Source: Microtetraspora niveoalba (GTDB lineage: Bacteria > Actinomycetota > Actinomycetes > Streptosporangiales > Streptosporangiaceae). From it: a DNA stretch of 64,000 bases. Below the pieces are notes generated by a model. That model was not told the origin of the DNA. It worked only from the letters and a program-made list of their open reading frames with translations, and did no database searches. A program made the position numbers and the translations under genes. This document shows, in pieces, positions 1 to 64,000 of the stretch (positions are counted from its first letter, which is position 1; each line of letters begins with the position of its first letter). The stretch spans positions 164,910-228,909 of the forward strand of contig NZ_BBYM01000011.1 of NCBI RefSeq assembly GCF_001570405.1, written 5' to 3'.

Positions 1-178
1 CGAGCCCGCCGAGCATGTGGACGAGGGTGGACTTGCCCGAGCCCGACGGGCCCATGATGGCGACGAACTCGCCGCTCTCGACCCGCATGTCGATGCCGCG
101 CACGGCCGGCACCGGCACTCCCCCGGACTGGTAGATCTTGACGAGGTTGATCGCCTTGATCGCGGGGGTTCCGGTCAC
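1..178 (-). CDS. ABC transporter ATP-binding protein, N-terminal fragment (gene continues beyond the window start)
   Basis: Reverse-complement translation from a GTG at 178 gives VTGTPAIKAINLVKIYQSGGVPVPAVRGIDMRVESGEFVAIMGPSGSGKSTLVHMLGGL. It contains a Walker A motif (GPSGSGKST) and resembles the LolD/MacB-type ATPase N-terminus. The track ORF 175..801(-) is in a different frame. Confidence 0.8.
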   Translation of the reverse strand, partial: MTGTPAIKAINLVKIYQSGGVPVPAVRGIDMRVESGEFVAIMGPSGSGKSTLVHMLGGL

Positions 179-239
179 GACCGGCCCCCTACGTACGAGA
201 TCGGACGCGACGCGCGGGGTTCGGGGGGTGTGGGGAGCA

Positions 240-752
240 TCAGGGAAGTTCCTCCTGGCAGCGTTCCAGCCAGTCGAGGTCGGCCTGCAGATGGAGCATG
301 GCGCCCTCGATCAGCAGCAGAGCCACCCGATTCCCCGGATCGGTTTGCTCGGCGAGTTCGTTGAGGTCCCGCATCAGCGAGAGGTAGTGGCGGCGCTGGC
401 GGTTCACCAGGGCCATCCGGTCGGCGATGCCCGTCAGCGGGGCGAGCACGAGCTTCATGAAGAACTCGTCCCTGACCCGCGGCCCCTCGGTGGGCTCGTC
501 GACCCAGTTCTCCAGCGCCTCGCGGCCGACGGCCGTGAGGTAGTAGACCTTCTTGTTCGGCCGGTTGGACTGCTCGACGTCCACGGCGCGGACGTAGCCG
601 TCCTTCTCCAGGCGGCCGAGCGTGACGTAGATCTGGCCGATGTTCGGCGACGGGTACGCGCTTCCGAATGTCTTCTCGAGAGCGTGCTTCAGTTCGTAGC
701 CATGGGCAGGTTCCTTCGCGAGGAGCGCCAGCAGCGGCAGCCGCACGCGCAC
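240..752 (-). CDS. PadR family transcriptional regulator
   Basis: 170 aa. The N-terminal winged helix (LALLAKEPAHGYELKHALEKTFGSAYPSPNIGQIYVTLGRLEKDGYV) is typical of PadR, and the gene lies directly upstream of the ABC ATPase gene on the same strand. Confidence 0.85.
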   Translation of the reverse strand: MRVRLPLLALLAKEPAHGYELKHALEKTFGSAYPSPNIGQIYVTLGRLEKDGYVRAVDVEQSNRPNKKVYYLTAVGREALENWVDEPTEGPRVRDEFFMKLVLAPLTGIADRMALVNRQRRHYLSLMRDLNELAEQTDPGNRVALLLIEGAMLHLQADLDWLERCQEELP

Positions 753-885
753 ACCTCCCAGAGCGTAGTGACCGGAACGTTACCGAGCGGACTTGATACA
801 CCCGTTGACGCCCACATTATCGCTATGCATAACATGCATGCACCTACCTAACACGTATGTAACTCGGACTTAATCCGGAGGTCAC
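753..885. promoter_or_regulatory. Divergent AT-rich promoter/operator region between the PadR gene and the sugar-binding lipoprotein gene
   Basis: Local GC drop. Contains the palindromic element TGCATAACATGCATGCA and -35-like TTGATA/TTGACG hexamers. Confidence 0.35.
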
Positions 886-2151
886 GTGGTCCGCCGAGGT
901 TGCCTTCTCCTGGTCACCCTGCTGCTGGCAGGCTGCTCCGGGTTCGGCGGCGACTCCGGCGGGGAGCGGGACGGCGCGACGGGCGGAACCGGCCCGATCA
1001 CGCTCGTCATCGGCCGCGACACGACCGCGTACCTCCGGCCGTTGCTCGACCGGTGGAACCAGGCCCATCCCGCCGAACGGGTGACGCTGCTCGAACTGCC
1101 CGAGGCGGCCGACGAGCAGCGCGCCCAGATGGTGGCCAACCTGCAGGCGCACAGCGACCGCTATGACGTGCTCGGGCTGGACGTGGTCTGGACGGCGGAG
1201 TTCGCCGACGCCGGCTGGATCGTCCCGCTGGACCGCGGCCTGTTCCCCCTGAACAAGCTGCTGGCCCCGGTCGTGGACACCGCCGTCTACCGGGACCGGC
1301 TGTGGGCCGTGCCGTTCACGAGCAACGCCGGGTTGTTGTACTACCGGTCCGATCTCCTCAAGAAGGAGCACCTCAAACCGCCCACGACCTGGGCGGAGCT
1401 CCGCGATCAGGCCAAACGGCTGGGAAAGAAATATGACATAGGCGGATACGCGGGCCAGTTCCTGCCGTACGAGGGGCTGACCGTGAACTTCGCGGAGGCG
1501 GTCCACTCGGCCGGCGGCACGATCCTCTCGCCGGACGCGCGGACCGTGACCATGAACCCCGACACCACCCGGACCGCGCTCGGCTTCCTCGTGGACGGCC
1601 TCAAGGAGGGGTGGATCCCCCAGGAGGCGCTCGCCTACAAGGAAGAGGAGTCCAGGCTCGCCTTCCAGCGGGGCGAGCTGCTCTTCGCCCGCAACTGGCC
1701 GCACGCGTACGGCCCGGCCACGCACTCCGCCGTGGCCGGCAAGTTCCAGGTGACCCGGCTCCCGGGCCACGACGGCCCCGGATCCAGCACGCTGGGCGGG
1801 CAGAACCTCGCCATCAGCGCGTACTCGAAGCGGCAGAAGTCGGCTCTCAACTTCATCCGCTACTTCACCGGACCGGAGAACCAGCGGCTGGTCCTCACCC
1901 AGGGGTCGTTCCCCCCGGTGTGGGCCGACCTGTACGACGATCCGGACCTCATCAGGCGGTTCCCGTACCTTCCCGTGCTCAAGGAGGCGATCCTCTCCGC
2001 ACGGCCGAGGCCGGTCACCGCCAACTACAACCAGGTCAGCCTGGTCATCTCCAGCGCCGTTTCCAGCGCGCTCACCCTCGGCAAACCCGTCGATGAGACC
2101 GTCACCGAGCTGAAACAGCAGCTCGGCGAGGTCATCCAGACTGGAGGATAG
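886..2151 (+). CDS. Carbohydrate ABC transporter substrate-binding lipoprotein (SBP family 1)
   Basis: 421 aa. Signal peptide with lipobox (LLLAGCSG) and an extracellular solute-binding fold. The GTG start is preceded by GGAGG. Confidence 0.85.
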   Translation: MVRRGCLLLVTLLLAGCSGFGGDSGGERDGATGGTGPITLVIGRDTTAYLRPLLDRWNQAHPAERVTLLELPEAADEQRAQMVANLQAHSDRYDVLGLDVVWTAEFADAGWIVPLDRGLFPLNKLLAPVVDTAVYRDRLWAVPFTSNAGLLYYRSDLLKKEHLKPPTTWAELRDQAKRLGKKYDIGGYAGQFLPYEGLTVNFAEAVHSAGGTILSPDARTVTMNPDTTRTALGFLVDGLKEGWIPQEALAYKEEESRLAFQRGELLFARNWPHAYGPATHSAVAGKFQVTRLPGHDGPGSSTLGGQNLAISAYSKRQKSALNFIRYFTGPENQRLVLTQGSFPPVWADLYDDPDLIRRFPYLPVLKEAILSARPRPVTANYNQVSLVISSAVSSALTLGKPVDETVTELKQQLGEVIQTGG

Positions 2152-2154
2152 ACA

Positions 2155-3480
2155 ATGCGGAAACTCCCCCCGGTGGTCGCCATCCTCGCCCTCGCGGCGG
2201 CCGCGTGCAGCAACTCCGCGTCAGACAACCCCGCGGGCGGCAACAGCGCCGCCGCCTCCGCCCCCGCGGAGGCCAAGCCCCTCGCCGGCGTCACGGTCGA
2301 GATCGCCGCCAAGTGGACCGGCGACGAGCAGGCCAGCTTCGAGAAGGTCCTCAAGGCGTTCGAGGAGAAGACGGGCGCCAAGGTCACCTACGCCTCCACC
2401 GGCGAGGACACCGGCGCCTACCTCGGCCCGCGCATCCAGGGTGGCAACCCGCCGGACGTCGCGATCCTGCCGCAGCCCGGACTCGTGCAGCAGTACGCCG
2501 ACCAGAAGGCGCTCAAGCCGCTGTCCTCCGAGGTCCTGTCGCAGATCGACCAGAACTACACCCCGTACTGGAAGGAGCTCGGCTCCGCGGGCGGCCAGGT
2601 GTACGGCGTGCTCGTGAAGGCGGCGCACAAGTCCCTGATCTGGTACCGCCAGGGGGCCTTCGACGACGCGGGCGCCCAGGAGGCCGCGAGCTGGGACGAC
2701 CTGATCGGCAAGACCGCGCAGACCCTGGCCGACTCCGGCACCGCGCCGTTCGCGCTGTGCGCCGCCTCCGGCTGGACGCTCACCGACCTGTTCGAGAACG
2801 TCTACCTGTCGTCGGCCGGCCCGGAGAACTACGACAAGCTGGCCAAGCACGAGATCCCGTGGACGGACCCGTCGGTCACCACCGCGCTGGAGAAGATGGC
2901 CCAGATCTTCGGCAAGAAGGACTTCATGCTCGGCGGCTCGTCCGGCGCGCTGCAGACCGACTTCCCGACCTGCGTCACCCAGGTGTACGGCCAGAAGAAG
3001 GCCGCGATGGTCATCGAGGCCGACTTCGTCGCCGCCTCCGTCGGCCAGTCGGGCGCCAAGGTCGGCGAGGAGGCGAAGATCATGCCGTTCCCGAAGGCCG
3101 GCGACACCGAGCCCGTCGTGCTCGGCGGCGACGTCGGTGTCGTGATGAAGGACTCCAAGGGCGCGCAGGCGCTGCTGGAGTTCCTCGCCTCCAAGGAGGG
3201 CGGCGAGGTCTGGGCGAAGGAGCCCGGCTACCTGTCCCCCAACCGCAACGTCTCGCCGGACAACTACCCGAGCGAGCTGACCAAGCAGCTCGCGCAGACG
3301 ATCATCTCCGCGGGTGAGGCCGTCCGGTACGACATGTCCGACCTCGCGCCGAGCGCCTTCGGCGGCACCGACGGCAAGGGCGAGTGGAAGCACCTCCAGG
3401 ACTTCCTGCGCGACCCCAAGGACATCAAGGGCATCCAGCAGAAGCTCGAGGCCGACGCCGCCAAGGCCTACGGCAAGTAA
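2155..3480 (+). CDS. Carbohydrate ABC transporter substrate-binding lipoprotein (second, tandem SBP)
   Basis: 441 aa with lipoprotein signal (LAAAACSN). SBP family 1, possibly specific for alpha-glucoside or maltose-type sugars. Confidence 0.85.
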   Translation: MRKLPPVVAILALAAAACSNSASDNPAGGNSAAASAPAEAKPLAGVTVEIAAKWTGDEQASFEKVLKAFEEKTGAKVTYASTGEDTGAYLGPRIQGGNPPDVAILPQPGLVQQYADQKALKPLSSEVLSQIDQNYTPYWKELGSAGGQVYGVLVKAAHKSLIWYRQGAFDDAGAQEAASWDDLIGKTAQTLADSGTAPFALCAASGWTLTDLFENVYLSSAGPENYDKLAKHEIPWTDPSVTTALEKMAQIFGKKDFMLGGSSGALQTDFPTCVTQVYGQKKAAMVIEADFVAASVGQSGAKVGEEAKIMPFPKAGDTEPVVLGGDVGVVMKDSKGAQALLEFLASKEGGEVWAKEPGYLSPNRNVSPDNYPSELTKQLAQTIISAGEAVRYDMSDLAPSAFGGTDGKGEWKHLQDFLRDPKDIKGIQQKLEADAAKAYGK

Positions 3481-3492
3481 GGGGACAAGGCC

Positions 3493-5028
3493 GTGACCGA
3501 ACGGTTGAACGGCCCGCAGGCTCCCGGCGGCGACGACCTCGCCGCCGGGGCCTCCCCCGGACCGACAGACGCCTCCACGGCGCCCGCGGCGAGTTCCCCG
3601 GCGCCCCCTCCCGAGCCCCCGGCCGGCACCCGTCCGGCTGGGGACTCCCCCGAACCCCGTGCCTCCTCCGAACCCCCCGCTTCCGCGCAGTCCCCGGGCT
3701 CCTCCGAGGCGGCCGCGGCGGAGCCCCCCGCTCGTGGCGCCAAGGCGGCACGACTCGGCCCGTCACCCAAGATGGCGGTGCTCTTCCTGCTCCCGGCGCT
3801 CCTGCTGCTGGCCGCCTGGGTGATCTACCCCATCGTCTACTCGATCTTCCGGAGCCTGTACGACGCGGCCGGTGACGGCTTCGTGGGCCTGGACAACTAC
3901 CTGGCGATCTTCACGGACTCGGGCACGCTCACCACGATCAGGAACAACATCATCTGGGTCGTGGTGGCCCCGCTGATCGTGACCGTGCTCGGCCTGATGT
4001 TCGCGGTGCTGACCGAGCGCATCCGCTGGGCGACCGCATTCAAGCTCGTGCTGTTCATGCCGATGGCGGTCTCGCTGCTCGCCGCCGGCGTCATCTTCCG
4101 GCTCGTCTACGAGCAGGACCCGGACAAGGGCGTCGCCAACGCCGTCATCACCGTCGTGCACGACACCTTCAGCAGCAGCCAGGGCTATCCCGGCGCCCGT
4201 CCGCGGGAGAACGACGAGGCCCCCGCCGTGCTGAAGGGCGGCGACGTCGTCACCAGGCAGTCCGCGCAGCCCGGCGGGCAGGTCCTGATCCCGCTCGTCG
4301 GCCTGAAGCCGGACGCCGTCGCGAAGGCCCCTCCGGCCAAACCCGCCGGCTCCGGCGGCCTCAGCGGGACGGTCTGGCTCGACGTCGTACGCGGAGGCGG
4401 CGGCACGGTCAACCAGATCGACGACGCGGAGAAGGGGCTCGGCGGGATCACGGTCGAGGCGGTGGCGGACGGCCAGGTCAAGGCCACCACCGAGACGGCC
4501 GCCGACGGCACCTTCTACTTCTCGGGCCTCTCCGCCGGTTCGTACGACATCCGGCTCCCGAAGTCGAACTTCGAAGCGCCGTTCAACGGGCTCACCTGGC
4601 TCGGGCCGACCCTGATCACCCCGGCGATCATCGGCGCGTACATCTGGGTCTGGGCGGGTTTCGCGATGGTGCTGATCGCGGCCGGGCTCTCGGCGATCCC
4701 GCGGGACGCGCTGGAGGCGGCCCGCATCGACGGGGCCACGGAGTGGCAGGTGTTCCGGCGGATCACGGTGCCGCTGCTCGCACCGGTCCTGCTGGTCGTC
4801 TTCGTCACGATGGTCATCAACGTGCTGAAGGTCTTCGACCTGGTCTTCATCATCGCGCCGGGCTCGGTGCAACCGCAGGCGAACGTGATCGCGCTGGAGA
4901 TGTGGCGCGTGTCGTTCGGCGGCGGCGGCAACCAGGGCATGGGTAGCGCCCTGGCCATCTTCCTGCTGGTCCTGGTGCTGCCGTTCATGATCTTCAACAT
5001 CCGGCGGTTCAGGAGGGACGAGCGATGA
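3493..5028 (+). CDS. Sugar ABC transporter permease (MalF-like) with N-terminal Pro/Ala/Ser-rich extension and an inserted Cna-B/SdrD-B-like beta-sandwich loop domain
   Basis: 511 aa. Multiple TM helices and the EAA-type permease motif (IDGATEWQVFRRITVPL). The loop insert GITVEAVADGQVKATTETAADGTFYFSGLSAGSYDIRLP matches the SdrD-B / carboxypeptidase-regulatory-like signature. Confidence 0.85.
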   Translation: MTERLNGPQAPGGDDLAAGASPGPTDASTAPAASSPAPPPEPPAGTRPAGDSPEPRASSEPPASAQSPGSSEAAAAEPPARGAKAARLGPSPKMAVLFLLPALLLLAAWVIYPIVYSIFRSLYDAAGDGFVGLDNYLAIFTDSGTLTTIRNNIIWVVVAPLIVTVLGLMFAVLTERIRWATAFKLVLFMPMAVSLLAAGVIFRLVYEQDPDKGVANAVITVVHDTFSSSQGYPGARPRENDEAPAVLKGGDVVTRQSAQPGGQVLIPLVGLKPDAVAKAPPAKPAGSGGLSGTVWLDVVRGGGGTVNQIDDAEKGLGGITVEAVADGQVKATTETAADGTFYFSGLSAGSYDIRLPKSNFEAPFNGLTWLGPTLITPAIIGAYIWVWAGFAMVLIAAGLSAIPRDALEAARIDGATEWQVFRRITVPLLAPVLLVVFVTMVINVLKVFDLVFIIAPGSVQPQANVIALEMWRVSFGGGGNQGMGSALAIFLLVLVLPFMIFNIRRFRRDER

Positions 5029-5912
5029 CAACCCTGACCGAGCCGAGGCACGCGCGGGCGATCGAGCGCGGCTTCCTCGCGCGCCTGGTCGACCGCCTCG
5101 GCGGCGGCCTGATCCAGGTCGCACTGGTCCTCATCGCGGTGTTCTGGCTCGTCCCGACGCTCGGCCTGCTGGTCGTCTCTCTGCGCGGCGAGACGGAGAA
5201 CAACTCCACCGGCTGGTGGACCCTGTTCTCCAAGCCCGCGCAGGTCACCTTCGAGAACTACGGCAACCTGCTCGCCTCCGGGTTCACCTCGTCGTTCTGG
5301 AACACGGTGCTGATCACCGTGCCCGCGACGGTGCTGGTGATCGGCATCGCGGCCATGGCGGCGTACGCGTTCGCCTGGATCGACTTCCCCGGCAGGGACG
5401 CCGTCTTCCTCGTGGTCGTCGCCCTGCTGGTGGTGCCGGTCCAGATCGCCCTGATCCCCATCGCCAAGATGTACGGGGCGCTGGACATCTTCGGCTCCAT
5501 CCTCGGAGTGGTGCTGTTCCACGTGGCCTTCGGCCTGCCGTTCGCCATCTTCCTGCTGCGCAACTTCTTCGTGGGCATCCCCCGGGAGCTCCTGGAGGCG
5601 GCGCGGATGGACGGCGCGCCCGAATGGCGGATCTTCGCGACCGTGGTGTTCCCGCTGGCCAAGCCGGCGATCGCGTCGCTCGGGATCTTCCAGTTCCTGT
5701 GGGTGTGGAACGACCTGCTGGTGGCCCTGGTGTTCGCGGACACCGCCAACCAGCCGATGACCAAGGCCCTGCAGTCCCAGATGCGGCAGTTCGGCACCAA
5801 CGTGGACATCCTCGCGCCCGGCGCCTTCCTGTCGCTGATCATCCCGCTGGTGCTCTTCTTCGCCTTCCAGCGGTACTTCGTCCAGGGCCTGCTCGCCGGG
5901 TCGGTGAAGTAG
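5025..5912 (+). CDS. Sugar ABC transporter permease (MalG-like)
   Basis: 295 aa, six TM segments, with the EAA loop ([20 protein letters not shown]). Overlaps the upstream permease by 4 nt, suggesting translational coupling. Confidence 0.9.
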
Positions 5913-5982
5913 CGACCACGGCTCCGGACGGCTCACGAAGCCCGGACGCGTGCCCCTCGGGGGAGGGCACGCGCCCGGGCCG

Positions 5983-6125
5983 CTTGGCACGCAGGCGGAC
6001 CGCGGAGCTGGTTGGCACGCAGGTGGACCGGTGCGCACGCGCAGGGCTCTTTCGCACGCAGGCGGACCGCTGAGCTGTCTCGCACGCGGACGGACCTATG
6101 CGCACGCGCAGGGCTGTTTCGCAGC
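5983..6125. repeat. Complex interleaved direct repeats (GCACGCAGGCGGACCGC and TGCGCACGCGCAGGGCTnTTTCGCA units) in the permease-ung intergenic region
   Basis: Motif A occurs at about 5987, 6015 and 6054, and motif B at about 6031 and 6098. An imperfect hairpin at 5948-5972 immediately follows the permease stop codon. Confidence 0.5.
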
Positions 6126-6207
6126 CGCGGGCTCGTTTCGCCCGTCACCGAAGCGGTTGTACCGACACTTCATCCTTGATCCCGAAAAGCCGATAGGCTT
6201 CGCGACC

Positions 6208-6885
6208 ATGGCAGGGCGTCCACTAAACGAAATCATGGAAGCCGGTTGGGCCGCGGCCCTCGAACCCGTCGCCGAGCAGATCTCCGCGATGGGCGACTTC
6301 CTCCGGCAGGAGATCGCCGAAGGACGGCAGTATCTCCCCTCCGGGGCCAACGTGCTCCGCGCGTTCCAACAGCCCCTGGACGAGGTCCGGGTGCTGATCG
6401 TCGGCCAGGATCCCTACCCGACGCCCGGTCACCCGATCGGCCTGAGCTTCTCCGTCGCCGCCGATGTCCGCCCGCTGCCCGGCAGCCTGGTGAACATCTA
6501 CAAGGAGTACATGGCCGACCTCGACTATCCGCAGCCCGGCAACGGCGATCTCACCCCGTGGACGGAGCAGGGCGTGCTGCTGCTCAACAGGGTGCTGACC
6601 GTGATGCCCGGGAAGCCGGCTTCGCACCGGGGCAAGGGCTGGGAGCAGGTCACCGAGCGCGCGATCACCGCCCTCGTCGAACGGGGCGGCCCGCTCGTCG
6701 CGATCCTGTGGGGGCGTGACGCCCGGAACCTGCGGCCCATGCTCGGCCAGGTGCCGTGCATCGAGTCGGCCCACCCCAGTCCCCTGTCGGCGCGGAGCGG
6801 GTTCTTCGGATCCCGTCCGTTCAGCCGCGCCAACGAGCTCCTCGTACAGCAGGGCGCCGCCCCTGTCGAGTGGAAGCTTCCCTGA
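6208..6885 (+). CDS. ung: Uracil-DNA glycosylase
   Basis: Carries the family 1 UDG motifs GQDPYP and HPSPLS. Confidence 0.9.
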
Positions 6886-6909
6886 CCTCTGCCACTAGGA
6901 TCAACCACC

Positions 6910-7248
6910 ATGAGCGATGAAACGGATACCGGACGCTACCTCCGTCTGACGGTCGACCTTGTCGTCGAGGTCCAGGATGTCAAGGCGTTGCAGGCGGCGG
7001 CTCTGGCGGAGATCCGCCACCCGGACGCCGAGTTGGACGAGGACGAGCGCCGCGAGCAGATCGAGTTGGTCAACGCGGACGACACCGGGGCGGCGGCCCT
7101 CCAGTGGCTGATCGAGCCCGACCACGTCCTCGGCCTGGTCGAGCACGTCAGTGATGTGGAGCCCCGCGAGGCGATGCTCGGCGTCGAACCGTCTGACGGC
7201 ATCCTCGAAGACGAGGACGAGCACGACCACGACGACCACTCGCACTGA
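6910..7248 (+). CDS. Hypothetical acidic protein with His/Asp-rich C-terminal tail
   Basis: 112 aa with good GC3 codon bias. Ends in EDEDEHDHDDHSH, which may bind metal. No recognisable family. Confidence 0.5.
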   Translation: MSDETDTGRYLRLTVDLVVEVQDVKALQAAALAEIRHPDAELDEDERREQIELVNADDTGAAALQWLIEPDHVLGLVEHVSDVEPREAMLGVEPSDGILEDEDEHDHDDHSH

Positions 7249-7554
7249 GAACTCACCCAGAACCACCCGAAAACCCCGGCGCACCGGTCGCCGTCGGATC
7301 TCCGGCACACCCGTAGCCGTCAGATCCCCGGCACCGGTCCCCGTCGGCCAGCCGCATCGCATCCGTGCGTGCGCACCGGCACCGCCTCCCGGGCACCCGT
7401 CCCGGGACGCAACCCCGGCGGACCCAGGCTCGCTGTGCAGGTCCGGGTCCCCCGGCGCACAAGCAGCCGGCGGACCCCAGGGAGCCCGCACAGGTGGGGC
7501 CGGCGAGTCTGAACAGAGGTGCGAACAGCAGCGCGAACGGTGCGCCGAAGACGA

Positions 7555-8487
7555 TCAGGCTCCGAGAAGGTTCTCACGACGGGCGGCGAGGGCTTCCCGT
7601 TGCCGTGCCAGCTCCTCGCATTGAGCGGCGAGCCGGCCGAGCACGCCGTCGATCCAGCGGGCCACCTCCTGGACCTCCTGTCCGGTCCGCATGATCTTCT
7701 GATGCTTGTACATGTCGAAAATGACGTTGTCGAAGATCATGTCGGCGAACCAGCGCGTGTCCACTTTGGGAAGCTGAGGATTCGCCGCCACCCCCACGTC
7801 GGCGAGCTCCCGGGAGAACGCGTCGAGCGCACGCTGCGCCTGCCAGGCGGCCTGATCGGCGTCCCGGAGGTGGCCGTGCTCGATCATGTCGGCGATCCCA
7901 CCCCCGCCGAACACGTCCCAGGTCGACGCTCCGCGCGCCCCGCCGAGGGACCGCAGAACCTGCCCGACGGCGTTGGCCGCCACCATCCCGGCCTGCCGCG
8001 CTTCCCCGTGCTCGCGCAGATCGGCGTCGACATGCGCGAGTCTCTCGGCGATCTCGGCGAGCTCCCTGCCACGAGGGTCGTCGGAGTCGAGCAGCATCCG
8101 CTCCTTGCGTGCGAGGAGCGCGGCCAACTCTCCGTCGGCGTTCGCCACCTCGGCCAGGCTCGCGTCGGTGGAGCGAAGATCGGTCGCCAGCCACTCCAGC
8201 CGAGTCCGCTGGCCGTGGACACGTTGCCGTACGGCTTCCGCCTCGGCGCGCTCCCGGGCGAGCCGCTCTTCCTTGGTGCCGAAGAGCGAGGCGAAGAATC
8301 CGCCCCGCTCCAGCTTGACGACGTCGTGATCTTCCTTGGCCAGCTCTCGCTCCAGCTCGGCGAGCAGCTTGCGGACCTCGTCGAGCTGCCCGGTCAGGGT
8401 GGCGCGCTGCCTGCTCAGCCGCTCCCGGCGACGCGCCCGGTCCCTGGCGTCACGGATCTCTTCGTCAAGGGCGTCAAATGCGGTCAC
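7555..8487 (-). CDS. Hypothetical coiled-coil protein
   Basis: 310 aa, Arg/Glu/Ala-rich with heptad-like repeats. No catalytic motifs recognised. Confidence 0.55.
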   Translation of the reverse strand: MTAFDALDEEIRDARDRARRRERLSRQRATLTGQLDEVRKLLAELERELAKEDHDVVKLERGGFFASLFGTKEERLARERAEAEAVRQRVHGQRTRLEWLATDLRSTDASLAEVANADGELAALLARKERMLLDSDDPRGRELAEIAERLAHVDADLREHGEARQAGMVAANAVGQVLRSLGGARGASTWDVFGGGGIADMIEHGHLRDADQAAWQAQRALDAFSRELADVGVAANPQLPKVDTRWFADMIFDNVIFDMYKHQKIMRTGQEVQEVARWIDGVLGRLAAQCEELARQREALAARRENLLGA

Positions 8488-8626
8488 ACTTCACAAGACG
8501 TGCAAGCGACGGTCAACGTTCCCCCACGCTCAAGGCGACCCGTTCTCCCGAGGCCTCCGGCTCTCGAAGCCACGCGCTCTCCCAGCACGCACTCTTGAGG
8601 CACCCGCTCTCGACGCCACCCACGGC

Positions 8627-9717
8627 TCAGGCGGCGAGTAAGCCGGGGGTGCGGCAGAGCCAGTCGTTGAGGGTGCCGGTGAAGCCGATCGGCGGGCCGA
8701 CGCTGAGGCAGGAGCCATCGGCGGCACGGCTGCCGAGCCGTACACAGAATGGGCGTTGATCGAGATCAGGGATTCCTGAGTCTCGGGGCACATGACCATC
8801 GTGGTCGGGGATTCCTGCCCCTCGGGACACGTGGCCATCGTGGTCGGAGGTTCCTGAGCCTTGGGAGACGTGGCGATCGTGGTCGGGGATTCCTGCCCCT
8901 CGGGACACGTGGCGATCGTGGTCCGGGGTCCCGGACACTCGCGACGGACGGTGATCGAGGTCAGGCGGGCCGGAGGCGCACACAGGCGCGCCCTCGCCTG
9001 TCGTCCCTCCTATCCACAGGTGCTCGCCGATCGTGCGGCGCCTCGCCTCCGGACTCGCGGCGCTCCATGCGAGGTGCCCGGCGAGCAGGCGCCCCGCGAC
9101 GGCGCGGAGCAGGGAGACCGTGCAGAGGCCGTGCGCACAGGCGGCTCCCTCCAGCATGACCTCGGGCAGGCCGAACCGTCTGAGGCCGCGAGTCGTGACG
9201 GTGAGGCAGGTGCAGGCATCGGTCGCCGCCGGATCCCACGGCGGGCAGGAGCCCTCGGAGCCGATCTCCGTGCTCCAGCCGAGCCAGTCGTCCTCTAGCC
9301 GGAACTCCACCGGCTCCGTCTGGCACCCGGATTGATGAGGGACGATGCCGCCGGTGAGCACATCGACGATCACGCCCCGGCAGGCGTCGGCGACGCCGCG
9401 CGCCACGGCCCTGGCGACCTGCGCGGCCTCGGGCTGCTCGGCGAGGGACGCGGTGGCGGTGACCACGACATGGTGGCGGGCCCCGCGCACCGCGTCCCGT
9501 CCCTCGTCGCCGAGGCTGACCCGCCGCCATGGCGACTGGGCGGCGGGAAACACCCGCATGCCCAGCCGAGGCGTGCCGAGCGCCCGCGCGGCGGCCCTCC
9601 TGTGCGGCCCGCTCATCCGCCAGGGAACGATCGAGTCCAGCTCAGCCGGCGGGCGTTCGGCCGCGACGACGAACACCGAGGTGGTCTCGGCCGGGACGGG
9701 ATAGGTGATCTTCATGG
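8627..9717 (-). CDS. Hypothetical protein with C-terminal 13-residue tandem repeats
   Basis: The ATG (MKITYPV...) is preceded by AGGAGGA. The C-terminus carries 5 copies of PDHD(R/G)HVS(R/Q)G(A/S)GI, encoded by an in-frame 39-bp DNA repeat. Confidence 0.5.
8768..8962. repeat. 39-bp tandem direct repeat, 5 copies, in frame within the 8627-9717 ORF
   Basis: Consensus gggattcctg(a/c)cnctcgggacacgtggc(c/g)atcgtggtcg, repeated head-to-tail without spacers. Confidence 0.8.
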
Positions 9718-10117
9718 GTCCTCCTGTCGGTCCTGGGCTGTCCGGCGTGCCGTGACGCGGCGGCACGGCCTGCGGCGTGAACCCAAGCCTGGGGTCAGAG
9801 CCGGCCGTCCCGCTGCACCGAACGCCACTCTGTGGATAACCCTGCTTGTCCACACCCTGACGGCCCCTTATCCCGGCCCCCTCAGCCCTCGACGGCCGGT
9901 CACCCGCCGCCGGCTCGGCGCACCTGGCGTCACCCACCCTTCCCATCCCCGTCAACAGCCCCGAATGCCGGAGGCCGACACCCGCCGACCAGCGCGCCCG
10001 GCGTCGACGAACCCGCCCCGGGACGTGTAGGGCCCCGGCAGGCGAACCCCCGCATGCTCGATGTCCTGCTCCGCCCGTCCCCGGTCAGGCGGAGCCGCGA
10101 CAAGTACGGGCGAGCCG

Positions 10118-11356
10118 TCACCCGCCCCGTACGGCGCCGCTCAGGAGCGCGGCGGCCGAGGCGGACCACCGCCTGACCTTGGGCCCGTGCCTGCGCCACC
10201 AGGTCCGCACCCAGAGCCCCTGTACGCCCGCCAGCACCGCGACCACTATCGCCGCGTCGACGACCGCCGGCGCGTCGCCGCCGTTCAGCAGGGTGGCGAA
10301 CGCCGGCAGCGCGATGGCCGCGAGGGCGGGGATCACGATCGTCCCCGCGACCGCCAGACACACCGCCGTCCCCAGCACGAGCAGCAACGTGTACAGCCGC
10401 ACCGCCGAACGCTCACGCCGGGAGAAGCGCGCCAGCGGGCTCACGCCGCCCCTGCCCGTGAGGCGCCCGATCAGGAACCGTCCGTACGCCACGCCGTCGC
10501 CGTACAGGTTCCTGCATCCGGCGAGATCCTGGGCGACGAAGTAGAGGTCGGTCCGCATGAAGATGAGGAGTTGGAAGCTCATCGCGTCGATCTGGGTCAG
10601 CACGACGATGGAGAGGGCGGTGTGGACGCCACCGCCCGGAGGAACGACGCACAGCAGGACGAACCCGGCAGCCGCGATGGCGGCGTCCAGGGTCATGCCG
10701 GCGAGGTAGACGGTCATCCGGACGTGCTTCTCCTCGCCCCAGACGCCGGATACGTCGGTCTGCACCACGAGGAACTGCAGGCGCGATCCAAGGGTGATCC
10801 GTCCGGGCACGCCGGCGGCCCGTGCGGTGCACAGATGCGCGAGCTCGTGCAGCATGACCAGGGACCAGGTGATGGCGATCTGGGTGAGCAGCGAGACGGT
10901 GCCGAAGCGGCTCCACGCCATGACGCTCGGGCTGGGCATGATCTCGGGCCGTACGGCGAGGGCGGCCAGCCCGCAGAGGATGAGCGCCACCAGCCCGGCG
11001 CGCACCCCCGGACGCAGGGTCCAGCGGACGTGACGGGGTTTCAACCAGGGAAGCGACGGGCTTTCCCTCCCGTCGTCGCCGGTCGGCCTGCCGTCGATCT
11101 CGGCGACGAAACCCACGCCCATGAGCGCCGCCACGAAGTCGGCCACGTCGACGTCCGTCCCGGTCTCGGCGGTGAGGCGTTCCGCGACACCGTCGACGGG
11201 GCGTCCCTCGGCCAGCAGCTCGATGACCCGCTTGCCGATGTCCGGGAAGGCGACGAACTCTCCCGTCTCCACCCGTCCGACGATCCAGTCGGAGCCGTCG
11301 CGGCGCGTACGGAGCGGGTGAAGCCGCACCCGCGACGTCCCGGTCACGACGTGCAT
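10118..11356 (-). CDS. Membrane HExxH zinc-metalloprotease-like protein with N-terminal PqqD-like RiPP recognition element (RRE)
   Basis: N-terminus (WIVGRVETGEFVAFPDIGKRVIELLAEGRPVDGVAERLTAETGTDVDVADFVAALMGVGFV) matches the PqqD/RRE pattern. It is followed by about 8 TM helices and the motif HELAHLCTARAAG. Alternative GTG start at 11458. Confidence 0.7.
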   Translation of the reverse strand: MHVVTGTSRVRLHPLRTRRDGSDWIVGRVETGEFVAFPDIGKRVIELLAEGRPVDGVAERLTAETGTDVDVADFVAALMGVGFVAEIDGRPTGDDGRESPSLPWLKPRHVRWTLRPGVRAGLVALILCGLAALAVRPEIMPSPSVMAWSRFGTVSLLTQIAITWSLVMLHELAHLCTARAAGVPGRITLGSRLQFLVVQTDVSGVWGEEKHVRMTVYLAGMTLDAAIAAAGFVLLCVVPPGGGVHTALSIVVLTQIDAMSFQLLIFMRTDLYFVAQDLAGCRNLYGDGVAYGRFLIGRLTGRGGVSPLARFSRRERSAVRLYTLLLVLGTAVCLAVAGTIVIPALAAIALPAFATLLNGGDAPAVVDAAIVVAVLAGVQGLWVRTWWRRHGPKVRRWSASAAALLSGAVRGG

Positions 11357-11547
11357 ACGAGGCCCCCCGCTTCGCCTCGCCGCAACGAGATCCCCGCCAT
11401 AAGGCACATATGAGGCACCCGACTGCGCCGCGCGCGGACGACGCCTCCCTCGAAGCACACATGCGAGGAACCCCGCTTCACCACGCGGGCCCCCTCACGG
11501 CGCACCTGTACGGCCTCCCGTTCCACCGTGTGGAAAGGGCGTGCCGG

Positions 11548-12657
11548 TCACACCGCGCATGTGCGACATCCGGCTTCGCCTCGGGGGAACTCGGCATATA
11601 TCGGCTGCTGCGGGGCGATGAGGTTGGTGCCCTGGATGAAACCGGCGATGATCGCGGGGACGCCGGTGATGACGCGGAGAACGCCGTGGGCGACCAGGTT
11701 GCCGCACAGTCCCGCCGACGTGGCGATCGCGCCGCCCCCTCCGAGATCGACCGGACGGTTCGGGGCGCCGGTCCGCCGGTCCCCGGGCGGGATCCGCTTC
11801 CGGTCCTCGATGCGCTGCATGCACTCGTAGCAGGCTCCGCGTCCCGGAACGAAGACACCGGTGGTGACGAGCGGCCCGCTGTAGCCACCGCCCACCCACG
11901 GGATCCCGGCGTCGAAGCAGGCCCGGCTGGCCCACACCCGGATGCCGTCCTCTCCCTTGGGCTCGTCGGCGCACAGGGCCAGCACGTCGAACCCCGGCAG
12001 CAGGTCGGCCAGCTCATGCTCGCTCCGGACGCGCGACGAGGCGCCGGTCACCTCGATGTCGGAGTTCAGTGCTTTCAGCCTCTCCACGGCGGCGTCCACC
12101 TTGGGACGGCCGACGTCCTCCTCGGCGTAGAGGAGCTGCCGGTTGAGGTTGGACAGTTCGACCCGGTCGTCGTCCACCAGGTGCAGGACACCCACCCCGG
12201 ACGCCGCGAGGGCCAGCGCGGTCGACGCGCCCGCGCCGCCCACGCCGATCAGCAGGACCCGCGACCGGCGCAACCTGAGCTGGGCGTCCCAGCCGTGCTC
12301 GCGCGGCGTGAGGTCCACCCACCGGAAGAAGGCGTGACCGCGGCTGTAACGGTCGCGCTCCCGCCTGCTGAGCTCGGGGGCCTCCGTCGCCCCGGCGTCC
12401 TCGATGTGGCCGGTGCCGACGAGCTGGGCGACTATCGCGACCGCGTCGTGCCGGGTCAGTTCCGGAAATCCCGACCGCACCACTTCGGCGACGTCGGCGC
12501 ACGTACGCGTGCCGTTCATCGCCTCGAGAGCCGTCCACACCCAGCCGTGTGGGTCGTCGATTTCGTGGGCCAGCCCGTAGATGTCGCCTCCGATGCGTAT
12601 CCGGCCGTCGTCGAGGCGATAGGCCGCGTGCTCGGGCTTTATTCTCGGCAACCGCAA
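11548..12657 (-). CDS. MccB/PaaA-like E1 (ThiF/MoeB family) adenylyltransferase with N-terminal RRE/peptide-clamp domain
   Basis: Rossmann motif LLIGVGGAGASTALALAASGVGVLHLVDDDRVELSNLNRQ and an RYSR motif. Two CxxC pairs (CYEC and a C-terminal CRTC) fit a zinc tetrathiolate. About 90 aa of PqqD-like N-terminal domain. TTG start with GGAGG upstream; the ORF could extend to 12762. Confidence 0.8.
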   Translation of the reverse strand: MRLPRIKPEHAAYRLDDGRIRIGGDIYGLAHEIDDPHGWVWTALEAMNGTRTCADVAEVVRSGFPELTRHDAVAIVAQLVGTGHIEDAGATEAPELSRRERDRYSRGHAFFRWVDLTPREHGWDAQLRLRRSRVLLIGVGGAGASTALALAASGVGVLHLVDDDRVELSNLNRQLLYAEEDVGRPKVDAAVERLKALNSDIEVTGASSRVRSEHELADLLPGFDVLALCADEPKGEDGIRVWASRACFDAGIPWVGGGYSGPLVTTGVFVPGRGACYECMQRIEDRKRIPPGDRRTGAPNRPVDLGGGGAIATSAGLCGNLVAHGVLRVITGVPAIIAGFIQGTNLIAPQQPIYAEFPRGEAGCRTCAV

Positions 12658-13014
12658 TCGGGCCTCCGGTAAAGATGGGAATCCCCCCGACCATTTCTCC
12701 CCCGTTTCGCTTCCATGTCTCTTGCGTTTCGTTTCCGCATCTCTTCGGCACCCCTTCCGCACGCTTTCCCCACCGGCCCCTGCTGTTTTCCGCGCCGTTT
12801 CCGCGGCGCGCTCGTACGCCGTCCTCCATCGGACACGGGAGGGCCGGGGCGGACGGAAGGCGGGTAAAGGCGCCGGAGGCGGCGGAAACCAGAGAAGGGG
12901 GCGGCGGGAGACGCGGTGAGGGGCGAAGACGTGGGCCCGGACCCGGGAAACGCGCAGAGCCGCGATCGGGCGCCGCGATGGCCTCCGCTCGTGGCTCCGG
13001 CCGCGCCGGGGAAT

Positions 13015-13184
13015 CAGTTACCGGTGGAGTTGCTCAGCCGCTCGGTCGTTTCGAGCCGGTCGAGCCTGCGAATCTCGATCTTGACCGCTCCTTCGGCGGA
13101 CCCGTTTTCCGCGGGCTTGTTCTCGTCGAGGTCCCTGAGTTCGCTCACGAGCTTCCTCTTTTCATCGGTTCGCCGCATTGACAT
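13015..13184 (-). CDS. Putative RiPP precursor peptide (56 aa, C-terminal Asn), candidate MccA-like substrate
   Basis: Unannotated small ORF, below the 60-aa cutoff of the ORF track. It encodes MSMRRTDEKRKLVSELRDLDENKPAENGSAEGAVKIEIRRLDRLETTERLSNSTGN. GC3 is about 80%. It sits immediately upstream of the MccB-like gene on the same strand and opens directly after an in-frame TGA. Local GC content dips at this position. Confidence 0.4.
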
Positions 13185-13277
13185 TGGCGACCAATTGGCA
13201 GTTGTCGCGGTTGTCAGGTTAGATCATCGGCAACCCGAGGGAAAGGTGTGATTTTCCAGGGGATTGCGAACCGCATG

Positions 13278-14570
13278 TCAGGGTGCTTTCAGCGACGTCG
13301 GCGCCTCCTCCGCCGCCGCCCGGTCCCGCCCCACCGGGGCGACGCCGCTGTGGAAACGCGTCATTCCGCGGAAAAAGAGGGCGGCGAGCGGAACGGCGAA
13401 ACCGCCGATCGTGCCGATCACCAGCAGTGCCGACCGGCCGATCGCCGTACTGACCGGGCCGGTCAGCGCGAGCCCGAGGGGCATCATCACCGAGGAGGCC
13501 AGCCAGTCGACGGATGTGACCCGGGCGAGCCGTTCCGGAGGGATCTCCCGCTGCAGATTCATGACCCACTGCACCGCGAAGATCTCCAGTCCCAGCCCGG
13601 CGACGATGTAGCAGCCGTACAGAAATCCGGACGACACGGGCCAACTGAGCGCGAGCGGCACGGCACCGTACAGCGCGAGGCCGATGACACCGGTCAGCCC
13701 GGCCCGGCCGGGTTTCCATTTCATGCTGATGAGTCCGCCGGCCAGGCCCCCGACCGAGAGCAGGGCGAGCGCGGTCCCGTACACGGCGTCGCCGCCGAAC
13801 GTGTCGCGCGAGATGAGGGGCAGCAGGACCTGCGCCGGCGCGACAGTGAGCATCAACTGGAGTGCGACGGCGATGATGACGCCGGTCACCCACGGCCGCC
13901 GCCACACTTCGGAGAGGCCGTCCGCGATCTCCCGTACGGCCGATGCCCGCGGGGCGGCGGCGACCGCCGGTTCGCGCAGCGGCAGGAGCAGGACGAGGCC
14001 GAGCATGTAGGCCGCCAGCACGGCGAGGAACCCGATCCGGGGCGACCAGACGGTCACCACGTACGCGCCGAGGCCCGGTCCGACGATCGCGCCGATCCGC
14101 CAGGAGACCGCGCCCATCGCCACGCCGGCAGCGCGCTGGTCCGGGGTGAGCACGGACGACAGGCAGGCCTGGTACGCGGGCCGGTGGAACGCCTCCGCCG
14201 CCCCCACCAGGAAGACCAGGAACGCGAGGAGCAACGCGGGGGCGTCGCCGCGCAACCCCACGGCGACCACGCAGCACTGGAAGCCAAGGGAGACGATCAT
14301 CACCGTTCTGCGGGGCAGCCGGTCCGCCCACAATCCTCCGAGCAAGGCGAAAAGGACGAGCGCGATCCACCGTCCGGTGAATATCGCCCCCACGGTCGAC
14401 GCGGTCCCGCCCGAGTTGAGTGCGGCGATGGTCACCGTGACCGGGAAGATCTGGTCGGCCGCGACCGACATCGTGAAACTGAGCCACAACAGACGGAACT
14501 CGCGATTTCGCACCAGGGATCCGTCGGCGGGACGGGCCGAACGAATGAGGTTTCGCAAACGAGTGCGCAT
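13278..14570 (-). CDS. MFS transporter (possible exporter or immunity pump of the adjacent cluster)
   Basis: 430 aa, 12 predicted TM helices, N-terminal FRLLWLS motif typical of MFS. Same strand, and 93 nt upstream of the small ORF. Confidence 0.85.
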   Translation of the reverse strand: MRTRLRNLIRSARPADGSLVRNREFRLLWLSFTMSVAADQIFPVTVTIAALNSGGTASTVGAIFTGRWIALVLFALLGGLWADRLPRRTVMIVSLGFQCCVVAVGLRGDAPALLLAFLVFLVGAAEAFHRPAYQACLSSVLTPDQRAAGVAMGAVSWRIGAIVGPGLGAYVVTVWSPRIGFLAVLAAYMLGLVLLLPLREPAVAAAPRASAVREIADGLSEVWRRPWVTGVIIAVALQLMLTVAPAQVLLPLISRDTFGGDAVYGTALALLSVGGLAGGLISMKWKPGRAGLTGVIGLALYGAVPLALSWPVSSGFLYGCYIVAGLGLEIFAVQWVMNLQREIPPERLARVTSVDWLASSVMMPLGLALTGPVSTAIGRSALLVIGTIGGFAVPLAALFFRGMTRFHSGVAPVGRDRAAAEEAPTSLKAP

Positions 14571-14819
14571 GTCACGAAATCATCCCTGCCAGGGTGAATC
14601 GTGCAAGAGATGAGATCTGTCACCTGCGTCCCAAACACGAGGATTTCCCCGATTGTCGAGCGATACCGCCCTTCCCGGAAGAGGACCCCTTCCCCACCCG
14701 GCGCCGCACCCGAAACCGTCCTTTTCGGCCCGGCACCGCCCCTGCGCCGCCCCGCCCTGCGAAGCTCCACCACCCTTTCCGGCATGGTGGCGCCCCTCGC
14801 GCTTTCACGCGAATGTCCG

Positions 14820-14844
14820 GAGTCCGGGCGCCCCTTCCGGACTC
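14820..14844 (-). terminator. Stem-loop terminator abutting the lysoplasmalogenase stop codon
   Basis: gagtccgg-(9 nt)-ccggactc, a perfect 8-bp stem. No U-tail, as is common in actinomycete terminators. Confidence 0.5.
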
Positions 14845-15636
14845 TCAGAAACCGGTGATCGTGCTTCTCCGGCGCACGATCGCGGAGGCGAGGAGATACT
14901 GGCCGACGATATAGGTCGCCATGATGGCGAATCCCCGGTACGGGAAATCGAGGTCGGCGATTCCGAACGCGATGAGCGTGTCCGACAGGAAGAACAACGC
15001 GCCGCCCACCCCGGCGCGCAGGCCGTACCAGGACGAGGTGATCGCGGTGGCGGTGAGCACCAGCGAGTACGCGGCGACCGGCACCTGAAGCGCGCCGAGC
15101 CCGGGCCAGAGCGCGGCGACGAGGACGACCCACACCACCCCGTAGACGGCCACTGCCACCCACGGGCCGCCCGCCCGCCGGCCGCGCACCTCACCCGGGT
15201 CCGCGGCTCCGCCGACGGCCGCGCTCCCCGCGTCGCCTCCCGTTCCGGTCGCACCCGCGCCGACCTGCCCGGCCGCGGCGAGGGTCCGGAAGGCGGGCCG
15301 CTCCCGTACGAAGAAGGTGATGTAACAGACGTGCGCGACGGCGAAGAACCCCATGCCGGGGACGAACATCCCGTCGATCTCCAGCGCGATGTCCCCGGCG
15401 GCCGAGGCCAGGAGGGCGGCCACGATGATCCCGGGGCCGCGCCGGGCGAGCACCCAGAGCGCGAGAAGGGGCATCAGCAGGGCCTTGCTCACCGGGTCGA
15501 GCAGGCCGGGCTCGGTGAGCACCGCCACCAGGTGGACCACCGAGCACGCCCAGAAGGCGATCAGCACCGGCCCGGCGAACCTCGCCGGAGCGCCGGGTAC
15601 GCGGTCTGACTGAACGGCATTCGGTGACTGGTCCAT
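14845..15636 (-). CDS. Lysoplasmalogenase (YhhN/TMEM86) family membrane protein
   Basis: 263 aa, polytopic, with YhhN-like hydrophobic pattern. Confidence 0.7.
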   Translation of the reverse strand: MDQSPNAVQSDRVPGAPARFAGPVLIAFWACSVVHLVAVLTEPGLLDPVSKALLMPLLALWVLARRGPGIIVAALLASAAGDIALEIDGMFVPGMGFFAVAHVCYITFFVRERPAFRTLAAAGQVGAGATGTGGDAGSAAVGGAADPGEVRGRRAGGPWVAVAVYGVVWVVLVAALWPGLGALQVPVAAYSLVLTATAITSSWYGLRAGVGGALFFLSDTLIAFGIADLDFPYRGFAIMATYIVGQYLLASAIVRRRSTITGF

Positions 15637-15904
15637 GCCCGGGATCCTAGTGAGCGGGTCTCACGTTAATAAGGCTCCCGAAGCCCGTCTTCGCCCCCTG
15701 AAACGGGTGGCGGCAGCCGGACGGTCACCGACGGCGGAGGAATGGACGACCTGTGATCTCCGCGCGACCGCACCGGCAAGCGACGCCGACGCTTCGTGCG
15801 GCCCAGCTCATCGGGAAGGCCGGCGCTTCACGCGGCCCAGCTCATCCGCAAAACCGGCGCTTCACCCGGCTCAGCTCATCCAGAGAACCGGCGCTTCACC
15901 CGGC

Positions 15905-17713
15905 TCAGCTCATCCGGAAGACCGGGCCGCGCGGGCGGAACGGGAGGTGGGCCGCGGCGGGGATCAGGAACGCGTGCTCCCTGCGGATCCGCACCACATC
16001 GCACGCGCCGTCCGTGATCACCAGGATCGGCCCCTCCGGCGGGAAGTCGTCGGCCCGCTCCAGCAGGTCGATCCCGGGCTGCAGGACCGTGCCGCCCCGG
16101 CCTCGTACGCGGACCTTCGCGGCGATGTCCTCCACCGCCAGATATCCGGCGTCGTACGCGGCGGCGTCGCAGAACACCACGCGGGCGCGCGGCACGTCCC
16201 TGGCGAGGGCGTAGGACGCGATGGCGCCCAGGGCCTTGCCGAGCAGCTTCACGTCCATCGAGCCGGACGTGTCGAGCACGACGCCGAAGGTCGCCTGCCG
16301 TACGACCTCCTCGGGGCGGACCCAGCCGGGGCGCGGGATGTCGGGCGTGGCGGACTGCCGCCGGGACGCCCGGCCGTAGGAACGGCGCCGCTCGACCGCG
16401 GGCACGTGTTCCTCGAACCAGCGCGCGAGCGCGGCGTCCCACGGCAGCGGGGGCTGGTCGAGCGCCCGGATCTCCTCTTCGAGCCCGGCGGGGACGTCGC
16501 CGCGCCCGCTGGTGCGGTGGTAGACGAGGCCGCTCGCGAGCGCGTTCCGGTAGTAGTCGTCGAGGTCGACGTACCGGCCGGGCGCCCCGGGGCGCGGCAG
16601 CGGCTCGCCGAGCACGTCGCCGACCCCGCGCCCGCGCAGGGTCGCGAGCTTGCGCAGGCGGCGCAGGTCTCCGGCGATCCGGTCGTAGACGGCCTCTCCG
16701 GACAGTCCCTTGAGCGCGGGGTCGTACAGCAGGCCCTCGGGCATCGTCCCGACGCCCATCTCGACCAGCCAGCCGTTGACGATGTAGTCGCAGGCGACGT
16801 TCCACAGGTACGGGTCGCGCCACCCGGCGCGGTCGCCGTGGCGCAGCGCGGCGTGCAGCATCTCGTGGGCCAGCACGAAGCGCCACTCGTCCGTCGTCAT
16901 CGAGCGCAGCGGGTTGACGTAGATCTCGGCGGCCTGGGCGTTGACGGCGGCCACGGAGATGTTCCAGGCGCGGGCGAGGTCGGCGTCCGCGACGATCGTC
17001 ATGCCGGTCGCGAGCGCGCCCAGCAGCGGGTACGACGACACGAACCAGCCCAGCGCGAGGTCCCACGGTTTCTTGACGCCGCCACCCCCGGAGCCCCGGC
17101 CGCCCGCGGCGTCGATGGCCCAGTACGCGGCGGCCGAGATCCCGATCGCGAACGACCGCTGGAAGTCCACCCGCTTGGCGACGTCCTCCGACCCCACGAA
17201 GAAGTCCGGATATTTCGTGGTCTGAAACTCGGCGGGCACCCCCGTCATCCGCCACCGGGCGGCCAGTGCCCGCTCGTCCTCCTGGGGGAACGGCGGTGGC
17301 GTCTCGGGCGGGCGGCCGATCTTCAAGGTGTGCAGGAACCGGTCGACGGCCACGCAGCACGCGGCGCGGTAGGCGGCCAGGGGCGCCCGTCGCACCTCGG
17401 GCGAGTGCGGGATCTCGTCCCGCCCGAGGTCCTCCTCCCCTGCGGTACGCGGGTCGAGGTGGCCGAACCCGGCGTGCAGCAGGCAGTGGGCGAACACCCA
17501 GGCCCACTCGAGCGGGTCCCCGCGCCGCTTCGGGTGGTGGTACACGCTGCCGCCCGCCGTGATGTACGCCCAGCCGTCGCTCGGCAGCCGGCCGTCGGGG
17601 GCCTCGTAGAGGTATCCGCCCAGCGACTGGAACAGCGGGTGCGCCCGCACCAGGGCCCACCCAGCGTGGACGGCCTCGCGCCACGGATCGGCCTTCCGCT
17701 TGCGCCGCGACAT
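15905..17713 (-). CDS. VWA domain protein with N-terminal DUF2201-type putative metallopeptidase domain (MoxR partner)
   Basis: HEMLHAALRH motif in the N-terminal domain, and a C-terminal VWA with MIDAS-like VLDTSGSM. ATG lies 1 nt after the MoxR stop. Confidence 0.85.
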   Translation of the reverse strand: MSRRKRKADPWREAVHAGWALVRAHPLFQSLGGYLYEAPDGRLPSDGWAYITAGGSVYHHPKRRGDPLEWAWVFAHCLLHAGFGHLDPRTAGEEDLGRDEIPHSPEVRRAPLAAYRAACCVAVDRFLHTLKIGRPPETPPPFPQEDERALAARWRMTGVPAEFQTTKYPDFFVGSEDVAKRVDFQRSFAIGISAAAYWAIDAAGGRGSGGGGVKKPWDLALGWFVSSYPLLGALATGMTIVADADLARAWNISVAAVNAQAAEIYVNPLRSMTTDEWRFVLAHEMLHAALRHGDRAGWRDPYLWNVACDYIVNGWLVEMGVGTMPEGLLYDPALKGLSGEAVYDRIAGDLRRLRKLATLRGRGVGDVLGEPLPRPGAPGRYVDLDDYYRNALASGLVYHRTSGRGDVPAGLEEEIRALDQPPLPWDAALARWFEEHVPAVERRRSYGRASRRQSATPDIPRPGWVRPEEVVRQATFGVVLDTSGSMDVKLLGKALGAIASYALARDVPRARVVFCDAAAYDAGYLAVEDIAAKVRVRGRGGTVLQPGIDLLERADDFPPEGPILVITDGACDVVRIRREHAFLIPAAAHLPFRPRGPVFRMS

Positions 17714-17714
17714 G

Positions 17715-18777
17715 TCAGCTCCGGGCGGAGGCGAGCCGGGGCAGGTCCCGGCTGACCTCGACGAGGAACCATGAGGGCAGCACCGGAGCGCCGTCGTCGT
17801 CGGTGGCGATGACGAGCTGGGCGCATTCGAGCGAGATCTCGGCCAGCTCGACGAGCAGGGTCTTGGCCCGGAACGCGAGCTGCCGCCCGGCCGCCGGGGC
17901 GTGCTCCTTCGAGGCGGGCAGCCCGCGGACGAGCCGGGCGCGGAACGTCTCGGCCAGGAAGTACAGCAGGTCGCGGTCCTCGGGCCCGCGCGGCCAGCCC
18001 GCGTCGCCCTTGAGCACGGCGTCCAGGTCGTACGCGTGCCGCACCGTCTTGACGTACGCGCGGAACGCCGAGGCGTGCGACGCGGTGAGCGTGCCGTGGG
18101 CGAGGACGGCCAGCGTGTCGTCGTCGAGGCCCTCGCCGTACGAGTGGACGGCGTCGGACAACATGTGCCAGCCGCGCGGCGTGGAGAACGGCTCCTCGGT
18201 CTTCGGCGCGGGGCTCCACAGGTGGTCGGGCCGCTGCACGAGATAGTCGGCGATCCAGGGGTGGATGCCGTTGCCGGCCGCCCATGTCAGCCAGTCGTCG
18301 GCCGAGGCCCGCAGGTGGACGTGCACCATCCGGTTGACCAGAGCGGACGCCATCGGCCTGGCGAGGGCGTTGTCGGACGCCCGGTTGCCCGCTCCGATGA
18401 CGACCGACCCCTCGGGCAGCTCGTACGCGCCGATGCGGCGGTCGAGGATCAGCGAGTAGAACGCCTTCTGCACCTCGGGAGACGAGGCGTTGAGCTCGTC
18501 GAGGAACAGGCAGTACGGCTCGTCGCGCGCGATGGTCTCGGGGGGTGCGAACCGGCTGCGGCCGTCCACGATCTGGGGCACGCCGATGAGGTCCTCGGGG
18601 GCGAGCTGCGTGCCGAGCAACGTGACGCAGTCCAGCCCGAGCGACGCGGCGAACGCCTGGACCAGCGAGCTCTTCCCGATGCCCGGCGCTCCCCAGAGGA
18701 ACACCGGCCGCACGACGGCGACGTGCAGCAGCACGTCGGGAAGCTGCGCCGGGGTCACGGTCACGGTGGCCTGCATG
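17715..18777 (-). CDS. MoxR-like AAA+ ATPase (AAA_5)
   Basis: Walker A GAPGIGKS and Walker B LFLDELN. Alternative GTG start at 18812. Confidence 0.85.
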
Positions 18778-18900
18778 GCGACCAGGCTCCCGTACGACCT
18801 ACCGGAAAGCACCCGATTTATCGGGACATGCCCGGCTGGCAGAAGCTCAGTGACCGGCTGACAGCAGCCGGGAACGCGACCTGTGCGTCAGACCTGTGTG

Positions 18901-20604
18901 TCAGACCTGGGCGACGGCGAGGGACTGCGCGGGGAGGTAGAGGTCGCCGTCCATCATCCGGACCGCGTCGTCGGAGGCGAGCAGCACGTGCTTGGCCCCC
19001 GGCGAGAGCCGTACGGGGATGGGGAAGGAGCCGAAGTTGGCCGCGACCCGCAGGGACCCCCGGTCCATCACCAGGAAGTGGCGCTCCTCGTCGAAGCGGA
19101 CCCGCACGCGGTCGAGGCGCGGGTCGGCGAGGTCGGGATGCGTCTTGCGCAGCGCGATGAGGTCGCGGTACCAGCCGAGCAGCGACATCCCGCCGTCCTC
19201 GGAGATCTCGCTCCAGTCGAGCTTGGAGCGCAGGAACGTGGCCTCGTCCTGCGGGTCGGGAGCCTTCCAGTCGTAGCCGAACCCCTCGAACTCGCGCCTG
19301 CGCCGCTCGGCCTCGCCGTCGGCGAGCGCCGGGTCGTGGTGGTCGGTGAAGAAGTAGAACGGCGTCCGCGCCCCCCACTCCTCGCCCATGAACAACATCG
19401 GCGTGAACGGCGAGGTGAGCAGCAGGCCGGAGGCGATCCAGAGCTGCTCGGGCTCCATGCGGTCGCCGAGCGGCCGGTTGCCGATCTGGTCGTGGTTCTG
19501 CACGCAGCAGACGAACCGGTATCCGGGGACGCCGTTCGCCGGCCTGCCGTGGCTGCGCCCCCGGAACGACGAGTAGCCGCCGTCATGGAAATATCCGGAC
19601 GTGAGCACCTTGGCCAGGGCGGACAGCTCGGCGAAGTCGGCGTAGTAGGCGTGCCGCTCCCCCGTCACGGCCGCGTGGACCGCGTGGTGGACGTCGTCGT
19701 TCCACGCCGCGTGCATCCCCAGCCCGCCCGCCTCGCGCGAGGTGACCAGGCGCGGGTCGTTCAGGTCGGACTCGGCGATCAGCGTGAGTGGGCGTCCCAG
19801 GTTCGTGGACAACGCCTCCACCTCGGCCGACAGCTCTTCGAGGAAGTGCACCGCGCGCCGGTCGTGCAGCGCGTGCACGGCGTCCAGCCGGAGGCCGTCG
19901 ACGTGGTAGTCGCGCAGCCACTGCAGCGCGTTCTCGATGAAGTAGCGCCGGACCTCGTCGGAGCCGGGGCCGTCCAGGTTGACCGCGTCGCCCCAGTACG
20001 ACCCCTTGAAGCCGTGCAGGTACGGCCCGAACTTCGACAGGTAGTTCCCCGACGGCCCCAGATGGTTGTAGACGACGTCGAGGATCACGCCGATCCCGGC
20101 CCGGTGGCAGGCGTCCACCAGGTCCTTCAGCCCGTCGGGCCCGCCGTACTCCTCGTTGACCGCGTAGAGGTCGACGCCGTCGTACCCCCAGTTGCGCCGC
20201 CCCGGGACCGGCGGCACCGGCATGATCTCGACGAAGTCGACGCCGAGGTCGACCAGGTGGCGCAGCCGCTCCGCGACGGCGGCGAAGGTGCCCTCCCGCG
20301 TGAACGTGCCGACGTGCAGCTCGTAGATGACCGATCCGCGCAGGTCGCGACCGTGCCAGTCCTGGTCGCTCCAGGTGTACCGGTCGTGGTCGTAGACCCG
20401 GCTCGGCCCCTCCACGCCGTACGGCTGCCGCCGCGTCCGGGGGTCGGGGAAGGGCCCCTCCCCGTCCACGTGGAACGCGTAGTCGTCGCCGTGCTCACCT
20501 CCGGGGGCGTGCCACCAGCCGCCCGGGCCGGCCGTCATGTCCCGCCTGACGCCCCCCGACTCGACCTCCACGCGTTCCGCCTCGGGTGCCCAGACCTCGA
20601 ACAT
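18901..20604 (-). CDS. treZ: Malto-oligosyltrehalose trehalohydrolase
   Basis: GH13 motifs (GVILDVVYNH, GLRLDAVHAL). N-terminus MFEVWAP is preceded by GGGAGAGG. The ORF could start at a GTG at 20643. Confidence 0.9.
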   Translation of the reverse strand: MFEVWAPEAERVEVESGGVRRDMTAGPGGWWHAPGGEHGDDYAFHVDGEGPFPDPRTRRQPYGVEGPSRVYDHDRYTWSDQDWHGRDLRGSVIYELHVGTFTREGTFAAVAERLRHLVDLGVDFVEIMPVPPVPGRRNWGYDGVDLYAVNEEYGGPDGLKDLVDACHRAGIGVILDVVYNHLGPSGNYLSKFGPYLHGFKGSYWGDAVNLDGPGSDEVRRYFIENALQWLRDYHVDGLRLDAVHALHDRRAVHFLEELSAEVEALSTNLGRPLTLIAESDLNDPRLVTSREAGGLGMHAAWNDDVHHAVHAAVTGERHAYYADFAELSALAKVLTSGYFHDGGYSSFRGRSHGRPANGVPGYRFVCCVQNHDQIGNRPLGDRMEPEQLWIASGLLLTSPFTPMLFMGEEWGARTPFYFFTDHHDPALADGEAERRRREFEGFGYDWKAPDPQDEATFLRSKLDWSEISEDGGMSLLGWYRDLIALRKTHPDLADPRLDRVRVRFDEERHFLVMDRGSLRVAANFGSFPIPVRLSPGAKHVLLASDDAVRMMDGDLYLPAQSLAVAQV

Positions 20605-20646
20605 GCCTCTCCCGTCGTTGTCGTCGTATATGGGGGAGTCCACGGG

Positions 20647-22970
20647 TCACCGGCCGAGGATCGCGACCGGATACCAGGACAGAAGGTGCCCCATCGGGAC
20701 ACGTCCGGTGTGCTCGCGTCCCGTCAGCAGGTCGCGCCACCGGCCCGGGGGAAGCATGAGGGTCTCGCCTCCCCAACCGCCGTGCCGTTCGAGCCCCACG
20801 GGCAGGCGGGTCGCCACCACCACCGCCTGGTCCCCGCGCGCGAAGGCGACCGCGTGCTCGCCCGCCTCCACCGGCGCGTACGGCGCGACCGGGTCGAGCC
20901 GGCTCCGCAGCCGCAACGCGGTGGCGGTGACCAGCATCTTCTGCCCGTCCCAGGTGGTGGGGCGGGCGCCCGGGACGAGCACGTCGGCCAGCAGCGCCCG
21001 GCGCGCGCGGAAGTCCACCGGACGCCGGTTGTCCGGATCGACCAGCGAGAAGTCCGTGGTCTCGTTGCCCTGGTAGACGTCGGGGACCCCCGGCATCATG
21101 AGCTGGACCGCCTTCTGGCCGAGGGAGTTGACCCGGGCGTACCGGTCCACGACGGCCGTGAAGGCGGCCACCGAGCCGCCGCAGACGTCGATCGCCTCCC
21201 GGGCGAACCGCCGGACGCCGCTCTCGTACGCGGGGTCGCGGTTCTGCCAGGAGATCGATGTCTTGGCCTCTCGTGCCGCCTTGAGCAGATATTTCGTGAA
21301 ACGCTCGGGGCTGATCGGCCAGGACGCCATCAACGTCTGCCAGCCCAGATAGTCGAGCCGGGGATCGAACGCCACCTCGGCCGCCCAGGAGTCCACCGCG
21401 AGCGCCCACTCGTCCGGCATCTCCGACAGAACCGAGAGCCGGGCCCGCACGTCCTCCGACCGTTTCGTGTCGTGGGTGGACAGGGTGGTCATCGTCCGCG
21501 GCGGCAGCCCGGCGCAGAACTCGTGGAACTCCGCCGCCGACACCCCGAACCGGTCCGGCTCGCCGCCGACCTCGTTGAGAGCGGCCAGCGGGAACCACCG
21601 ATAGAGCGCGGTGTCCTCCACCCCCTTGGCCATCACCGGGCCGCAGGTCTGCTGGAACCGGGTCACCGCCTCGGCCGGGCCGTACAGGACCAGGTCGGCG
21701 GCCCGCGCGACGGCGGCGGGATCGGCGCGTCCGGCCGCCTCCCGCGCCGCCCTCCGCACGATGTGGACCGTCTCCACCGACGGCGGCTCGCCCGGGTCGA
21801 CGTACGCCCGGTAGACGGGCATCGCGGCGAGCAGCTCGACCACCGCCTCGCGCGGCACCCGCCCGTCCTCGTCCTCGTCCGGGTCGCCGTCCCCGTCGCC
21901 GTCCCCGGCGTGCGGAGCGGGCACCGTCATGGCGGCGGTGAGCCGGTCGATCTCGCCGCGGAAGAACAGCTCGACGACGTGCTTCTTCGCCTCGTACCGC
22001 ACGGCCTCGTAGTCGTCGGTCACGCCCGTGTGCCGGGCGAACGTCTTGACGAGCTCCTCCCGCGACGCCGGGTCCACGAACAGGCGGGTGACCATGTTGA
22101 GCGCGTCGTACCCGGTCGTGCCGTCGCACGGCCAGTCCTCCGGCAGCCGCTCGCCGTCGATCAGGATCTTCTCGACCCACAGCGGGCCGGGGACGCGGGG
22201 ACGCAGCCGCCGGAGATAGCCGTACGGGTCGGCCAGGCCGTCCGGGTGGTCCACGCGGAGACCGTGGAGCACCCCCTCGTCGAGGAGCGTGAGGATCACC
22301 GCGTGGGTGGCCTCGTGGACCTCCGGGTCCTCCACCCGCAGCCCTATGAGCGAGGAGACGTCGAAGAACCGCCGGTAGCCGGGGCTCTCGCGCCAGCCGA
22401 CCAGCCGGTAGTGCTGGACGCGGAGCAGCTCGGGCAGCGGGAGGCCCTCGGTGCCCGGCCTGATCGGGAACTCGTGCTCGTGGTAGCGCAGCACGTCACC
22501 GTCCACGGAGAACCCATCGGCCCCGTCCCCGCCCTCGTTACCGGCTCCGGCGGCGTACGGGTCGCCCGCGTCGTCGCCGAGCACCGGGAGCGCGACCGGC
22601 CACTCCAGGTCGAACCACCGGGCGTAGGGCGAGGCCGGGCCGTCCCGCAGCGCCGCCCACAGCGGGGCGTTGCGCGACTCGGGAACCGGCACGGTCATGT
22701 GGTTCGGCACCACGTCGGCGACCAGCGGCAGGCCCCTCGCGGCCAGGGCGCGCAACCCCGGCAGGCCCCCGAACTCGGCCCGTACGGCGGTGTGGTCGGT
22801 GACGTCGTACCCGTGCCCGGACTCGGGCACGGCCTGCAGGATCGGCGAGAGATAGAGGGCGCCGACGCCGAGCTCGCGGAGATAGCCGGTCAGCTCGGCC
22901 GCGTCCGCGAAACCGAGGTCGGGGGTGAGCTGCAGTCTGTAGGTCGAGGTCGAGGTCGAGGTCGAGGTCA
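20647..22970 (-). CDS. treY: Malto-oligosyltrehalose synthase
   Basis: Conserved STYRLQLTPDLGF start and GH13 TreY motifs. Start assigned to a GTG preceding (TS)4; the ORF is open to 23133. Confidence 0.85.
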
Positions 22971-23177
22971 CGGCACCGCCCTTCGTCGGGTCCTTCCGGG
23001 CCGGGGCGCGCCCCGCGGATCTCACCGGCCGCCGCCGCGTCGCCGCGCCGGCCCCGGCGCACCCGTCGCCCGGCATCCCCCGTGCCGGGTGGCGCGGCCC
23101 CGCGGTGATCCGTACCCCTGGCTCCCGTCTCATAGTGACGGCGCGGACACGTCACCGCCAGGCCATCGCGGCGCGCG

Positions 23178-25304
<2,127 letters not shown>

Positions 25305-25426
25305 CGTTCCCACCCTCCGGGGACTTCGACAGTTCGGCGATGTTAAAGACATGTGTCCGGGATTTCCCAGGGAGCGGCGACGGGGTCACCGAGCCGGGCG
25401 GGCCGTCGTTCCGGTCCGGCTCCCGG

Positions 25427-26674
25427 TCAGGCGCCTCCGGCGGCCTTCCGTGACTCCTCGGCCGCCCAGGTGAACACGCCCCTCGCCATCAGGGACGCCT
25501 CCGACGCGGCGCGGGCGGCGTACACCCGGGCGCGCACGAGATGCGCCGCGGGATCGTGCGGCGCGGCCTGCGCGGCCATCTCCGCGAAGTGCCCCGCCAG
25601 CCGCTGGTCGCCGTCGGCCAGCGCCTTGAGCGCGGCCTCGCACAGCCGCTCCGTGCCTCCCGCCAGCTCGGCCACGGCCGCGGCGAGCACGGCGTCGGGC
25701 GCGGGCTTCAGGTGGGCGGGGTTGCCGTCGTACCAGCCGCCGTACAACCGCCAGATGTTGCGCACCACGAACTCCGGATCGTCGTAGTGCGGCCGCAGGT
25801 AGGGCCGGTCCGCCAGCCGCGCCGGAGGCCGTACGGCCCGGACGATGTCGTCCAGCCTGGCCCCCTCGTTGAGCATCTCCAGGGAGCGTTCGACGATGCT
25901 CTCCAGCCACTCCGCCGTCTCGGTCAGCGCCTGCTCGACCCGGTCGGCGCCGAAGATCGGGGCGCCGTGGCTCGGCAGCATGGTCTCCGCGCCGAGCGCG
26001 GCCATCCGGCGCAGCGCGACGGCCCACTCGCGGGGGTAGCGCTGCACCTTCTGCGGGTTGCCGCAGTTGGGGCTCACCCAGATGAACAGGTCGCCGGGAA
26101 GCAGGACGCGCCGCGACGGCACCCACCCGACGCTCGCGTCGTCGGTCTCGCCCTTGGCGTGGAAGAGCTCGACGGGCCCGACCGTCAGCTCGTCGCGGTA
26201 CGTCACGTCGGGGTAGCGGTACTCGGTCGGCCAGGTCAGGTCCGGCACCTGGAACTGCCGCTGGTTGATCACCGCGTTGTAGCCGTTCGTGAGGATGTAC
26301 CGGTCGAAACGGGCGGGGAGCGCCTCGTGCGCCACCACCGTGGGCCTGGGCCTCGCCGCCGTGTCGGCCTCCGCGTCGAACGGCCCCACGCCCGACACGT
26401 GGTCGATGTGCCCGTGCGAATAGATCACGGTCGTCACCGGCTCGTCGGTCCACGCCCGCAGCTCGGCGTGCAGCCGGTCCGCGTCGAAGGGGTTGCCGGT
26501 GTCGAACAGCATCACCTCCCCGCCCTCGCGAAGCGCGATCGTGTTGCCGAACCCGCTGCGGAAGCCGACGCCGTCGGCGACCTCGACGAAGCCCTGCCCG
26601 GCGAGTCCCGTGTGCACGATGTTGTCGGGGAGCTCGCCCCGCCAGACGCTGTCGGCGTACTCGGTGATGTTCAT
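25427..26674 (-). CDS. MBL-fold metallo-hydrolase, alkyl/aryl-sulfatase-like
   Basis: HGHIDH metallo-beta-lactamase motif. Overall similarity to SdsA1/BDS1-type alkylsulfatase N-terminal and dimerisation regions. Start at MNITEYADS. Confidence 0.7.
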   Translation of the reverse strand: MNITEYADSVWRGELPDNIVHTGLAGQGFVEVADGVGFRSGFGNTIALREGGEVMLFDTGNPFDADRLHAELRAWTDEPVTTVIYSHGHIDHVSGVGPFDAEADTAARPRPTVVAHEALPARFDRYILTNGYNAVINQRQFQVPDLTWPTEYRYPDVTYRDELTVGPVELFHAKGETDDASVGWVPSRRVLLPGDLFIWVSPNCGNPQKVQRYPREWAVALRRMAALGAETMLPSHGAPIFGADRVEQALTETAEWLESIVERSLEMLNEGARLDDIVRAVRPPARLADRPYLRPHYDDPEFVVRNIWRLYGGWYDGNPAHLKPAPDAVLAAAVAELAGGTERLCEAALKALADGDQRLAGHFAEMAAQAAPHDPAAHLVRARVYAARAASEASLMARGVFTWAAEESRKAAGGA

Positions 26675-26878
26675 CGGGAAGCCAGCCTTTCCTTGTCCGG
26701 CTCCGGGCGGATGGCGGCGCGGCCGGCGCGCCTCCCCCGGCATGAGCAGTCCCGCGACGGTCGACGCCGTGCCGCACCCCTCGGACGGATCCGCCGCTCG
26801 CTGTACCAATGCCCCGTGACCGCCGGTGGCAGCACGCCCGCCATGGCGGCGACCGCGGTGCCGGTGCTCGGCCGCGCG

Positions 26879-29800
26879 TCAGCCCACCCGGGCGAGGAGC
26901 CCGCGTACGGGGACCTCATAGAGCACGGCCCCCGACCTGGCGACGAGGTCGAGCGCGGCCCGGAGGTGCCGGACCGCGGCCTCCCGGTCCCCGAACGCGA
27001 GCGCCAGCCGCCCGAGGCACAGGTCGGCCACCGACCAGCCGAGCAGGCGTCCGGCGCTCGGCGCGAGCAGCCGGTAGAGCGCCCGGGACGCCGCGGCGTC
27101 CCCCAGCTCCAGGCACGCCTCGCTCAGCAGGTCGGGGATGTACCGGTACACGAGGTCGCCCTCGATGCCGGCGAAGTCGCCGCGCGCCAGCTCCGCGAGG
27201 ACGTCGGCGGCCTCGGCGCGACGGCCGGCGTCGAGCAGGGCGACGCAGCGCGGGACCAGCCAGCCCGGCTGGCCCGGCCTGACCGCGAGCATCTCCTCCG
27301 ACAGGGCGAGCGCCGCCGCCGTCTCGCCGCGCGCCCGCAGCAGCAGGAACCGGAAGACCCGCTCCCGCACGGCCGCGTCGTCCCCGCCGAGCGCGCCCTC
27401 GGGGTGGACGCGGGCCGACTCCTCCGCCTCGGCGAGCGCCCCGTCCAGGTCGCCCCGTGTGTACGCGCGGACCGCGGCGAGCCACGCCGCGAGGCCGAGC
27501 AGGGCAGGCCGGCGGATCCGTCGCGCCGTCTCGCGCAGCCGGTCGAGGAGCGGCCCCGCCCGCTCGTCGTCCCCCTGCCCGGCCAGCTCGACGTAGAGGG
27601 CCTCGCGGGCCAGCCACTCGGACACCGGGTCGCCGACGCGCCGGGCCACCTCCGCCATCTCGTCGATGACCGCCCGCCGTTCGGCGTGCGTCGCGACCCC
27701 TCGCGAGAGGATCTCGTACGCGCTGAGGCCGCGCAGCAGCGCGTGGTCGTCCCCCGTCCGCCGCGCCTCGCGCACCGCCTCCCGGGCGAGGGCGACACTC
27801 TCGCGGACCGGACGGGAGAAGGCGCCGGTGACGGCGGCCGCGGACAGCAGGTGGGACCGCCACGGCGCCCCCTCGCGGGCGTGGGCGCGCAGGACACGTT
27901 CGACCCGCCCGGCGAGCGCGTCCCCGGCCGCCCACTCCTCGTACATCGCCCACGCGAGCGGGTCGGAGAAGCCAAGAACGGCGCGGGCCAGCCGCTCGTC
28001 GTCCCCGAGCGCCTCGGCGATCTCGGCGGCCTCCTCCAGCGACGCGCGCACCCGCGTGGTCATGCCGGCCGCGGCCTGCGCGGCGGCCAGTTCGAGCAGC
28101 AGGTCGCATCTCAGCGCCCGGTCGGTCACCGGAAGCCGCCCGGTCAGCAGGACGGCGTGGCCCAGGTGCTCGGCGGCGTCCTCGTACGCGAACTGGGACG
28201 TGGCGTGCGCCGCCGCCCGGCGGGCGTACTCGACGGCCTTGCCCGCCATCCCGGCGATGACCAGGCCCTCGCGGTAGTGGTGGGCCAGCTCGGCCAGGTG
28301 GGTGCCGCGCCGTTCGAGCGCGGTGGCCACGCGGGCGTGCAGGCGGCGGCGCCGCAGCGGCGCGAGCCCGTCCCGCAGCGCGTCCCTGACGATGTCGTGG
28401 GCGAAGCGGTAGACCAGCCCGCTCTCGGTCAGCAGCCGCGCCTGGACCGCGGCGTCGAGCACGTCGAGCACCTGGTCGCGCGGCGTGTCCACGATGTCGA
28501 GGAGGACGCCCAGCTCGGCCTCGCGTCCCAGCAGGGCGGCGGCGGAGAGCACCTCCGGGGCGCCCGGCGGCATGGCCGCCATCCTGCCGCGCAGCACGTC
28601 GGCGATCGCGCCGGGCGCGTCCGCGCCGAGGTGGACCACCTCTCCGAGGAAGAACGGGTTGCCGCCCGTCCGCCTGGTCACCTCCGCCGCCCGGGTGGCG
28701 TCGGCCCCCGCCCGTTCGAGGTACTCGGCGACGGCCTCCTCCGGCAGGCCGCCGAGGGCGACGCGTTCGACGTGCGGGAGCCGTACGAGCGTGGACAGGG
28801 CTCGGGCGAGCGGCTCCCCCACCTCGGTGTCGCGGTAGGTGGCCACCACGGTCAGCTCGGGGCAGGTCCGGGTGACGGCCAGGAACTCCAGCAGGCGCAG
28901 CGACGAGGCGTCGGCCCACTGGAGGTCGTCGACGACGACCAGCACCCGGCCGTGCCCGCCGACGAGCCGCGCGAACGCCTCGTAGAGGGCGAACTCCCCG
29001 GTCGCCCCGGTGATGTCGGCCAGCTCCCCGGCCCTGCCGGTCAGCTCCCGTACGGCCTGGGCCCACGGCCAGTACGGCGGGGCGCCGGTCCCGTCCCAGC
29101 AGCGGGCGAAGACGACCCTGTGGGCGTGGCGGGCGGCGTCCTCGGCCAGGCTGGTCTTGCCGATGCCCGGCTCGCCGGTGACGAGGACGACCCGGTGGCC
29201 GGGGGAGGTCACGGCGCGGCGCAGCACCTCCGCCTCGGCCGCCCGCCCGATCAGGCGGCTCGGCAGCGCCCCGGGGTACGGAGCCGGCGCGGGGAGGGCG
29301 GACGCTGCCGGGGTCACACGTGTGACGGTTCGGACGGGCATGAGGGCGGGGTCCTGGGAGAGGATCCGCTGTTCCAGCTCCCGGGAACGGGGATCGGGGT
29401 CGAGGCCGAGCTCGTCGACGAGCATCCGGCGTCCCTCGGAGAGCACGGAGAGCGCCTCCGCCTGCCGTCCCGCCTGGTAGAGCGCGTGCGCCGTGGCCCG
29501 GCGCAGCCGTTCGCGCAACGGGTGGGCGGGCAGCAGCCGGGTCAGCCCCGGCGCGAGCTCCGGCCCCATGCCGAGGAGGAGCTCCGCCTCGGAGGCGTCC
29601 TCGACGACCGTGAGCCGCAGCTCGGCCAGGTGGGTGATGTCGTCGCGCGCCCAGGGCTCGTCCTCGAAGCCGGAGAGGGGCTCACCACGCCATTCGGCCA
29701 GCGCGCGCCGCAGCTCGCCGGCGCCCCGCGCGTGGTCCCCGGCGCCGAGCAGCCGTCGCCCCTCGGCGATCCGGTCCCTGGCCCGGCCCAGGTCGTAGCC

Positions 29801-30223
29801 GCCGTGGGGCATGACGAGCGCGTACCCGCCCGGCCTGCTGACCAGCACGGACGGGCTGTCCCTCCGGCTGCGGCCCGGCTCGAAGACGCGGCGGAGCTTG
29901 GAGATGTACGCCTGGACGGTGTTGACGGCCCTCGGAGGCCGCTCCTCCGGCCACAGCGCGTCCATGATGCGGGCGGCGCCGATCGGCCGGGGCGCGGCCA
30001 GCATGCAGAGGGCGAGCACGGCGCGCTGCTGCGACGGGCCCGTGTCGAGCACGACACCGTCGTCGCCGATCACCGAGACCGGGCCGAGCAGCCGGAACTC
30101 CACGTCAGTCACTCTCCTGGTCGCACCGTGCGCCCAGACTTTATCCAGATATGTCGTGATCTCGGGGATCGGCCGGCCGGTGACCGCGTCACTCTCCCGG
30201 CCTGACGCGCGCCGGGCCGTCAC
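26879..30223 (-). CDS. AfsR/SARP family transcriptional regulator (OmpR-type winged helix-BTAD-NB-ARC ATPase-TPR)
   Basis: 1114 aa. N-terminal FRLLGPV...RAVLALL...VQAYISKLRR DNA-binding/BTAD region, then Walker A GEPGIGKTSLA, then C-terminal TPR-like repeats. Confidence 0.8.
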   Translation of the reverse strand: MTARRASGRESDAVTGRPIPEITTYLDKVWAHGATRRVTDVEFRLLGPVSVIGDDGVVLDTGPSQQRAVLALCMLAAPRPIGAARIMDALWPEERPPRAVNTVQAYISKLRRVFEPGRSRRDSPSVLVSRPGGYALVMPHGGYDLGRARDRIAEGRRLLGAGDHARGAGELRRALAEWRGEPLSGFEDEPWARDDITHLAELRLTVVEDASEAELLLGMGPELAPGLTRLLPAHPLRERLRRATAHALYQAGRQAEALSVLSEGRRMLVDELGLDPDPRSRELEQRILSQDPALMPVRTVTRVTPAASALPAPAPYPGALPSRLIGRAAEAEVLRRAVTSPGHRVVLVTGEPGIGKTSLAEDAARHAHRVVFARCWDGTGAPPYWPWAQAVRELTGRAGELADITGATGEFALYEAFARLVGGHGRVLVVVDDLQWADASSLRLLEFLAVTRTCPELTVVATYRDTEVGEPLARALSTLVRLPHVERVALGGLPEEAVAEYLERAGADATRAAEVTRRTGGNPFFLGEVVHLGADAPGAIADVLRGRMAAMPPGAPEVLSAAALLGREAELGVLLDIVDTPRDQVLDVLDAAVQARLLTESGLVYRFAHDIVRDALRDGLAPLRRRRLHARVATALERRGTHLAELAHHYREGLVIAGMAGKAVEYARRAAAHATSQFAYEDAAEHLGHAVLLTGRLPVTDRALRCDLLLELAAAQAAAGMTTRVRASLEEAAEIAEALGDDERLARAVLGFSDPLAWAMYEEWAAGDALAGRVERVLRAHAREGAPWRSHLLSAAAVTGAFSRPVRESVALAREAVREARRTGDDHALLRGLSAYEILSRGVATHAERRAVIDEMAEVARRVGDPVSEWLAREALYVELAGQGDDERAGPLLDRLRETARRIRRPALLGLAAWLAAVRAYTRGDLDGALAEAEESARVHPEGALGGDDAAVRERVFRFLLLRARGETAAALALSEEMLAVRPGQPGWLVPRCVALLDAGRRAEAADVLAELARGDFAGIEGDLVYRYIPDLLSEACLELGDAAASRALYRLLAPSAGRLLGWSVADLCLGRLALAFGDREAAVRHLRAALDLVARSGAVLYEVPVRGLLARVG

Positions 30224-30275
30224 CCCGGCCCGGCACCGGGCAGGTCACTTCGGCCCGGCTCGACGCCGGGGCACG

Positions 30276-30971
30276 TCACTTGAGCTTGGCGAGGTAGGCC
30301 TTCATCTCCTTGATCTCGGCCTTCTGGGTGGCGACGATCGTCTCGGCCATCGCCTTCGCCTCCGCGAACGCGCCCGACGCCCGCTCCTCCTCGGCCATCT
30401 TGATCGCGCCCGTGTGGTGCTTGATCATCATGGTGACGAAGAGCCGGTCGAACGGGGAGCCGTCGGCCTTGGCGAGCTTGTCCATCTCGGCGGCGGACGA
30501 CATGCCCGGCATCGCGTGGTCACGCGGGAGGGGTTCCTCGCCCCAGCCGTCCAGCCACCCCTTCATGGTCCGGATCTCCGGGTCCTGCGCCTCGGTGATC
30601 TTCGCGGCCAGGTCCCTGATCCACTGGTCGCCCGCCTGGGTCCGGGCGAGGCCGGCCATGTCGATGGCCTGGAGGTGGTGGGGGATCATCATCTTCGCGA
30701 AGGAGACGTCCGCGTCGTTGTGCCCCGCGGCGCCCGCGGGGTCCGGGGAGGCCGGCGTGTCGTCGGTGGCGGAGGGCGTCTCGGCGGGCGCCTCCGTGGG
30801 CGTCTCCGCCGGGGACTCCGACGGCGCGGCGGTCGCGGAGTCCGACGCCGCCACCGAGGCGGACGGGGACGGGGCCGCGGCGTCCGTGCCGGAGCCGGAA
30901 CACCCGGCGAGCAAGGTCAGCACGACCGCACTCGTGGCGGCGGGCAGAACGATCCGGCTAAAGCTGGTCAC
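30276..30971 (-). CDS. DUF305 family secreted lipoprotein
   Basis: Lipobox LLAGCSG and two copies of the DUF305 histidine motif (MMIPHHLQAI and MMIKHHTGAI). Confidence 0.8.
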   Translation of the reverse strand: MTSFSRIVLPAATSAVVLTLLAGCSGSGTDAAAPSPSASVAASDSATAAPSESPAETPTEAPAETPSATDDTPASPDPAGAAGHNDADVSFAKMMIPHHLQAIDMAGLARTQAGDQWIRDLAAKITEAQDPEIRTMKGWLDGWGEEPLPRDHAMPGMSSAAEMDKLAKADGSPFDRLFVTMMIKHHTGAIKMAEEERASGAFAEAKAMAETIVATQKAEIKEMKAYLAKLK

Positions 30972-31250
30972 TCAGAAGGAACCTTTCTCAGCGGGGCTTG
31001 TATGTGATGGACCGAAAGATGGGCATCGGCCGGTCCGTGATCCCTTTGTCAGGACCCTACCGCCCTGAGGGGCCGCCGCTTCGTAACTCAGTTCGACCAT
31101 GGCGGTAAAGTCGGCGGTCAACCCGCGTTCTTCTCGGCATTCACCACAATGCGTTCGTGTGCTCCGCCGCGAAAATCGCCATTCACCACGGCCGGAAACA
31201 GCGCGACGCGCGGCCTCCGACCATACCGAACTCCCGACGAATACTCCGAA

Positions 31251-31272
31251 AGGTTTCATACGGATGAAACCT
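31251..31272. promoter_or_regulatory. Perfect inverted repeat AGGTTTCAT-acgg-ATGAAACCT upstream of the LacI-family gene (candidate operator), followed by TTGACA
   Basis: 9-bp arms with a 4-bp spacer. A -35-like TTGACA sits at 31277. Confidence 0.35.
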
Positions 31273-31351
31273 CTGTTGACACGCACGAAACAGTGATACG
31301 TTCCGTTGGGAGCGCTCCCAAGCCGTAACACTTCGGGCCGAGGAGACCGGA

Positions 31352-32356
31352 ATGGCCGATCTTCCCACCCTCGCCGAGGTAGCCGCCGCAGCAGGCGTCT
31401 CCCCGGCGACCGCGTCCCGGGTCCTGACCGGCTCGGTCCGCGTGACGACGTCCACCCGCCGCCAGGTGCACGACGCGATGTCCCGCCTCGGCTACGTGCG
31501 GCGTCGCGCGCCCCGCGGTTCCGGAGGCAGGCGCACCGACCAGATCATCGCGGCCGTCGTCTGCGAGCAGACCCCGAGACTCTTCAGCGAGCCCTTCTAC
31601 GCCAGGCTGCTCTCGGGCTGCGAGGAGGCGCTGGCGGCGCACGGCGTCCCCATGGTCGTGATGACCGCCACACCCGCCACCTCGGCGATCGCCGCCCCGC
31701 CGCTCGTCGCCGGGGCGGTGGACGGCGTGCTCCTCGTGAGCTCCAGATCGCGGCACCCGCTCGCGGTCACCCTCGCCGCGTCGGGCGTCCCCGTACGCTG
31801 CGCGGGCCGCCCGCCGGACGGCGTCGAGCTGCCGTACGTCGACATGGACAACCGGGACGGCGGGCGGCAGGCGGCCGAGCACCTCCTGCTGAGCGACCGC
31901 AGGGTCATCGCCACGATCGCCGGGCCCCCGACGCTCCCCGCCGCCAGGGACCGGCTGGACGGGTTCCGCACGACGCTCCGCGACGCCGGGCTCCCCGAGC
32001 CGCCGGTGGCGTACGGCGACTTCAGCCACGCCTCCGGCGCGCACGCCATGCAGTGGCTGCTGCAACGGGCGCCGCACCTGGACGCCGTCTTCGCCGCGTC
32101 GGACGTGATGGCCGCCGGGGCGATGCAGACGCTGCGCCGTTCCGGCCGGAAGGTGCCGGACGACGTCGCCGTGGTCGGCTTCGACGACGCGCCGATCGCC
32201 CGGCACACCTCCCCCACCCTGACCACGGTCCGCCAGCCCGTCGAGGAGCTCGCCTCGCTCGCCGCCAGACTGCTCCTCGCCTCGGTGGCCGGGGGAGGGA
32301 CCTCCGAGGGCGACCCGGTGCTGCCCACGGAACTGGTGGTCCGTGAATCGTCCTGA
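31352..32356 (+). CDS. LacI family transcriptional regulator
   Basis: N-terminal HTH (LAEVAAAAGVSPATASRVLTG) and a periplasmic-binding-protein-like sugar-binding core. Confidence 0.9.
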   Translation: MADLPTLAEVAAAAGVSPATASRVLTGSVRVTTSTRRQVHDAMSRLGYVRRRAPRGSGGRRTDQIIAAVVCEQTPRLFSEPFYARLLSGCEEALAAHGVPMVVMTATPATSAIAAPPLVAGAVDGVLLVSSRSRHPLAVTLAASGVPVRCAGRPPDGVELPYVDMDNRDGGRQAAEHLLLSDRRVIATIAGPPTLPAARDRLDGFRTTLRDAGLPEPPVAYGDFSHASGAHAMQWLLQRAPHLDAVFAASDVMAAGAMQTLRRSGRKVPDDVAVVGFDDAPIARHTSPTLTTVRQPVEELASLAARLLLASVAGGGTSEGDPVLPTELVVRESS

Positions 32357-34163
32357 GCTCCGCGAGGGCGACGTCCTGACCCGTCGTTATCTCCTGCAGG
32401 AGAGGATCGCGACGGGCGGGATGTCGGTCATCTGGCGCGCATTCGACCAGTCGCTCCAGCGCACCGTCGCGATCAAGGTGCTGGACGGCGCGCTCGGCGG
32501 GGACCATCCCGGCCGCGAGCTGATCCGCCGCGAGGCGCGGGCGACCGCCCGGCTGATCCACCCCGACGCGATCGAGGTGTACGACTACGGCGAGACCGTG
32601 ACGAACGGCGGCCGCCTCGCCGCGTACGTGGTCATGCGGCTCCTGGAGGGACGCTCGCTGGCCGACCGCCTCGCCGAGGGGCCGCTCCCCCTGGCGGAGG
32701 CGGCGCCGATCGCCACCCGGCTGGCGCGGGTGCTCGCCGCCGCCCACGAGCGCGGCATCGTCCACCGCGACGTCACACCGGAGAACGTGCTGCTCACCCC
32801 CAACGGGGCGAAGCTGCTCGACTTCGGCATCGCCGCCTTCACCGGCGAGGCCGACGACCACCTCGTGGCCGACTTCGGCACGCCGCCGTACGTCGCTCCG
32901 GAGCGGTTGCGCGGGATGACCGCCGACCCCGCGGTCGACGTGTACGCCCTGGGCGTGCTGCTGTACGAGATGCTCACCGGTGCCCCGCCGTACCCGGAGA
33001 CGACGTGGGAGGGCATCGAGGCGGCCCGGCGCGAGGCCCCGCCGCCGATGCCCGACGTGCCGGGCCTGCCCGCCGCGGTCGCCGAGCTGTGCCACCGCTG
33101 CCTCTCCCCCGACCCCGCCGTACGGCCGAGCGCCCGCGAGGTGGCCGAACTGCTCGCGCCGGACCCGCCCCCGGGCGGACGGGACGGGGCGACCGATTCG
33201 CTCGCGCCGCACACGTCCCGGGGCGGACGGGACCGCTGGGGATGGCGCGCGGCGGCGGCCTCGCTCGCACCCGGCGCTTCGCGCGACCGGCGGCATCGGC
33301 GGGGATGGGGCGCGGCCGCCGGGGCGGTGGCCGCCGGTCTGCTGGTGTGGTCGCAGTTCGGCGGGGCGCGGGACGCCGTCGTCTCCGGGGCGCCGCCGCA
33401 CCCCTCGGTCCTGGCGGTCCCGTCGTCCGGAGCTTCGGGCGTCACCGCGCAGGCGGAGGAGGAACGGCAGGTGACCCGGCCGCCCGGAGAGTCGGGGAAG
33501 CCCGGGGAGCCGGGCGGCGCCGCCGAGGCCGGCGGGCACGCGCCGACCGGCTCCGCCCCGGCCGAGACGGCGGCGGCGGACCCGGACCCGCCGTCGTCCC
33601 GGAACGGCCTGCCGGAGGCGGGCGGCGACGGTGATGCCGGCGAGACCGTGGACCGGCCCGCGCGGCGGCCCGCCGCGGACGATGGGACAGGCGATGGGAC
33701 GGGAGGTGGGACGGGCCCGGGTGGGACTCCCCCACCGGACTCCCGGCCCCGGCGGCCCACCCCCGAAGCGTCCACCCCCGGCGACTCCCGGCCGGCGCCG
33801 GACGACCACCGCCCGCGCCCGGCCCGTACGCGGCAGGCGGACACGAAGGATCGGGACCCCGGCGTGTCCACGCTGCCGCTCGCGACGTCGAAGCGGGCCT
33901 CCCTGGATCGGGCGGTGGCCCGCTTCGACCTGCTCCTCACCGAGGGGCTCTCCCGGGACGAGATCAGCGCGGACGCGGCGCTCGACCTCAGGCAGGTCCT
34001 GCACAACTCCGTCACCGGCCGCGACGTCGCCGGTGTGGCCCACGTCAGGACCAAGCTCGGCGACCGGCTGCGCGAGGGCAAGCTGGCCGCCGCGCTGATG
34101 CGCCGGCTCGGCACGGCCCTGGACGACGTCCACACCGCGCTGAGCCGATCCCTGGGCACCTGA
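32343..34163 (+). CDS. Ser/Thr protein kinase with Pro/Gly/Arg-rich C-terminal region
   Basis: Hanks kinase motifs VAIKVL, HRDVTPENVLL, DFGIA, APE. Its start overlaps the LacI gene end by 14 nt. Confidence 0.85.
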   Translation: MNRPELREGDVLTRRYLLQERIATGGMSVIWRAFDQSLQRTVAIKVLDGALGGDHPGRELIRREARATARLIHPDAIEVYDYGETVTNGGRLAAYVVMRLLEGRSLADRLAEGPLPLAEAAPIATRLARVLAAAHERGIVHRDVTPENVLLTPNGAKLLDFGIAAFTGEADDHLVADFGTPPYVAPERLRGMTADPAVDVYALGVLLYEMLTGAPPYPETTWEGIEAARREAPPPMPDVPGLPAAVAELCHRCLSPDPAVRPSAREVAELLAPDPPPGGRDGATDSLAPHTSRGGRDRWGWRAAAASLAPGASRDRRHRRGWGAAAGAVAAGLLVWSQFGGARDAVVSGAPPHPSVLAVPSSGASGVTAQAEEERQVTRPPGESGKPGEPGGAAEAGGHAPTGSAPAETAAADPDPPSSRNGLPEAGGDGDAGETVDRPARRPAADDGTGDGTGGGTGPGGTPPPDSRPRRPTPEASTPGDSRPAPDDHRPRPARTRQADTKDRDPGVSTLPLATSKRASLDRAVARFDLLLTEGLSRDEISADAALDLRQVLHNSVTGRDVAGVAHVRTKLGDRLREGKLAAALMRRLGTALDDVHTALSRSLGT

Positions 34164-34185
34164 TCGCCGGGACAGCAGGGGCCGG

Positions 34186-35814
34186 TCAGGGGAGCCAGTA
34201 GTTGCCGGAGACGACGATCATCACCTGGAGCTGGATGCTCGCCGAGTAGTAGTCGTTCGACGAGAACGACGTGTTGACCATCTTCGTCCACAGGGCGTCG
34301 AGCCACGCCTGGCTGCCCGGGTCCGTCATCGCGGCGACCGCGAACGGGGCGAAGAAGGCGGGCTCGCTGCCGCTGCTGATCTGCGACCCGCTGAGCGAGT
34401 ATCCGGTGGCGACACTGTTCGCGTTGCCGCCGGTCTTGCTCCTGATCCACGCGTTGATCTTCCGGGCGGAGGCGAGGGACGCGCTGTCGCCGCTGGTCAC
34501 GGCGTCGGTCCCGATGCGCCACGGGTCACGGCAGGCGTTCCACCAGTACTTGCCGTCGTTCGTGTCCTCCAGCACCTTGCCGGACGGCGGCCTGGGGGTG
34601 GTGTCGGTATTGATCACGAAGTCCGCCAGCAGGCCGGTGCTCGGCGCGTAGTTCGCCTGCTGGGAGGTGATCAGGTTCTGGTGGGCCGTCCTGATCGTGT
34701 CCCACGCGCTGTCGCCGGTGGCCTTCCTGAACGCGCGGAAGTGGTCGATCAGCCAGTCGGACGACCGGGTCACGTAGTACAGCGAGTCACCCGGAGTGCT
34801 CCAGTCGCCCAGCAGCATCAGGTGGGTGGCCGGGTTCACCTCGCTCGCCTTGATCGCGTCGATGTGCCGGACGGCGAGGTCCTTGTAGTTGTACGTGCCG
34901 GAGCTGCCCCACTGCCTGTCGGCCAGGAGCAGGCCGAGGGCGACGTCCAGGTCCCCGTCCGTCGCCGAGTCGGAGCCGTTGACGCTCTTGCAGGACGCGT
35001 CCTGTTCGGCCGCGAGCAGGTCGCGGTTGTGCACCGACGGGTGGGCGAGCATGTACTTGACCATCCCGTCGAAGACGGTCTTCGCGTTCGGGTCGGCCCC
35101 GGCCATGGTGGCGACGACGACCATGCCGTACCCCTGGGCCTCCGCGACGTACGGGTGGTCGGCGTCGGGCGAGATCACCTGGTACCAGCCGTTGCCGCAG
35201 TTCTGCCGGACGAAGGCGGCCTTCCACTTGTTGTAGTAGTCGACCACCTTCTGGTCGAGGGTCGCCTGCGAGCCGGTCGGGCGCAACGTCCCCGGCGCGT
35301 ACGCGAACCCGTGGCTGCCGAAGGGCACGGCGGGGCCGCCGCCGCTGCCGCCGTCCTGGCTGACGACGGTGAGCTTGTCCACGTTCGGCCCGCCGTCCGC
35401 GCCGGTCGCGGTGGCCCGGACCGTGTTGGCGCCCGCCCTGAGGGTGACCTGGACCGACGTGTCGGCCCAGGTGTCCCAGCCGCCGGTCCCGGCGAAGGAC
35501 AGGCCGGTCGCCACCGCGGTCCCGTTCACCGCGATGTCCATCGGGCGGCCGGAGGTCTTGCCGTTGGCGTAGCGGAAGGTCAGCGTGGCGGGGCCGGCCG
35601 CGGCCGAGGTCACCGACCACTGCACGTAGCCGCCGGCGGTGTTGTCGTAGTCGGCGAAGCCGGTGCCGGTGTACCCGGTGTGGTTGCTCGCCGCGGACGC
35701 TCCCGACAGCGTCGCGTCCTCGGCCTGATAGACGGTGGTGGCGGCGGCGGCCGGATGGGCCGTGATCAGGGGCAGCAGCAGTCCGGCGGCGATGACCAGT
35801 GGTCGAATGCGCAT
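34186..35814 (-). CDS. Secreted glycoside hydrolase family 8 (endoglucanase/chitosanase-like) with N-terminal CBM35/CBM6-like domain
   Basis: Signal peptide. The carbohydrate-binding module pattern is TVYQAEDATLSGA...GFADYDNTAGGYVQWSV. The GH8 (alpha/alpha)6 catalytic region follows. Confidence 0.7.
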   Translation of the reverse strand: MRIRPLVIAAGLLLPLITAHPAAAATTVYQAEDATLSGASAASNHTGYTGTGFADYDNTAGGYVQWSVTSAAAGPATLTFRYANGKTSGRPMDIAVNGTAVATGLSFAGTGGWDTWADTSVQVTLRAGANTVRATATGADGGPNVDKLTVVSQDGGSGGGPAVPFGSHGFAYAPGTLRPTGSQATLDQKVVDYYNKWKAAFVRQNCGNGWYQVISPDADHPYVAEAQGYGMVVVATMAGADPNAKTVFDGMVKYMLAHPSVHNRDLLAAEQDASCKSVNGSDSATDGDLDVALGLLLADRQWGSSGTYNYKDLAVRHIDAIKASEVNPATHLMLLGDWSTPGDSLYYVTRSSDWLIDHFRAFRKATGDSAWDTIRTAHQNLITSQQANYAPSTGLLADFVINTDTTPRPPSGKVLEDTNDGKYWWNACRDPWRIGTDAVTSGDSASLASARKINAWIRSKTGGNANSVATGYSLSGSQISSGSEPAFFAPFAVAAMTDPGSQAWLDALWTKMVNTSFSSNDYYSASIQLQVMIVVSGNYWLP

Positions 35815-35937
35815 CTCATCTCACTCTGTGCACTGAACGGAGTTCCTGGTGGAGGGGCGGGGGAATCGGGAGCGGGGGTCGGCCCGCGGCGACCCGGAGG
35901 ATCCGGTGCGCGGGTCGGCCGGCCATGACGGGGTGCA

Positions 35938-35958
35938 AGTTAGGAAAGGTTCCTAACT
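35938..35958. promoter_or_regulatory. Perfect inverted repeat AGTTAGGAA-agg-TTCCTAACT in the divergent GH8/mscL intergenic region
   Basis: 9-bp arms in a locally AT-richer segment. Candidate regulator binding site. Confidence 0.3.
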
Positions 35959-36115
35959 TTGATTGCCATGGGAACAGCGCGGCGGGCGGCGGTCAAGACC
36001 CAAATTCGCGGGAGCCCGACTCGGCGGGTCGGGCACGGGCTGGTGCGGTGCGCCGTGTCGTCGGCGGACGGCGGCTCTTGCACCGGGCCCGGTCGGTGGG
36101 ATAGGTCGTTGCCGT

Positions 36116-36538
36116 ATGAGCGGATTCAAGAAGTTCCTGATGCGGGGGAACCTCGTCGAACTGGCCATCGCCGTCGTCGTCGGAGCCACGTTCAGCGGCC
36201 TCGTCCAGGCCCTCGTCGCGGATCTCATCACGCCGCTGATCGGCGCGGTGACCGGCGGGAAGCAGCCCGACTTCTCGGCGTACTCGTTCACGGTCAACGG
36301 CAGCGAGTTCAAGTACGGCGACTTCGTCAACCACGTGCTGACGTTCCTCATCATCGCCGCGGTGATCTACTGGCTGGTGGTCGTGCCGATGAACCGGCTG
36401 ATCGGCCTCTTCGACCGCGACAAGGAGGCCACCGAGAAGGAGTGCCCCGAGTGCCTGAGCACCATCCCCGTCAAGGCCCGCAGGTGCGCGTTCTGCACCG
36501 CGGACCTCACCGCGGCCTCCGAGGTGTCCCCCGCCTGA
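36116..36538 (+). CDS. mscL: Large-conductance mechanosensitive channel with C-terminal CxxC-x11-CxxC zinc-ribbon-like tail
   Basis: MscL signature NLVELAIAVVVGATF and two TM helices. C-terminus KECPECLSTIPVKARRCAFCTADL. Confidence 0.85.
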   Translation: MSGFKKFLMRGNLVELAIAVVVGATFSGLVQALVADLITPLIGAVTGGKQPDFSAYSFTVNGSEFKYGDFVNHVLTFLIIAAVIYWLVVVPMNRLIGLFDRDKEATEKECPECLSTIPVKARRCAFCTADLTAASEVSPA

Positions 36539-36633
36539 CCCCGCCGCTCCCCGTCTCCCCGGCCCTCGCGTTCCCCCTGCTTCCCCGTACGGGCCGCGCC
36601 CCGGGCACCGCGGCCGGATGACGACACGGCCAA

Positions 36634-36665
36634 GGGGCCCGGCGGGAATCCTCCCGCCGGGCCCC
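36634..36665. terminator. Bidirectional intrinsic terminator hairpin between mscL and the GH13 gene
   Basis: ggggcccggcggga-atcc-tcccgccgggcccc, a perfect 14-bp stem with a 4-nt loop. Confidence 0.6.
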
Positions 36666-36734
36666 TGACCGCTCACCGGCCACGCCGCGCCCGGTCGAAG
36701 GGCCGCCCGCCGCCCGACCGGGTCCCGCCCGGTG

Positions 36735-38384
36735 TCAGACCAGCCAGGCCGTCGTGTCGGGCAGGAGCAGGTCGCCGTCGACCGGCCCGCTCGCGAGCAG
36801 CACCGCCTCATGCCGCGGCAGCCGTACGGGATCGGGGCCGAGGTTGACGACGCAGGTCACGCCGGAGTCGCGGGTGAAGGCGAGCACCGAGTCACCCCTG
36901 TCGTCGCCCCTGTCGTCGCCCCTGTCGTCATCCCTGTCGTCGCCGGTGGCGTCGCCCGGGGGAAGCCAGGTCAGGGCGCCGTCGCCGAGCCGCTCCCGCC
37001 GGATCCGCAGCGCGGCCCGGTACAGCGACAACATCGACCCGGGATCGGCCCGCTGCGCCTCGACCGTGAGGTCCTTCCAGCCGGCGGGCTGCGGGAGCCA
37101 CGGCTCCCCCGTGCTGTATCCGAACGGCGGTTCCTCACCCGACCAGGGCAGCGGCACGCGGCACCCGTCCCGTCCCGGCACGGTGTGTCCGGAACGGTGC
37201 CACATCGGGTCCTGGCGCAGCTCGTCCGGGATGTCCTCCACCTCCGGCAGGCCCAGCTCCTCGCCCTGGTAGACGTACACGCTGCCGGGCAGCGCCATGG
37301 CGAGCAGCGCGGCCGCCCTGGCCCGCCGGTATCCCAGCTCGGAGTCGTACGGCGCGCCGTCCCTGCGGTCGGCGTTGTCCCAGGACGTGTCGGCCCTGCC
37401 GTACCGGGTGGCGGGGCGGGCGACGTCGTGGTTGGACAACACCCAGGTCGCGGGGGCGCCCAGCGGGACGTGCGTCGCCAGGGTCAGGTCGATGGCCCGG
37501 CGCAGCGCGCCCGCCTCCCACGCGGAGGACAGGAAGTCGAAGTTGAACGCGGTGTGCAGCTCGTCCGGCCGGAGATATCGCGCGAACCGCTCCTGATCGG
37601 GCAGCCACACCTCGCCGATGAGCGCGCGGCCCGGGTACTCGTCGCAGACCCGGCGCCACTCCCGGTAGATGTCGTGCACCCCGTCGTGGTCGGTGTACGA
37701 CTCCTCGACGCTGTCCAGATCCTTCACCAGCACGGCGGCCGAGTCGACGCGGAAGCCGTCCACACCCCGGTCGAACCAGAACCGCAGGATGTCCAGGAAC
37801 TCGGCGCGCACCTCCGGTTCGTCCCAGTTGAAGTCCGGCTGCTCCGGTGCGAAGAGGTGCAGGTACCACTCCCCGTCCGGCACGCGGGTCCAGGCGGGCC
37901 CGCCGAAGATGGACCGCCAGCCGTTCGGCGGCGCGTCGCCGTCGCCCCGGCGGAACCAGAACCGCTCGCGGGCCTCCGATCCCGGACCGGCGGCCAGCGC
38001 CTCCTGGAACCAGGCGTGGCGGTCGGACCCGTGGTTGGGCACGACGTCGATGATCACCCGGATGCCGTGGCCGTGCGCCTCCTCGATCAGCCTCTCCGCC
38101 TCGGCGAGCGTCCCGAAGACCGGTTCGATGCCCCGGTAGTCGGCCACGTCGTACCCGCCGTCGGCCATCGGTGACGGGTACCACGGGTTGAGCCAGATCG
38201 CGTCCACGCCGAGATCGGCGAGGTACGGCAGGCGGGCCCGCAGCCCCGCCAGGTCACCGGTGCCGTCGCCGTTCCCGTCGGCGAAGCTGCGCAGGTACAC
38301 CTGGTAGATCGCGGCGCCGCGCCACCATTCTCCTTCGGTTTGCGGAGTCGTCCCCCGAGAGGCACTGCCGGACATGCTGCACAC
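36735..38384 (-). CDS. GH13 alpha-glucosidase / oligo-1,6-glucosidase
   Basis: GH13 regions DAIWLNP, GIRVIIDVVPNH, GFRVDSAAV, EVW. C-terminal insert GDDRDDDRGDDRGDDRGD. Confidence 0.9.
   Translation of the reverse strand: MCSMSGSASRGTTPQTEGEWWRGAAIYQVYLRSFADGNGDGTGDLAGLRARLPYLADLGVDAIWLNPWYPSPMADGGYDVADYRGIEPVFGTLAEAERLIEEAHGHGIRVIIDVVPNHGSDRHAWFQEALAAGPGSEARERFWFRRGDGDAPPNGWRSIFGGPAWTRVPDGEWYLHLFAPEQPDFNWDEPEVRAEFLDILRFWFDRGVDGFRVDSAAVLVKDLDSVEESYTDHDGVHDIYREWRRVCDEYPGRALIGEVWLPDQERFARYLRPDELHTAFNFDFLSSAWEAGALRRAIDLTLATHVPLGAPATWVLSNHDVARPATRYGRADTSWDNADRRDGAPYDSELGYRRARAAALLAMALPGSVYVYQGEELGLPEVEDIPDELRQDPMWHRSGHTVPGRDGCRVPLPWSGEEPPFGYSTGEPWLPQPAGWKDLTVEAQRADPGSMLSLYRAALRIRRERLGDGALTWLPPGDATGDDRDDDRGDDRGDDRGDSVLAFTRDSGVTCVVNLGPDPVRLPRHEAVLLASGPVDGDLLLPDTTAWLV
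36893..36952. repeat. 12-bp tandem repeat (cccctgtcgtcg), about 5 copies, coding for the (DDRG)n insert of the GH13 enzyme
   Basis: Seen directly in the sequence, in frame. Confidence 0.7.
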
Positions 38385-38432
38385 AACTCCTTACACAAAT
38401 GATGTCGGCCGGCCGAGACGCGCGCCGGCGCG

Positions 38433-39431
38433 TCAGCCCTTGAGGCTTCCAGCGGTGAGACCGGCCATGATGCTGCGCTGGAAGAACAGGAAGACCACGA
38501 TGGCCGGGACGCTCGCGATGACGAGCGCGGCCATGAGCACGTTCTGCGGCATCTGCGCCGAGAGGGAGGAGATGCCGACGCTGATCGGCATGTTGTCGGT
38601 GTCGGGCTGGACGAGCAGCGGCCAGACGAAGTCCTTCCAGACGTTCACCACCGCCAGGATGGAGACCACGCCGAGGATCGGCCGCGATACCGGCAGCACG
38701 ATCGACCACAGGATCCGCGCCGGGGTCGCGCCGTCCATCTCGGCCGCCTCGATCAGCTCCCGGGGGATCGAGTCGAAGAACCGCTTGAGCAGGAAGATGA
38801 AGAACCCGTTGGCGGCGGCGGGCAGCCAGATCGCCCAGGGTGTGTTCAGCAGGTTCCAGCCCAGGATCGGCAGGTCTTTCACCGTCAGATAGGCGGGCAG
38901 CAGGATCACCATCGGCGGGATCATCAGCGTGGACAACATCATGGCCAGGACCGCCTTGCCGAGCACCGGCCGCAGCTTCGACAGCGCGTACGCCGCCGAC
39001 ACGTCCACGGCCAGCGTGAACAGCCAGGCCCCGGCCGCGTAGACGACGGTGTTGCGCAGGAACAGGCCCAGGTCGAGCTGCTCCCACGCCTCCTCGTACA
39101 CGCCGAAGTCGATCGTGTCCGGGAAGAGCGAGGGCGGGATCTGGGCGATCTCCTCCGGGGACTTCAGGGCGCTGGTGACCATCCAGTACAGCGGGAACAC
39201 GAAGACCGCGGTGAAGACCACCACCACCGTGACCAGGACGATCCAGTAGACGGTCCGGCCGCGTGCGGTGTTCAGCGTGTGCGGCGAGATCAGGCCGCGG
39301 ACCGCGCGCCGCTCCGCCGTCCGTCCCCGCCGCCGGAGCCCGCGCCCCGGCCTCCCCCTCCCCGGGTCGCCGGACGTCGGCGGGGCGGGACGGACGGCCC
39401 TTCCGGGCGCCTGCGCCGTGCTGTTCGACAT
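38433..39431 (-). CDS. Sugar ABC transporter permease (MalG-like)
   Basis: EAA motif MDGATPARILWSIVLPVSRP. ATG (MSNSTAQ) preceded by GGGAG. A perfect 7-bp hairpin at 38416-38433 abuts the stop codon. Confidence 0.9.
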   Translation of the reverse strand: MSNSTAQAPGRAVRPAPPTSGDPGRGRPGRGLRRRGRTAERRAVRGLISPHTLNTARGRTVYWIVLVTVVVVFTAVFVFPLYWMVTSALKSPEEIAQIPPSLFPDTIDFGVYEEAWEQLDLGLFLRNTVVYAAGAWLFTLAVDVSAAYALSKLRPVLGKAVLAMMLSTLMIPPMVILLPAYLTVKDLPILGWNLLNTPWAIWLPAAANGFFIFLLKRFFDSIPRELIEAAEMDGATPARILWSIVLPVSRPILGVVSILAVVNVWKDFVWPLLVQPDTDNMPISVGISSLSAQMPQNVLMAALVIASVPAIVVFLFFQRSIMAGLTAGSLKG

Positions 39432-39446
39432 CGGTGCCACTCCCTC

Positions 39447-40373
39447 TCAGTTCTGGTCGTCCCGCGAGACGCGCAGGTAGACGGCGGAGAACACCATCAG
39501 CACGATCATGAGCATCAGGCCCAGCGCGCCGCCGCCGCCGAAGTTCCCGAAGCTGAAGGCGTACTGGTACATGAGGTAGGCGACGGTGACGGTCGCGTTC
39601 TCCGGCCCGCCCCCGGTCAGCAGGTACGGCTCGATGAAGACCTGCATGGTCGCGACGATCTGGAGCAGCAGCATCACCAGGAGGATCAGCCTGGTCTGCG
39701 GGATCGTCACATGCCAGACCCGGCGCAGCAGTCCCGCGCCGTCCAGCTCCGCCGCCTCGTACAGCTCGCCGGGGATGCTCTGCAGCGCGGCGAGGTAGAT
39801 CAGCGTGCCGGTGCCGAGGTTCATCCACGTGGACACGATGACCAGGGAGATCAGCGCCGTGCTCGTCGAGTCGAGCCAGCTCAGCCCGGGCAGGTGGACG
39901 AGGTCGAGGATCTGGTTGAACAGGCCGGGCCCCGGGTCGTAGAACCACTTGAACAGCAGCACCGCGACGGCCGGGGGCAACATCACCGGCAGGTAGACGA
40001 CGAACCTGAGGTACGCCTTGGCGTGCCGCAGCTCGTTCAGCACCAGCGCGATCACGAACGGCACGGCGTACCCGGCGACCAGCGCGAGCACGGTGAACAG
40101 CGCCGTGTTGATCCAGGCGGGCGCGAACGCCGAGTCCTCCATCACGGTGCGGAAGTTGTCCAGCCCCACCCACTCGGGCGGGCCGACGAAGTTCGTCTTC
40201 TGGAAGCTGAGCAGGAACTCCCGGACCATCGGATACCAGGAGAAGAACGCGAAGCAGATGAGCGCCCCGCAGAGGAAGCCGTACGCGGTGAGGTTGCGGC
40301 GCACGGCGCGGCGCACCGCCTCCCGGTTCCGCCACCGCGATCCCCGCGGCTCCCGCACGGACATTGTGGTCAT
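39447..40373 (-). CDS. Sugar ABC transporter permease (MalF-like)
   Basis: EAA motif LDGAGLLRRVWHVTIPQTR. ATG (MTTMSVRE) preceded by AGGAG. Confidence 0.9.
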   Translation of the reverse strand: MTTMSVREPRGSRWRNREAVRRAVRRNLTAYGFLCGALICFAFFSWYPMVREFLLSFQKTNFVGPPEWVGLDNFRTVMEDSAFAPAWINTALFTVLALVAGYAVPFVIALVLNELRHAKAYLRFVVYLPVMLPPAVAVLLFKWFYDPGPGLFNQILDLVHLPGLSWLDSTSTALISLVIVSTWMNLGTGTLIYLAALQSIPGELYEAAELDGAGLLRRVWHVTIPQTRLILLVMLLLQIVATMQVFIEPYLLTGGGPENATVTVAYLMYQYAFSFGNFGGGGALGLMLMIVLMVFSAVYLRVSRDDQN

Positions 40374-40450
40374 CGAATCTCCTGGATGCATCGGTGCCGC
40401 GCTTCGCACGCGACGGATGCGAACGAACGAACGAAGGAACTCGGGCGTGA

Positions 40451-40480
40451 CCGGCGGGGCGCCTGCCCGCGCCCCGCCGG
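40451..40480 (-). other. Strong 12-bp stem-loop downstream of the SBP gene, within the operon (likely mRNA stabiliser or partial terminator)
   Basis: ccggcggggcgc-ctgccc-gcgccccgccgg. Confidence 0.5.
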
Positions 40481-40490
40481 CCGCGATGAC

Positions 40491-40596
40491 GGCTCGACCT
40501 GTGCCGGCTCGACTCGTGTCGGTCTGACCCGTGCCGGTCTGACCCGTGCCGGCTCGACCTGTGTCAGCTCGACCTGTGTCAGCTCGACCTGGCGAG
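40491..40596. repeat. 15-bp tandem direct repeats (GGCTCGACCTGTGCC-like), about 7 copies, spanning the SBP stop codon and the SBP-permease intergenic region
   Basis: Copies at 40491, 40506, 40521, 40536, 40551, 40567 and 40582. A (GAAC)3 repeat lies at 40426-40440. Confidence 0.8.
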
Positions 40597-41952
40597 GATG
40601 TTGTCGACCTTCTTCTGCGCGTCCGAGAGGAGCTGGTCGATGTTCGCGTCCTCCCTGGTCAGCACCGCCGACATCGCCGTGTCGAGCACCGCGTAGATCT
40701 CCTGAGCCTTCGGCGGCTCCAGCTTGAACGCGATGTTCGCCGAGCCGTCCACGTAGGACTGGAAGTGATCGACCGGGACGGTGGCGAACTGCCTGCGATC
40801 CTCGTTGATCTTCGCGCCGGGTGCGGCCGAGCCGTACAGGTCCGTCTCGGGCAGCCCCACCGGCAGGCCGTCGGCCTTGGCCCGCTCGTAGTCGAACTGG
40901 CCCTGGCCGGGCGTCAGGAACTTGAACTCCAGCCACTGCAGGCCGGCCTTGATCTGCTCGGGCGTGGCCTTGGGGTTGAACATGTAGCCGTCGCCGCCGC
41001 TGAGCGATGACTTGGCCTCCGGCAGCGAGGTCACGCCGTAGTCCTCGAACTTGCCCTTGAAGTCGTTGTTGACGGCCTTCACGACGTCGGGGGCGCCGAT
41101 CATCATGCCGAGCTTGCCGGAGCCCATCATCCGCATCAGGTCCTCCCACCGGAGGAGCTGCTTGGTGCCCATGCTGTCGTCGGTCCAGCGCATCTGCTTG
41201 AGGTTCTCGAGGACGGCCTTGCCCTCGGGGCTGTTGAAGGCGGCCTTCTTGCCGTCGGGGGTGACCATCTCGCCGCCCCGGCCGTACAGGGCGGAGGTGA
41301 AGTGCCAGCCGCCGGTGTTGCCCGCGCTGTACTCGCCGTACCCGACGTAGCCGGGGCCCAGCGCGGCGATCTTCTTGGCGGCCTCCCGGACCTCGGCCCA
41401 CGTCTTGGGCGGGCTGTCCGGGTCGAGTCCGGCCTGGGTGAACAGCTTGCGGTTGTAGACCAGGCCGGTCGAGTAGTTGGTGCGCGGAACGCCGTAGATC
41501 TTCTCACCGCTCTTGAAGACGCTGAGCACGTCCGGACGCATGTCCTTCAGCGTGGTGATCGTGTCGATGTACGGCGTGATGTCGGCGGCCTGTCCGGCGG
41601 CGATGATCCGCTGGACGTCGGTGTAGTAGACGTAGAAGACGTCCTCCATCTCCCCGCCGGCCAGCTTGGCCTGGAACGTCTCGGGGACGATGCAGGGGAA
41701 CGGGTCCTTGCTTTCGATCGTGATGTTCGGGTGCAGCTTCTGGAACGCGGCGACGTCGGCGTCCCACTGGGCGCGTTCCTTCGGGTTGCTCTTCGGCGGC
41801 TGGCAGCCGACCGTGATCGTGACCGCGGCGTCGGCCCCGGCCGACGCCGCGGGCCTGCCGCCGCCCTTCGCGTCGTCATCGCTGCTGCCGCAGGCTGCGA
41901 CGGTGAGGGTGATGCCTGCCGCCAGCAGTATCGAGAGGTTGCGGGATTTCAT
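40579..41952 (-). CDS. Carbohydrate ABC transporter substrate-binding lipoprotein
   Basis: Lipobox LTVAACGSS. SBP family 1. ATG preceded by AGGAGGG. Confidence 0.9.
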   Translation of the reverse strand: MKSRNLSILLAAGITLTVAACGSSDDDAKGGGRPAASAGADAAVTITVGCQPPKSNPKERAQWDADVAAFQKLHPNITIESKDPFPCIVPETFQAKLAGGEMEDVFYVYYTDVQRIIAAGQAADITPYIDTITTLKDMRPDVLSVFKSGEKIYGVPRTNYSTGLVYNRKLFTQAGLDPDSPPKTWAEVREAAKKIAALGPGYVGYGEYSAGNTGGWHFTSALYGRGGEMVTPDGKKAAFNSPEGKAVLENLKQMRWTDDSMGTKQLLRWEDLMRMMGSGKLGMMIGAPDVVKAVNNDFKGKFEDYGVTSLPEAKSSLSGGDGYMFNPKATPEQIKAGLQWLEFKFLTPGQGQFDYERAKADGLPVGLPETDLYGSAAPGAKINEDRRQFATVPVDHFQSYVDGSANIAFKLEPPKAQEIYAVLDTAMSAVLTREDANIDQLLSDAQKKVDNILARSS

Positions 41953-42062
41953 GTTGTTCCCTCCTGGAACGGCACACCACGACCCGTCTTGGCGCTCCCA
42001 CTCGCCCACCGCCCCATCAGACGGTGACGAGCCGGACATTTGCGAGAAACATACAAAGCGAT

Positions 42063-42087
42063 GCATAGGAGAGCAAGACTCCTATGC
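42063..42087. promoter_or_regulatory. Inverted repeat GCATAGGAG-agcaaga-CTCCTATGC in the AT-rich promoter region upstream of the SBP operon
   Basis: 9-bp perfect arms. Candidate operator for the adjacent LacI-family regulators. Confidence 0.35.
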
Positions 42088-42264
42088 GCTCGATGCAAAA
42101 AAGTGACAGCCGATCGGATCTTGGCGGCAACCCGCGACACCCCTCGATCCGACCCCGCCTCACGCCCCATCCGACCCGATGCTCGGCCGCGCGCACGCCC
42201 CGTACGGCCACGCCGGGGCGCCTCCCAAACCGGGCCTCGTCGGCGGACTTCGTTGTGCGGGGGC

Positions 42265-43293
42265 TTACGCCGCGCCCGCAGGGGCCGGGCCGGTGGAGGA
42301 CCGTACGACCAGTTCGGGCTCGAACAGCAGCTCGTCGCCCGGCACCGCGAGCGCGCGGATCTGCGAGACGAGCAGTTCGACGGCCGCTCGTCCCATCGCC
42401 TCGATGGGCTGCCGCACGGTCGTCAGCGGCGGGTCGGTGCAGTTCATCAGGGCCGAGTCGTCGTAGCCGACGACGGAGACGTCCTCCGGCACCGACAGCC
42501 CGGCGCGGCGGGCGGCGCGGATCGCCCCGAGGGCGAGCACGTCGCTGGCGCAGACGATGCCGGTGACGCCGCGCCGCACCAGCCGGGCCGCCGCCGCGTG
42601 GCCGCCCTCGATGGAGAACATCGCGTGCTCGACCTGCTCGGGACCCAGCTCCAGGCCCTTCTCCTCGGCGAACGCCCGGAACGCGGCGAGCTTGCGCCGG
42701 GACGGCAGGTGGTCGGGCGAGCCGAGCAGGATTCCGACACGGCGGTGGCCCAGGGCCAGCAGGTGGGCGAGCGCCATCTCGGCGGAGGCCACGTCGTCAC
42801 AGGAGACCTGCGGGAACCGCAGACGCTCGACGGCGGCGTTGACCAGCACGATCGGGAGCCCTCGTTCCCGCACCCGCTCGTAGTGCGCGTGCGACGCGTT
42901 GGCCTGCGCGTACAGGCCGCCGGCGAAGACGATGCCGGACACGTGCTGCTGGAGGAGCAGGTCCACGTAGTCGGCCTCCGAGACGCCTCCGACGGTGCGG
43001 GTGCAGAGGACGGAGGTGAATCCCCGCTCGGCCAGCGCACCCCCGACGACCTCGGCGAACGCCGGGAAGATCGGGTTCTGCAGCTCCGGGAGCACCAGGC
43101 CGACCAGCCGCCCCCGATCGCCGCGCAGCCGCGAGGGGCGCTCGTACCCGAGCACGTCGAGGGCGGTGAGCACGGCTTCCCTGGTCGCGTCGGACACGCC
43201 GGGCTTGCCGTTGAGGACACGACTCACCGTCGCCTCGCTCACGCCCACTTTCTTGGCCACTTCCGCAAGCCGTCGCGTCATGAGCGCAAGCAT
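42265..43293 (-). CDS. LacI family transcriptional regulator (paralog 1)
   Basis: HTH motif LAEVAKKVGVSEATVSRVLNGK plus a sugar-binding core. Confidence 0.85.
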   Translation of the reverse strand: MLALMTRRLAEVAKKVGVSEATVSRVLNGKPGVSDATREAVLTALDVLGYERPSRLRGDRGRLVGLVLPELQNPIFPAFAEVVGGALAERGFTSVLCTRTVGGVSEADYVDLLLQQHVSGIVFAGGLYAQANASHAHYERVRERGLPIVLVNAAVERLRFPQVSCDDVASAEMALAHLLALGHRRVGILLGSPDHLPSRRKLAAFRAFAEEKGLELGPEQVEHAMFSIEGGHAAAARLVRRGVTGIVCASDVLALGAIRAARRAGLSVPEDVSVVGYDDSALMNCTDPPLTTVRQPIEAMGRAAVELLVSQIRALAVPGDELLFEPELVVRSSTGPAPAGAA

Positions 43294-43486
43294 ACGACAA
43301 TTCGCGTAAAAATTTGCGTGCGCTTGCGCGGCGCGAGAGCACCCGATGCTCGTCCGCGTTCAGGGGCCGGGCGTGGGGAACACCGGCGGCGGGGACGGAC
43401 GCGTGGTGGGCGGGACGGGACAGGGCGCCGCCCGCCCTTGTCCCGACGGCCCCGGCGGTCGGCGGTCAGCGTTCGTCGGTCAGCGG

Positions 43487-44491
43487 TCAGCGTTCGTCGG
43501 TGCGGACGCGCGCCGTCGAGGAGCGCACGACCAGCTCGGGCTCGAAGAGCAGCTCGCCGGTCGCGACGGCGGTCCCGTCGATCTGGTTGACCAGCAGCTC
43601 GACCACGGCCCGCCCCATCGCCTCGATCGGTTGCCGGATCGTGGTCAGCGGCGGGTCCACGCAGGTCATCAGCGCCGAGTCGTCGTAGCCGATGACGGAC
43701 ACGTCCCGGGGCACCCGCATCCCCTGCCGGCGGGCCGCCCGGATCACTCCGAGCGCGAGGGGGTCGCTCCCGCAGACGATGCCCGTCACGTCCCGCGCGA
43801 GCAGCTTCGCCGCCGCCGCGTGGCCTCCCTCCAGCGAATGCATGGTGTGCTCCACCAGCTCGCCGCCGCACGCCCGGAACGCCTCCAGCTTGCGTACGGA
43901 CGGCATGTGGTCGGCGGGGCCGGCGACGAGACCGATCCGCTCGTGCCCCAGCGCCCGCAGGTGGCCCACGGCCTGCTCGACCGCGATCGAGTCGTCACAT
44001 GAGACGCGGGGGAACTCCCAGTGGTCCGCGGCCGCGTTCACCAGGACCGTCGGCAACCGCCGGTCGATCAGTCTGAGGTAGTGCTCGTGCACCACTCCCG
44101 TCTGCGTGTACATGCCGCCCGCGAAGACCACGCCGGACACCTGCTGCTGCAGCAGAAGGTCGACGTAGTCCGCCTCCGAGATGCCTCCGACGGTGCGGGT
44201 GCAGAGCACGGGTGTGAACCCCTGCTGGGCGAGCGAGCCGCCGACGACCTCGGCGAACGCCGGGAAGATCGGGTTCTGCAGCTCCGGGAGCACCAGTCCG
44301 ACCAGCCGGGCGCGTTCCCCTCGGAGTTGTGTGGGCCGCTCGTAGCCGAGCACGTCCAGCGCGGTGAGGACGGCTTCCCGTGTCGCGTCCGAAACGCCCG
44401 CCTTGCCGTTGAGGACACGACTCACCGTCGCCTCACTCACCCCCACTTTTTTGGCAACTTCGGCAAGTCGTCGCGTCATGGGCGCAAGCAT
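43487..44491 (-). CDS. LacI family transcriptional regulator (paralog 2, tandem duplicate)
   Basis: The first roughly 110 residues are almost identical to paralog 1. The C-terminal effector domain has diverged. Confidence 0.85.
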   Translation of the reverse strand: MLAPMTRRLAEVAKKVGVSEATVSRVLNGKAGVSDATREAVLTALDVLGYERPTQLRGERARLVGLVLPELQNPIFPAFAEVVGGSLAQQGFTPVLCTRTVGGISEADYVDLLLQQQVSGVVFAGGMYTQTGVVHEHYLRLIDRRLPTVLVNAAADHWEFPRVSCDDSIAVEQAVGHLRALGHERIGLVAGPADHMPSVRKLEAFRACGGELVEHTMHSLEGGHAAAAKLLARDVTGIVCGSDPLALGVIRAARRQGMRVPRDVSVIGYDDSALMTCVDPPLTTIRQPIEAMGRAVVELLVNQIDGTAVATGELLFEPELVVRSSTARVRTDER

Positions 44492-44524
44492 AGGTCTGGC
44501 AAAGCCAGTACTTTACGATCTCCC

Positions 44525-44539
44525 GCGCTTGTAAGCGCG
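44525..44539. promoter_or_regulatory. Near-palindrome GCGCTTGTAAGCGCG with a TTGTAAGCG direct repeat upstream of LacI paralog 2 (candidate autoregulatory operator)
   Basis: Seen in the sequence. A comparable CGCAAGC...GCTTGCG pair lies upstream of paralog 1 at 43282-43326. Confidence 0.3.
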
Positions 44540-44606
44540 TTGTAAGCGACTCGCAAGGGGGCGTTCCTAAGGTCGCTCCTCGTCAAGATCACCAGGAAGG
44601 CACGTA

Positions 44607-44984
44607 ATGAGCATCGTCCGGAACTCCCTCGCCGTCGTCGCGGCGTCCACCGTTCTCGCCCTGACCTCGGCCTGTGGAGGGGGCGCCGACAAGGTGGCCC
44701 TCTGCGCGGAGGCGACCAAGGCGATGACGGACTACCAGGGCGCGATGGCCTCGGCCGGCACGAACTTCGACGGGTTCAACAAGGCGAGCGCGGACTTCGC
44801 GGCCAAGCTCAAGGATCTCGCGGGCAAGGCCGACGGCGACCTGCAGACCGCGCTGACGAAATTCGGCGACTCCTTCGCCGAACTGAAGATCGACCCGTCG
44901 GACTCCGGCGCGGCGACCAAGGTCGCCGAGTTCAGCAAGAAGGTCACCGAGGCCGGCACGGCCTTCGCCAGCGCCTGCGCGTAG
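44607..44984 (+). CDS. Small secreted lipoprotein, hypothetical
   Basis: AGGAAGG 7 nt upstream of the ATG. Lipobox LTSACGG. Good GC3 bias. Confidence 0.6.
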   Translation: MSIVRNSLAVVAASTVLALTSACGGGADKVALCAEATKAMTDYQGAMASAGTNFDGFNKASADFAAKLKDLAGKADGDLQTALTKFGDSFAELKIDPSDSGAATKVAEFSKKVTEAGTAFASACA

Positions 44985-45044
44985 CGGCACGGTTCGTGGC
45001 GGCACGGCTCGTCACCGCCTGACACCCGATGCCGCCAATGACCA

Positions 45045-45100
45045 CGGGCGGGGAGACTTCCTTGGCAGAGTCCTCCCCGCCCGTGTTTCCGTTTCTCTCC
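45045..45100 (+). terminator. Rho-independent terminator (11-bp stem, 17-nt loop, T-rich tail)
   Basis: cgggcggggag...ctccccgcccg, followed by tgtttccgtttctctcc. Confidence 0.6.
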
Positions 45101-45168
45101 GGCTCCTCGCCTGCCCCTCGCCGGTCTCGGTGACGGAGTCGACGTCGAGCCGGGGTGCCCGACGTCGT

Positions 45169-45363
45169 TCAGTACTCCAGGCCCCAGTCGTGGGGGCCGA
45201 CCAGGTAGGCGCCCCGGCGGCGTACCAGCCACCCGTCGGCGACCAGGACGTCCAGGCTGTGCCGTACGAACTCGTCGGGGAGGTCGGCGAGCCTGGCGAT
45301 CTCGGCGACGGTCGCCGGGTGCCGGTCGACGTTCAGCGCGGCGACGGTCTCGTACACACGCAT
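45169..45363 (-). CDS. Small winged-helix-like hypothetical protein
   Basis: MRVYETVAALNVDRHPATVAEIARLADLPDEFVRHSLDVLVADGWLVRRRG. The ORF could extend to 45477. Confidence 0.4.
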   Translation of the reverse strand: MRVYETVAALNVDRHPATVAEIARLADLPDEFVRHSLDVLVADGWLVRRRGAYLVGPHDWGLEY

Positions 45364-45483
45364 GTCGTCGTCGTGGACGCTCTGCACGTCGGCGAGGGGC
45401 CGGGGAGCCTGGACGGGCCCACCGGAGCCGTCACGGGTGGGCCCGTGCGACCTCGGCCCTGTCGCGGTCCTGCCCACAGCCGC

Positions 45484-45714
45484 TCACCTCTGCCGGGCCC
45501 CGCTGCGCAGACGTTCGGGGTCCACGTCCCGCTCGGGATAGCGCTTGAGGTACTCCTCCTCCAGTTCCCTGGTCCGGGACGTGTGGCGCTCCAGCGCGTC
45601 GTCGGACCCGTGCAGGAGGGTGTCGGTCCGGGTCTCGTGGAGATGACGCATCTCACGAAAGAGATCGTCGTCGTCGAGATCCCGGGGGTCGACCCCCATC
45701 ATTCCGGTCGTCAT
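45484..45714 (-). CDS. Conserved actinobacterial small protein (DUF6158-like)
   Basis: MTTGMMGVDPRDLDDDDLFREMRHLHETRTDTLLHGSDDALERH...PERDVDPERLRSGARQR. GGGAGCAGAG precedes the ATG. Confidence 0.5.
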   Translation of the reverse strand: MTTGMMGVDPRDLDDDDLFREMRHLHETRTDTLLHGSDDALERHTSRTRELEEEYLKRYPERDVDPERLRSGARQR

Positions 45715-45724
45715 CTCTGCTCCC

Positions 45725-45937
45725 TCAGACCTCGGTCGGCTTGTCCCAGCGCTCGTCGGGCTCGCCGTCCGAGGCCCGCGCGTTCGCCGGGTCGGTGTCG
45801 GACGGCGTGTGCTCCTCGGCGAAGTCGGGCTCGTCCTCGATTTCGGCGCCACGCCCCGTGTCACGCCCGGTGTCACGCCCGGCGCCGCTCCCGATGCCGT
45901 CCTCGGGGATGTGCTCACGGTCGTTGTCGCGTCGCAT
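45725..45937 (-). CDS. Small acidic hypothetical protein
   Basis: 70 aa, Asp/Glu-rich, high GC3. Directly upstream of the DUF6158-like gene. Confidence 0.4.
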   Translation of the reverse strand: MRRDNDREHIPEDGIGSGAGRDTGRDTGRGAEIEDEPDFAEEHTPSDTDPANARASDGEPDERWDKPTEV

Positions 45938-46013
45938 GTCGCACCTCTGCCCGGTCTGGAGTCAGCAAACCTCGTCACCGCGTGACAAATAACCGGATTG
46001 GGTATTAATCGCT

Positions 46014-46039
46014 TTGATGCGCACGATAGCTCGCATCAA
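46014..46039. promoter_or_regulatory. Inverted repeat TTGATGCG-n10-CGCATCAA with a TATTAAT -10-like element in the divergent promoter region
   Basis: 8-bp arms. An adjacent IR GTCAC-cgc-GTGAC lies at 45974-45986. Confidence 0.3.
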
Positions 46040-46057
46040 GGCTCAAACGGGGGAAAA

Positions 46058-46207
46058 ATGGCTGAAACACCCAAGAAGAAGGCGGCGAAGTCGACGGGCA
46101 AGGCCAAGAAGTCGGCCATCAAGCAGGCCCGCTCGGCCAAGCAGTCCAAGAAGTCGTCCGGATCGAGCGGCTCCGTGGACCAACGGCCGACGACCGAGAA
46201 CGAATAG
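46058..46207 (+). CDS. Small lysine-rich basic protein (49 aa), hypothetical
   Basis: GGGGGAAAA precedes the ATG. MAETPKKKAAKSTGKAKKSAIKQARSAKQSKK... Confidence 0.5.
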   Translation: MAETPKKKAAKSTGKAKKSAIKQARSAKQSKKSSGSSGSVDQRPTTENE

Positions 46208-46335
46208 CTCACCGAAGGGCCGGGCCACACGATCCGGGCCCGGCCCCGGACGCGCCACGCCGCGCCCGGCACCGGCGAAGCACGCCCAGGTTCGGCGTGA
46301 CCTCCGGACACATCCGCGACACTCGGCGAGGCGGC

Positions 46336-49300
46336 ATGTCTGGATATTTCCGCTTTCCCACAGTCTTTCGCGACGTGATCGTCTTCGCCTGCGAGGACGA
46401 TCTGTGGATGGTGCACGCGGACGGCGGCCGCGCCTTCCGGCTCACCGCCGGCGTGGCGGAGGCGGCGTACCCCCGCTTCTCCCCCGACGGGACCAGGGTC
46501 GCCTTCGTCGGACGCGAGGAGGGGCCGGAGGAGGTCTACGTCATGCCCGCGGCCGGCGGGGCGACCCGCCGGATCACCTTCCACGGCGCCAGCTCCGTCG
46601 TGACCGGTTGGGACCCCGCGGGCGCCGTCGTCTACGCGAGCGACGAGTGCCAGCCGTTCGACGGCTATCGGTGGCTGCACCGGGTCCACCCCGGCGACGT
46701 CCCCGAGCGCCTGCCGTACGGCCCGGCCGGAACGATCTCGTACGGGACTCCCGTGCCGGGCCAGGGGCGGTACGGCATGGTGCTGGGGCGCAACACGGCC
46801 GATCCCGCGCGCTGGAAGCGGTACCGGGGCGGCACGGTCGGGGACCTGTGGGTCGATCCGACCGGGCGGGGGGCGTTCCAGCGGCTCATCCTGCTTCCGG
46901 GGAACCTCGCCTCCCCGTGCTGGGTCGGCGACCGGATCTACTTCCTGTCCGACCACGAGGGGATCGGCAACGTCTACTCCTGCACGCCGCGGGGCGAGGA
47001 CCTGCGACGGCACACCGACCACGGCGACTACTACGCGCGCAACCTGTCCTCGGACGGTCACCGCCTCGTCTATCACGCCCACGGCGCCGTCTATCTGCTC
47101 GATCCGGCGGACGGCGAGGCCCGGCAGGTCGAGGTGCAGCTCGGCAGCTCGCGCACCCAGCGCAACCGCAGGTTCGTCCCGGCGGCGGAGTACCTGGACA
47201 CCGCCACGCTCAGCCCGGACGGCAGCGGGCTCGCGATCACCTCGCGCGGCAAGGCGTTCTCCTTCGCCGACTGGGAAGGGCCGGTACGCCGCCACGGCGA
47301 GCAGGACGGCGTCCGCTACCGCTTCCTGACCTGGCTGAACGACAACCGGCGGCTGATCGCGGCGGCGAGCGACGACGGCGACCGCGAGGTGCTGGTCATC
47401 CTGACGGCGGACGGCGAGACGGAGCCGGTCCGGCTCGACTCCGCCGACACCGGCCGGATCAGCGAGCTGGTCGTGTGCCCCGCGGGTGACCGGGTGGCGA
47501 TCACCAACCACCGCAACGAGTTGCTCGTCGTCGATCTCACCCCCCTCACGACCGGGCCCGCCGAGGCCGGGTCCGCCGAGGGGGCCGAGGAAGTCGAGGG
47601 GACCGAGGGGACCGAGGGGACCGGAACCGCGCCCGCCGACGCCGAAGCGAAAGCCGCCGAACCCGCCGAGCCCGGGACCGCCGAGGCGGGGCCCACCGAG
47701 TCCGCCGGGGCTGAGACCGGGGCCGCCGAGGGGACCGGGAATGTCGGGTCCGGGGCGGCCGAGGGTGGCGGGCCCGGCGAGCCGGCGGTACGCGTCATCG
47801 AGGTGGAGGCGAGCCTGTTCGGAGCGATCGACGATCCGGAGTGGTCGCCCGACGGGTCGTGGCTGGCCTACGCCTGCCCGATCTCCCCCCAGGCGACGGC
47901 GATCAAGCTGTTCCACGTCGAGACCGGCGGGACGTTCATGGCGACGCTGCCGCTGCTGGTGGACCACCGGCCGTCGTTCGACCCGGGAGGGCGCTACCTC
48001 TACTTCATCGGGCAGCGGGCGTTCAGCCCCGTCTACGACGAGCTCCAGTTCGATCTCGGCTTCCCCCTGGGCACCCGCCCGTACGCGATCGCGCTCCGGT
48101 CGGACGTGCGGTCGCCCTTCGTGCCCGAGCCCCGCCCGCTCTCCGACACACCGGCGGAAACGGGCGGCGGGTCCGAGGAGGCCCGGACGCCCCTGGTCAT
48201 CGAGACCGCGGGACTCACCGACCGGATCATCGCCTTCCCCGTGCCGGAAGGCCGGTACGGCCGGATCGCGGGGCTGGACGGCAAGGTCGTCTACACGACG
48301 TTCCCCATGCTCGGCGGGCCCGCCACCCTGCGCTGCTACGACTTCGCCAAGCAGAAGGCGGAGGTCCTCGTGACCGGGCTGACCGACTTCCGGCTCGGCC
48401 GCGACCGGAGCACGCTGCTCTACCGGGCGGGCGACCGGCTGCGGGTCCTCAAGGCGGGCGAGGAGCCTCCGGACGACGACACGCCGAGCCGTACGAGCGG
48501 GTGGATCGACCTGAACCGGGTCAAGGTCTCGGTGGCGCCGGACGCGGAGTGGCGGCAGATGTTCCGCGAGGCGTGGCGGTTGCAACGGGAGCACTTCTGG
48601 GACGAGGACATGACCGGGATCGACTGGGAGGCGGTGTATGACCGCTATCTCCCGCTGGTCGATCGGGTGACCACGCGGGGCGAGTTCTCCGACCTGCTGT
48701 GGGAGCTGCTCGGCGAGCTGGGCACCTCGCACGCGTACGAGACGGGCGGGGAGTACCGCGAGCGGCCGCACTACTGGCAGGGGAAGCTCGGCGTCGACTG
48801 GTCCTACCGCGACGGCCGCTACGTCATCGCGCGGATCGTCTCCGGCGACCGCTGGGACCCCGGCGCGACCTCACCGCTCAACCGCGCGGGAGTCGACGTA
48901 CGGCCCGGCGACGCCGTCATCGCGATCAACGGGCAGCCGCTCGGCGTGCACACCACTCCGAACCAGCTCCTGGTCAACCTCGCCGACGAGGAGGTTGAGC
49001 TGACCGTCGAACGCGACGGCGCGACCCGGACCGTGATCGTGCGGGCGCTCGCGGACGAGATGCCGGGACGGTATCGCGACTGGGTGTCCGCCAACCGGCT
49101 CCTGGTCCACGAGCGCACCGGGGGCAGGATCGGCTATCTACACATCCCGGACATGGGACCGCACGGCTTCGCCGAGTTCCACCGCGGATATCTCGCCGAG
49201 TACGACCGCGAAGGACTGATCGTCGATGTCCGCTTCAACGGCGGGGGCAACGTCTCCGCCCTGCTGCTGGAGAAGCTCTCGCGCCGCCGCCTCGGGTACG

Positions 49301-49749
49301 ACTTCCCGCGCTGGGGCGTGCCCGAGCCGTACCCGCCGGAGTCGCCGCGCGGGCCGCTGGTCGCGGTGACGAACGAGTGGGCCGGGTCGGACGGGGACAT
49401 CTTCTGCCACACCTTCAAGCTGCTCAAGCTCGGCACCCTGGTGGGCAAGCGCACCTGGGGCGGGGTCGTCGGCATCTGGCCCCGGCACCACCTGGCCGAC
49501 GGCACGGTCACCACGCAGCCCGAGTTCTCGTTCGCGTTCGACGACGTCGGCTGGCGGATCGAGAACTACGGCACCGATCCGGACATCGAGGTGGACATCA
49601 CGCCGCAGGAGTACGCGCTGGGGGTGGACAGCCAACTGGAGGTGGCCATCGACGTGGCGCTCGAACGCCTCGCCATGTCGCCGCCGCACACGGCGAACCC
49701 CGCGGACCGCCCCCGCCCGGTCACGCCGACGCTGCCGCCTCGAACATGA
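46336..49749 (+). CDS. Tricorn protease homolog (S41 family) with an acidic low-complexity insertion
   Basis: N-terminal beta-propeller region (YPRFSPDGTRVAF), and a C-terminal S41 catalytic region (GNVSALLLEKL, WAGSDGDIFCHTF, KRTWGGVVGI). The insert is about 80 aa and E/G/A/T-rich. Confidence 0.85.
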   Translation: MSGYFRFPTVFRDVIVFACEDDLWMVHADGGRAFRLTAGVAEAAYPRFSPDGTRVAFVGREEGPEEVYVMPAAGGATRRITFHGASSVVTGWDPAGAVVYASDECQPFDGYRWLHRVHPGDVPERLPYGPAGTISYGTPVPGQGRYGMVLGRNTADPARWKRYRGGTVGDLWVDPTGRGAFQRLILLPGNLASPCWVGDRIYFLSDHEGIGNVYSCTPRGEDLRRHTDHGDYYARNLSSDGHRLVYHAHGAVYLLDPADGEARQVEVQLGSSRTQRNRRFVPAAEYLDTATLSPDGSGLAITSRGKAFSFADWEGPVRRHGEQDGVRYRFLTWLNDNRRLIAAASDDGDREVLVILTADGETEPVRLDSADTGRISELVVCPAGDRVAITNHRNELLVVDLTPLTTGPAEAGSAEGAEEVEGTEGTEGTGTAPADAEAKAAEPAEPGTAEAGPTESAGAETGAAEGTGNVGSGAAEGGGPGEPAVRVIEVEASLFGAIDDPEWSPDGSWLAYACPISPQATAIKLFHVETGGTFMATLPLLVDHRPSFDPGGRYLYFIGQRAFSPVYDELQFDLGFPLGTRPYAIALRSDVRSPFVPEPRPLSDTPAETGGGSEEARTPLVIETAGLTDRIIAFPVPEGRYGRIAGLDGKVVYTTFPMLGGPATLRCYDFAKQKAEVLVTGLTDFRLGRDRSTLLYRAGDRLRVLKAGEEPPDDDTPSRTSGWIDLNRVKVSVAPDAEWRQMFREAWRLQREHFWDEDMTGIDWEAVYDRYLPLVDRVTTRGEFSDLLWELLGELGTSHAYETGGEYRERPHYWQGKLGVDWSYRDGRYVIARIVSGDRWDPGATSPLNRAGVDVRPGDAVIAINGQPLGVHTTPNQLLVNLADEEVELTVERDGATRTVIVRALADEMPGRYRDWVSANRLLVHERTGGRIGYLHIPDMGPHGFAEFHRGYLAEYDREGLIVDVRFNGGGNVSALLLEKLSRRRLGYDFPRWGVPEPYPPESPRGPLVAVTNEWAGSDGDIFCHTFKLLKLGTLVGKRTWGGVVGIWPRHHLADGTVTTQPEFSFAFDDVGWRIENYGTDPDIEVDITPQEYALGVDSQLEVAIDVALERLAMSPPHTANPADRPRPVTPTLPPRT

Positions 49750-49818
49750 CATTTGTCCTGAAGAAGCGAGGATCGGGGGCGGGCGTGCGCCGTTGGGTGG
49801 TCTGGCAGAGTAATTGAT

Positions 49819-50316
49819 GTGCAAACCACCCCCACCCTCCGCCCGCCGCTGCACCGCGTGAGCCGTACCGCGATCTGGTACTGGACCGTGCGGGCGGCCC
49901 TCGGCTGGCTGGTCGTCGCCGCGGCGCAGGTCGTCTGGATGGTGGCGGCCGGAGGCGACCATGCCGTCCTCCGCGTCACGGCGCTCGCCGGCACCGCCGT
50001 ACTGGCCGCGGCGCATCTGATCGTCATGCCGCGGTGGCGATACCGCGTGCACCGGTGGGAGACCACGCCGGAGGCCGTGTACACGTTGTCGGGGTGGTTC
50101 AAGCAGGAGTGGCGCATCGCGCCGGTCTCGCGCATCCAGACCGTGGACAGCGAGCGCGGCCCGCTGGAGCAGCTCTTCAAGCTGGCCAACGTCACCGTGA
50201 CCACCGCCTCGGCGGCCGGGCCCATCAAGATCGGCGGCCTGGACCGCGAGACAGCGGACCGGATCGTGCACGAGCTGACCGCGAGCGCGCAGGCGACAGC
50301 CGGTGACGCCACATGA
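49819..50316 (+). CDS. PH-domain (bPH_2) membrane protein, YdbS-like
   Basis: Two TM helices followed by a bPH_2 domain. GTG start. Confidence 0.7.
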   Translation: MQTTPTLRPPLHRVSRTAIWYWTVRAALGWLVVAAAQVVWMVAAGGDHAVLRVTALAGTAVLAAAHLIVMPRWRYRVHRWETTPEAVYTLSGWFKQEWRIAPVSRIQTVDSERGPLEQLFKLANVTVTTASAAGPIKIGGLDRETADRIVHELTASAQATAGDAT

Positions 50317-52298
50317 GCGACGCCTCCATGCCCGGCGGCGTCCCTTCGGGCTCCACGCCCGCCGAACGCACGGGCGGCGCCGCCCCCGGCGCCGCTGCCG
50401 AGGGCGCCACTGGCGAGGGCGTCATCGAGAGCGGCCTCACGCCGGACGGCGGCATTCCCGGCGCCGGCGCTTCGGGAGGCGTCGCCCCCGGTGAGGTGTG
50501 GCGGCGGCTCAGCCCGCGGATGTTGATCGTTCACCCGTTCCAGGTGGCGGTGCGCGCGGTGCCCGCGCTGCTCGGACTGTTCGTGGCCGGGTCGAGCAAG
50601 GGCGTCCCCGGCCACCTGTGGAGCCTCGGCGGCCTGGTACTGATGGTCGTGATCGGCGTGCTCCATTGGTTCACCACCACGTTCCGGATCACCGACGAGC
50701 ACGTCCAGGTGCGCAAGGGCCTGTTCCGCAGGCAGGTGGTCACGGTCCCCCGTGACCGGGTGCGCACCGTCGACGTCACCTCGCACATCCTCCACCGCGT
50801 TCTCGGACTCGCCCGGGTCGAGATCGGCACCGGCCGCTCCGACCAGAAGGGCGGCGGAGCGGTGAAGCTCGACGCGCTCGGCAGCGCGGAGGCCGCCCAC
50901 CTGCGCGAGGAGTTGCTGCACCGCCAGCTCGCCCCCACGGCGGCGGGCGGCCCGCTCACCGCCGCACCGGGCCCGGCGGCCCCGGCGGTCGCCGCGGGAG
51001 TCGGCCCGGGACCCGCCCCCGAGGCCGTCGCCGACCCCGTTGTGAGCCCTGCGCGGGACACCGCCCTCGGAACCGCCGCCGGAACCGCCGCAGGCCCCGC
51101 CCTCGGAACCGCCGCGGGCCCCGCCGTCGGAACCGTCCCGCCGGCCGGGGCCGCCTTCCCGAAGGAGGAGGAGACCGAGCTGGCCCGGCTCCGGCCGCGG
51201 TGGATCGGGTACGCCCCGTTCACGCTGTCGGGCATCGTCGCGGTCGGCGTCGTCGCCGGATTCCTGTCGCGGCTCGCCAACGAGGGCGGCGTGGACCTCA
51301 TGCGGCTCGGCGCGCTCCGCGACGGCTGGGAGTGGTTCACCGGCATCCCCGTATGGACGGCCGCCGCCGGGGCCGTCATCGCCTTCGTCGTCTTCGTGGC
51401 CGTCGCGTCCACGTTGGGGTACGTGTTGTCGTTCTGGGGCTTCCGGCTGACCCGCCACTCCGGGGGCACCCTGCACGTCACCCGGGGTCTCGTCACCACC
51501 CGGGCGACCACCATCGAGGAGCGGCGGCTGCGCGGCGTCGAGGTCAGCGAGCCGCTGCTGCTGCGTGCCGTACGCGGGGCCCGGCTGATCGCGGTGACCA
51601 CCGGCCTGCGGGTCGGGCGCGGCGCGCAACGGGGAGGTTCTCTGCTCCTGCCGCCCGCGCCCGTCGCCGAGGTCGAGCGGCTCGCCGAGCGGATCCTCAC
51701 CCCCGATGCCGCCGGGCGGGTCCCCGTCCCGGGACCCGCCGGGCAGGCCGCCGCGCCGGACGAGGCGTCGCCCGTCACCGGTCCGCTCGTCCCGCACGGG
51801 CCCGCCGCGCTGCGCCGGCGCTTCACCCGCGCCCTCGGCGCGAACGCCCTGGTCGTGGCGGCACTCCTGGCGTTGTCGGAATGGGCCGGCACGCCCGCCT
51901 GGACGTGGATCGCGGCCCTGGCGTTCCTCCCGTTCGCGGCGCTGCTCGCCGCCGACCGCTACCGGAGCCTGGGGCACACGATGACCCGGGAGTACCTGGT
52001 CACCCGCTGGGGGTCGCTCGCACGCAGGCGGGTCGCCCTGGAACGGGACGGGATCATCGGCTGGAACGTCACCCGGTCGTTCTTCCAGCGCCGGGCGGGA
52101 CTCGCCACGCTCACGGCGACCACGGCGGCCGGCAGACAGGGCTACCGTGTGTCGGACGTGGCGATGAGCGAGGCGGTCGGCATCGCGGCGGCCGGCATCC
52201 CCGGCCTGCTCGACCCGTTCCTCGTCGCCCACGAGACCGCCCCCCAGACCGCCCACGAGCCGACACCCGTGTCACCCCCCGAACGGCCCGCCCCCTGA
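50313..52298 (+). CDS. PH-domain (bPH_2 x3) membrane protein, YdbT-like
   Basis: Repeated pairs of TM helices each followed by a PH-like module. ATGA overlap with the upstream gene. Confidence 0.75.
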   Translation: MSDASMPGGVPSGSTPAERTGGAAPGAAAEGATGEGVIESGLTPDGGIPGAGASGGVAPGEVWRRLSPRMLIVHPFQVAVRAVPALLGLFVAGSSKGVPGHLWSLGGLVLMVVIGVLHWFTTTFRITDEHVQVRKGLFRRQVVTVPRDRVRTVDVTSHILHRVLGLARVEIGTGRSDQKGGGAVKLDALGSAEAAHLREELLHRQLAPTAAGGPLTAAPGPAAPAVAAGVGPGPAPEAVADPVVSPARDTALGTAAGTAAGPALGTAAGPAVGTVPPAGAAFPKEEETELARLRPRWIGYAPFTLSGIVAVGVVAGFLSRLANEGGVDLMRLGALRDGWEWFTGIPVWTAAAGAVIAFVVFVAVASTLGYVLSFWGFRLTRHSGGTLHVTRGLVTTRATTIEERRLRGVEVSEPLLLRAVRGARLIAVTTGLRVGRGAQRGGSLLLPPAPVAEVERLAERILTPDAAGRVPVPGPAGQAAAPDEASPVTGPLVPHGPAALRRRFTRALGANALVVAALLALSEWAGTPAWTWIAALAFLPFAALLAADRYRSLGHTMTREYLVTRWGSLARRRVALERDGIIGWNVTRSFFQRRAGLATLTATTAAGRQGYRVSDVAMSEAVGIAAAGIPGLLDPFLVAHETAPQTAHEPTPVSPPERPAP

Positions 52299-52314
52299 CC
52301 TGGAGTGATCCCCC

Positions 52315-53340
52315 GTGACCCGTTACGGCCAGATGTTCGGCCCCGACATCACCTTCCTCGGAGTCGACCGCTGCGACCTGGACGACCCCGGAACGTACGC
52401 CGACGCCGACGTGGTCATCCTGGGCGCCCCCTTCGACGGCGGCACCTCCCACCGCCCCGGAGCCCGCTTCGGCCCCAACGCCATCCGGCAGACCTGCTAC
52501 CTCGCCCACGACGGCACCCGGCCCAGCCTCGCCATGCGCGTCGACGCCCTGCGCGACATCCGCGTCCTGGACGCGGGCGACGTCGAGACGTACTCCGGCG
52601 ACGTCGAGGGCAGCCTGCGCGCCATCGAGGACGCGGTGGCCCGCATCTCGGCGTCCGGCGCGATCCCGATCGTCCTCGGCGGCGACCACACCATCGCCCT
52701 CCCGGACGCCACCGGCGTGGCGCGCCACCACGGCTTCGGCCGGGTCTCCATGATCCACTTCGACGCGCACGCCGACACCGGCCACATCGAGTTCGGCCAC
52801 CTGCACGGCCACGGCCAGCCCATGCGGCGGCTGATCGAGTCCGGCGCGATCCGCGGCGACCGGTTCCTGCAGATCGGCCTGCGCGGCTACTGGCCCGGCC
52901 CCGACATCCTGGACTGGATGGCCGACCAGCGGATGCGCTCGTACGAGATGACCGAGATCGTCCACCGCGGTCTCGACACCTGCCTCACCGAGGCGTACGG
53001 GATCGCGCTCGACGACTGCGACGGCGTCTACCTGTCGGTGGACGTGGACGTGTGCGACCCCGGCCACGCCCCCGGCACCGGCACCCCGGAGCCCGGCGGC
53101 CTGACCGCCCGGCAACTCCTCGACGCGGTGCGTCGCACCTGCTACGAGCTGCCCGTCGTCGGCGTGGAGATCGTCGAGGTGGCCCCGCCGTACGACCACG
53201 CGGACATCACGGCCTACCTCGGCAACCGGGTGGTCCTCGAAGCGTTGTCCGCGATCGCCCGCCGGCGCAAGGACGCCGCCGACGGCACCCGATGGGACCC
53301 GTCCCGGCCCCTGCTCGACGGCCGCCGCCCGCGGCGATGA
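52315..53340 (+). CDS. Agmatinase / arginase-family ureohydrolase
   Basis: Mn-binding motifs GGDHTIA, DAHADT, SVDVDVCDP. Confidence 0.85.
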   Translation: MTRYGQMFGPDITFLGVDRCDLDDPGTYADADVVILGAPFDGGTSHRPGARFGPNAIRQTCYLAHDGTRPSLAMRVDALRDIRVLDAGDVETYSGDVEGSLRAIEDAVARISASGAIPIVLGGDHTIALPDATGVARHHGFGRVSMIHFDAHADTGHIEFGHLHGHGQPMRRLIESGAIRGDRFLQIGLRGYWPGPDILDWMADQRMRSYEMTEIVHRGLDTCLTEAYGIALDDCDGVYLSVDVDVCDPGHAPGTGTPEPGGLTARQLLDAVRRTCYELPVVGVEIVEVAPPYDHADITAYLGNRVVLEALSAIARRRKDAADGTRWDPSRPLLDGRRPRR

Positions 53341-54500
53341 CGCGGCCGGCCTCCCGCCGCGCCCCGGCGAGCCTTCCCGGCCCCGGGGGCGGCCCCTTCA
53401 CGCGCTTCGCACGGGTCGCGGTCTCCCTGGCCGTCCCGCTGGCCGCCGTGCAGTTCGGCGCGGGCTGCGCCGCGGCCGAGCCCCCGTCGTCACCCCGTAC
53501 GGCGTCATCCCGCTCAACGTCATCCCCTGGAGAGGCCACGGACGCCGGGAAGGCGGCGAGCTCCGCCGGCCGGTCCGCCCCGGCTCCCTCCCCGACCCGC
53601 TCCGCGGCCCCGCCCCCGGTGCGGGTGCCGTCCGGCGTGACGGCGGGCTACGTGGTCTTCGACCGGCAGGCGGGCAAGGTGATCGCGAATCGCCGCGTCC
53701 ACCACCGGTTCAGGTCCGCGTCGGTCGTGAAGATCCTCATCGCGATCGACTACCTGGAACGGCGGAAGGGCGCGGTCCCGGCCCGCGACGCCTCGCTGCT
53801 CGCGTCCATGCTGCGCGGCAGCGACGACGACGCGGCGACCGCGCTGTGGCGGCTCGGCGGGCAGGGCGACATCGTCCGGCGCATGGCCGGGAAGATCGGC
53901 CTGACCGACACCGCCCCGCCACCCGCCGCCAAACCGGGCTTCTGGGGATACACGGCGATCAGCGCGATCGACATCGCGCGTGTCTACCGCTATCTGCTCG
54001 ACAAGGCCGCGCCCCGCGTACGCGACGGCGTGATGGGTCACCTGCGCCAGGCGCGGCAGTGCGCGACGGACGGTTTCGACCAGTATTTCGGCATCCCACG
54101 CGGCGTTCCCCGTCCGTGGGCGGTCAAGCAGGGCTGGTCCGGGTACGGCTCCGTGCCGCCGGTCAAGTGTGTACCCGCCGCGGGCGCCTCGACCGGCCGC
54201 GCCGCCGCCCCCTCGGCGGCCACGGCCCCGGTGAGGTGGACCTCGATGGGCGCGACCTCGGCGGCCGCCGCCTTCACGGCCACCACGACCGGCACGGCGA
54301 CCGCCCGGCGCGGCAACCCGGTGGACTTCGGCCGTCCGGTGCTGCACACCACCGGCGTGATCGGCGACCGGTTCATCATGGTGGTGCTGACGACCCAGCC
54401 GGCCGGCGCGTCCTACGGCTCGTCGTCCACCCGGCTGACCGCCCTCGCCCGGGACCTCTACCGCTCCGCGATCAGGCCGCTGTCGAAGCAGCCGTCATGA
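53337..54500 (+). CDS. Class A beta-lactamase-like serine hydrolase lipoprotein with long Ala/Pro/Ser-rich linker
   Basis: S-x-x-K motif (RSASVVKILIAI). ATGA overlap with the agmatinase stop. Confidence 0.65.
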   Translation: MTRPASRRAPASLPGPGGGPFTRFARVAVSLAVPLAAVQFGAGCAAAEPPSSPRTASSRSTSSPGEATDAGKAASSAGRSAPAPSPTRSAAPPPVRVPSGVTAGYVVFDRQAGKVIANRRVHHRFRSASVVKILIAIDYLERRKGAVPARDASLLASMLRGSDDDAATALWRLGGQGDIVRRMAGKIGLTDTAPPPAAKPGFWGYTAISAIDIARVYRYLLDKAAPRVRDGVMGHLRQARQCATDGFDQYFGIPRGVPRPWAVKQGWSGYGSVPPVKCVPAAGASTGRAAAPSAATAPVRWTSMGATSAAAAFTATTTGTATARRGNPVDFGRPVLHTTGVIGDRFIMVVLTTQPAGASYGSSSTRLTALARDLYRSAIRPLSKQPS

Positions 54501-54570
54501 CCCAGGCCCATGCCGTGCGTCATGGCCGCGGAGGGCGCAGGCGCGGCCCCATCCCGCCGAGCCGGAGGCC

Positions 54571-55686
54571 GTGCCGTACGGCCCGGGGATGGGGCACCCT
54601 TGTGCGGTGGGAAACGACGGGACGGCGGGGAACGACGGCGTGACGGGGAGCAGGCTGGCCGGGCGGGTGGCCCGCGCCGCGCACGAGGCGCTGACCCTGC
54701 GGGGGCATGTGACGGCGATCGACGTGATCACGGGGCTGCGCTGGTCGTACGTGAGGAACGTCGACACCTGGCGGCAGGGACGCGCCGACAGCCTCGAACG
54801 GGTGACGGCGGTGGACGCGGCCAAGATGGCCGACGCCGTGGCGATCCTCCGGGAGTGGGCGCTGGCGCGCGGGCTGGTCCCCGGCGAGTCCGCGTACGTG
54901 TCGGGTGGCCGGGACCGGCGCCCGCTTCGCTTCACCGTCGACGGCGACGAGGAGCTGGAGCGGGCGTTCCGGGTCCACTGGTTCTCGCCCGAGCTGAGCC
55001 AGGCCAGGCGCGAACGGCTCGCCGAGCGCGAGACCCGGCCGCCGGACCTGACGGTCGTCGTGCCCCTCGAACCGTGGACCTGCGCCGGCTGCGGCGACAC
55101 CGGACCGCACCACATCATGGAGGACGACCGGCCACACTGCCTGACCTGCGCGGACATGGACCATCTCGTCTTCCTGCCGGCCGGGAACGCGGCGCTGAGC
55201 CGCCGGGCCAAGAAGGAGAGCGTGCTCTCGGCGGTGGTCGTCCGGTACAACCGCCGCAGGAAGCGGTTCGAGCGGCAGGGCATCCTCGTGGAGGACGAGG
55301 CGCTGGCCCGCGCCGAGGAGCAGTGCCTGGCCGACGAGGAGGTACGGCTCCGCCGCCGCGAGCGGGACCGGGTGCGGCGCGAGGCGGGAGACGTGGAGTT
55401 CCAGGCCGAGCTGGCCGGTGAGATCCGGCGGTTGTTCCCCGGCTGCCCGCCCGAGCGGGCGGAGGCGATCGCCCTGCACGCGGGGCTGCGCGGCAGCGGG
55501 CGGGTGGGCCGGACCGCCGCCGCGCGGGTGCTCGACGAGCGGGCCGTCACCCTGGCCGTCGTCGCCTCCGTACGTCACCTGGACACCGACTACGACCGGC
55601 TGCTGATGGCCGGCGTGCCCCGGCAGGATGCGCGGGACCGGATCCGCGACCGCATCGACCAGGTGCTCACCGCCTGGCGCGCCTGA
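54571..55686 (+). CDS. DUF2293 domain protein
   Basis: Conserved C-terminal region with paired Cys (CAGCGDTGPHHIMEDDRPHCLTCADMDH). The N-terminal start is uncertain. Confidence 0.55.
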   Translation: MPYGPGMGHPCAVGNDGTAGNDGVTGSRLAGRVARAAHEALTLRGHVTAIDVITGLRWSYVRNVDTWRQGRADSLERVTAVDAAKMADAVAILREWALARGLVPGESAYVSGGRDRRPLRFTVDGDEELERAFRVHWFSPELSQARRERLAERETRPPDLTVVVPLEPWTCAGCGDTGPHHIMEDDRPHCLTCADMDHLVFLPAGNAALSRRAKKESVLSAVVVRYNRRRKRFERQGILVEDEALARAEEQCLADEEVRLRRRERDRVRREAGDVEFQAELAGEIRRLFPGCPPERAEAIALHAGLRGSGRVGRTAAARVLDERAVTLAVVASVRHLDTDYDRLLMAGVPRQDARDRIRDRIDQVLTAWRA

Positions 55687-55707
55687 GACCCCGTACGCGC
55701 GGCGGCC

Positions 55708-58700
55708 TCACGGGCGGGTCGTCGTGCGTTCGATGGCCCGCTCGACGCCCCCCACGCGGTCGGCGAGGAGCCCGATGGCCCCCACGGCGCGGACCATCGG
55801 ATCGTCCTCCGCGCCGCCGAGGGCCCGGGCGCGGAGATATCCGGCCTTGACCTCGGCCCAGCGCCGTCGCTGCTCGTCGGTCATCCGGCCGCGCAGCTCC
55901 GCCAGCTTGAGGAGGTTCGCCTCGGCCTCGGACGTCAACGTCTGCGCCTCGCCCGCGTAGTGGTCGTCGATCAACGCCTCGACCTCGGCGTCGTTCATGA
56001 CGGGGACGATCCGTTCCGCGAGCTTGTTCATGTTCCGGTACGACCCCTGCAGCCGGAAGGGCGGTTCGGTGCGTGAGGCGTCCGCCTGGGCCGCCGACGC
56101 GATGTACGCCTGGTTGGCGGCGAGCACCACCCGCTGGATCCGCGTCAGCTTCCGCAGGACCGCGGTGATCTGGTCCAGCTCGACCTTCTGGTACGGGTGG
56201 GCGAGCCGGTCGGCGCGCACGTCCGCGTCGCCGCGCGCCAGCCGTACGAGAAGCTCGACGTCCGCCGGGTCGCGCGTGGACAGCGGCGCGAGGACGGGGT
56301 TGGAGGTGAGCGCGTTCTCGATGTAGCTCAGCGCGAACAGGTCCTCCCGGCCGGAGAGCACGTCGCCCAGGTTCCAGACGTCGGCCCGGTTCGCCAGCAT
56401 GTCGGGGACGCGGAACCGCTGCCCCGACTCCGTGTACGGGTTGCCGGCCATGCAGACCGCGAAGCGCTTGCCGCGCAGGTCGTAGGTCCGGGTGCCGCCG
56501 TTCCACACGCCCTCCATGCGGCGCTGCGCGTCGCAGAGCGAGATGAACTTCTGCAGCAGCTCCGGTGAGGTGTGCTGGATGTCGTCGAGATAGAGCAGCA
56601 CGTTGTTCCCGCATTCCAGCGCGAACGACACCTTCTCGACCTCCTGCCGCGCGGTGGCGTTCGGCGCGTCGGCCGGGTCGAGCGAGGTGACGGCGTGCCC
56701 CAGCGCCGGTCCGTTGATCTTGACGAACATCAGGCCGAGCCTGCTCGCGACGTACTCCATCAGCGTGGTCTTGCCGTACCCGGGCGGCGAGATGAGCAGC
56801 AGCAGGCCCATCTGGTCGGTGCGCCTCCCCTCCCCCGCCGCGCCGAGCTGCTTGGCGAGGTTGTCGCCGACCAGCGGCAGGTAGACCTGGTCGAGGAGCC
56901 GGTTGCGCACGAACGCGCTCATCACCTTGGGCCGGTACTCGTCCAGCCGCAGCCGGGCCCGCTCCCGGTCGAGCAGCTCGCCGCGCTGCTTCTGGTACGC
57001 CCGGTAGGCGGGCACCCGCTCGGTCCGGAACCGCCGGGTCCGCGCCAGGACCTCGTCCAGGCGCAGCGTGAGGGTCCGTCCGTTCAGGCGGGGATGCGCC
57101 CCGAGGAGCCCCTCCACGGTGACCGTGAGCGACACCGACGACTCACGTCGCGGCAGGTCGCAGAGCAGGACGGCGACGGCCTCGGCCAGATCTCCGGCCC
57201 CCGCGTCCTCCGGCGTTCCGGCCCGCGCCCCTTCATCGCGTACGACGCCCGACCCGGCGCCGGGAGGGCACGAGAGGTCGGGAGAGGTGCGCAGGAACGC
57301 CGTCAACCACGCCGTGGCGAGCTGGTGCGCGGCGGCCAGATCGTCGCCGAGGGCACGGATCTCGTCGTCGAACTCCCCGGCCGACGTGCCGAGCGCCGCG
57401 CGGAACCGCTCGACGAGACGCCGGGCGAGCGGACCCGTCGTGAAACGCACCGCGCCGCTCCCGTCGTCGGTCCCGGCGGCGGCGAGCTCGTCGAACAGGT
57501 AGTCCCCCGCCGGATCGGCGTCCTCCGGCCGCAGGCCCCGGTCGCGCAGGAACCCGGCCGCCGCCGACGCCAGTTCCGCCCGCAGCTCCTCTATCGCCCC
57601 GCCGACCCCGTCGTCGCGCCCGGCCGCCCCCTCGCCGCCGGTCTCGCCTCCCTCGGTCACCCCGGCGGCGTCCCCGCCGGCTCCGTGCCCGAACAGGGAA
57701 CGCGCCCTGGCCAGGGACCTGGCCCTGGTGGTCCACGCCTCGCGCCGGGCCTCGTCCGTGCCGAAGCTCCAGAAGAGCTGGGCGACGGCCCGCGCGGACG
57801 GCGGGAAGCGCAGCAACCCCGCGGACGCGTGCACCGGGAGCAGCGCGCCGAGGATCGCGGCCGCGTCGTGGTCGTGGACGCCGCGCTCGTACCCCTCGTC
57901 GTACCGTGTCTCGGCCACGCGGCGTACGACCTCCGGCAGCCGGCCCTCGGCGAGGGCGGCACGCAGCGCGTCGAGCGTCATCGCGCCGCCGGGGGCCGAC
58001 TCCGCGAGGTCGAGGATCGACGCGGCCAGATGCTCGGCGCGGTACACCTCGGGAGACTCGGAGACGAGCACCTGATCCCAGAACGCCCTGGTGCGATGGA
58101 ACACCTCGTCGTCCACCGGCGACCGGTAGTCGGTCCCCGTGATCGCGTACGCCATCCGCCCGTCCACCGGGACCAGCGTGAGATCGACCGGCTGGGTGTT
58201 GACCGAGAACCGGTGGCGGCCGAACCGGATGGTCTCGCCGCCGTCGGCGTACAGGTCGAGCCGGTCGCGCAGCGCCCGCCCCGCGTCGAGGCGGGCGGCC
58301 TTGACCCGCCCGTCGAGCTCGTCGGCGCGCACCTGGTCCCCGAGGGACCGCAGCTCGTCCGCGACCGCGCGCAGCCGGGCCACCATCGGGTCGGAGGCGA
58401 AATAGGTGTTCACCTCGTCGATCGAGCCGAGGGTGCCCGCCCGCCTGCGTACGCTCTCCAGAACGCGGCCGGCGGAGGCGACCAGCCGTTCCGCTCGGCG
58501 CGCACGGGCGTCCAGCAACGTCTGCCGCCGCGAGGAGAACGCCTCGTAGACGTCCGCGCGCCTGGCCTCCAGCCGGGCCGTGAAGTCGTCGAAGTCCCCG
58601 AACCGGGACTCCAGGTCCTCCAGCCGGAGCAGCAGCCGTCCCATCTGCTCGTCGCAGCTCTCCGGCGTGTCGGCCAGCGCGAGTGCGGCGGTGACGGCCT

Positions 58701-60972
58701 GGCCCAGCAGGGCGAACTCGGCGGCGAACTCGGCTCTCCCCTCGCCCGCCAGCAGCTCGCGCCGCCGCGCGGCAAGCGTCGCCCGCGCCTGGTTGACGCC
58801 GGCGAGCACCTCGGCGACACGTTCCAGGATGCCGGTGCGCACGGTCGCGTCCGCGATGTCCAGCCCGCCCACGACCTCGGTGAGGACCTCCAGGCCCTCG
58901 GTCTGCCCGGCGAGGCGCTCCGCGACGGGCCCCGACTCCGCCACGGTGCCGATCGCCTGCGCCTCGGCCGCGAGCCGGTCCACCTCGGCGTGATATCCGG
59001 TGAACGCGTCGGCCCCCCGGAGGAACTCGACCGCCCTCCGCGCGGCCTCGCCGATCTCGGCTTCGAAATCGCCCGCGAGCGTGTCCAGCCGCCCGGCGTC
59101 GACGTAGCGGACCTCGCGCAGCGTCGCGAGCCGGCCCTGGGCGCGGCGCAGCTCGGCCAGCCGCGCCACCCATTCGCCCGCCGACCCCGGCGCCTCTCCG
59201 CGCACCTGCCGTACGAGAAGGGCGACGTGCTCGGCGGCCTCGTCCAGGGCGGCCGTCGCCTGCGCGGTGAGCGTCTCGACCCGCTCGAACTCGTCGAGCA
59301 CCTGCTCGGCGGTCGCGCGGACCGCTCCGACGGCGGAGCGCAGGTCGTGCTCGTCCAGCCAGTGGTACTGGTCGATGATCCGTACGCACGCCGCGATGAG
59401 CCCCTCGAACACCGGCGCGGACGGCTCCATCGCGTCGGCCATCCGGACGACGGAGAGGCAGTCGGAGATCCCGCGCACCAGGTCGGCGTTGCCGATCCGC
59501 TCCAGCGGCCCCGTGCCCACCGGCCGGGCCGCGTCGAACACGTCCGACACGTACGGCGTCTGCCAGATCTGCATCGGATGGACCCGGGTCGGCTCCTCGC
59601 GGACGACCCTGCCCTGCTCGCCCACGACCGGCGCGGGCATCCGGAAGCACACGAGCGTGCCGTCCTCGAAGAGCGAGTACCCGTGACACGTGATCGGGTT
59701 GCTCACCTCCTTGCGGATCACGTTGTACGGCAGCAGCAGCGACCGGCCCTCGGCCCGCGCGTGGAACACGTACAGCACGTCCTCGCCGTTGGGCGAGCGG
59801 ATGACCCGCTCGAACTCCAGGTCGGTGACGTCGAGGTCGAAGGTCTTCACGACTCCGGTGGTGAGGTGGTATCCGCCGGGGAAGACGATCCCCTGGTCCT
59901 CGGGGAGCCGCTGGCAGGCCTGCCCGATGCCGTCGAGGCGTTCGACCTTCCTGGTCCTGGTGTTGAACACCAGGTGGCGCCACTCCTTCTCGTTGTACGG
60001 CCGCACGCGCAGCAGGATCAGCGGCCCGACCCTGGCGTAGTGGACGTCGGCGTCGGCCAGGCTCTGCAGCGGTTCCGCGACCGGTTCCCGGTAGATGCCC
60101 TCGCCGGTCTCGGTGTTGTTCTCGATCTTGATGGTGAGGTCGCCGCCGACCGTCTCGACGAACACCTCGTCCTCGATCGAGATGTGCGGATGGCGGCCGA
60201 GGACGTGGTCGTCCCGGGTGGTCTCGATCCACTCGAAGTCGTGCGACGGCGGGAAGACGTGGTCACGTTCGCCCCGGTTGTCCAGGTAGCGGACGGTGCC
60301 GTCGGTCCCGACGCTCCACCGCAGGACCCGGATGTCCTGTGGCCCGGTCTGGAACACGGCCAGCAGCCGTCCCTCCAGCCGCCGGAGCTGCAACAGCCTG
60401 GTCTCGCTGTAGTAGCGGTACAGCTCCGCGAAGTCCCGCTCGAAGGCCGGATCGTCGAACAGGCCCGGCACCTCGTCGAACCGGAAGGCGTCCCCGTCCC
60501 GGCTGAACCGGTGGAACGAGAAGACGTCGCGTACGGTCGTCCCCGACTTCAGTCCGATGAACACGTTGTAGCCGAACAGCATGACCTCGCCGAGCGAGAC
60601 GACGTCGCGCGGCACGCAGTTGTTCTCGGTGCGGACGCGGGCGGTGCCGAGCAGCCGGAAGTCCGCTCCGCCGAAGACCTCCAGCCGCCGCGCGTTCAGC
60701 TCCTCGGTCCGGCGCAGCAGCTCCCCGGCCTGCTCGGCGAGCCTGTCCCGCAGGACCTCGTACGTGCTGGAGTCCAGCTCGGGCGCTCCGTCCTCCGGCC
60801 CGGGCGCGGTCTCTCCCGATCTGTCCCCCGGGGCAGCCGAGGCCGGGGTCGCCGGGGCTCCCCGGTCCGTCGGGGTCGCGAAGCCGGTGGCCGCGGAGCT
60901 GGACGGTGCCGTGGCCGCCGGGTCGGGCGGGGTCGTGGGCGCCGGGTCGGACGGGGTCATGGGCATGGTCAT
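55708..60972 (-). CDS. Giant (1754 aa) protein with C-terminal MoxR/dynein-like AAA+ ATPase domain, co-operonic with flotillin
   Basis: Walker A LISPPGYGKTTLMEY, Walker B NVLLYLDDIQH, sensor region AVCMAGNPYT. The N-terminal 1300 aa have no recognised domains. Confidence 0.8.
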   Translation of the reverse strand: MTMPMTPSDPAPTTPPDPAATAPSSSAATGFATPTDRGAPATPASAAPGDRSGETAPGPEDGAPELDSSTYEVLRDRLAEQAGELLRRTEELNARRLEVFGGADFRLLGTARVRTENNCVPRDVVSLGEVMLFGYNVFIGLKSGTTVRDVFSFHRFSRDGDAFRFDEVPGLFDDPAFERDFAELYRYYSETRLLQLRRLEGRLLAVFQTGPQDIRVLRWSVGTDGTVRYLDNRGERDHVFPPSHDFEWIETTRDDHVLGRHPHISIEDEVFVETVGGDLTIKIENNTETGEGIYREPVAEPLQSLADADVHYARVGPLILLRVRPYNEKEWRHLVFNTRTRKVERLDGIGQACQRLPEDQGIVFPGGYHLTTGVVKTFDLDVTDLEFERVIRSPNGEDVLYVFHARAEGRSLLLPYNVIRKEVSNPITCHGYSLFEDGTLVCFRMPAPVVGEQGRVVREEPTRVHPMQIWQTPYVSDVFDAARPVGTGPLERIGNADLVRGISDCLSVVRMADAMEPSAPVFEGLIAACVRIIDQYHWLDEHDLRSAVGAVRATAEQVLDEFERVETLTAQATAALDEAAEHVALLVRQVRGEAPGSAGEWVARLAELRRAQGRLATLREVRYVDAGRLDTLAGDFEAEIGEAARRAVEFLRGADAFTGYHAEVDRLAAEAQAIGTVAESGPVAERLAGQTEGLEVLTEVVGGLDIADATVRTGILERVAEVLAGVNQARATLAARRRELLAGEGRAEFAAEFALLGQAVTAALALADTPESCDEQMGRLLLRLEDLESRFGDFDDFTARLEARRADVYEAFSSRRQTLLDARARRAERLVASAGRVLESVRRRAGTLGSIDEVNTYFASDPMVARLRAVADELRSLGDQVRADELDGRVKAARLDAGRALRDRLDLYADGGETIRFGRHRFSVNTQPVDLTLVPVDGRMAYAITGTDYRSPVDDEVFHRTRAFWDQVLVSESPEVYRAEHLAASILDLAESAPGGAMTLDALRAALAEGRLPEVVRRVAETRYDEGYERGVHDHDAAAILGALLPVHASAGLLRFPPSARAVAQLFWSFGTDEARREAWTTRARSLARARSLFGHGAGGDAAGVTEGGETGGEGAAGRDDGVGGAIEELRAELASAAAGFLRDRGLRPEDADPAGDYLFDELAAAGTDDGSGAVRFTTGPLARRLVERFRAALGTSAGEFDDEIRALGDDLAAAHQLATAWLTAFLRTSPDLSCPPGAGSGVVRDEGARAGTPEDAGAGDLAEAVAVLLCDLPRRESSVSLTVTVEGLLGAHPRLNGRTLTLRLDEVLARTRRFRTERVPAYRAYQKQRGELLDRERARLRLDEYRPKVMSAFVRNRLLDQVYLPLVGDNLAKQLGAAGEGRRTDQMGLLLLISPPGYGKTTLMEYVASRLGLMFVKINGPALGHAVTSLDPADAPNATARQEVEKVSFALECGNNVLLYLDDIQHTSPELLQKFISLCDAQRRMEGVWNGGTRTYDLRGKRFAVCMAGNPYTESGQRFRVPDMLANRADVWNLGDVLSGREDLFALSYIENALTSNPVLAPLSTRDPADVELLVRLARGDADVRADRLAHPYQKVELDQITAVLRKLTRIQRVVLAANQAYIASAAQADASRTEPPFRLQGSYRNMNKLAERIVPVMNDAEVEALIDDHYAGEAQTLTSEAEANLLKLAELRGRMTDEQRRRWAEVKAGYLRARALGGAEDDPMVRAVGAIGLLADRVGGVERAIERTTTRP

Positions 60973-61009
60973 GGGTGCGTCACACGTTCCTCGGTGCGGT
61001 GTCGCACGG

Positions 61010-63202
61010 TCAGTGCTTCGCCGAGTTCGCCGCCGCCCCGGCCTCGACGGCCGGGCCGACCTCGACCGGTGAACCGCCTTCCGCCGTCGAGCCGGCCCGC
61101 GAACCGACGGCCTCCGCGCTCACCGCCGTACTCACCGTCGTGGTCACCGCCGAGAGCGGCCGGTCCGCGACGCCGAGGTCGCGGGCGGCGCTCAGCAGGT
61201 CCTGGAGCTTGCCCGTGTCCGGGCCACCCGCCTTGATCAGCTTCAGCAGCAGGGCGGACAACGTGAGATTCCGTACGTCGGCGGTGTCCACCGAGCCGAC
61301 GAGGCGCATCAGGTCCGCGGGCAGGCTCGCCGTCCCGTCCAGGTACGGCCCGGCCAGCGCCCGCGCCACCGAGGAGTTCTCGACGAAGCCGTCGACCGCC
61401 CTGCCCGCGGTGATCGAGCTCATCAATCGGTCGAAGAAGACGGTGTCGCCGCCCACGATGTCGATGTCGGCCCTCTCCAGACCGGCGGCCAGCACGGTCG
61501 CCTGCGCGTCCGCGATCTCCCGCTGGACGTCGATGTTCTTGAGGCGGATCTCCTTCTCGGCCTCCAGCCGCAACCGGTACTCCTCGTGCCCCCGGCTCGC
61601 CTCGTCGAGCGCCGCCATGGCCGCGGCCTTCTCCTTGAGACCTTCCGCCTCCGCCTTGAGCCTCTCGCCCACGGCGGCGGCAGCGGCGACGGCCTTCGCC
61701 TGCTCTCCCTCGGCCTCCGCCTTGAGCCTCTCGCCGACGGCGAGCGCCGCGGCCAGGCCCTTCTCCCGCTCCACGGCGGCCTCCGCGCGCCCGACCTTCT
61801 CGATCGCCTCGGCGTCCCGTTCGCGCACCTGGACCTCGGCGAGCCCGACGGCCGCCGCCTCGGCCCGCAACCCTTCGGCGAGGCGGATCTTGGCCTGGCT
61901 GTCCAGCTCGGCCGCCTGCTGCCGCGCCTCTGCCAGCACGAGCTCCTCCCGCGCCTTGAACGCGGCGGCCTGCTCCGCGGCCTCGGCCGCCTTGATGTCC
62001 TTGACCAGGTTCTCCTGCGCCTCGGCCTCCGCCTGGATCACCAGCGCCTGCCGTACCCGCTCGGCCTCCTCGACGACGCGCAGGCGCTTGATGCTCTCCT
62101 CCTGCTCGGCGACCGTCTTGTCCACGGCGATGCGCTCGCGGGTCACCTCGGCGATGGCACGCCGTTCGACCTCGAGCTCCTTGTCCTTGGCGATGCGCGA
62201 CAGCTCGGTCTCCCGTTCGCGGGAGATCACCTCCAGCAGGCGGTCCTTCTCGATCCGCTCGCTCTCGATGGCGATGACCCGCTCGCGGTTCTTCTCCGCG
62301 ACCTGGATCTCCCGCTCCCGGTTCTGGCGCTGGATGCCGAGCTGCTCCTCCGTACGGATGTTGGCCGCCTCGGACTTGAGCCGCTCCTCCGCCTGCACCC
62401 GGGCGGTCTCGGCCTCCTCCCGCGCCCGTACGGTGTCGATCTCGCGGCGCTGCTTGGCCTCGGCGTCGGCCTGCCGGCGCTCCAGTTCGAGGATGGCCTC
62501 CCGCGCGTCGACGTTCTGGCGGGTGATCTCCTTCTCCTCGTTCCGCTGGTACTCGTTGGTGCGCACGTGCTCGATCGCCGTCAGCTCGGTGATCTTCCGG
62601 ATGCCCTGGGCGTCGAGGATGTTCGCCGGGTCGAGCTGCGCGAGCGGGGTCTGCTCCAGGAAGTCGATGGCCGCGTCCTCCAGGCTGTAGCCGTTGAGGT
62701 CGGTCCCGATCACCCTGATGATCTGGTCACGGAATTCGTCGCGCTTCGTGTACAGATCGACGAAGTCGAGCTGCTTTCCGACCGTCTTGAGCGCCTCGGA
62801 GAACTTGGCGTTGAACAACTCCTGCAGGGTCGCCTCGTCGCTCGCGCGTACCGTGCCGATCGCCTGCGCCACCTTGATCACGTCTTCGACCGTCTTGTTG
62901 ACCCGTACGAAGAACGTGATCCGGATGTCGGCCCGGATGTTGTCGCGACAGATCAGCCCTTCATGCCCGGTACGCGTGATCTCGATGGTCTTCACGGAGA
63001 TGTCCATCACCTCCGCCTTGTGAAGAACGGGCAGCACGACGGCGCCCGTGAAGGTGACGTCGACCCGCCGCATCTTGGAGACGATCAGCGCCATGCCCTG
63101 TTCGACCTTGCGATAGAGGCGGCTGACGACGACGACCGCGCCGATGACGACGAGGAGGAGAACGGCGAGAAGCACACCCGTCCCGGTGCTGATCACATCC
63201 AT
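61010..63202 (-). CDS. Flotillin family (SPFH/band 7) protein
   Basis: N-terminal TM, SPFH domain, and a long EA-rich coiled coil. Confidence 0.85.
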   Translation of the reverse strand: MDVISTGTGVLLAVLLLVVIGAVVVVSRLYRKVEQGMALIVSKMRRVDVTFTGAVVLPVLHKAEVMDISVKTIEITRTGHEGLICRDNIRADIRITFFVRVNKTVEDVIKVAQAIGTVRASDEATLQELFNAKFSEALKTVGKQLDFVDLYTKRDEFRDQIIRVIGTDLNGYSLEDAAIDFLEQTPLAQLDPANILDAQGIRKITELTAIEHVRTNEYQRNEEKEITRQNVDAREAILELERRQADAEAKQRREIDTVRAREEAETARVQAEERLKSEAANIRTEEQLGIQRQNREREIQVAEKNRERVIAIESERIEKDRLLEVISRERETELSRIAKDKELEVERRAIAEVTRERIAVDKTVAEQEESIKRLRVVEEAERVRQALVIQAEAEAQENLVKDIKAAEAAEQAAAFKAREELVLAEARQQAAELDSQAKIRLAEGLRAEAAAVGLAEVQVRERDAEAIEKVGRAEAAVEREKGLAAALAVGERLKAEAEGEQAKAVAAAAAVGERLKAEAEGLKEKAAAMAALDEASRGHEEYRLRLEAEKEIRLKNIDVQREIADAQATVLAAGLERADIDIVGGDTVFFDRLMSSITAGRAVDGFVENSSVARALAGPYLDGTASLPADLMRLVGSVDTADVRNLTLSALLLKLIKAGGPDTGKLQDLLSAARDLGVADRPLSAVTTTVSTAVSAEAVGSRAGSTAEGGSPVEVGPAVEAGAAANSAKH

Positions 63203-63215
63203 CGGAGATCCCCTG

Positions 63216-63776
63216 CTAGTGAAGGTCGTAGGGCATGACCCAGAAGAACTCGCCCTCCGGGTCGTAGTCGAAGATCAGGGCGGAGCTGCCGGCACGCAGA
63301 GCGTCGTCTCCGGTCGTACGCACCTGGACCAGAGCCGACGAGCCGTCATCGGCCGTGACCTCGGCCTGCCCGAAGTCGGGCCCGACCCGGCCGGTGCGGA
63401 TCACGCACATACGGCCGACGAAATCGGCCCGGGACGGCGAAGCCACCGCGGGGAACAGGGCGCGCCCCGCCCGCGCGACCAGGCGTGCGCACAACCATCC
63501 GGCCAGCAGCGCGACCACGAGTACGGCCGACCGGGCGGGAAGCCCCTCGACCAGCACAACCCCGACCAGGCCGACGAACCAGGCGACCACGACCAGCAGC
63601 GACAACGCGACGGCGCCCGGCACTCCCCTCAGGCCGAGAGCGGCCAGGAAATCATCGGGCAGATCCATCCCGAGCCCGCCGAGCAGCACGAGCACCCAAT
63701 AGACGATGACGACGACCAGCATGAAGCTGAACAGCACCGCCGGGAACTCCAGCACCGCATCGACGAACCGCGCCAT
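63216..63776 (-). CDS. NfeD-like membrane protein (short form)
   Basis: TM helices followed by a C-terminal OB-fold-like segment. GGTGGGAG precedes the ATG. The stop lies 14 nt upstream of the flotillin start. Confidence 0.65.
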   Translation of the reverse strand: MARFVDAVLEFPAVLFSFMLVVVIVYWVLVLLGGLGMDLPDDFLAALGLRGVPGAVALSLLVVVAWFVGLVGVVLVEGLPARSAVLVVALLAGWLCARLVARAGRALFPAVASPSRADFVGRMCVIRTGRVGPDFGQAEVTADDGSSALVQVRTTGDDALRAGSSALIFDYDPEGEFFWVMPYDLH

Positions 63777-63914
63777 TGACTCCCACCGTTTATCCCGGCC
63801 CCCTGAGACAACTAAGATTATGGCGTAAAGTCGCAATAAACGTCAGTATAAATTTAATGTGAATAACGGGCACTTTTGGGGAGTTCGCGTCGTTGTTACA
63901 TAGGGTCCGCGGCT

Positions 63915-64000
63915 CCCCGCCCCACTCCCCCGCGCGCCCCCAGCGCCCAGGGCCCCCGTTTCCCCGCACCACCCCACTCCCCCGCGCACCCCCCAGCGCC
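63915..64000. repeat. Direct repeat CCCCACTCCCCCGCGCnCCCCCAGCGCC, 2 copies, at the window edge, downstream of a ~40% GC AT-rich island (63800-63900)
   Basis: Seen in the sequence. The array may continue beyond the window. Confidence 0.4.

Follow-up and report, generated by a model that had tools for sequence, protein, structure and literature searches.

A minimal ThiF-type RiPP gene cluster with an RRE-fused M50 protease in Microtetraspora niveoalba

Gene content of the locus

In the window, a 64-kb stretch of Microtetraspora niveoalba DNA, the minus strand carries genes for an exporter of the MFS type, a small peptide, an E1/ThiF enzyme of two domains and an M50 metalloprotease of the membrane. 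These four minus-strand genes and their features had been proposed in the initial annotation and were borne out by ORF, Pfam and NCBIfam matches and by AF2 folds. The features are listed below.

13278..14570, minus strand: MFS (DHA3-like) transporter, 430 aa, putative product exporter (Pfam MFS_1 E=3e-33)
13014-13184, minus strand: small ORF in its longest form, 56 aa from ATG 13184, ending ...ERLSNSTGN
13014..13148, minus strand: 44-aa precursor peptide, probable start GTG 13148, (M)SELRDLDENKPAENGSAEGAVKIEIRRLDRLETTERLSNSTGN
13044..13079, minus strand: leader recognition motif IEIRRLDRLETT (family consensus IxIRxLDxxETT; 95 peptides, 81/81 loci)
13017..13043, minus strand: variable tail following the leader motif, putative core, ERLSNSTGN
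12955..12999, minus strand: stem-loop right after the precursor stop (centroid hairpin), tentatively a transcript attenuator or stabiliser
11548..12657, minus strand: 369-aa ThiF-like (E1) adenylating enzyme with a fused RRE, likely start TTG 12657 (ThiF E=1e-48)
12382..12657, minus strand: N-terminal peptide-clamp/RRE domain of E1, about residues 1-92 (AF2 topology, PaaA N-domain alignment)
11336..11590, no strand assigned: E1-stop/protease-start junction repeated fourfold in tandem, the copies degenerate and about 51-53 nt long, a genome-specific insertion
10118..11356, minus strand: putative leader peptidase, a 412-aa RRE-fused intramembrane metalloprotease of the M50/site-2-protease type, likely start ATG 11356
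11081..11356, minus strand: N-terminal RRE (PqqD/lasso-B1-like) domain of the protease
10835..10849, minus strand: HELAH zinc-binding motif of the protease (H, E and H invariant in 24 homologues)

The small ORF had been described as an unannotated precursor of 56 aa, but it is neither, because GTG 13148 is preceded by a AAGAGGAA ribosome-binding site, the orthologous locus L002 has an ATG at the matching codon, and NCBI annotates a 44-aa hypothetical protein (P0314); the true start is thus probably GTG 13148, while the C-terminus ...LSNSTGN stood as given in the ORF translation. The longest ORFs of E1 and of the protease are 11548-12762 and 10118-11458, respectively, and their likely starts are TTG 12657 and ATG 11356. 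Owing to the revised starts of these three genes, the intergenic gaps are about 129, 356, and 191 nt instead of the 10-100 nt reported earlier. The orthologues carry a single copy of the E1/protease junction, with an overlap of 14 nt between the E1 stop and the protease ATG. The stem-loop has a folding energy no better than that of shuffled sequences (z = -0.36), and its 3' arm is invariant in six orthologues.

The call of an MFS transporter was upheld by the Pfam match, and its best NCBIfam matches were DHA3-type exporters (H+ antiporter 2A0121, Tet(V), Mef, and EntS). Its linkage to the cluster is confined to the window and the orthologous loci L001-L007, which makes it an accessory gene of that lineage.

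Two RRE-bearing proteins and a conserved precursor family

The E1 enzyme carries the motifs GVGGAG, ERDRYSR, CYEC and CRTC, in agreement with the initial annotation. Its invariant residues are GxGGxG, D162, NLNRQ, K184, D229 and four Zn-binding cysteines and, as read from its sequence, it retains all the residues required for adenylation. Sequence matches in the PDB were PaaA (8e-32, residues 2-202), MccB (1e-25), and ThiF (4e-24), the alignment with PaaA including the N-terminal domain and that with MccB being limited to the catalytic part, while BLASTP aligned E1 with IndF over the full length, N-domain included (E=2e-17, 21% identity). By sequence, E1 is closest to PaaA. The AF2 model (pLDDT 89.9; about 90 for the models used for fold confirmation) matched full-length MccB with a TM of 0.71-0.75 over about 370 aligned columns and also matched the full-length fold of PaaA, whereas ThiF and MoeB structures aligned with it over the catalytic domain only. 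The modelled N-domain has the topology b-b-b-b-H-H-H-b, and Pfam PaaA-like_N matched 10 of 32 family members (best E=1e-4). The PaaA N-domain alignment and the full-length folds thus confirmed the MccB/PaaA architecture that had been claimed, namely a peptide clamp (RRE) joined to an adenylation domain.

The membrane protein was likewise confirmed to combine the HELAH motif with an N-terminal RRE of its own. Downstream of HELAH, an RTDxYFxxQD segment is invariant in the 24 homologues and may be the source of the third zinc ligand. The idea that membrane metalloproteases with an RRE have not been described is correct for microcin C systems, but not for RiPPs generally, given that RRE-site-2-protease fusions define daptide clusters (bioRxiv 10.1101/2023.03.08.531785). 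M50 proteases are also active in the epipeptide and 3-thiaglutamate pathways. A natural ThiF-RRE-M50 fusion and a radical-SAM-RRE-M50 fusion, together with the daptide proteins and with EpeP, TglG, and TmoG, support the view that RRE-M50 proteins serve as peptidase partners in RiPP pathways.

Searches found 308 related loci, 80 of which were fetched and, together with the window, make up the 81 loci compared here. E1 adjoins the protease in 79 of the 80 fetched loci, and motif-bearing peptides occur in all 81 (1-3 copies per locus), although their position varies (upstream, downstream, divergent, or between the E1 and protease genes). A DUF6879 gene is present in 31/81 loci, and any further gene family is common to 14 loci at most. 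The universal core of the family consists of three genes, for the precursor, the RRE-ThiF enzyme, and the RRE-M50 protease. The earlier proposal of a RiPP-type cluster is supported by this conserved precursor and the two RRE-bearing partners, and the cluster represents a minimal RiPP pathway. The family to which it belongs is widespread in actinomycetes but uncharacterised, and no description of it was found.

Comparison with L001-L007 revealed that the small ORF is conserved as a genuine precursor: changes in its 3' half were mostly synonymous and 40% of the columns were variable within the ORF, against 71% in the flanks. It is under purifying selection in these loci and not a chance ORF. The leader motif occurs once in the 64-kb window, and its 95 matches in approximately 1 Mb of related loci are all at most 3.5 kb away from the genes for E1 and the M50 protease, with none elsewhere. 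The R, L, and E of the motif are invariant, and I, I, D, T, and T are conserved in at least 90%. The tail after the motif spans 6-13 residues (7-10 in 91 of 95 peptides, and 8 or 9 in 74), a tight length that would fit an RRE and an active site set a constant distance apart. The window hexapeptide SNSTGN belongs to the commonest C-terminal type, S-N-[S/P/A]-x-G-x.

Proposed pathway and alternative readings

From the gene content, domain folds, synteny and conservation pattern of the precursor family we infer the carboxylate activated, the attacking nucleophile, the cleavage site and the biological role. The reading that we favour, with about even confidence, is that the peptide is C-terminally cyclised by the ATP-using ThiF-like enzyme, probably as a Ser-6 lactone, its leader being cut by the protease and the product exported by the MFS pump. 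The E1 RRE would hold the 44-aa precursor through the invariant motif IEIRRLDRLETT, and E1 with ATP/Mg would adenylate a tail carboxylate, most likely the C-terminal alpha-carboxylate, placed at a nearly fixed 8-9 residues past the motif. The acyl-adenylate would be captured intramolecularly with loss of AMP (net -18 Da). The likeliest nucleophile would be the conserved Ser at -6, giving the six-residue C-terminal macrolactone ERL-cyclo[SNSTGN], with a thiolactone in sister loci where Cys holds the nucleophile position and a lactam where Lys does. The protease's own RRE would bind the same leader, with a cut at or near ETT, and the product is expected to be nucleotide-free. The proposed ring would contain the conserved Gly and often Pro, which are turn-favouring residues.

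Of 117 unique tails, 88 have Ser, Cys or Lys at -6 from the C-terminus, and the number rises to 103 when -5 is allowed as well. This register is held across tail lengths of 8-12 while the register from ETT shifts, the -6 residue occurring in 42/49 8-mers, 28/35 9-mers, 11/12 10-mers, and 5/6 11-mers; in 8-mers, the -6 and +3 registers are the same position. In a subset of 71 tails, the observed count was 61 against 35 +/- 4 after shuffling, and none of 20,000 shuffles reached 61, a test that overstates significance because the tails are Ser-rich and the sequences share common ancestry. All characterised RRE-ThiF RiPP enzymes use ATP for carboxylate activation (PMC12596934), and IndF adenylates the C-terminal carboxylate of IndA and forms a ring onto a side chain four residues upstream (PMC12150305); by analogy, the full-length homology of E1 with IndF supports C-terminal ring closure. 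As counterpoints, Ser, Cys and Lys are missing from both -6 and -5 in 14 of the 117 tails, one of which, GLIAAL, lacks any side-chain nucleophile; the reaction partner could instead be the Thr-Thr or the Glu of ETT, which are nearly invariant; and PaaA, the nearest solved sequence relative, activates a Glu side chain.

It is rather unlikely that the C-terminus is activated to yield something other than a Ser lactone, i.e., a C-terminal imide, an ester to an ETT Thr, or an amide with a cellular amine. The imide could be an aminosuccinimide in peptides that end in Asn, or a backbone imide of the kind proposed for EnfB, and the Thr ester would enclose the entire tail. Precedents are found in the succinimide intermediate of MccB and in the imide proposed for EnfB, an enzyme that also amidates its peptide with free amines. 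The conservation of TT together with the tight tail length would be consistent with a constant ring size; both Thr positions vary, however (ETI, ETV, EPT, and ECT occur), and IndA has TT but uses Trp as the nucleophile. The tail GLIAAL, devoid of side-chain nucleophiles, would be compatible with a non-lactone product, but such a product leaves the retention of Ser, Cys or Lys at -6 or -5 unexplained.

Activation of the ETT Glu gamma-carboxylate, as in PaaA or GrcB, is improbable. The adenylated Glu would be attacked by a backbone amide, giving an imide, or by Ser, Cys or Lys at +3 to +5, and the C-terminus would be a follower; attack by the latter residues would produce a lactone, thiolactone or lactam. 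PaaA is the best solved sequence relative, its N-domain included, and the Glu is invariant in a 49-peptide alignment, with one Asp exception elsewhere. Ser, Cys or Lys stands at +3 or +4 in 96/117 tails, and in Cys-containing tails, whose E1 enzymes form a separate clade, Cys is fixed at +3 from ETT regardless of length (7 to 13). GrcB joins a Glu side chain to Cys, and for this subgroup a Glu-anchored or other chemistry would fit better than a C-terminal lactone. In the dominant Ser class, however, the nucleophile follows the C-terminus and not ETT at tail lengths of 8 to 12. Moreover, IndA has [D/Q]TT before its cyclised C-terminus, yet the TT region is not its reaction site, and the Glu here adjoins the presumed RRE-bound strand, whereas Glu16 of PaaP lies five residues past its recognition motif.

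The initial annotation had proposed a microcin C-like peptide-nucleotide, with the protease trimming the leader or conferring immunity. In such a Trojan-horse antibiotic E1 would turn Asn into a succinimide and then a peptidyl-AMP or other NMP phosphoramidate. This now seems very unlikely, as orthologous loci differ in the residue that ends the peptide, a variation that the initial annotation itself had named as refuting its proposal. The N-P bond cannot form without a terminal Asn. Asn ends the window peptide and its Microtetraspora orthologues and, at 56 of 117 unique tails (48%), is more frequent there than any other residue, yet half of the tails lack it (G 16, S 15, A 12, T 5, R 4, D 3, and others). 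Close orthologues with 77% identical E1 end in ...STGA (L005) and ...PSGS (L006), and the tails that accompany a single E1 group (single linkage, at least 62% identity) have N, A, S, T, Q or R as their last residue. A published survey of ThiF-type enzymes placed those of microcin C in a separate group, whose precursors all end in Asn (PMC11256085). In favour of the microcin C reading, the E1 model superposes on MccB over its full length and the cluster has an MFS exporter, as does microcin C with MccC; the sequence match to MccB, however, covers the catalytic domain only, whereas those to PaaA and IndF extend over the full length. The reported absence of canonical partners was upheld, with no MccD, MccE, MccF, TldD/E, HIT or other known McC immunity gene found among the ORFs scanned beside the block.

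That E1 is instead a ThiF/MoeB/MoeZ-type sulfur-carrier activator outside any RiPP pathway, the small ORF being incidental and the membrane protein an unrelated site-2 protease, is strongly disfavoured. In its favour, the best family matches of the catalytic domain are ThiF and MoeB models, all of them below their trusted cut-offs. Against it, no NCBIfam sulfur-carrier model reaches its cut-off, the N-terminal RRE is missing from ThiF and MoeB, no ThiS/MoaD-like partner or rhodanese domain is present, E1-protease fusions exist, and peptide, E1 and protease stay together at 81/81 loci despite rearrangements.

Comparison with known systems

MccB of microcin C (PDB 3H5N, 6OM4) is the best structural match to E1 across both domains and shares with the favoured C-terminal cyclisation the activation of the C-terminal carboxylate of a ribosomal peptide, here proposed, and an MFS exporter in the cluster. 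The window family differs from it in its non-conserved terminal Asn, in a 44-aa window peptide with a long leader, and in having none of the known tailoring or immunity genes among the ORFs scanned. The alignment of E1 with PaaA of pantocin A (PDB 5FF5) starts at residue 2, spans the N-terminal RRE-like domain and reaches the adenylation domain, and RRE-dependent leader binding would be common to both enzymes. The EEN core, PaaB oxygenase and EamA exporter are nevertheless absent from the window cluster, and PaaP has a 12-residue follower and yields a small bicyclic tripeptide derivative via Glu side-chain activation.

With EnfB/enterofaecin and other ThiF-RiPP types, the family shares conserved C-terminal motifs of short precursors and, as proposed, ATP-driven dehydration, although the enf cluster has no peptidase. 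The precursor types surveyed are WWIII, NWYFI, VEGR, NICxxxK, CxxxC, and GxxQY, none of which matches IxIRxLDxxETT with S-N-x-x-G-N (PMC11256085). Daptide clusters with MpaP-type proteases also occur in actinomycetes, have several short precursors and fuse an N-terminal RRE to an intramembrane M50 protease; unlike the window family, they have an ELExMEAP leader, an invariant C-terminal Thr, and decarboxylase, aminotransferase, and methyltransferase partners without a ThiF enzyme.

The predicted product, a short exocyclic tail with a 5-6 residue ring closed from a Cys/Ser side chain to the C-terminal carboxylate, resembles the autoinducing peptides of AgrD/AgrB, and some sister tails are AIP-like (e.g., SFCATEM and TLCMSEA). 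AgrB, however, acts by cysteine-protease transacylation and the window family would use an ATP-dependent E1; no AgrC/AgrA-type sensor is linked to the window-family clusters, and a signalling role is pure speculation.

The Ind system of Streptococcus pneumoniae and S. equi comprises IndA, IndF, IndP, and a transporter (PMC12150305), and thus the same parts list of precursor, RRE-ThiF enzyme, Zn peptidase and transporter. In both, a short conserved C-terminal peptide lies just past a [D/E/Q]-T-T element, and the chemistry proposed for the window family, C-terminal adenylation followed by side-chain capture, is that of the Ind system. The Ind peptidase is an M16 enzyme and not an RRE-fused M50, its hosts are Firmicutes and not actinomycetes, and its nucleophile is Trp at -4 (NWYFI) in place of Ser, Cys or Lys at -6 or -5, no Trp occurring in the family tails. 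Homology between the precursors is unproven because the family precursor profile does not score IndA. The family is a variant among ThiF-type RiPP systems and a good lead for genome mining.

Gene block and intergenic regions

The four minus-strand genes described in the initial annotation (MFS transporter, small ORF, ThiF-family enzyme and membrane protein with an HELAH motif) were all present in the window, whose G+C content is approximately 70%:

13278-14570, minus strand: MFS transporter (MFS_1, E=3e-33), DHA3-type exporters being the closest relatives
13014-13184, minus strand: small precursor ORF, whose product ends in ERLSNSTGN
11548-12762, minus strand: ORF of the ThiF-family enzyme, E1 (ThiF, E=1e-48)
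10118-11458, minus strand: ORF of the polytopic protein with HELAH, the protease

The precursor most likely starts at GTG 13148, giving a peptide of 44 aa, as indicated by a conserved AAGAGGAA ribosome-binding site, by an ATG at the same codon in the orthologous locus L002 and by the 44-aa hypothetical protein of NCBI. The E1 starts at TTG 12657, with a resulting N-terminus (MRLPRIK) that agrees with homologues, and the protease at ATG 11356. With these corrected starts the intergenic gaps were approximately 129, 356 and 191 nt, thus replacing the 10-100 nt reported initially.

Linkage of the MFS gene is confined to the window and its close orthologous loci L001-L007, and the genes flanking the block are common only to Microtetraspora loci, placing the block boundaries at the MFS and protease genes; the conserved block in this lineage comprises MFS, precursor, E1 and M50 protease only. 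The flanking ORFs scanned encode a YhhN-family protein, a DUF2201-domain protein and two proteins without a significant Pfam match. The same-strand upstream neighbours (14845-18812), found besides only in Microtetraspora loci, are the YhhN-family membrane protein, a protein that combines DUF2201 putative-metallopeptidase and VWA-like domains, and a 365-aa ORF (17715-18812) that is AAA ATPase-like by eye only; they appear unrelated to the cluster. On the other side, the minus-strand ORF 8627-9955 contains at 8769-8945 a 39-nt tandem repeat (4.5 copies, 81% matches), which is translated into 13-residue repeats (..DHDGHVSRGAGIP..) of a 442-aa protein without Pfam match, and the conservation of this gene is limited to Microtetraspora.

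Orthologues have a 14-nt overlap between the E1 stop and the protease ATG. In the window, the region 11336-11590 contains this E1-stop/protease-start junction as four degenerate tandem copies of approximately 51-53 nt, 61-73% identical to the reference copy, which split the two genes that overlap in L001-L005; in L006 this junction carries a shorter duplication, of 29 nt. A mobile element was rejected as the origin of this insert of approximately 200 nt, which had no plasmid match and consists of decayed tandem gene-junction copies. The precursor/E1 spacer ranges from approximately 104 to 356 nt among orthologues, the window genome having the longest, and carries at 12691-12774 tandem repeats of 11 and 22 nt that are GCGGAA-rich on the coding strand. 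A stem-loop right after the precursor stop codon (12955-12999) has a 3' arm that is invariant in six orthologues. It was discarded as a terminator, because its folding energy was no better than that of shuffled sequences and the terminator scan of the coding strand was empty. The promoter scan returned no sites, and the Rfam scan of 9500-15000 no matches.

Distribution of the family and its precursor peptides

Scanning species-representative genomes with the protease alignment revealed at least 308 related loci, of which the best 80, all from actinomycetes, were fetched; hosts of the family include Streptosporangiaceae, Streptomyces, Micromonospora, Nocardia and other filamentous actinomycetes. 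The E1 gene adjoins the protease gene in 79 of the 80 loci, the lone exception being truncated by a contig end, and ORF clustering of the 81 loci (window included) showed that E1 and protease are the sole universal proteins. The only other widely shared family was DUF6879 (31/81 loci), encoded between the peptide gene and the protease gene; the protein has approximately 215 aa (for example, L081 9478-10119 and L019 3569-4252), and no mention of it was found in the literature. In the Microbispora loci L081 and L082, genes for a 142-aa protein and a small XRE-type HTH protein follow immediately downstream, and the Streptomyces locus L083 carries a divergent M14 carboxypeptidase gene just upstream of E1. 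No description of the precursor-E1-protease family was found in the searchable literature, a coverage that stops at subscription-only papers.

All 81 loci encode one to three peptides (95 in total) with the leader motif IxIRxLDxxETT followed by a tail of 6-13 residues, the putative core; this motif matched nowhere else in the loci and once in the 64-kb window. The position of the peptide gene varies: upstream of E1, between the two enzyme genes, after the protease gene or, as in many Streptomyces loci, upstream in divergent orientation. The precursors of the Streptomyces loci L048, L065, L067, L072, L073 and L075-L078 (approximately 4540-4750) are on the opposite strand to E1 and read …IRPLDKKETT followed by GESGGNGGS or GDSNSQGA. 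When 5.8 billion proteins were searched with a precursor profile, 126 peptides scored E<=0.001; of these, the 120 database precursors among the matches listed were called 'hypothetical protein' or nameless, and no NCBIfam or Pfam model matched the window peptide.

Tail length is narrowly confined: 46 peptides have tails of 8 residues and 28 have tails of 9, and 91 of the 95 fall within 7-10. The C-terminal Asn, expected from the initial annotation to be conserved in orthologues, was found at the end of 56/117 unique tails, the others ending in G, S, A, T, R, D and further residues. Within the MFS-containing orthologous group, the tails of L005 and L006 end in ...STGA and ...PSGS, respectively, and the E1 enzymes of one single-linkage group (>=62% identity) are paired with tails whose last residue is N, A, S, T, Q or R. 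This variation of the last residue, which the initial annotation itself had set against its proposal, led us to reject the peptidyl-nucleotide model as the main reading.

A potential nucleophile, Ser or sometimes Cys or Lys, occurs at position -6 from the C-terminus in 88/117 unique tails, and at -6 or -5 in 103/117. In a 71-tail subset, 61 were observed against 35 +/- 4 after shuffling and none of 20,000 shuffles reached 61, figures to be read in the light of sequences that are related by descent and tails that are rich in Ser. The -6 register was kept across tail lengths (8-mers 42/49, 9-mers 28/35, 10-mers 11/12, 11-mers 5/6, 12-mer 1/1), and counted from ETT, the end of the leader motif, the nucleophile drifts from +3 to +4 and +5 as tails become longer. 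The commonest unit, S-N-[S/P/A]-x-G-x, was found in 51 tails including the window SNSTGN, and a second type, S-x-G-N-S-x, in 10; both are always peptide-terminal. In four tails with an ETI leader (QAKAPAR and relatives), Lys occupies -5 and the last residue is Arg, and several tails have Cys at -5 (SFCATEM, TLCMSEA).

The multi-Cys tails, with Cys fixed at +3 at any tail length, belong to a separate E1 clade. Those of L023, L029 and L032 (CVCECHCG, GLCCDDCG, CEEEGCEGAGG, QACPANNPGCGAG) resemble metal-binding or multiply cross-linked peptides, and their chemistry may be different. Several loci encode two or three precursors that share a leader but differ in their tails: L014, L023, L029, L032, L038, L045 (SPTSPND, GLIAAL, SATDVDN), L068, L071 and L075. 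In addition, paralogous loci occur in pairs within single Microbispora genomes, and each keeps a tail of its own from species to species (AFSQGNST, TSSNSVGN or Q[T/S]YSGNSNS).

E1 enzyme and RRE-bearing protease

The AlphaFold2 model of the E1 (pLDDT 89.9) showed an N-terminal b4-a3-b domain followed by an E1 Rossmann domain. In Foldseek it matched MccB over its full length (approximately 370 columns, TM 0.71-0.75) and also PaaA, whereas ThiF and MoeB covered only the catalytic domain. The best solved sequence relative was PaaA (5FF5; phmmer E=8e-32, residues 2-202), the alignment running through the N-domain, while the sequence matches to MccB (1e-25), ThiF (4e-24) and MoeB (4e-23) were confined to the catalytic part. 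These results bear out the clamp-bearing E1 of MccB/PaaA architecture proposed initially. The Pfam PaaA-like_N model gave E=0.003 on the E1, below the cut-off, and hit 10/32 family members. The window E1 also aligned over its full length with IndF (E=2e-17; sequence from the supplement of the Ind paper). Among 32 E1 homologues, GxGGxG, D162, NLNRQ, K184, D229 and both CxxC pairs are invariant, and in the RYSR segment the Arg residues are invariant and the Tyr is at least 90% conserved. As judged from these conserved adenylation residues, the E1 should be an active adenylating enzyme.

A sulfur-carrier E1 of the ThiF/MoeB/MoeZ kind was rejected: the NCBIfam models for these proteins scored far below their cut-offs (126 vs 275, 122 vs 449 and so on), no ThiS/MoaD gene was found in the block, and whereas those activators act on a ThiS/MoaD-type Gly-Gly substrate and have no peptide clamp, the window E1 has an N-terminal RRE.

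The protease combines an HExxH in a transmembrane helix with an S2P core fold, as in M50/site-2 proteases, and bears its own RRE, as the initial annotation had noted. At E<=1e-30, a search of 1.84 billion proteins gave its family 246 members, each representing one 50%-identity cluster. Two of these database proteins are natural fusions, P0459 joining ThiF, RRE and M50 (768 aa) and P0487 joining radical-SAM/SPASM, RRE and M50 (830 aa), and on the strength of such fusions the RRE-M50 unit behaves as a partner for RiPP maturases in general. Approximately 200-270 extra residues without Pfam match, located C-terminally at least in P0393, occur in three homologues of 629-693 aa. RRE-site-2-protease fusions are already known from daptide clusters, and M50 proteases function in the epipeptide and 3-thiaglutamate pathways; the protease is thus of a type already familiar among RiPP peptidases, while its pairing here is new.

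Predicted pathway and relation to known systems

In the pathway favoured here, the C-terminal carboxylate of the precursor would be adenylated under RRE guidance, the adenylate would be captured intramolecularly with net loss of water, the leader would be removed by the RRE-M50 protease and the product would be exported by the MFS pump. Taken as a whole, this sequence of steps could equally well hold or fail. The most likely product would be the Ser(-6) lactone ERL-cyclo[SNSTGN], a tentative assignment that is less certain than the overall sequence. The computed [M+H]+ of the 9-mer is 977.465 when linear, 959.454 when dehydrated and 1306.517 with AMP; for the Met-initiated 44-mer, the values are 4914.461 unmodified and 4896.450 dehydrated.

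It is conceivable, if somewhat doubtful, that filamentous actinomycetes make an unrecognised class of cyclic peptides, in which a ThiF/E1-like enzyme closes a ring of 5-6 residues from the C-terminal carboxylate to Ser, Cys or Lys, which would give a lactone, thiolactone or lactam, respectively. Such peptides would share their topology with staphylococcal autoinducing peptides but arise by an unrelated route that depends on ATP, and an intramembrane protease guided by its RRE would release them; the paralogous Microbispora loci with their own conserved tails would fit specific signalling molecules. To our knowledge, peptide signals of this cyclic kind are not known in the main antibiotic-producing bacteria; if the ring closure is real, it would reveal a class of small cyclic peptides there and provide a compact, leader-guided enzyme for cyclising peptide C-termini. 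The family is large, cleanly bounded and has a predictable substrate, defined by its invariant leader motif and by a hexapeptide anchored at the C-terminus. It is a good genome-mining lead. With only three genes needed and a clear candidate reaction, it is directly testable in vitro with the synthetic 44-mer.

Reviews and primary papers describe five chemistries of RRE-ThiF enzymes (MccB, PaaA, GrcB, EnfB and IndF), each starting with carboxylate adenylation, and five reaction types to date (phosphoramidate, indolizidinone, thiolactone, imide and indolylamide); according to 2025 reviews, most of the ThiF-like family is unexplored. Macrolactone formation at the C-terminus would, if true, be a new reaction type for these enzymes; other outcomes at the C-terminus are unlikely. 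Activation of a Glu side chain is quite unlikely. Pantocin A shares with the family a PaaA-like enzyme, including the N-terminal domain, but its Glu-Glu-Asn core between leader and follower is without counterpart, EEN being absent from all 95 locus precursors and 120 database precursors, and the PaaB 2OG/Fe(II) oxygenase of its cluster is not among the widely shared families of the 81 loci, where DUF6879 is the only one beyond E1 and M50.

A nucleotide adduct as in microcin C is improbable. The two-domain architecture of clamp and E1 adenylation domain is shared with MccB, as is the Zn tetracysteine site (CxxC...CxxC, invariant here), but the obligatory C-terminal Asn of the microcin C precursor, site of the N-P bond, is not kept. 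In line with the initial annotation, which called the canonical mcc partners absent, no MccD/E/F, HIT hydrolase or peptidase accessory genes were detected among the flanking ORFs scanned. In microcin C systems, accessory tailoring and immunity genes are common, not obligatory. A terminal Asn beside an E1 enzyme is insufficient to call a microcin C system. Of the initial proposal, the RiPP cluster with clamp-bearing E1 and RRE-bearing protease stood, while its class and chemistry did not. A reading outside RiPPs is very improbable for a block that pairs these two enzymes with a conserved precursor.

Daptide clusters share the RRE-S2P fusion, but their ELExMEAP leader, terminal Thr and decarboxylase, aminotransferase and methyltransferase differ from the precursor motif and partner enzymes found here. 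None of the six further ThiF-RiPP precursor types in the PMC11256085 survey matches this family, and NWYFI, WWIII, VEGR and other described precursor motifs occur in no tail. The precursor IndA (...LELEFEEIREEDTT-NWYFI) has a hydrophobic spacing and a [D/E/Q]TT just before the cyclised peptide, as in this family. Homology was nevertheless rejected, since the family HMM failed to align with IndA or SeIndA even when its filters were switched off, and a post-hoc IndA-like pattern fitted only 23/95 members, so that the likeness remains a visual lead only. At the level of the cluster, the Ind system matches this one in all four components (precursor, ThiF enzyme, Zn peptidase and transporter), and the ring formed by IndF joins the C-terminal carboxylate to a side chain at -4. 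Macrocyclases of the IndF/EnfB kind share with the present family both the RRE-ThiF fusion beside a short precursor and a precursor conservation that is anchored at the C-terminus.

Follow-up and report, generated by a model that had tools for sequence, protein, structure and literature searches.

A probable RiPP precursor gene beside an RRE-ThiF enzyme gene in Microtetraspora niveoalba and its motif-defined relatives

We identify a 44-codon gene on the minus strand (13014..13148) of the 64-kb window, by which we mean the whole stretch of Microtetraspora niveoalba DNA that was analysed, as the likely precursor gene of a small RiPP-type operon that also holds genes for an MFS exporter, an RRE-ThiF enzyme and an RRE-M50 protease. 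We place the probability of this reading at about 75%. Codon substitution patterns show that the ORF is a protein-coding gene under purifying selection, with translation predicted to begin at the GTG at 13148. The assignment of its 44-residue product as a RiPP precursor, and as the predicted substrate of the adjoining E1 enzyme and membrane metalloprotease, is well supported; the initial annotation had proposed a coding gene that serves as precursor for the adjacent E1 and HExxH genes, and conservation, pN/pS and linkage to E1 uphold this central point. By bioinformatic measures the predicted RiPP family is solid and this ORF is a clear member of it.

The minus-strand ORF spans 13014-13184 and ends in a TGA at 13016-13014, so that the frame reported earlier at 13015-13184 exists with one end coordinate a single base off. 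The 56-residue reverse-complement translation quoted for it is reproduced exactly from 13014-13184. The frame does not open right after an in-frame TGA, as had been described: that codon lies at 13226-13224, 13 codons 5' of the first ATG. Composition was described accurately, with a GC3 of 0.79 against the estimate of about 80% and a local GC dip of 0.56-0.62 over 13000-13299, where the flanking DNA has about 0.70-0.76 and the window as a whole 0.716. Two statements about the context of the gene need correction. It is not unannotated, since RefSeq carries the 44-residue form, identical in sequence, as WP_281196900.1, a hypothetical protein of Microtetraspora niveoalba; and it is not immediately 5' of the E1 gene, whose start (TTG at 12657 or 12651, with GGAGG upstream) lies 356-362 nt downstream.

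The choice of start codon fixes the peptide. Neither ATG of the longer frame has a Shine-Dalgarno sequence, as had been noted and as inspection confirms, because the form predicted to be translated begins at the GTG at 13148 with a strong site of its own. This site, AAGAGGAAG (13152..13160, minus strand), ends 3 nt before the GTG, with its core GAGG 6 nt upstream. Comparison was made across eight orthologous loci, comprising the window and seven others from Microtetraspora fusca, M. malaysiensis (two strains), two Microtetraspora sp., a Planotetraspora sp. and Sphaerisporangium rhizosphaerae. A start at the position of 13148 is common to all eight, as GTG or, in L083, as ATG. The region before it is nearly invariant, reading GAGAAGAGGAA[AG]CTC followed by [GA]TG, with a ribosome-binding-site consensus of GA(A/G)AAGAGGAA(A/G)CTC. 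A 56-residue product initiated at ATG was rejected: the ATGs have no ribosome-binding site and both are missing from L002 and L003. Since the GTG/ATG start and AAGAGGAAG are kept while the upstream ATGs are lost in these two loci, the product is predicted to be the 44-residue (M)SELRDLDENKPAENGSAEGAVKIEIRRLDRLETTERLSNSTGN rather than the 56-residue form.

The reading frame evolves as coding sequence does under constraint. In a codon alignment of the eight sequences, pN/pS is 0.44 overall, the first 21 codons giving 0.83 and the last 23 giving 0.16; differences at codon positions 1, 2 and 3 number 193, 128 and 304; and the one indel, in L003, is 9 nt long and in frame. Synonymous changes are abundant in the motif codons (ATT/ATC, AGG/CGG, CTC/CTG, GAA/GAG). 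The initial annotation had named a synonymous-substitution pattern in orthologous regions as a check and a frameshifted or absent ORF in relatives that keep the E1 and HExxH genes as a refutation; the pattern is present in the conserved C-terminal 23 codons, and the ORF is intact and in frame in 7/7 close relatives.

Beyond these close relatives the peptide belongs to a broad family, encoded beside E1 homologues across Actinomycetota. Searching with a profile of 24 E1 homologues, at one genome per species, returned at least 593 relatives, and 80 loci were fetched, from Streptosporangiaceae, Streptomyces, Kitasatospora, Nocardia, Amycolatopsis, Glycomyces, Actinoallomurus, an Acidimicrobiales metagenome-assembled genome and others. 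A small-peptide HMM found matches in short frames beside E1 in most of them. Scanning for the pattern [IVLM]x[IVLM][RK]x[LV][DGKAE]xx[ER][TPI][TIAKV], with no more than 16 residues between it and a stop, recovered 70 ORFs in 65 of the 80 loci, every one beside E1, and a family HMM added six divergent peptides, likewise encoded next to E1, raising the count to 71/80 loci. Controls on the same 852 kb of E1-homologue loci in six frames gave 0 matches for reversed sequence and a mean of 0.1 for shuffled sequence, compared with the 70 real ones; in the 64-kb window, also in six frames, the motif matches once, at the 13014-13148 ORF. Nine database homologues of the window peptide were found, and five family peptides matched no Pfam or NCBIfam model. 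The precursor may precede E1 in the same orientation, precede it divergently, or lie a short way downstream, and these three arrangements indicate that the association between precursor and E1 survives rearrangement.

Family members are 22-56 residues long, and those of Streptomyces have only 22-25 (for example MANKIEIRPLDKKETTGDSGGNGGS), so the extended acidic N-terminal region of the window peptide would be dispensable, which fits the near-neutral pN/pS of its first 21 codons. What is shared is a motif, [IV]x[IV]RxLD[KR]xETT, represented in the window by IEIRRLDRLETT (codons at 13044..13079, minus strand), which we presume to be the recognition sequence for both peptide-binding (RRE) domains of the system. 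It is followed by a hypervariable tail, here ERLSNSTGN (13017..13043, minus strand), the putative core peptide; the leader would accordingly end in ...VKIEIRRLDRLETT. Mean pairwise identity is 0.72 in the motif and about 0.25 in the tails, which are 6-13 residues long and take 54 distinct forms among the 70 members. One locus (L050) has three precursor copies with a single leader and the tails GVCQDCNYA, QGCPTHGSG and QACPANNPGCGAG, and three further loci (L071, L039 and L005) each have two precursors with a shared leader and different tails. A conserved leader, a variable core and multiple copies are hallmarks of RiPP precursors.

Within the tails some positions are patterned. The last residue is Asn in 21 of the 70 members, Ser in 15, Ala in 11, Gly in 9, Thr in 5 and Glu in 3; Gly stands at -2 in 42, and Asn or Gly dominates -5. 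Ser occupies -6 in 42 members and -7 in 17 more, at a distance from ETT that varies from 3 to 6 residues. A Cys-rich subfamily has Cys in positions similar to these Ser residues, and Cys-rich or Trp-containing cores occur in some distant members. Acidic residues are less constant: L052, L060, L015 and L016 have Gln or Gly where the others have the Glu of ETT, several members have Gly, Ala or Lys in place of the Asp of LD, and several tails contain no Asp or Glu at all.

The enzyme beside the precursor is an E1/ThiF-like adenylyltransferase with an N-terminal peptide-binding domain of PaaA/MccB type (11548..12657, minus strand; Pfam ThiF, 1.3e-48), 100% identical to a Microtetraspora niveoalba RefSeq protein. 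It also has a weak Pfam PaaA-like_N match. The best PDB sequence match is PaaA (8e-32, residues 2-202, N-terminal domain included) and the second is MccB (1e-25). In Foldseek searches with an AlphaFold model (pLDDT 88), the order is reversed: full-length MccB is best (TM 0.67-0.73, about 370 columns), followed by PaaA, and ThiF and MoeB match the catalytic domain only. The alignment of the N-terminal domain with the PaaA and MccB clamp places an RRE next to the peptide gene.

After E1 comes a gene (10118..11356, minus strand) for a PqqD-like RRE, weakly matched by Pfam PqqD, fused to an M50/site-2-protease-like membrane domain with an invariant HELAH motif. Peptidase_M50 (PF02163, E<=0.01) matches 20 of 25 homologues, the window protein itself not among the matches, and JGI names homologues 'putative peptide zinc metalloprotease protein'. 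In a model of the RRE-M50 protein (pLDDT 90.5), the N-terminal domain overlays the lasso-peptide RREs TbiB1 and B1 with a TMt of about 0.70, and the membrane part matches the M. jannaschii site-2 protease (S2P 3b4r) with a probability of 0.80 and a TMt of 0.42. These comparisons show that both neighbours of the precursor, E1 and the RRE-M50 protein, carry RRE-type peptide-binding domains, and we presume that the RRE-M50 protein is the leader peptidase. Immediately upstream of the precursor lies an MFS efflux-type transporter gene (13278..14570, minus strand; Pfam MFS_1, 3e-33), with NCBIfam H+ antiporter and Tet(V)-like matches, which is the presumed exporter; its synteny extends to the 7 closest loci and no further.

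Gene content around E1 varies across the family. The RRE-M50 gene directly follows E1 in 49 of the 80 loci, and 31 have no M50 protein. In about 25 loci of Streptomyces type a divergent precursor is directly followed by an M14 carboxypeptidase-like gene, which many Streptomyces loci have instead of, or besides, the M50 gene, and about 17-20 Streptosporangiaceae-type loci have a DUF6879 gene; no M14 or DUF6879 homologue was found in the 64-kb window. We conclude from the missing M50 and from the M14 and DUF6879 loci that subfamilies process their peptides differently, and E1 may in truth act on a peptide already trimmed at its C-terminus. A penultimate Gly was considered as a marker of M14 loci and set aside, as Gly at -2 is common without M14 too. 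The neighbours scanned against Pfam and NCBIfam comprise the MFS protein, YhhN, the RRE-M50 protein and two proteins without a family; the syntenic downstream proteins at 8627-9508 and 7555-8487 have no Pfam family.

Signals on either side of the gene are also conserved. A promoter-like element, TTTCCC-17 nt-TAACCT (13216..13244, minus strand), lies inside the GC dip with both hexamer positions conserved, and the eight orthologues share it as TTTCCC-17 nt-TA(A/T)(C/T)CT together with an upstream CAATGTCAA block. It looks like a promoter, a putative function assigned by resemblance; a strict sigma-70 scan returned no promoter, the 13216-13244 element included. A terminator scan returned just two terminator-like sites, both on the wrong strand and at chance level. 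The 5-bp hairpin ccggc-gcg-gccgg that had been reported after the stop codon is present at 12997-13009 and is not conserved among orthologues; as a conserved terminator it is ruled out.

A different structure is kept. An imperfect hairpin or inverted repeat, GGAGCCnCGAnCGG ... CCGATCGCGGCTC (12956..12998, minus strand), starts 16 nt past the stop and is followed by GCGCGTTTCC; it has 15 predicted pairs, with invariant arms and a varying loop in the eight orthologues. No compensatory changes occur in this stem among them, which makes an RNA role plausible and leaves it unproven. It is a candidate attenuator or mRNA-stabilising element between the precursor and E1 genes and, with GCGCGTTTCC, a better attenuator candidate than the 5-bp hairpin; an inverted repeat that binds protein is just as possible. 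The idea that the entire 356-nt spacer is a structured RNA was rejected, as folding of 381 nt (12640-13020) gave z = -0.32. The rest of the spacer, up to the E1 start, differs in length among orthologues, from 130 to 290 nt.

Each of the five characterised RiPP ThiF-like enzymes adenylates a carboxylate of its peptide for subsequent attack by a nucleophile (PMC12596934), and we propose a comparable sequence of events here. The strand-like IEIRRL segment of the leader would dock onto the RRE domains, and the ThiF-like domain would use ATP to adenylate a carboxylate of the tail, most likely the alpha-carboxylate of Asn44. The C-terminal alpha-carboxylate is favoured because it is the only carboxyl group universal in the family, the Glu of ETT and the Asp of LD being replaceable and several tails being non-acidic. 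An internal nucleophile would capture the acyl-adenylate and a small ring would close; our guess is the Ser at -6 (Ser39), giving a 6-residue macrolactone, or Cys in the Cys-rich variants. Cleavage near ETT by the M50 membrane protease would remove the leader, the MFS pump would carry the product out of the cell, and the conserved stem past the stop may keep the precursor transcript above the enzyme transcripts. This chemistry, a C-terminal ring from Ser39 (or Cys) to the activated carboxylate of the last residue, is a tentative suggestion, more likely wrong than right. We infer the adenylation site, the nucleophile and the leader/core boundary from sequence patterns alone. The Ser pattern at -6 could reflect recognition by the active site rather than ring closure, and the near-invariant ETT could belong to the modified region rather than to the leader.

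Four other explanations were weighed, the most basic being that the ORF has no relevant product and is a chance frame within conserved regulatory or 5' UTR sequence of the E1 operon, or a uORF whose peptide sequence is irrelevant. The ORF is indeed short, sits in a GC dip and follows upstream sequence that is conserved and looks non-coding; yet synonymous changes run throughout the motif codons at a pN/pS of 0.16, the motif is kept across genera (about 45-50% E1 identity), in three gene arrangements and in different nucleotide sequences, and the ribosome-binding site is conserved. With 70 family ORFs and control scans that yield 0-0.1 matches, this reading is effectively refuted. The peptide might instead be a mini carrier or tag following the logic of ubiquitin, ThiS or QbsE, trimmed to its penultimate Gly and adenylated there by E1 with no ring, the outcome being a thiocarboxylate or conjugation to a protein or some other molecule. 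Adenylation of a C-terminal Gly is the classical reaction of E1-type enzymes, and the C-terminus of Pseudomonas QbsE is trimmed by the metalloprotease QbsD and then adenylated by QbsC. The frequency of Gly at -2 (42/70) speaks for such a scheme, as do the roughly 25 Streptomyces-type loci with M14 after the precursor, whose tails end in G-X in all but one. It is nonetheless very unlikely: members as short as 22-25 residues are below the size of a beta-grasp fold; tails end in G-X or S-N and not in GG, L066 excepted; no rhodanese, E2 or ligase gene occurs among the examined neighbours; the window locus has no M14 gene; and hypervariable tails, multiple copies and an RRE-fused protease are typical RiPP traits.

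The remaining two alternatives accept a RiPP-like precursor and differ over what E1 does to it. E1 could activate a side chain in the manner of PaaA and GrcB, adenylating the Glu of ETT (Glu33) or the Asp of LD, in which case the conserved motif would itself be the modification site besides its role in docking. PaaA is the best sequence match, N-terminal domain included, Glu side chains are the adenylation sites for PaaA as well as GrcB (PMC12596934), and ETT is the most conserved feature directly beside the variable tail. We consider this unlikely, given that E1-adjacent members with Gln or Gly for the ETT Glu exist, that the LD Asp is replaced in several others, and that the window peptide has neither a Glu-Glu-Asn motif nor a C-terminal Cys. 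A Trojan-horse scheme of microcin-C type would have the MccB-like E1 convert Asn44 to a peptidyl-succinimide and then to an N-P linked aspartamidyl-adenylate. Several features invite it: the window peptide ends in Asn, its ...TGN ending recalls MRTGNAN, MccB chains are the best fold matches of the E1 model, and Asn is the commonest last residue listed above (21/70). An MFS exporter also lies next door, and MccC is the exporter in the mcc operon. MccB chemistry, however, requires the side-chain amide of Asn (PMC12250964), and the closest orthologues, from loci of like gene order with E1 76% identical, terminate in Ala (L002) and Ser (L003), as do the peptides P0008 and P0009, respectively. The replacement of Asn by Ala or Ser in loci with so similar an E1, and its terminal position in only 21/70 members, led us to reject this model, and the analogy to mccA drawn in the initial annotation fails at the same residue. 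The peptide is moreover 44 residues long with an RRE-type leader and no heptapeptide, and no MccD, MccE or MccF-like gene is present among the scanned neighbours, so a microcin-C product is quite improbable.

Returning to the reading of the locus as a RiPP operon with C-terminal activation, its possible novelty deserves comment. A literature search, of incomplete coverage such that an earlier description is possible, returned no account of the peptide family, and the motif strings occur in no paper. Reviews from 2025 list no actinobacterial example among ThiF-like RiPP enzymes, and the five characterised ThiF RiPP families each have a different scaffold (PMC12596934, PMC12250964); the known chemistries are phosphoramidate, indolizidinone, thiolactone, cyclic imide and indolylamide. 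The IndF paper counts 27,400 RRE-ThiF fusions, largely unexplored. The peptide and its relatives may form a large new RiPP class confined to actinobacteria (E1 in at least 593 species-level genomes) with a modification outside the five known chemistries, a claim to which we give somewhat less than even odds. The candidate new chemistry is the C-terminal Ser-to-carboxylate macrolactone, which would yield small cyclic peptides resembling AIPs. Products so small and so rich in Ser, Gly and Asn could serve as secreted signals rather than as antibiotics. Streptomyces is known to use an extracellular oligopeptide containing Ser and Gly that is imported by BldK. Should the products be small cyclic signalling peptides, the family would also matter for how Streptomyces and related bacteria communicate between cells.

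New peptide chemistry has come in recent times, and in good measure, from ThiF-like enzymes, and our analysis supplies the substrate gene for a widespread actinobacterial branch of them. A simple sequence signature finds precursors of only 22-25 codons that annotation missed, the right start codon provides the right peptide for synthesis or expression, and the tail patterns offer predictions for the reactive groups together with evidence against the obvious analogy to microcin C.

Comparison with known systems places the locus among, and apart from, the characterised ThiF-type clusters. Like the window locus, microcin C7 of E. coli (MccA/MccB) has a ThiF/E1-like adenylating enzyme whose N-terminus forms a peptide clamp, a stem-loop that separates the gene for this enzyme from the precursor gene just before it, and an MFS exporter, and the window peptide shares its terminal Asn. 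It differs in its precursor, MccA having 7 residues as against 44 with an RRE-type leader, and in that the C-terminal Asn here is not conserved even in close orthologues; the scanned neighbours in the window include no counterparts of MccD/MccE (aminopropylation) or of MccF/HIT immunity, and an RRE-M50 protease is present. Pantocin A of Pantoea (PaaP/PaaA) offers the closest solved protein by sequence (PaaA, 8e-32) and a leader-bearing precursor of similar length, about 30-44 residues. The window peptide, in contrast, has no EEN, no PaaB-type oxygenase is found among the neighbours, and the conserved Glu is dispensable in some family members.

The IndA/IndF, EnfA/EnfB and GrcA/GrcB systems of Streptococcus and Enterococcus, which make an indolylamide, a cyclic imide and a thiolactone, respectively, likewise combine RRE-ThiF enzymes with short C-terminal cores in a minimal cluster of precursor, ThiF enzyme, protease and transporter, and two of the enzymes, IndF and EnfB, form a small ring at the C-terminus after activating the alpha-carboxylate there (PMC12596934, PMC12150305). 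Leader and core are unrelated, the cores here being rich in Ser, Asn and Gly with no Trp or WWIII motif; the phylum here is Actinomycetota; and the protease is a membrane M50 fused to an RRE rather than an M16 enzyme or none. The precursor features of GrcB (Glu plus a C-terminal Cys) and IndF (Trp in an NWYFI-like core) are absent from ERLSNSTGN, which has no Cys or Trp. A membrane M50-type metalloprotease beside a small precursor has a parallel in YydH of the YydF/YydH epipeptide operon of Bacillus subtilis, where the modifying enzyme is a radical-SAM epimerase instead of an E1; YydH is not known to have an RRE fused to it. While departing from the defining precursor features of each, the system in the window is predicted to work like the clusters of IndF, EnfB, GrcB, PaaA and MccB.

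Conserved sequence elements lie on either side of the precursor gene. On the minus strand, the upstream region (window 13174-13244) carries two of them: a promoter-like TTTCCC-17-TAACCT spanning 13244-13216 and, at approximately 13185-13177, a CAATGTCAA block. This block encloses the first ATG proposed in the initial annotation (13184), and its conservation at the DNA level persists even in loci that lack the ATG. On the 3' side, an imperfect hairpin or inverted repeat of 15 pairs (12956-12998, minus strand) begins 16 nt beyond the precursor stop codon and is conserved in eight orthologues, comprising the window and its seven closest loci. Among these eight sequences the loop varies, the arms are invariant and no covariation was seen; GCGCGTTTCC follows the element on its 3' side. 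Its role may be that of an attenuator, a stem that stabilises the mRNA, or an operator. The spacer separating the precursor from the gene for E1, a ThiF-like adenylyltransferase, is C-rich (12657-13013, minus strand; runs such as ccgcc and ctcc) and contains no coding signal; it is unusually long at 356 nt. In the orthologues its variable length spans 130 to 290 nt.

Tandem or multiple precursor genes occur in L050 (locus positions 4439-4910), L071 (4631-4949), L039 (4679-4902) and L005 (6134-6310 and 8453-8722), loci retrieved through E1 homologues. Within each of these loci the copies have the leader motif in common and differ in their cores; CVCECHCG, GLCCDDCG and QACPANNPGCGAG are examples of Cys-rich ones. 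A separate precursor subfamily is distinguished by ETI in place of ETT and by Lys-containing cores, including ENKAIAR and QSKAISR.

Downstream of the gene for the M50 HExxH protein, two minus-strand genes encode proteins of 293 aa (8627-9508) and 310 aa (7555-8487) without a significant match to any Pfam family. Both are syntenic in every Microtetraspora locus and in no other genera, and they may or may not be part of the precursor/E1/M50 operon. Elsewhere in the window lie genes unrelated to the precursor system. In the minus-strand interval 17715-30244, a gene for a MoxR-type AAA ATPase is accompanied by three members of the alpha-amylase family resembling genes of trehalose or glycogen metabolism; this interval also encodes an alkyl-sulfatase-like metallo-beta-lactamase and a BTAD/AAA (SARP/LuxR-like) regulator of large size. 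Beyond it are genes for a tricorn-like protease (46066-49749) and, at 55708-61119, for a DUF3686 ATPase.

In Streptosporangiaceae-type loci, a DUF6879 protein of ~200 aa recurs beside the precursor and E1 pair (locus positions ~6300-8200, plus strand; L004-L008, L011, L014-L017, L020-L023, L040, L063, L069). Streptomyces-type loci encode an M14 zinc-carboxypeptidase-like protein containing an HPDE motif; its gene, absent from the window, is located immediately 3' of a divergent precursor gene (~3400-4800, minus strand; L024, L031, L033, L037-L039, L042-L049, L051, L057, L060, L062, L065, L067, L073-L076). Because the precursor tails of these M14-bearing loci terminate in Gly-X with a single exception, a function for this gene in C-terminal trimming or immunity is suggested.
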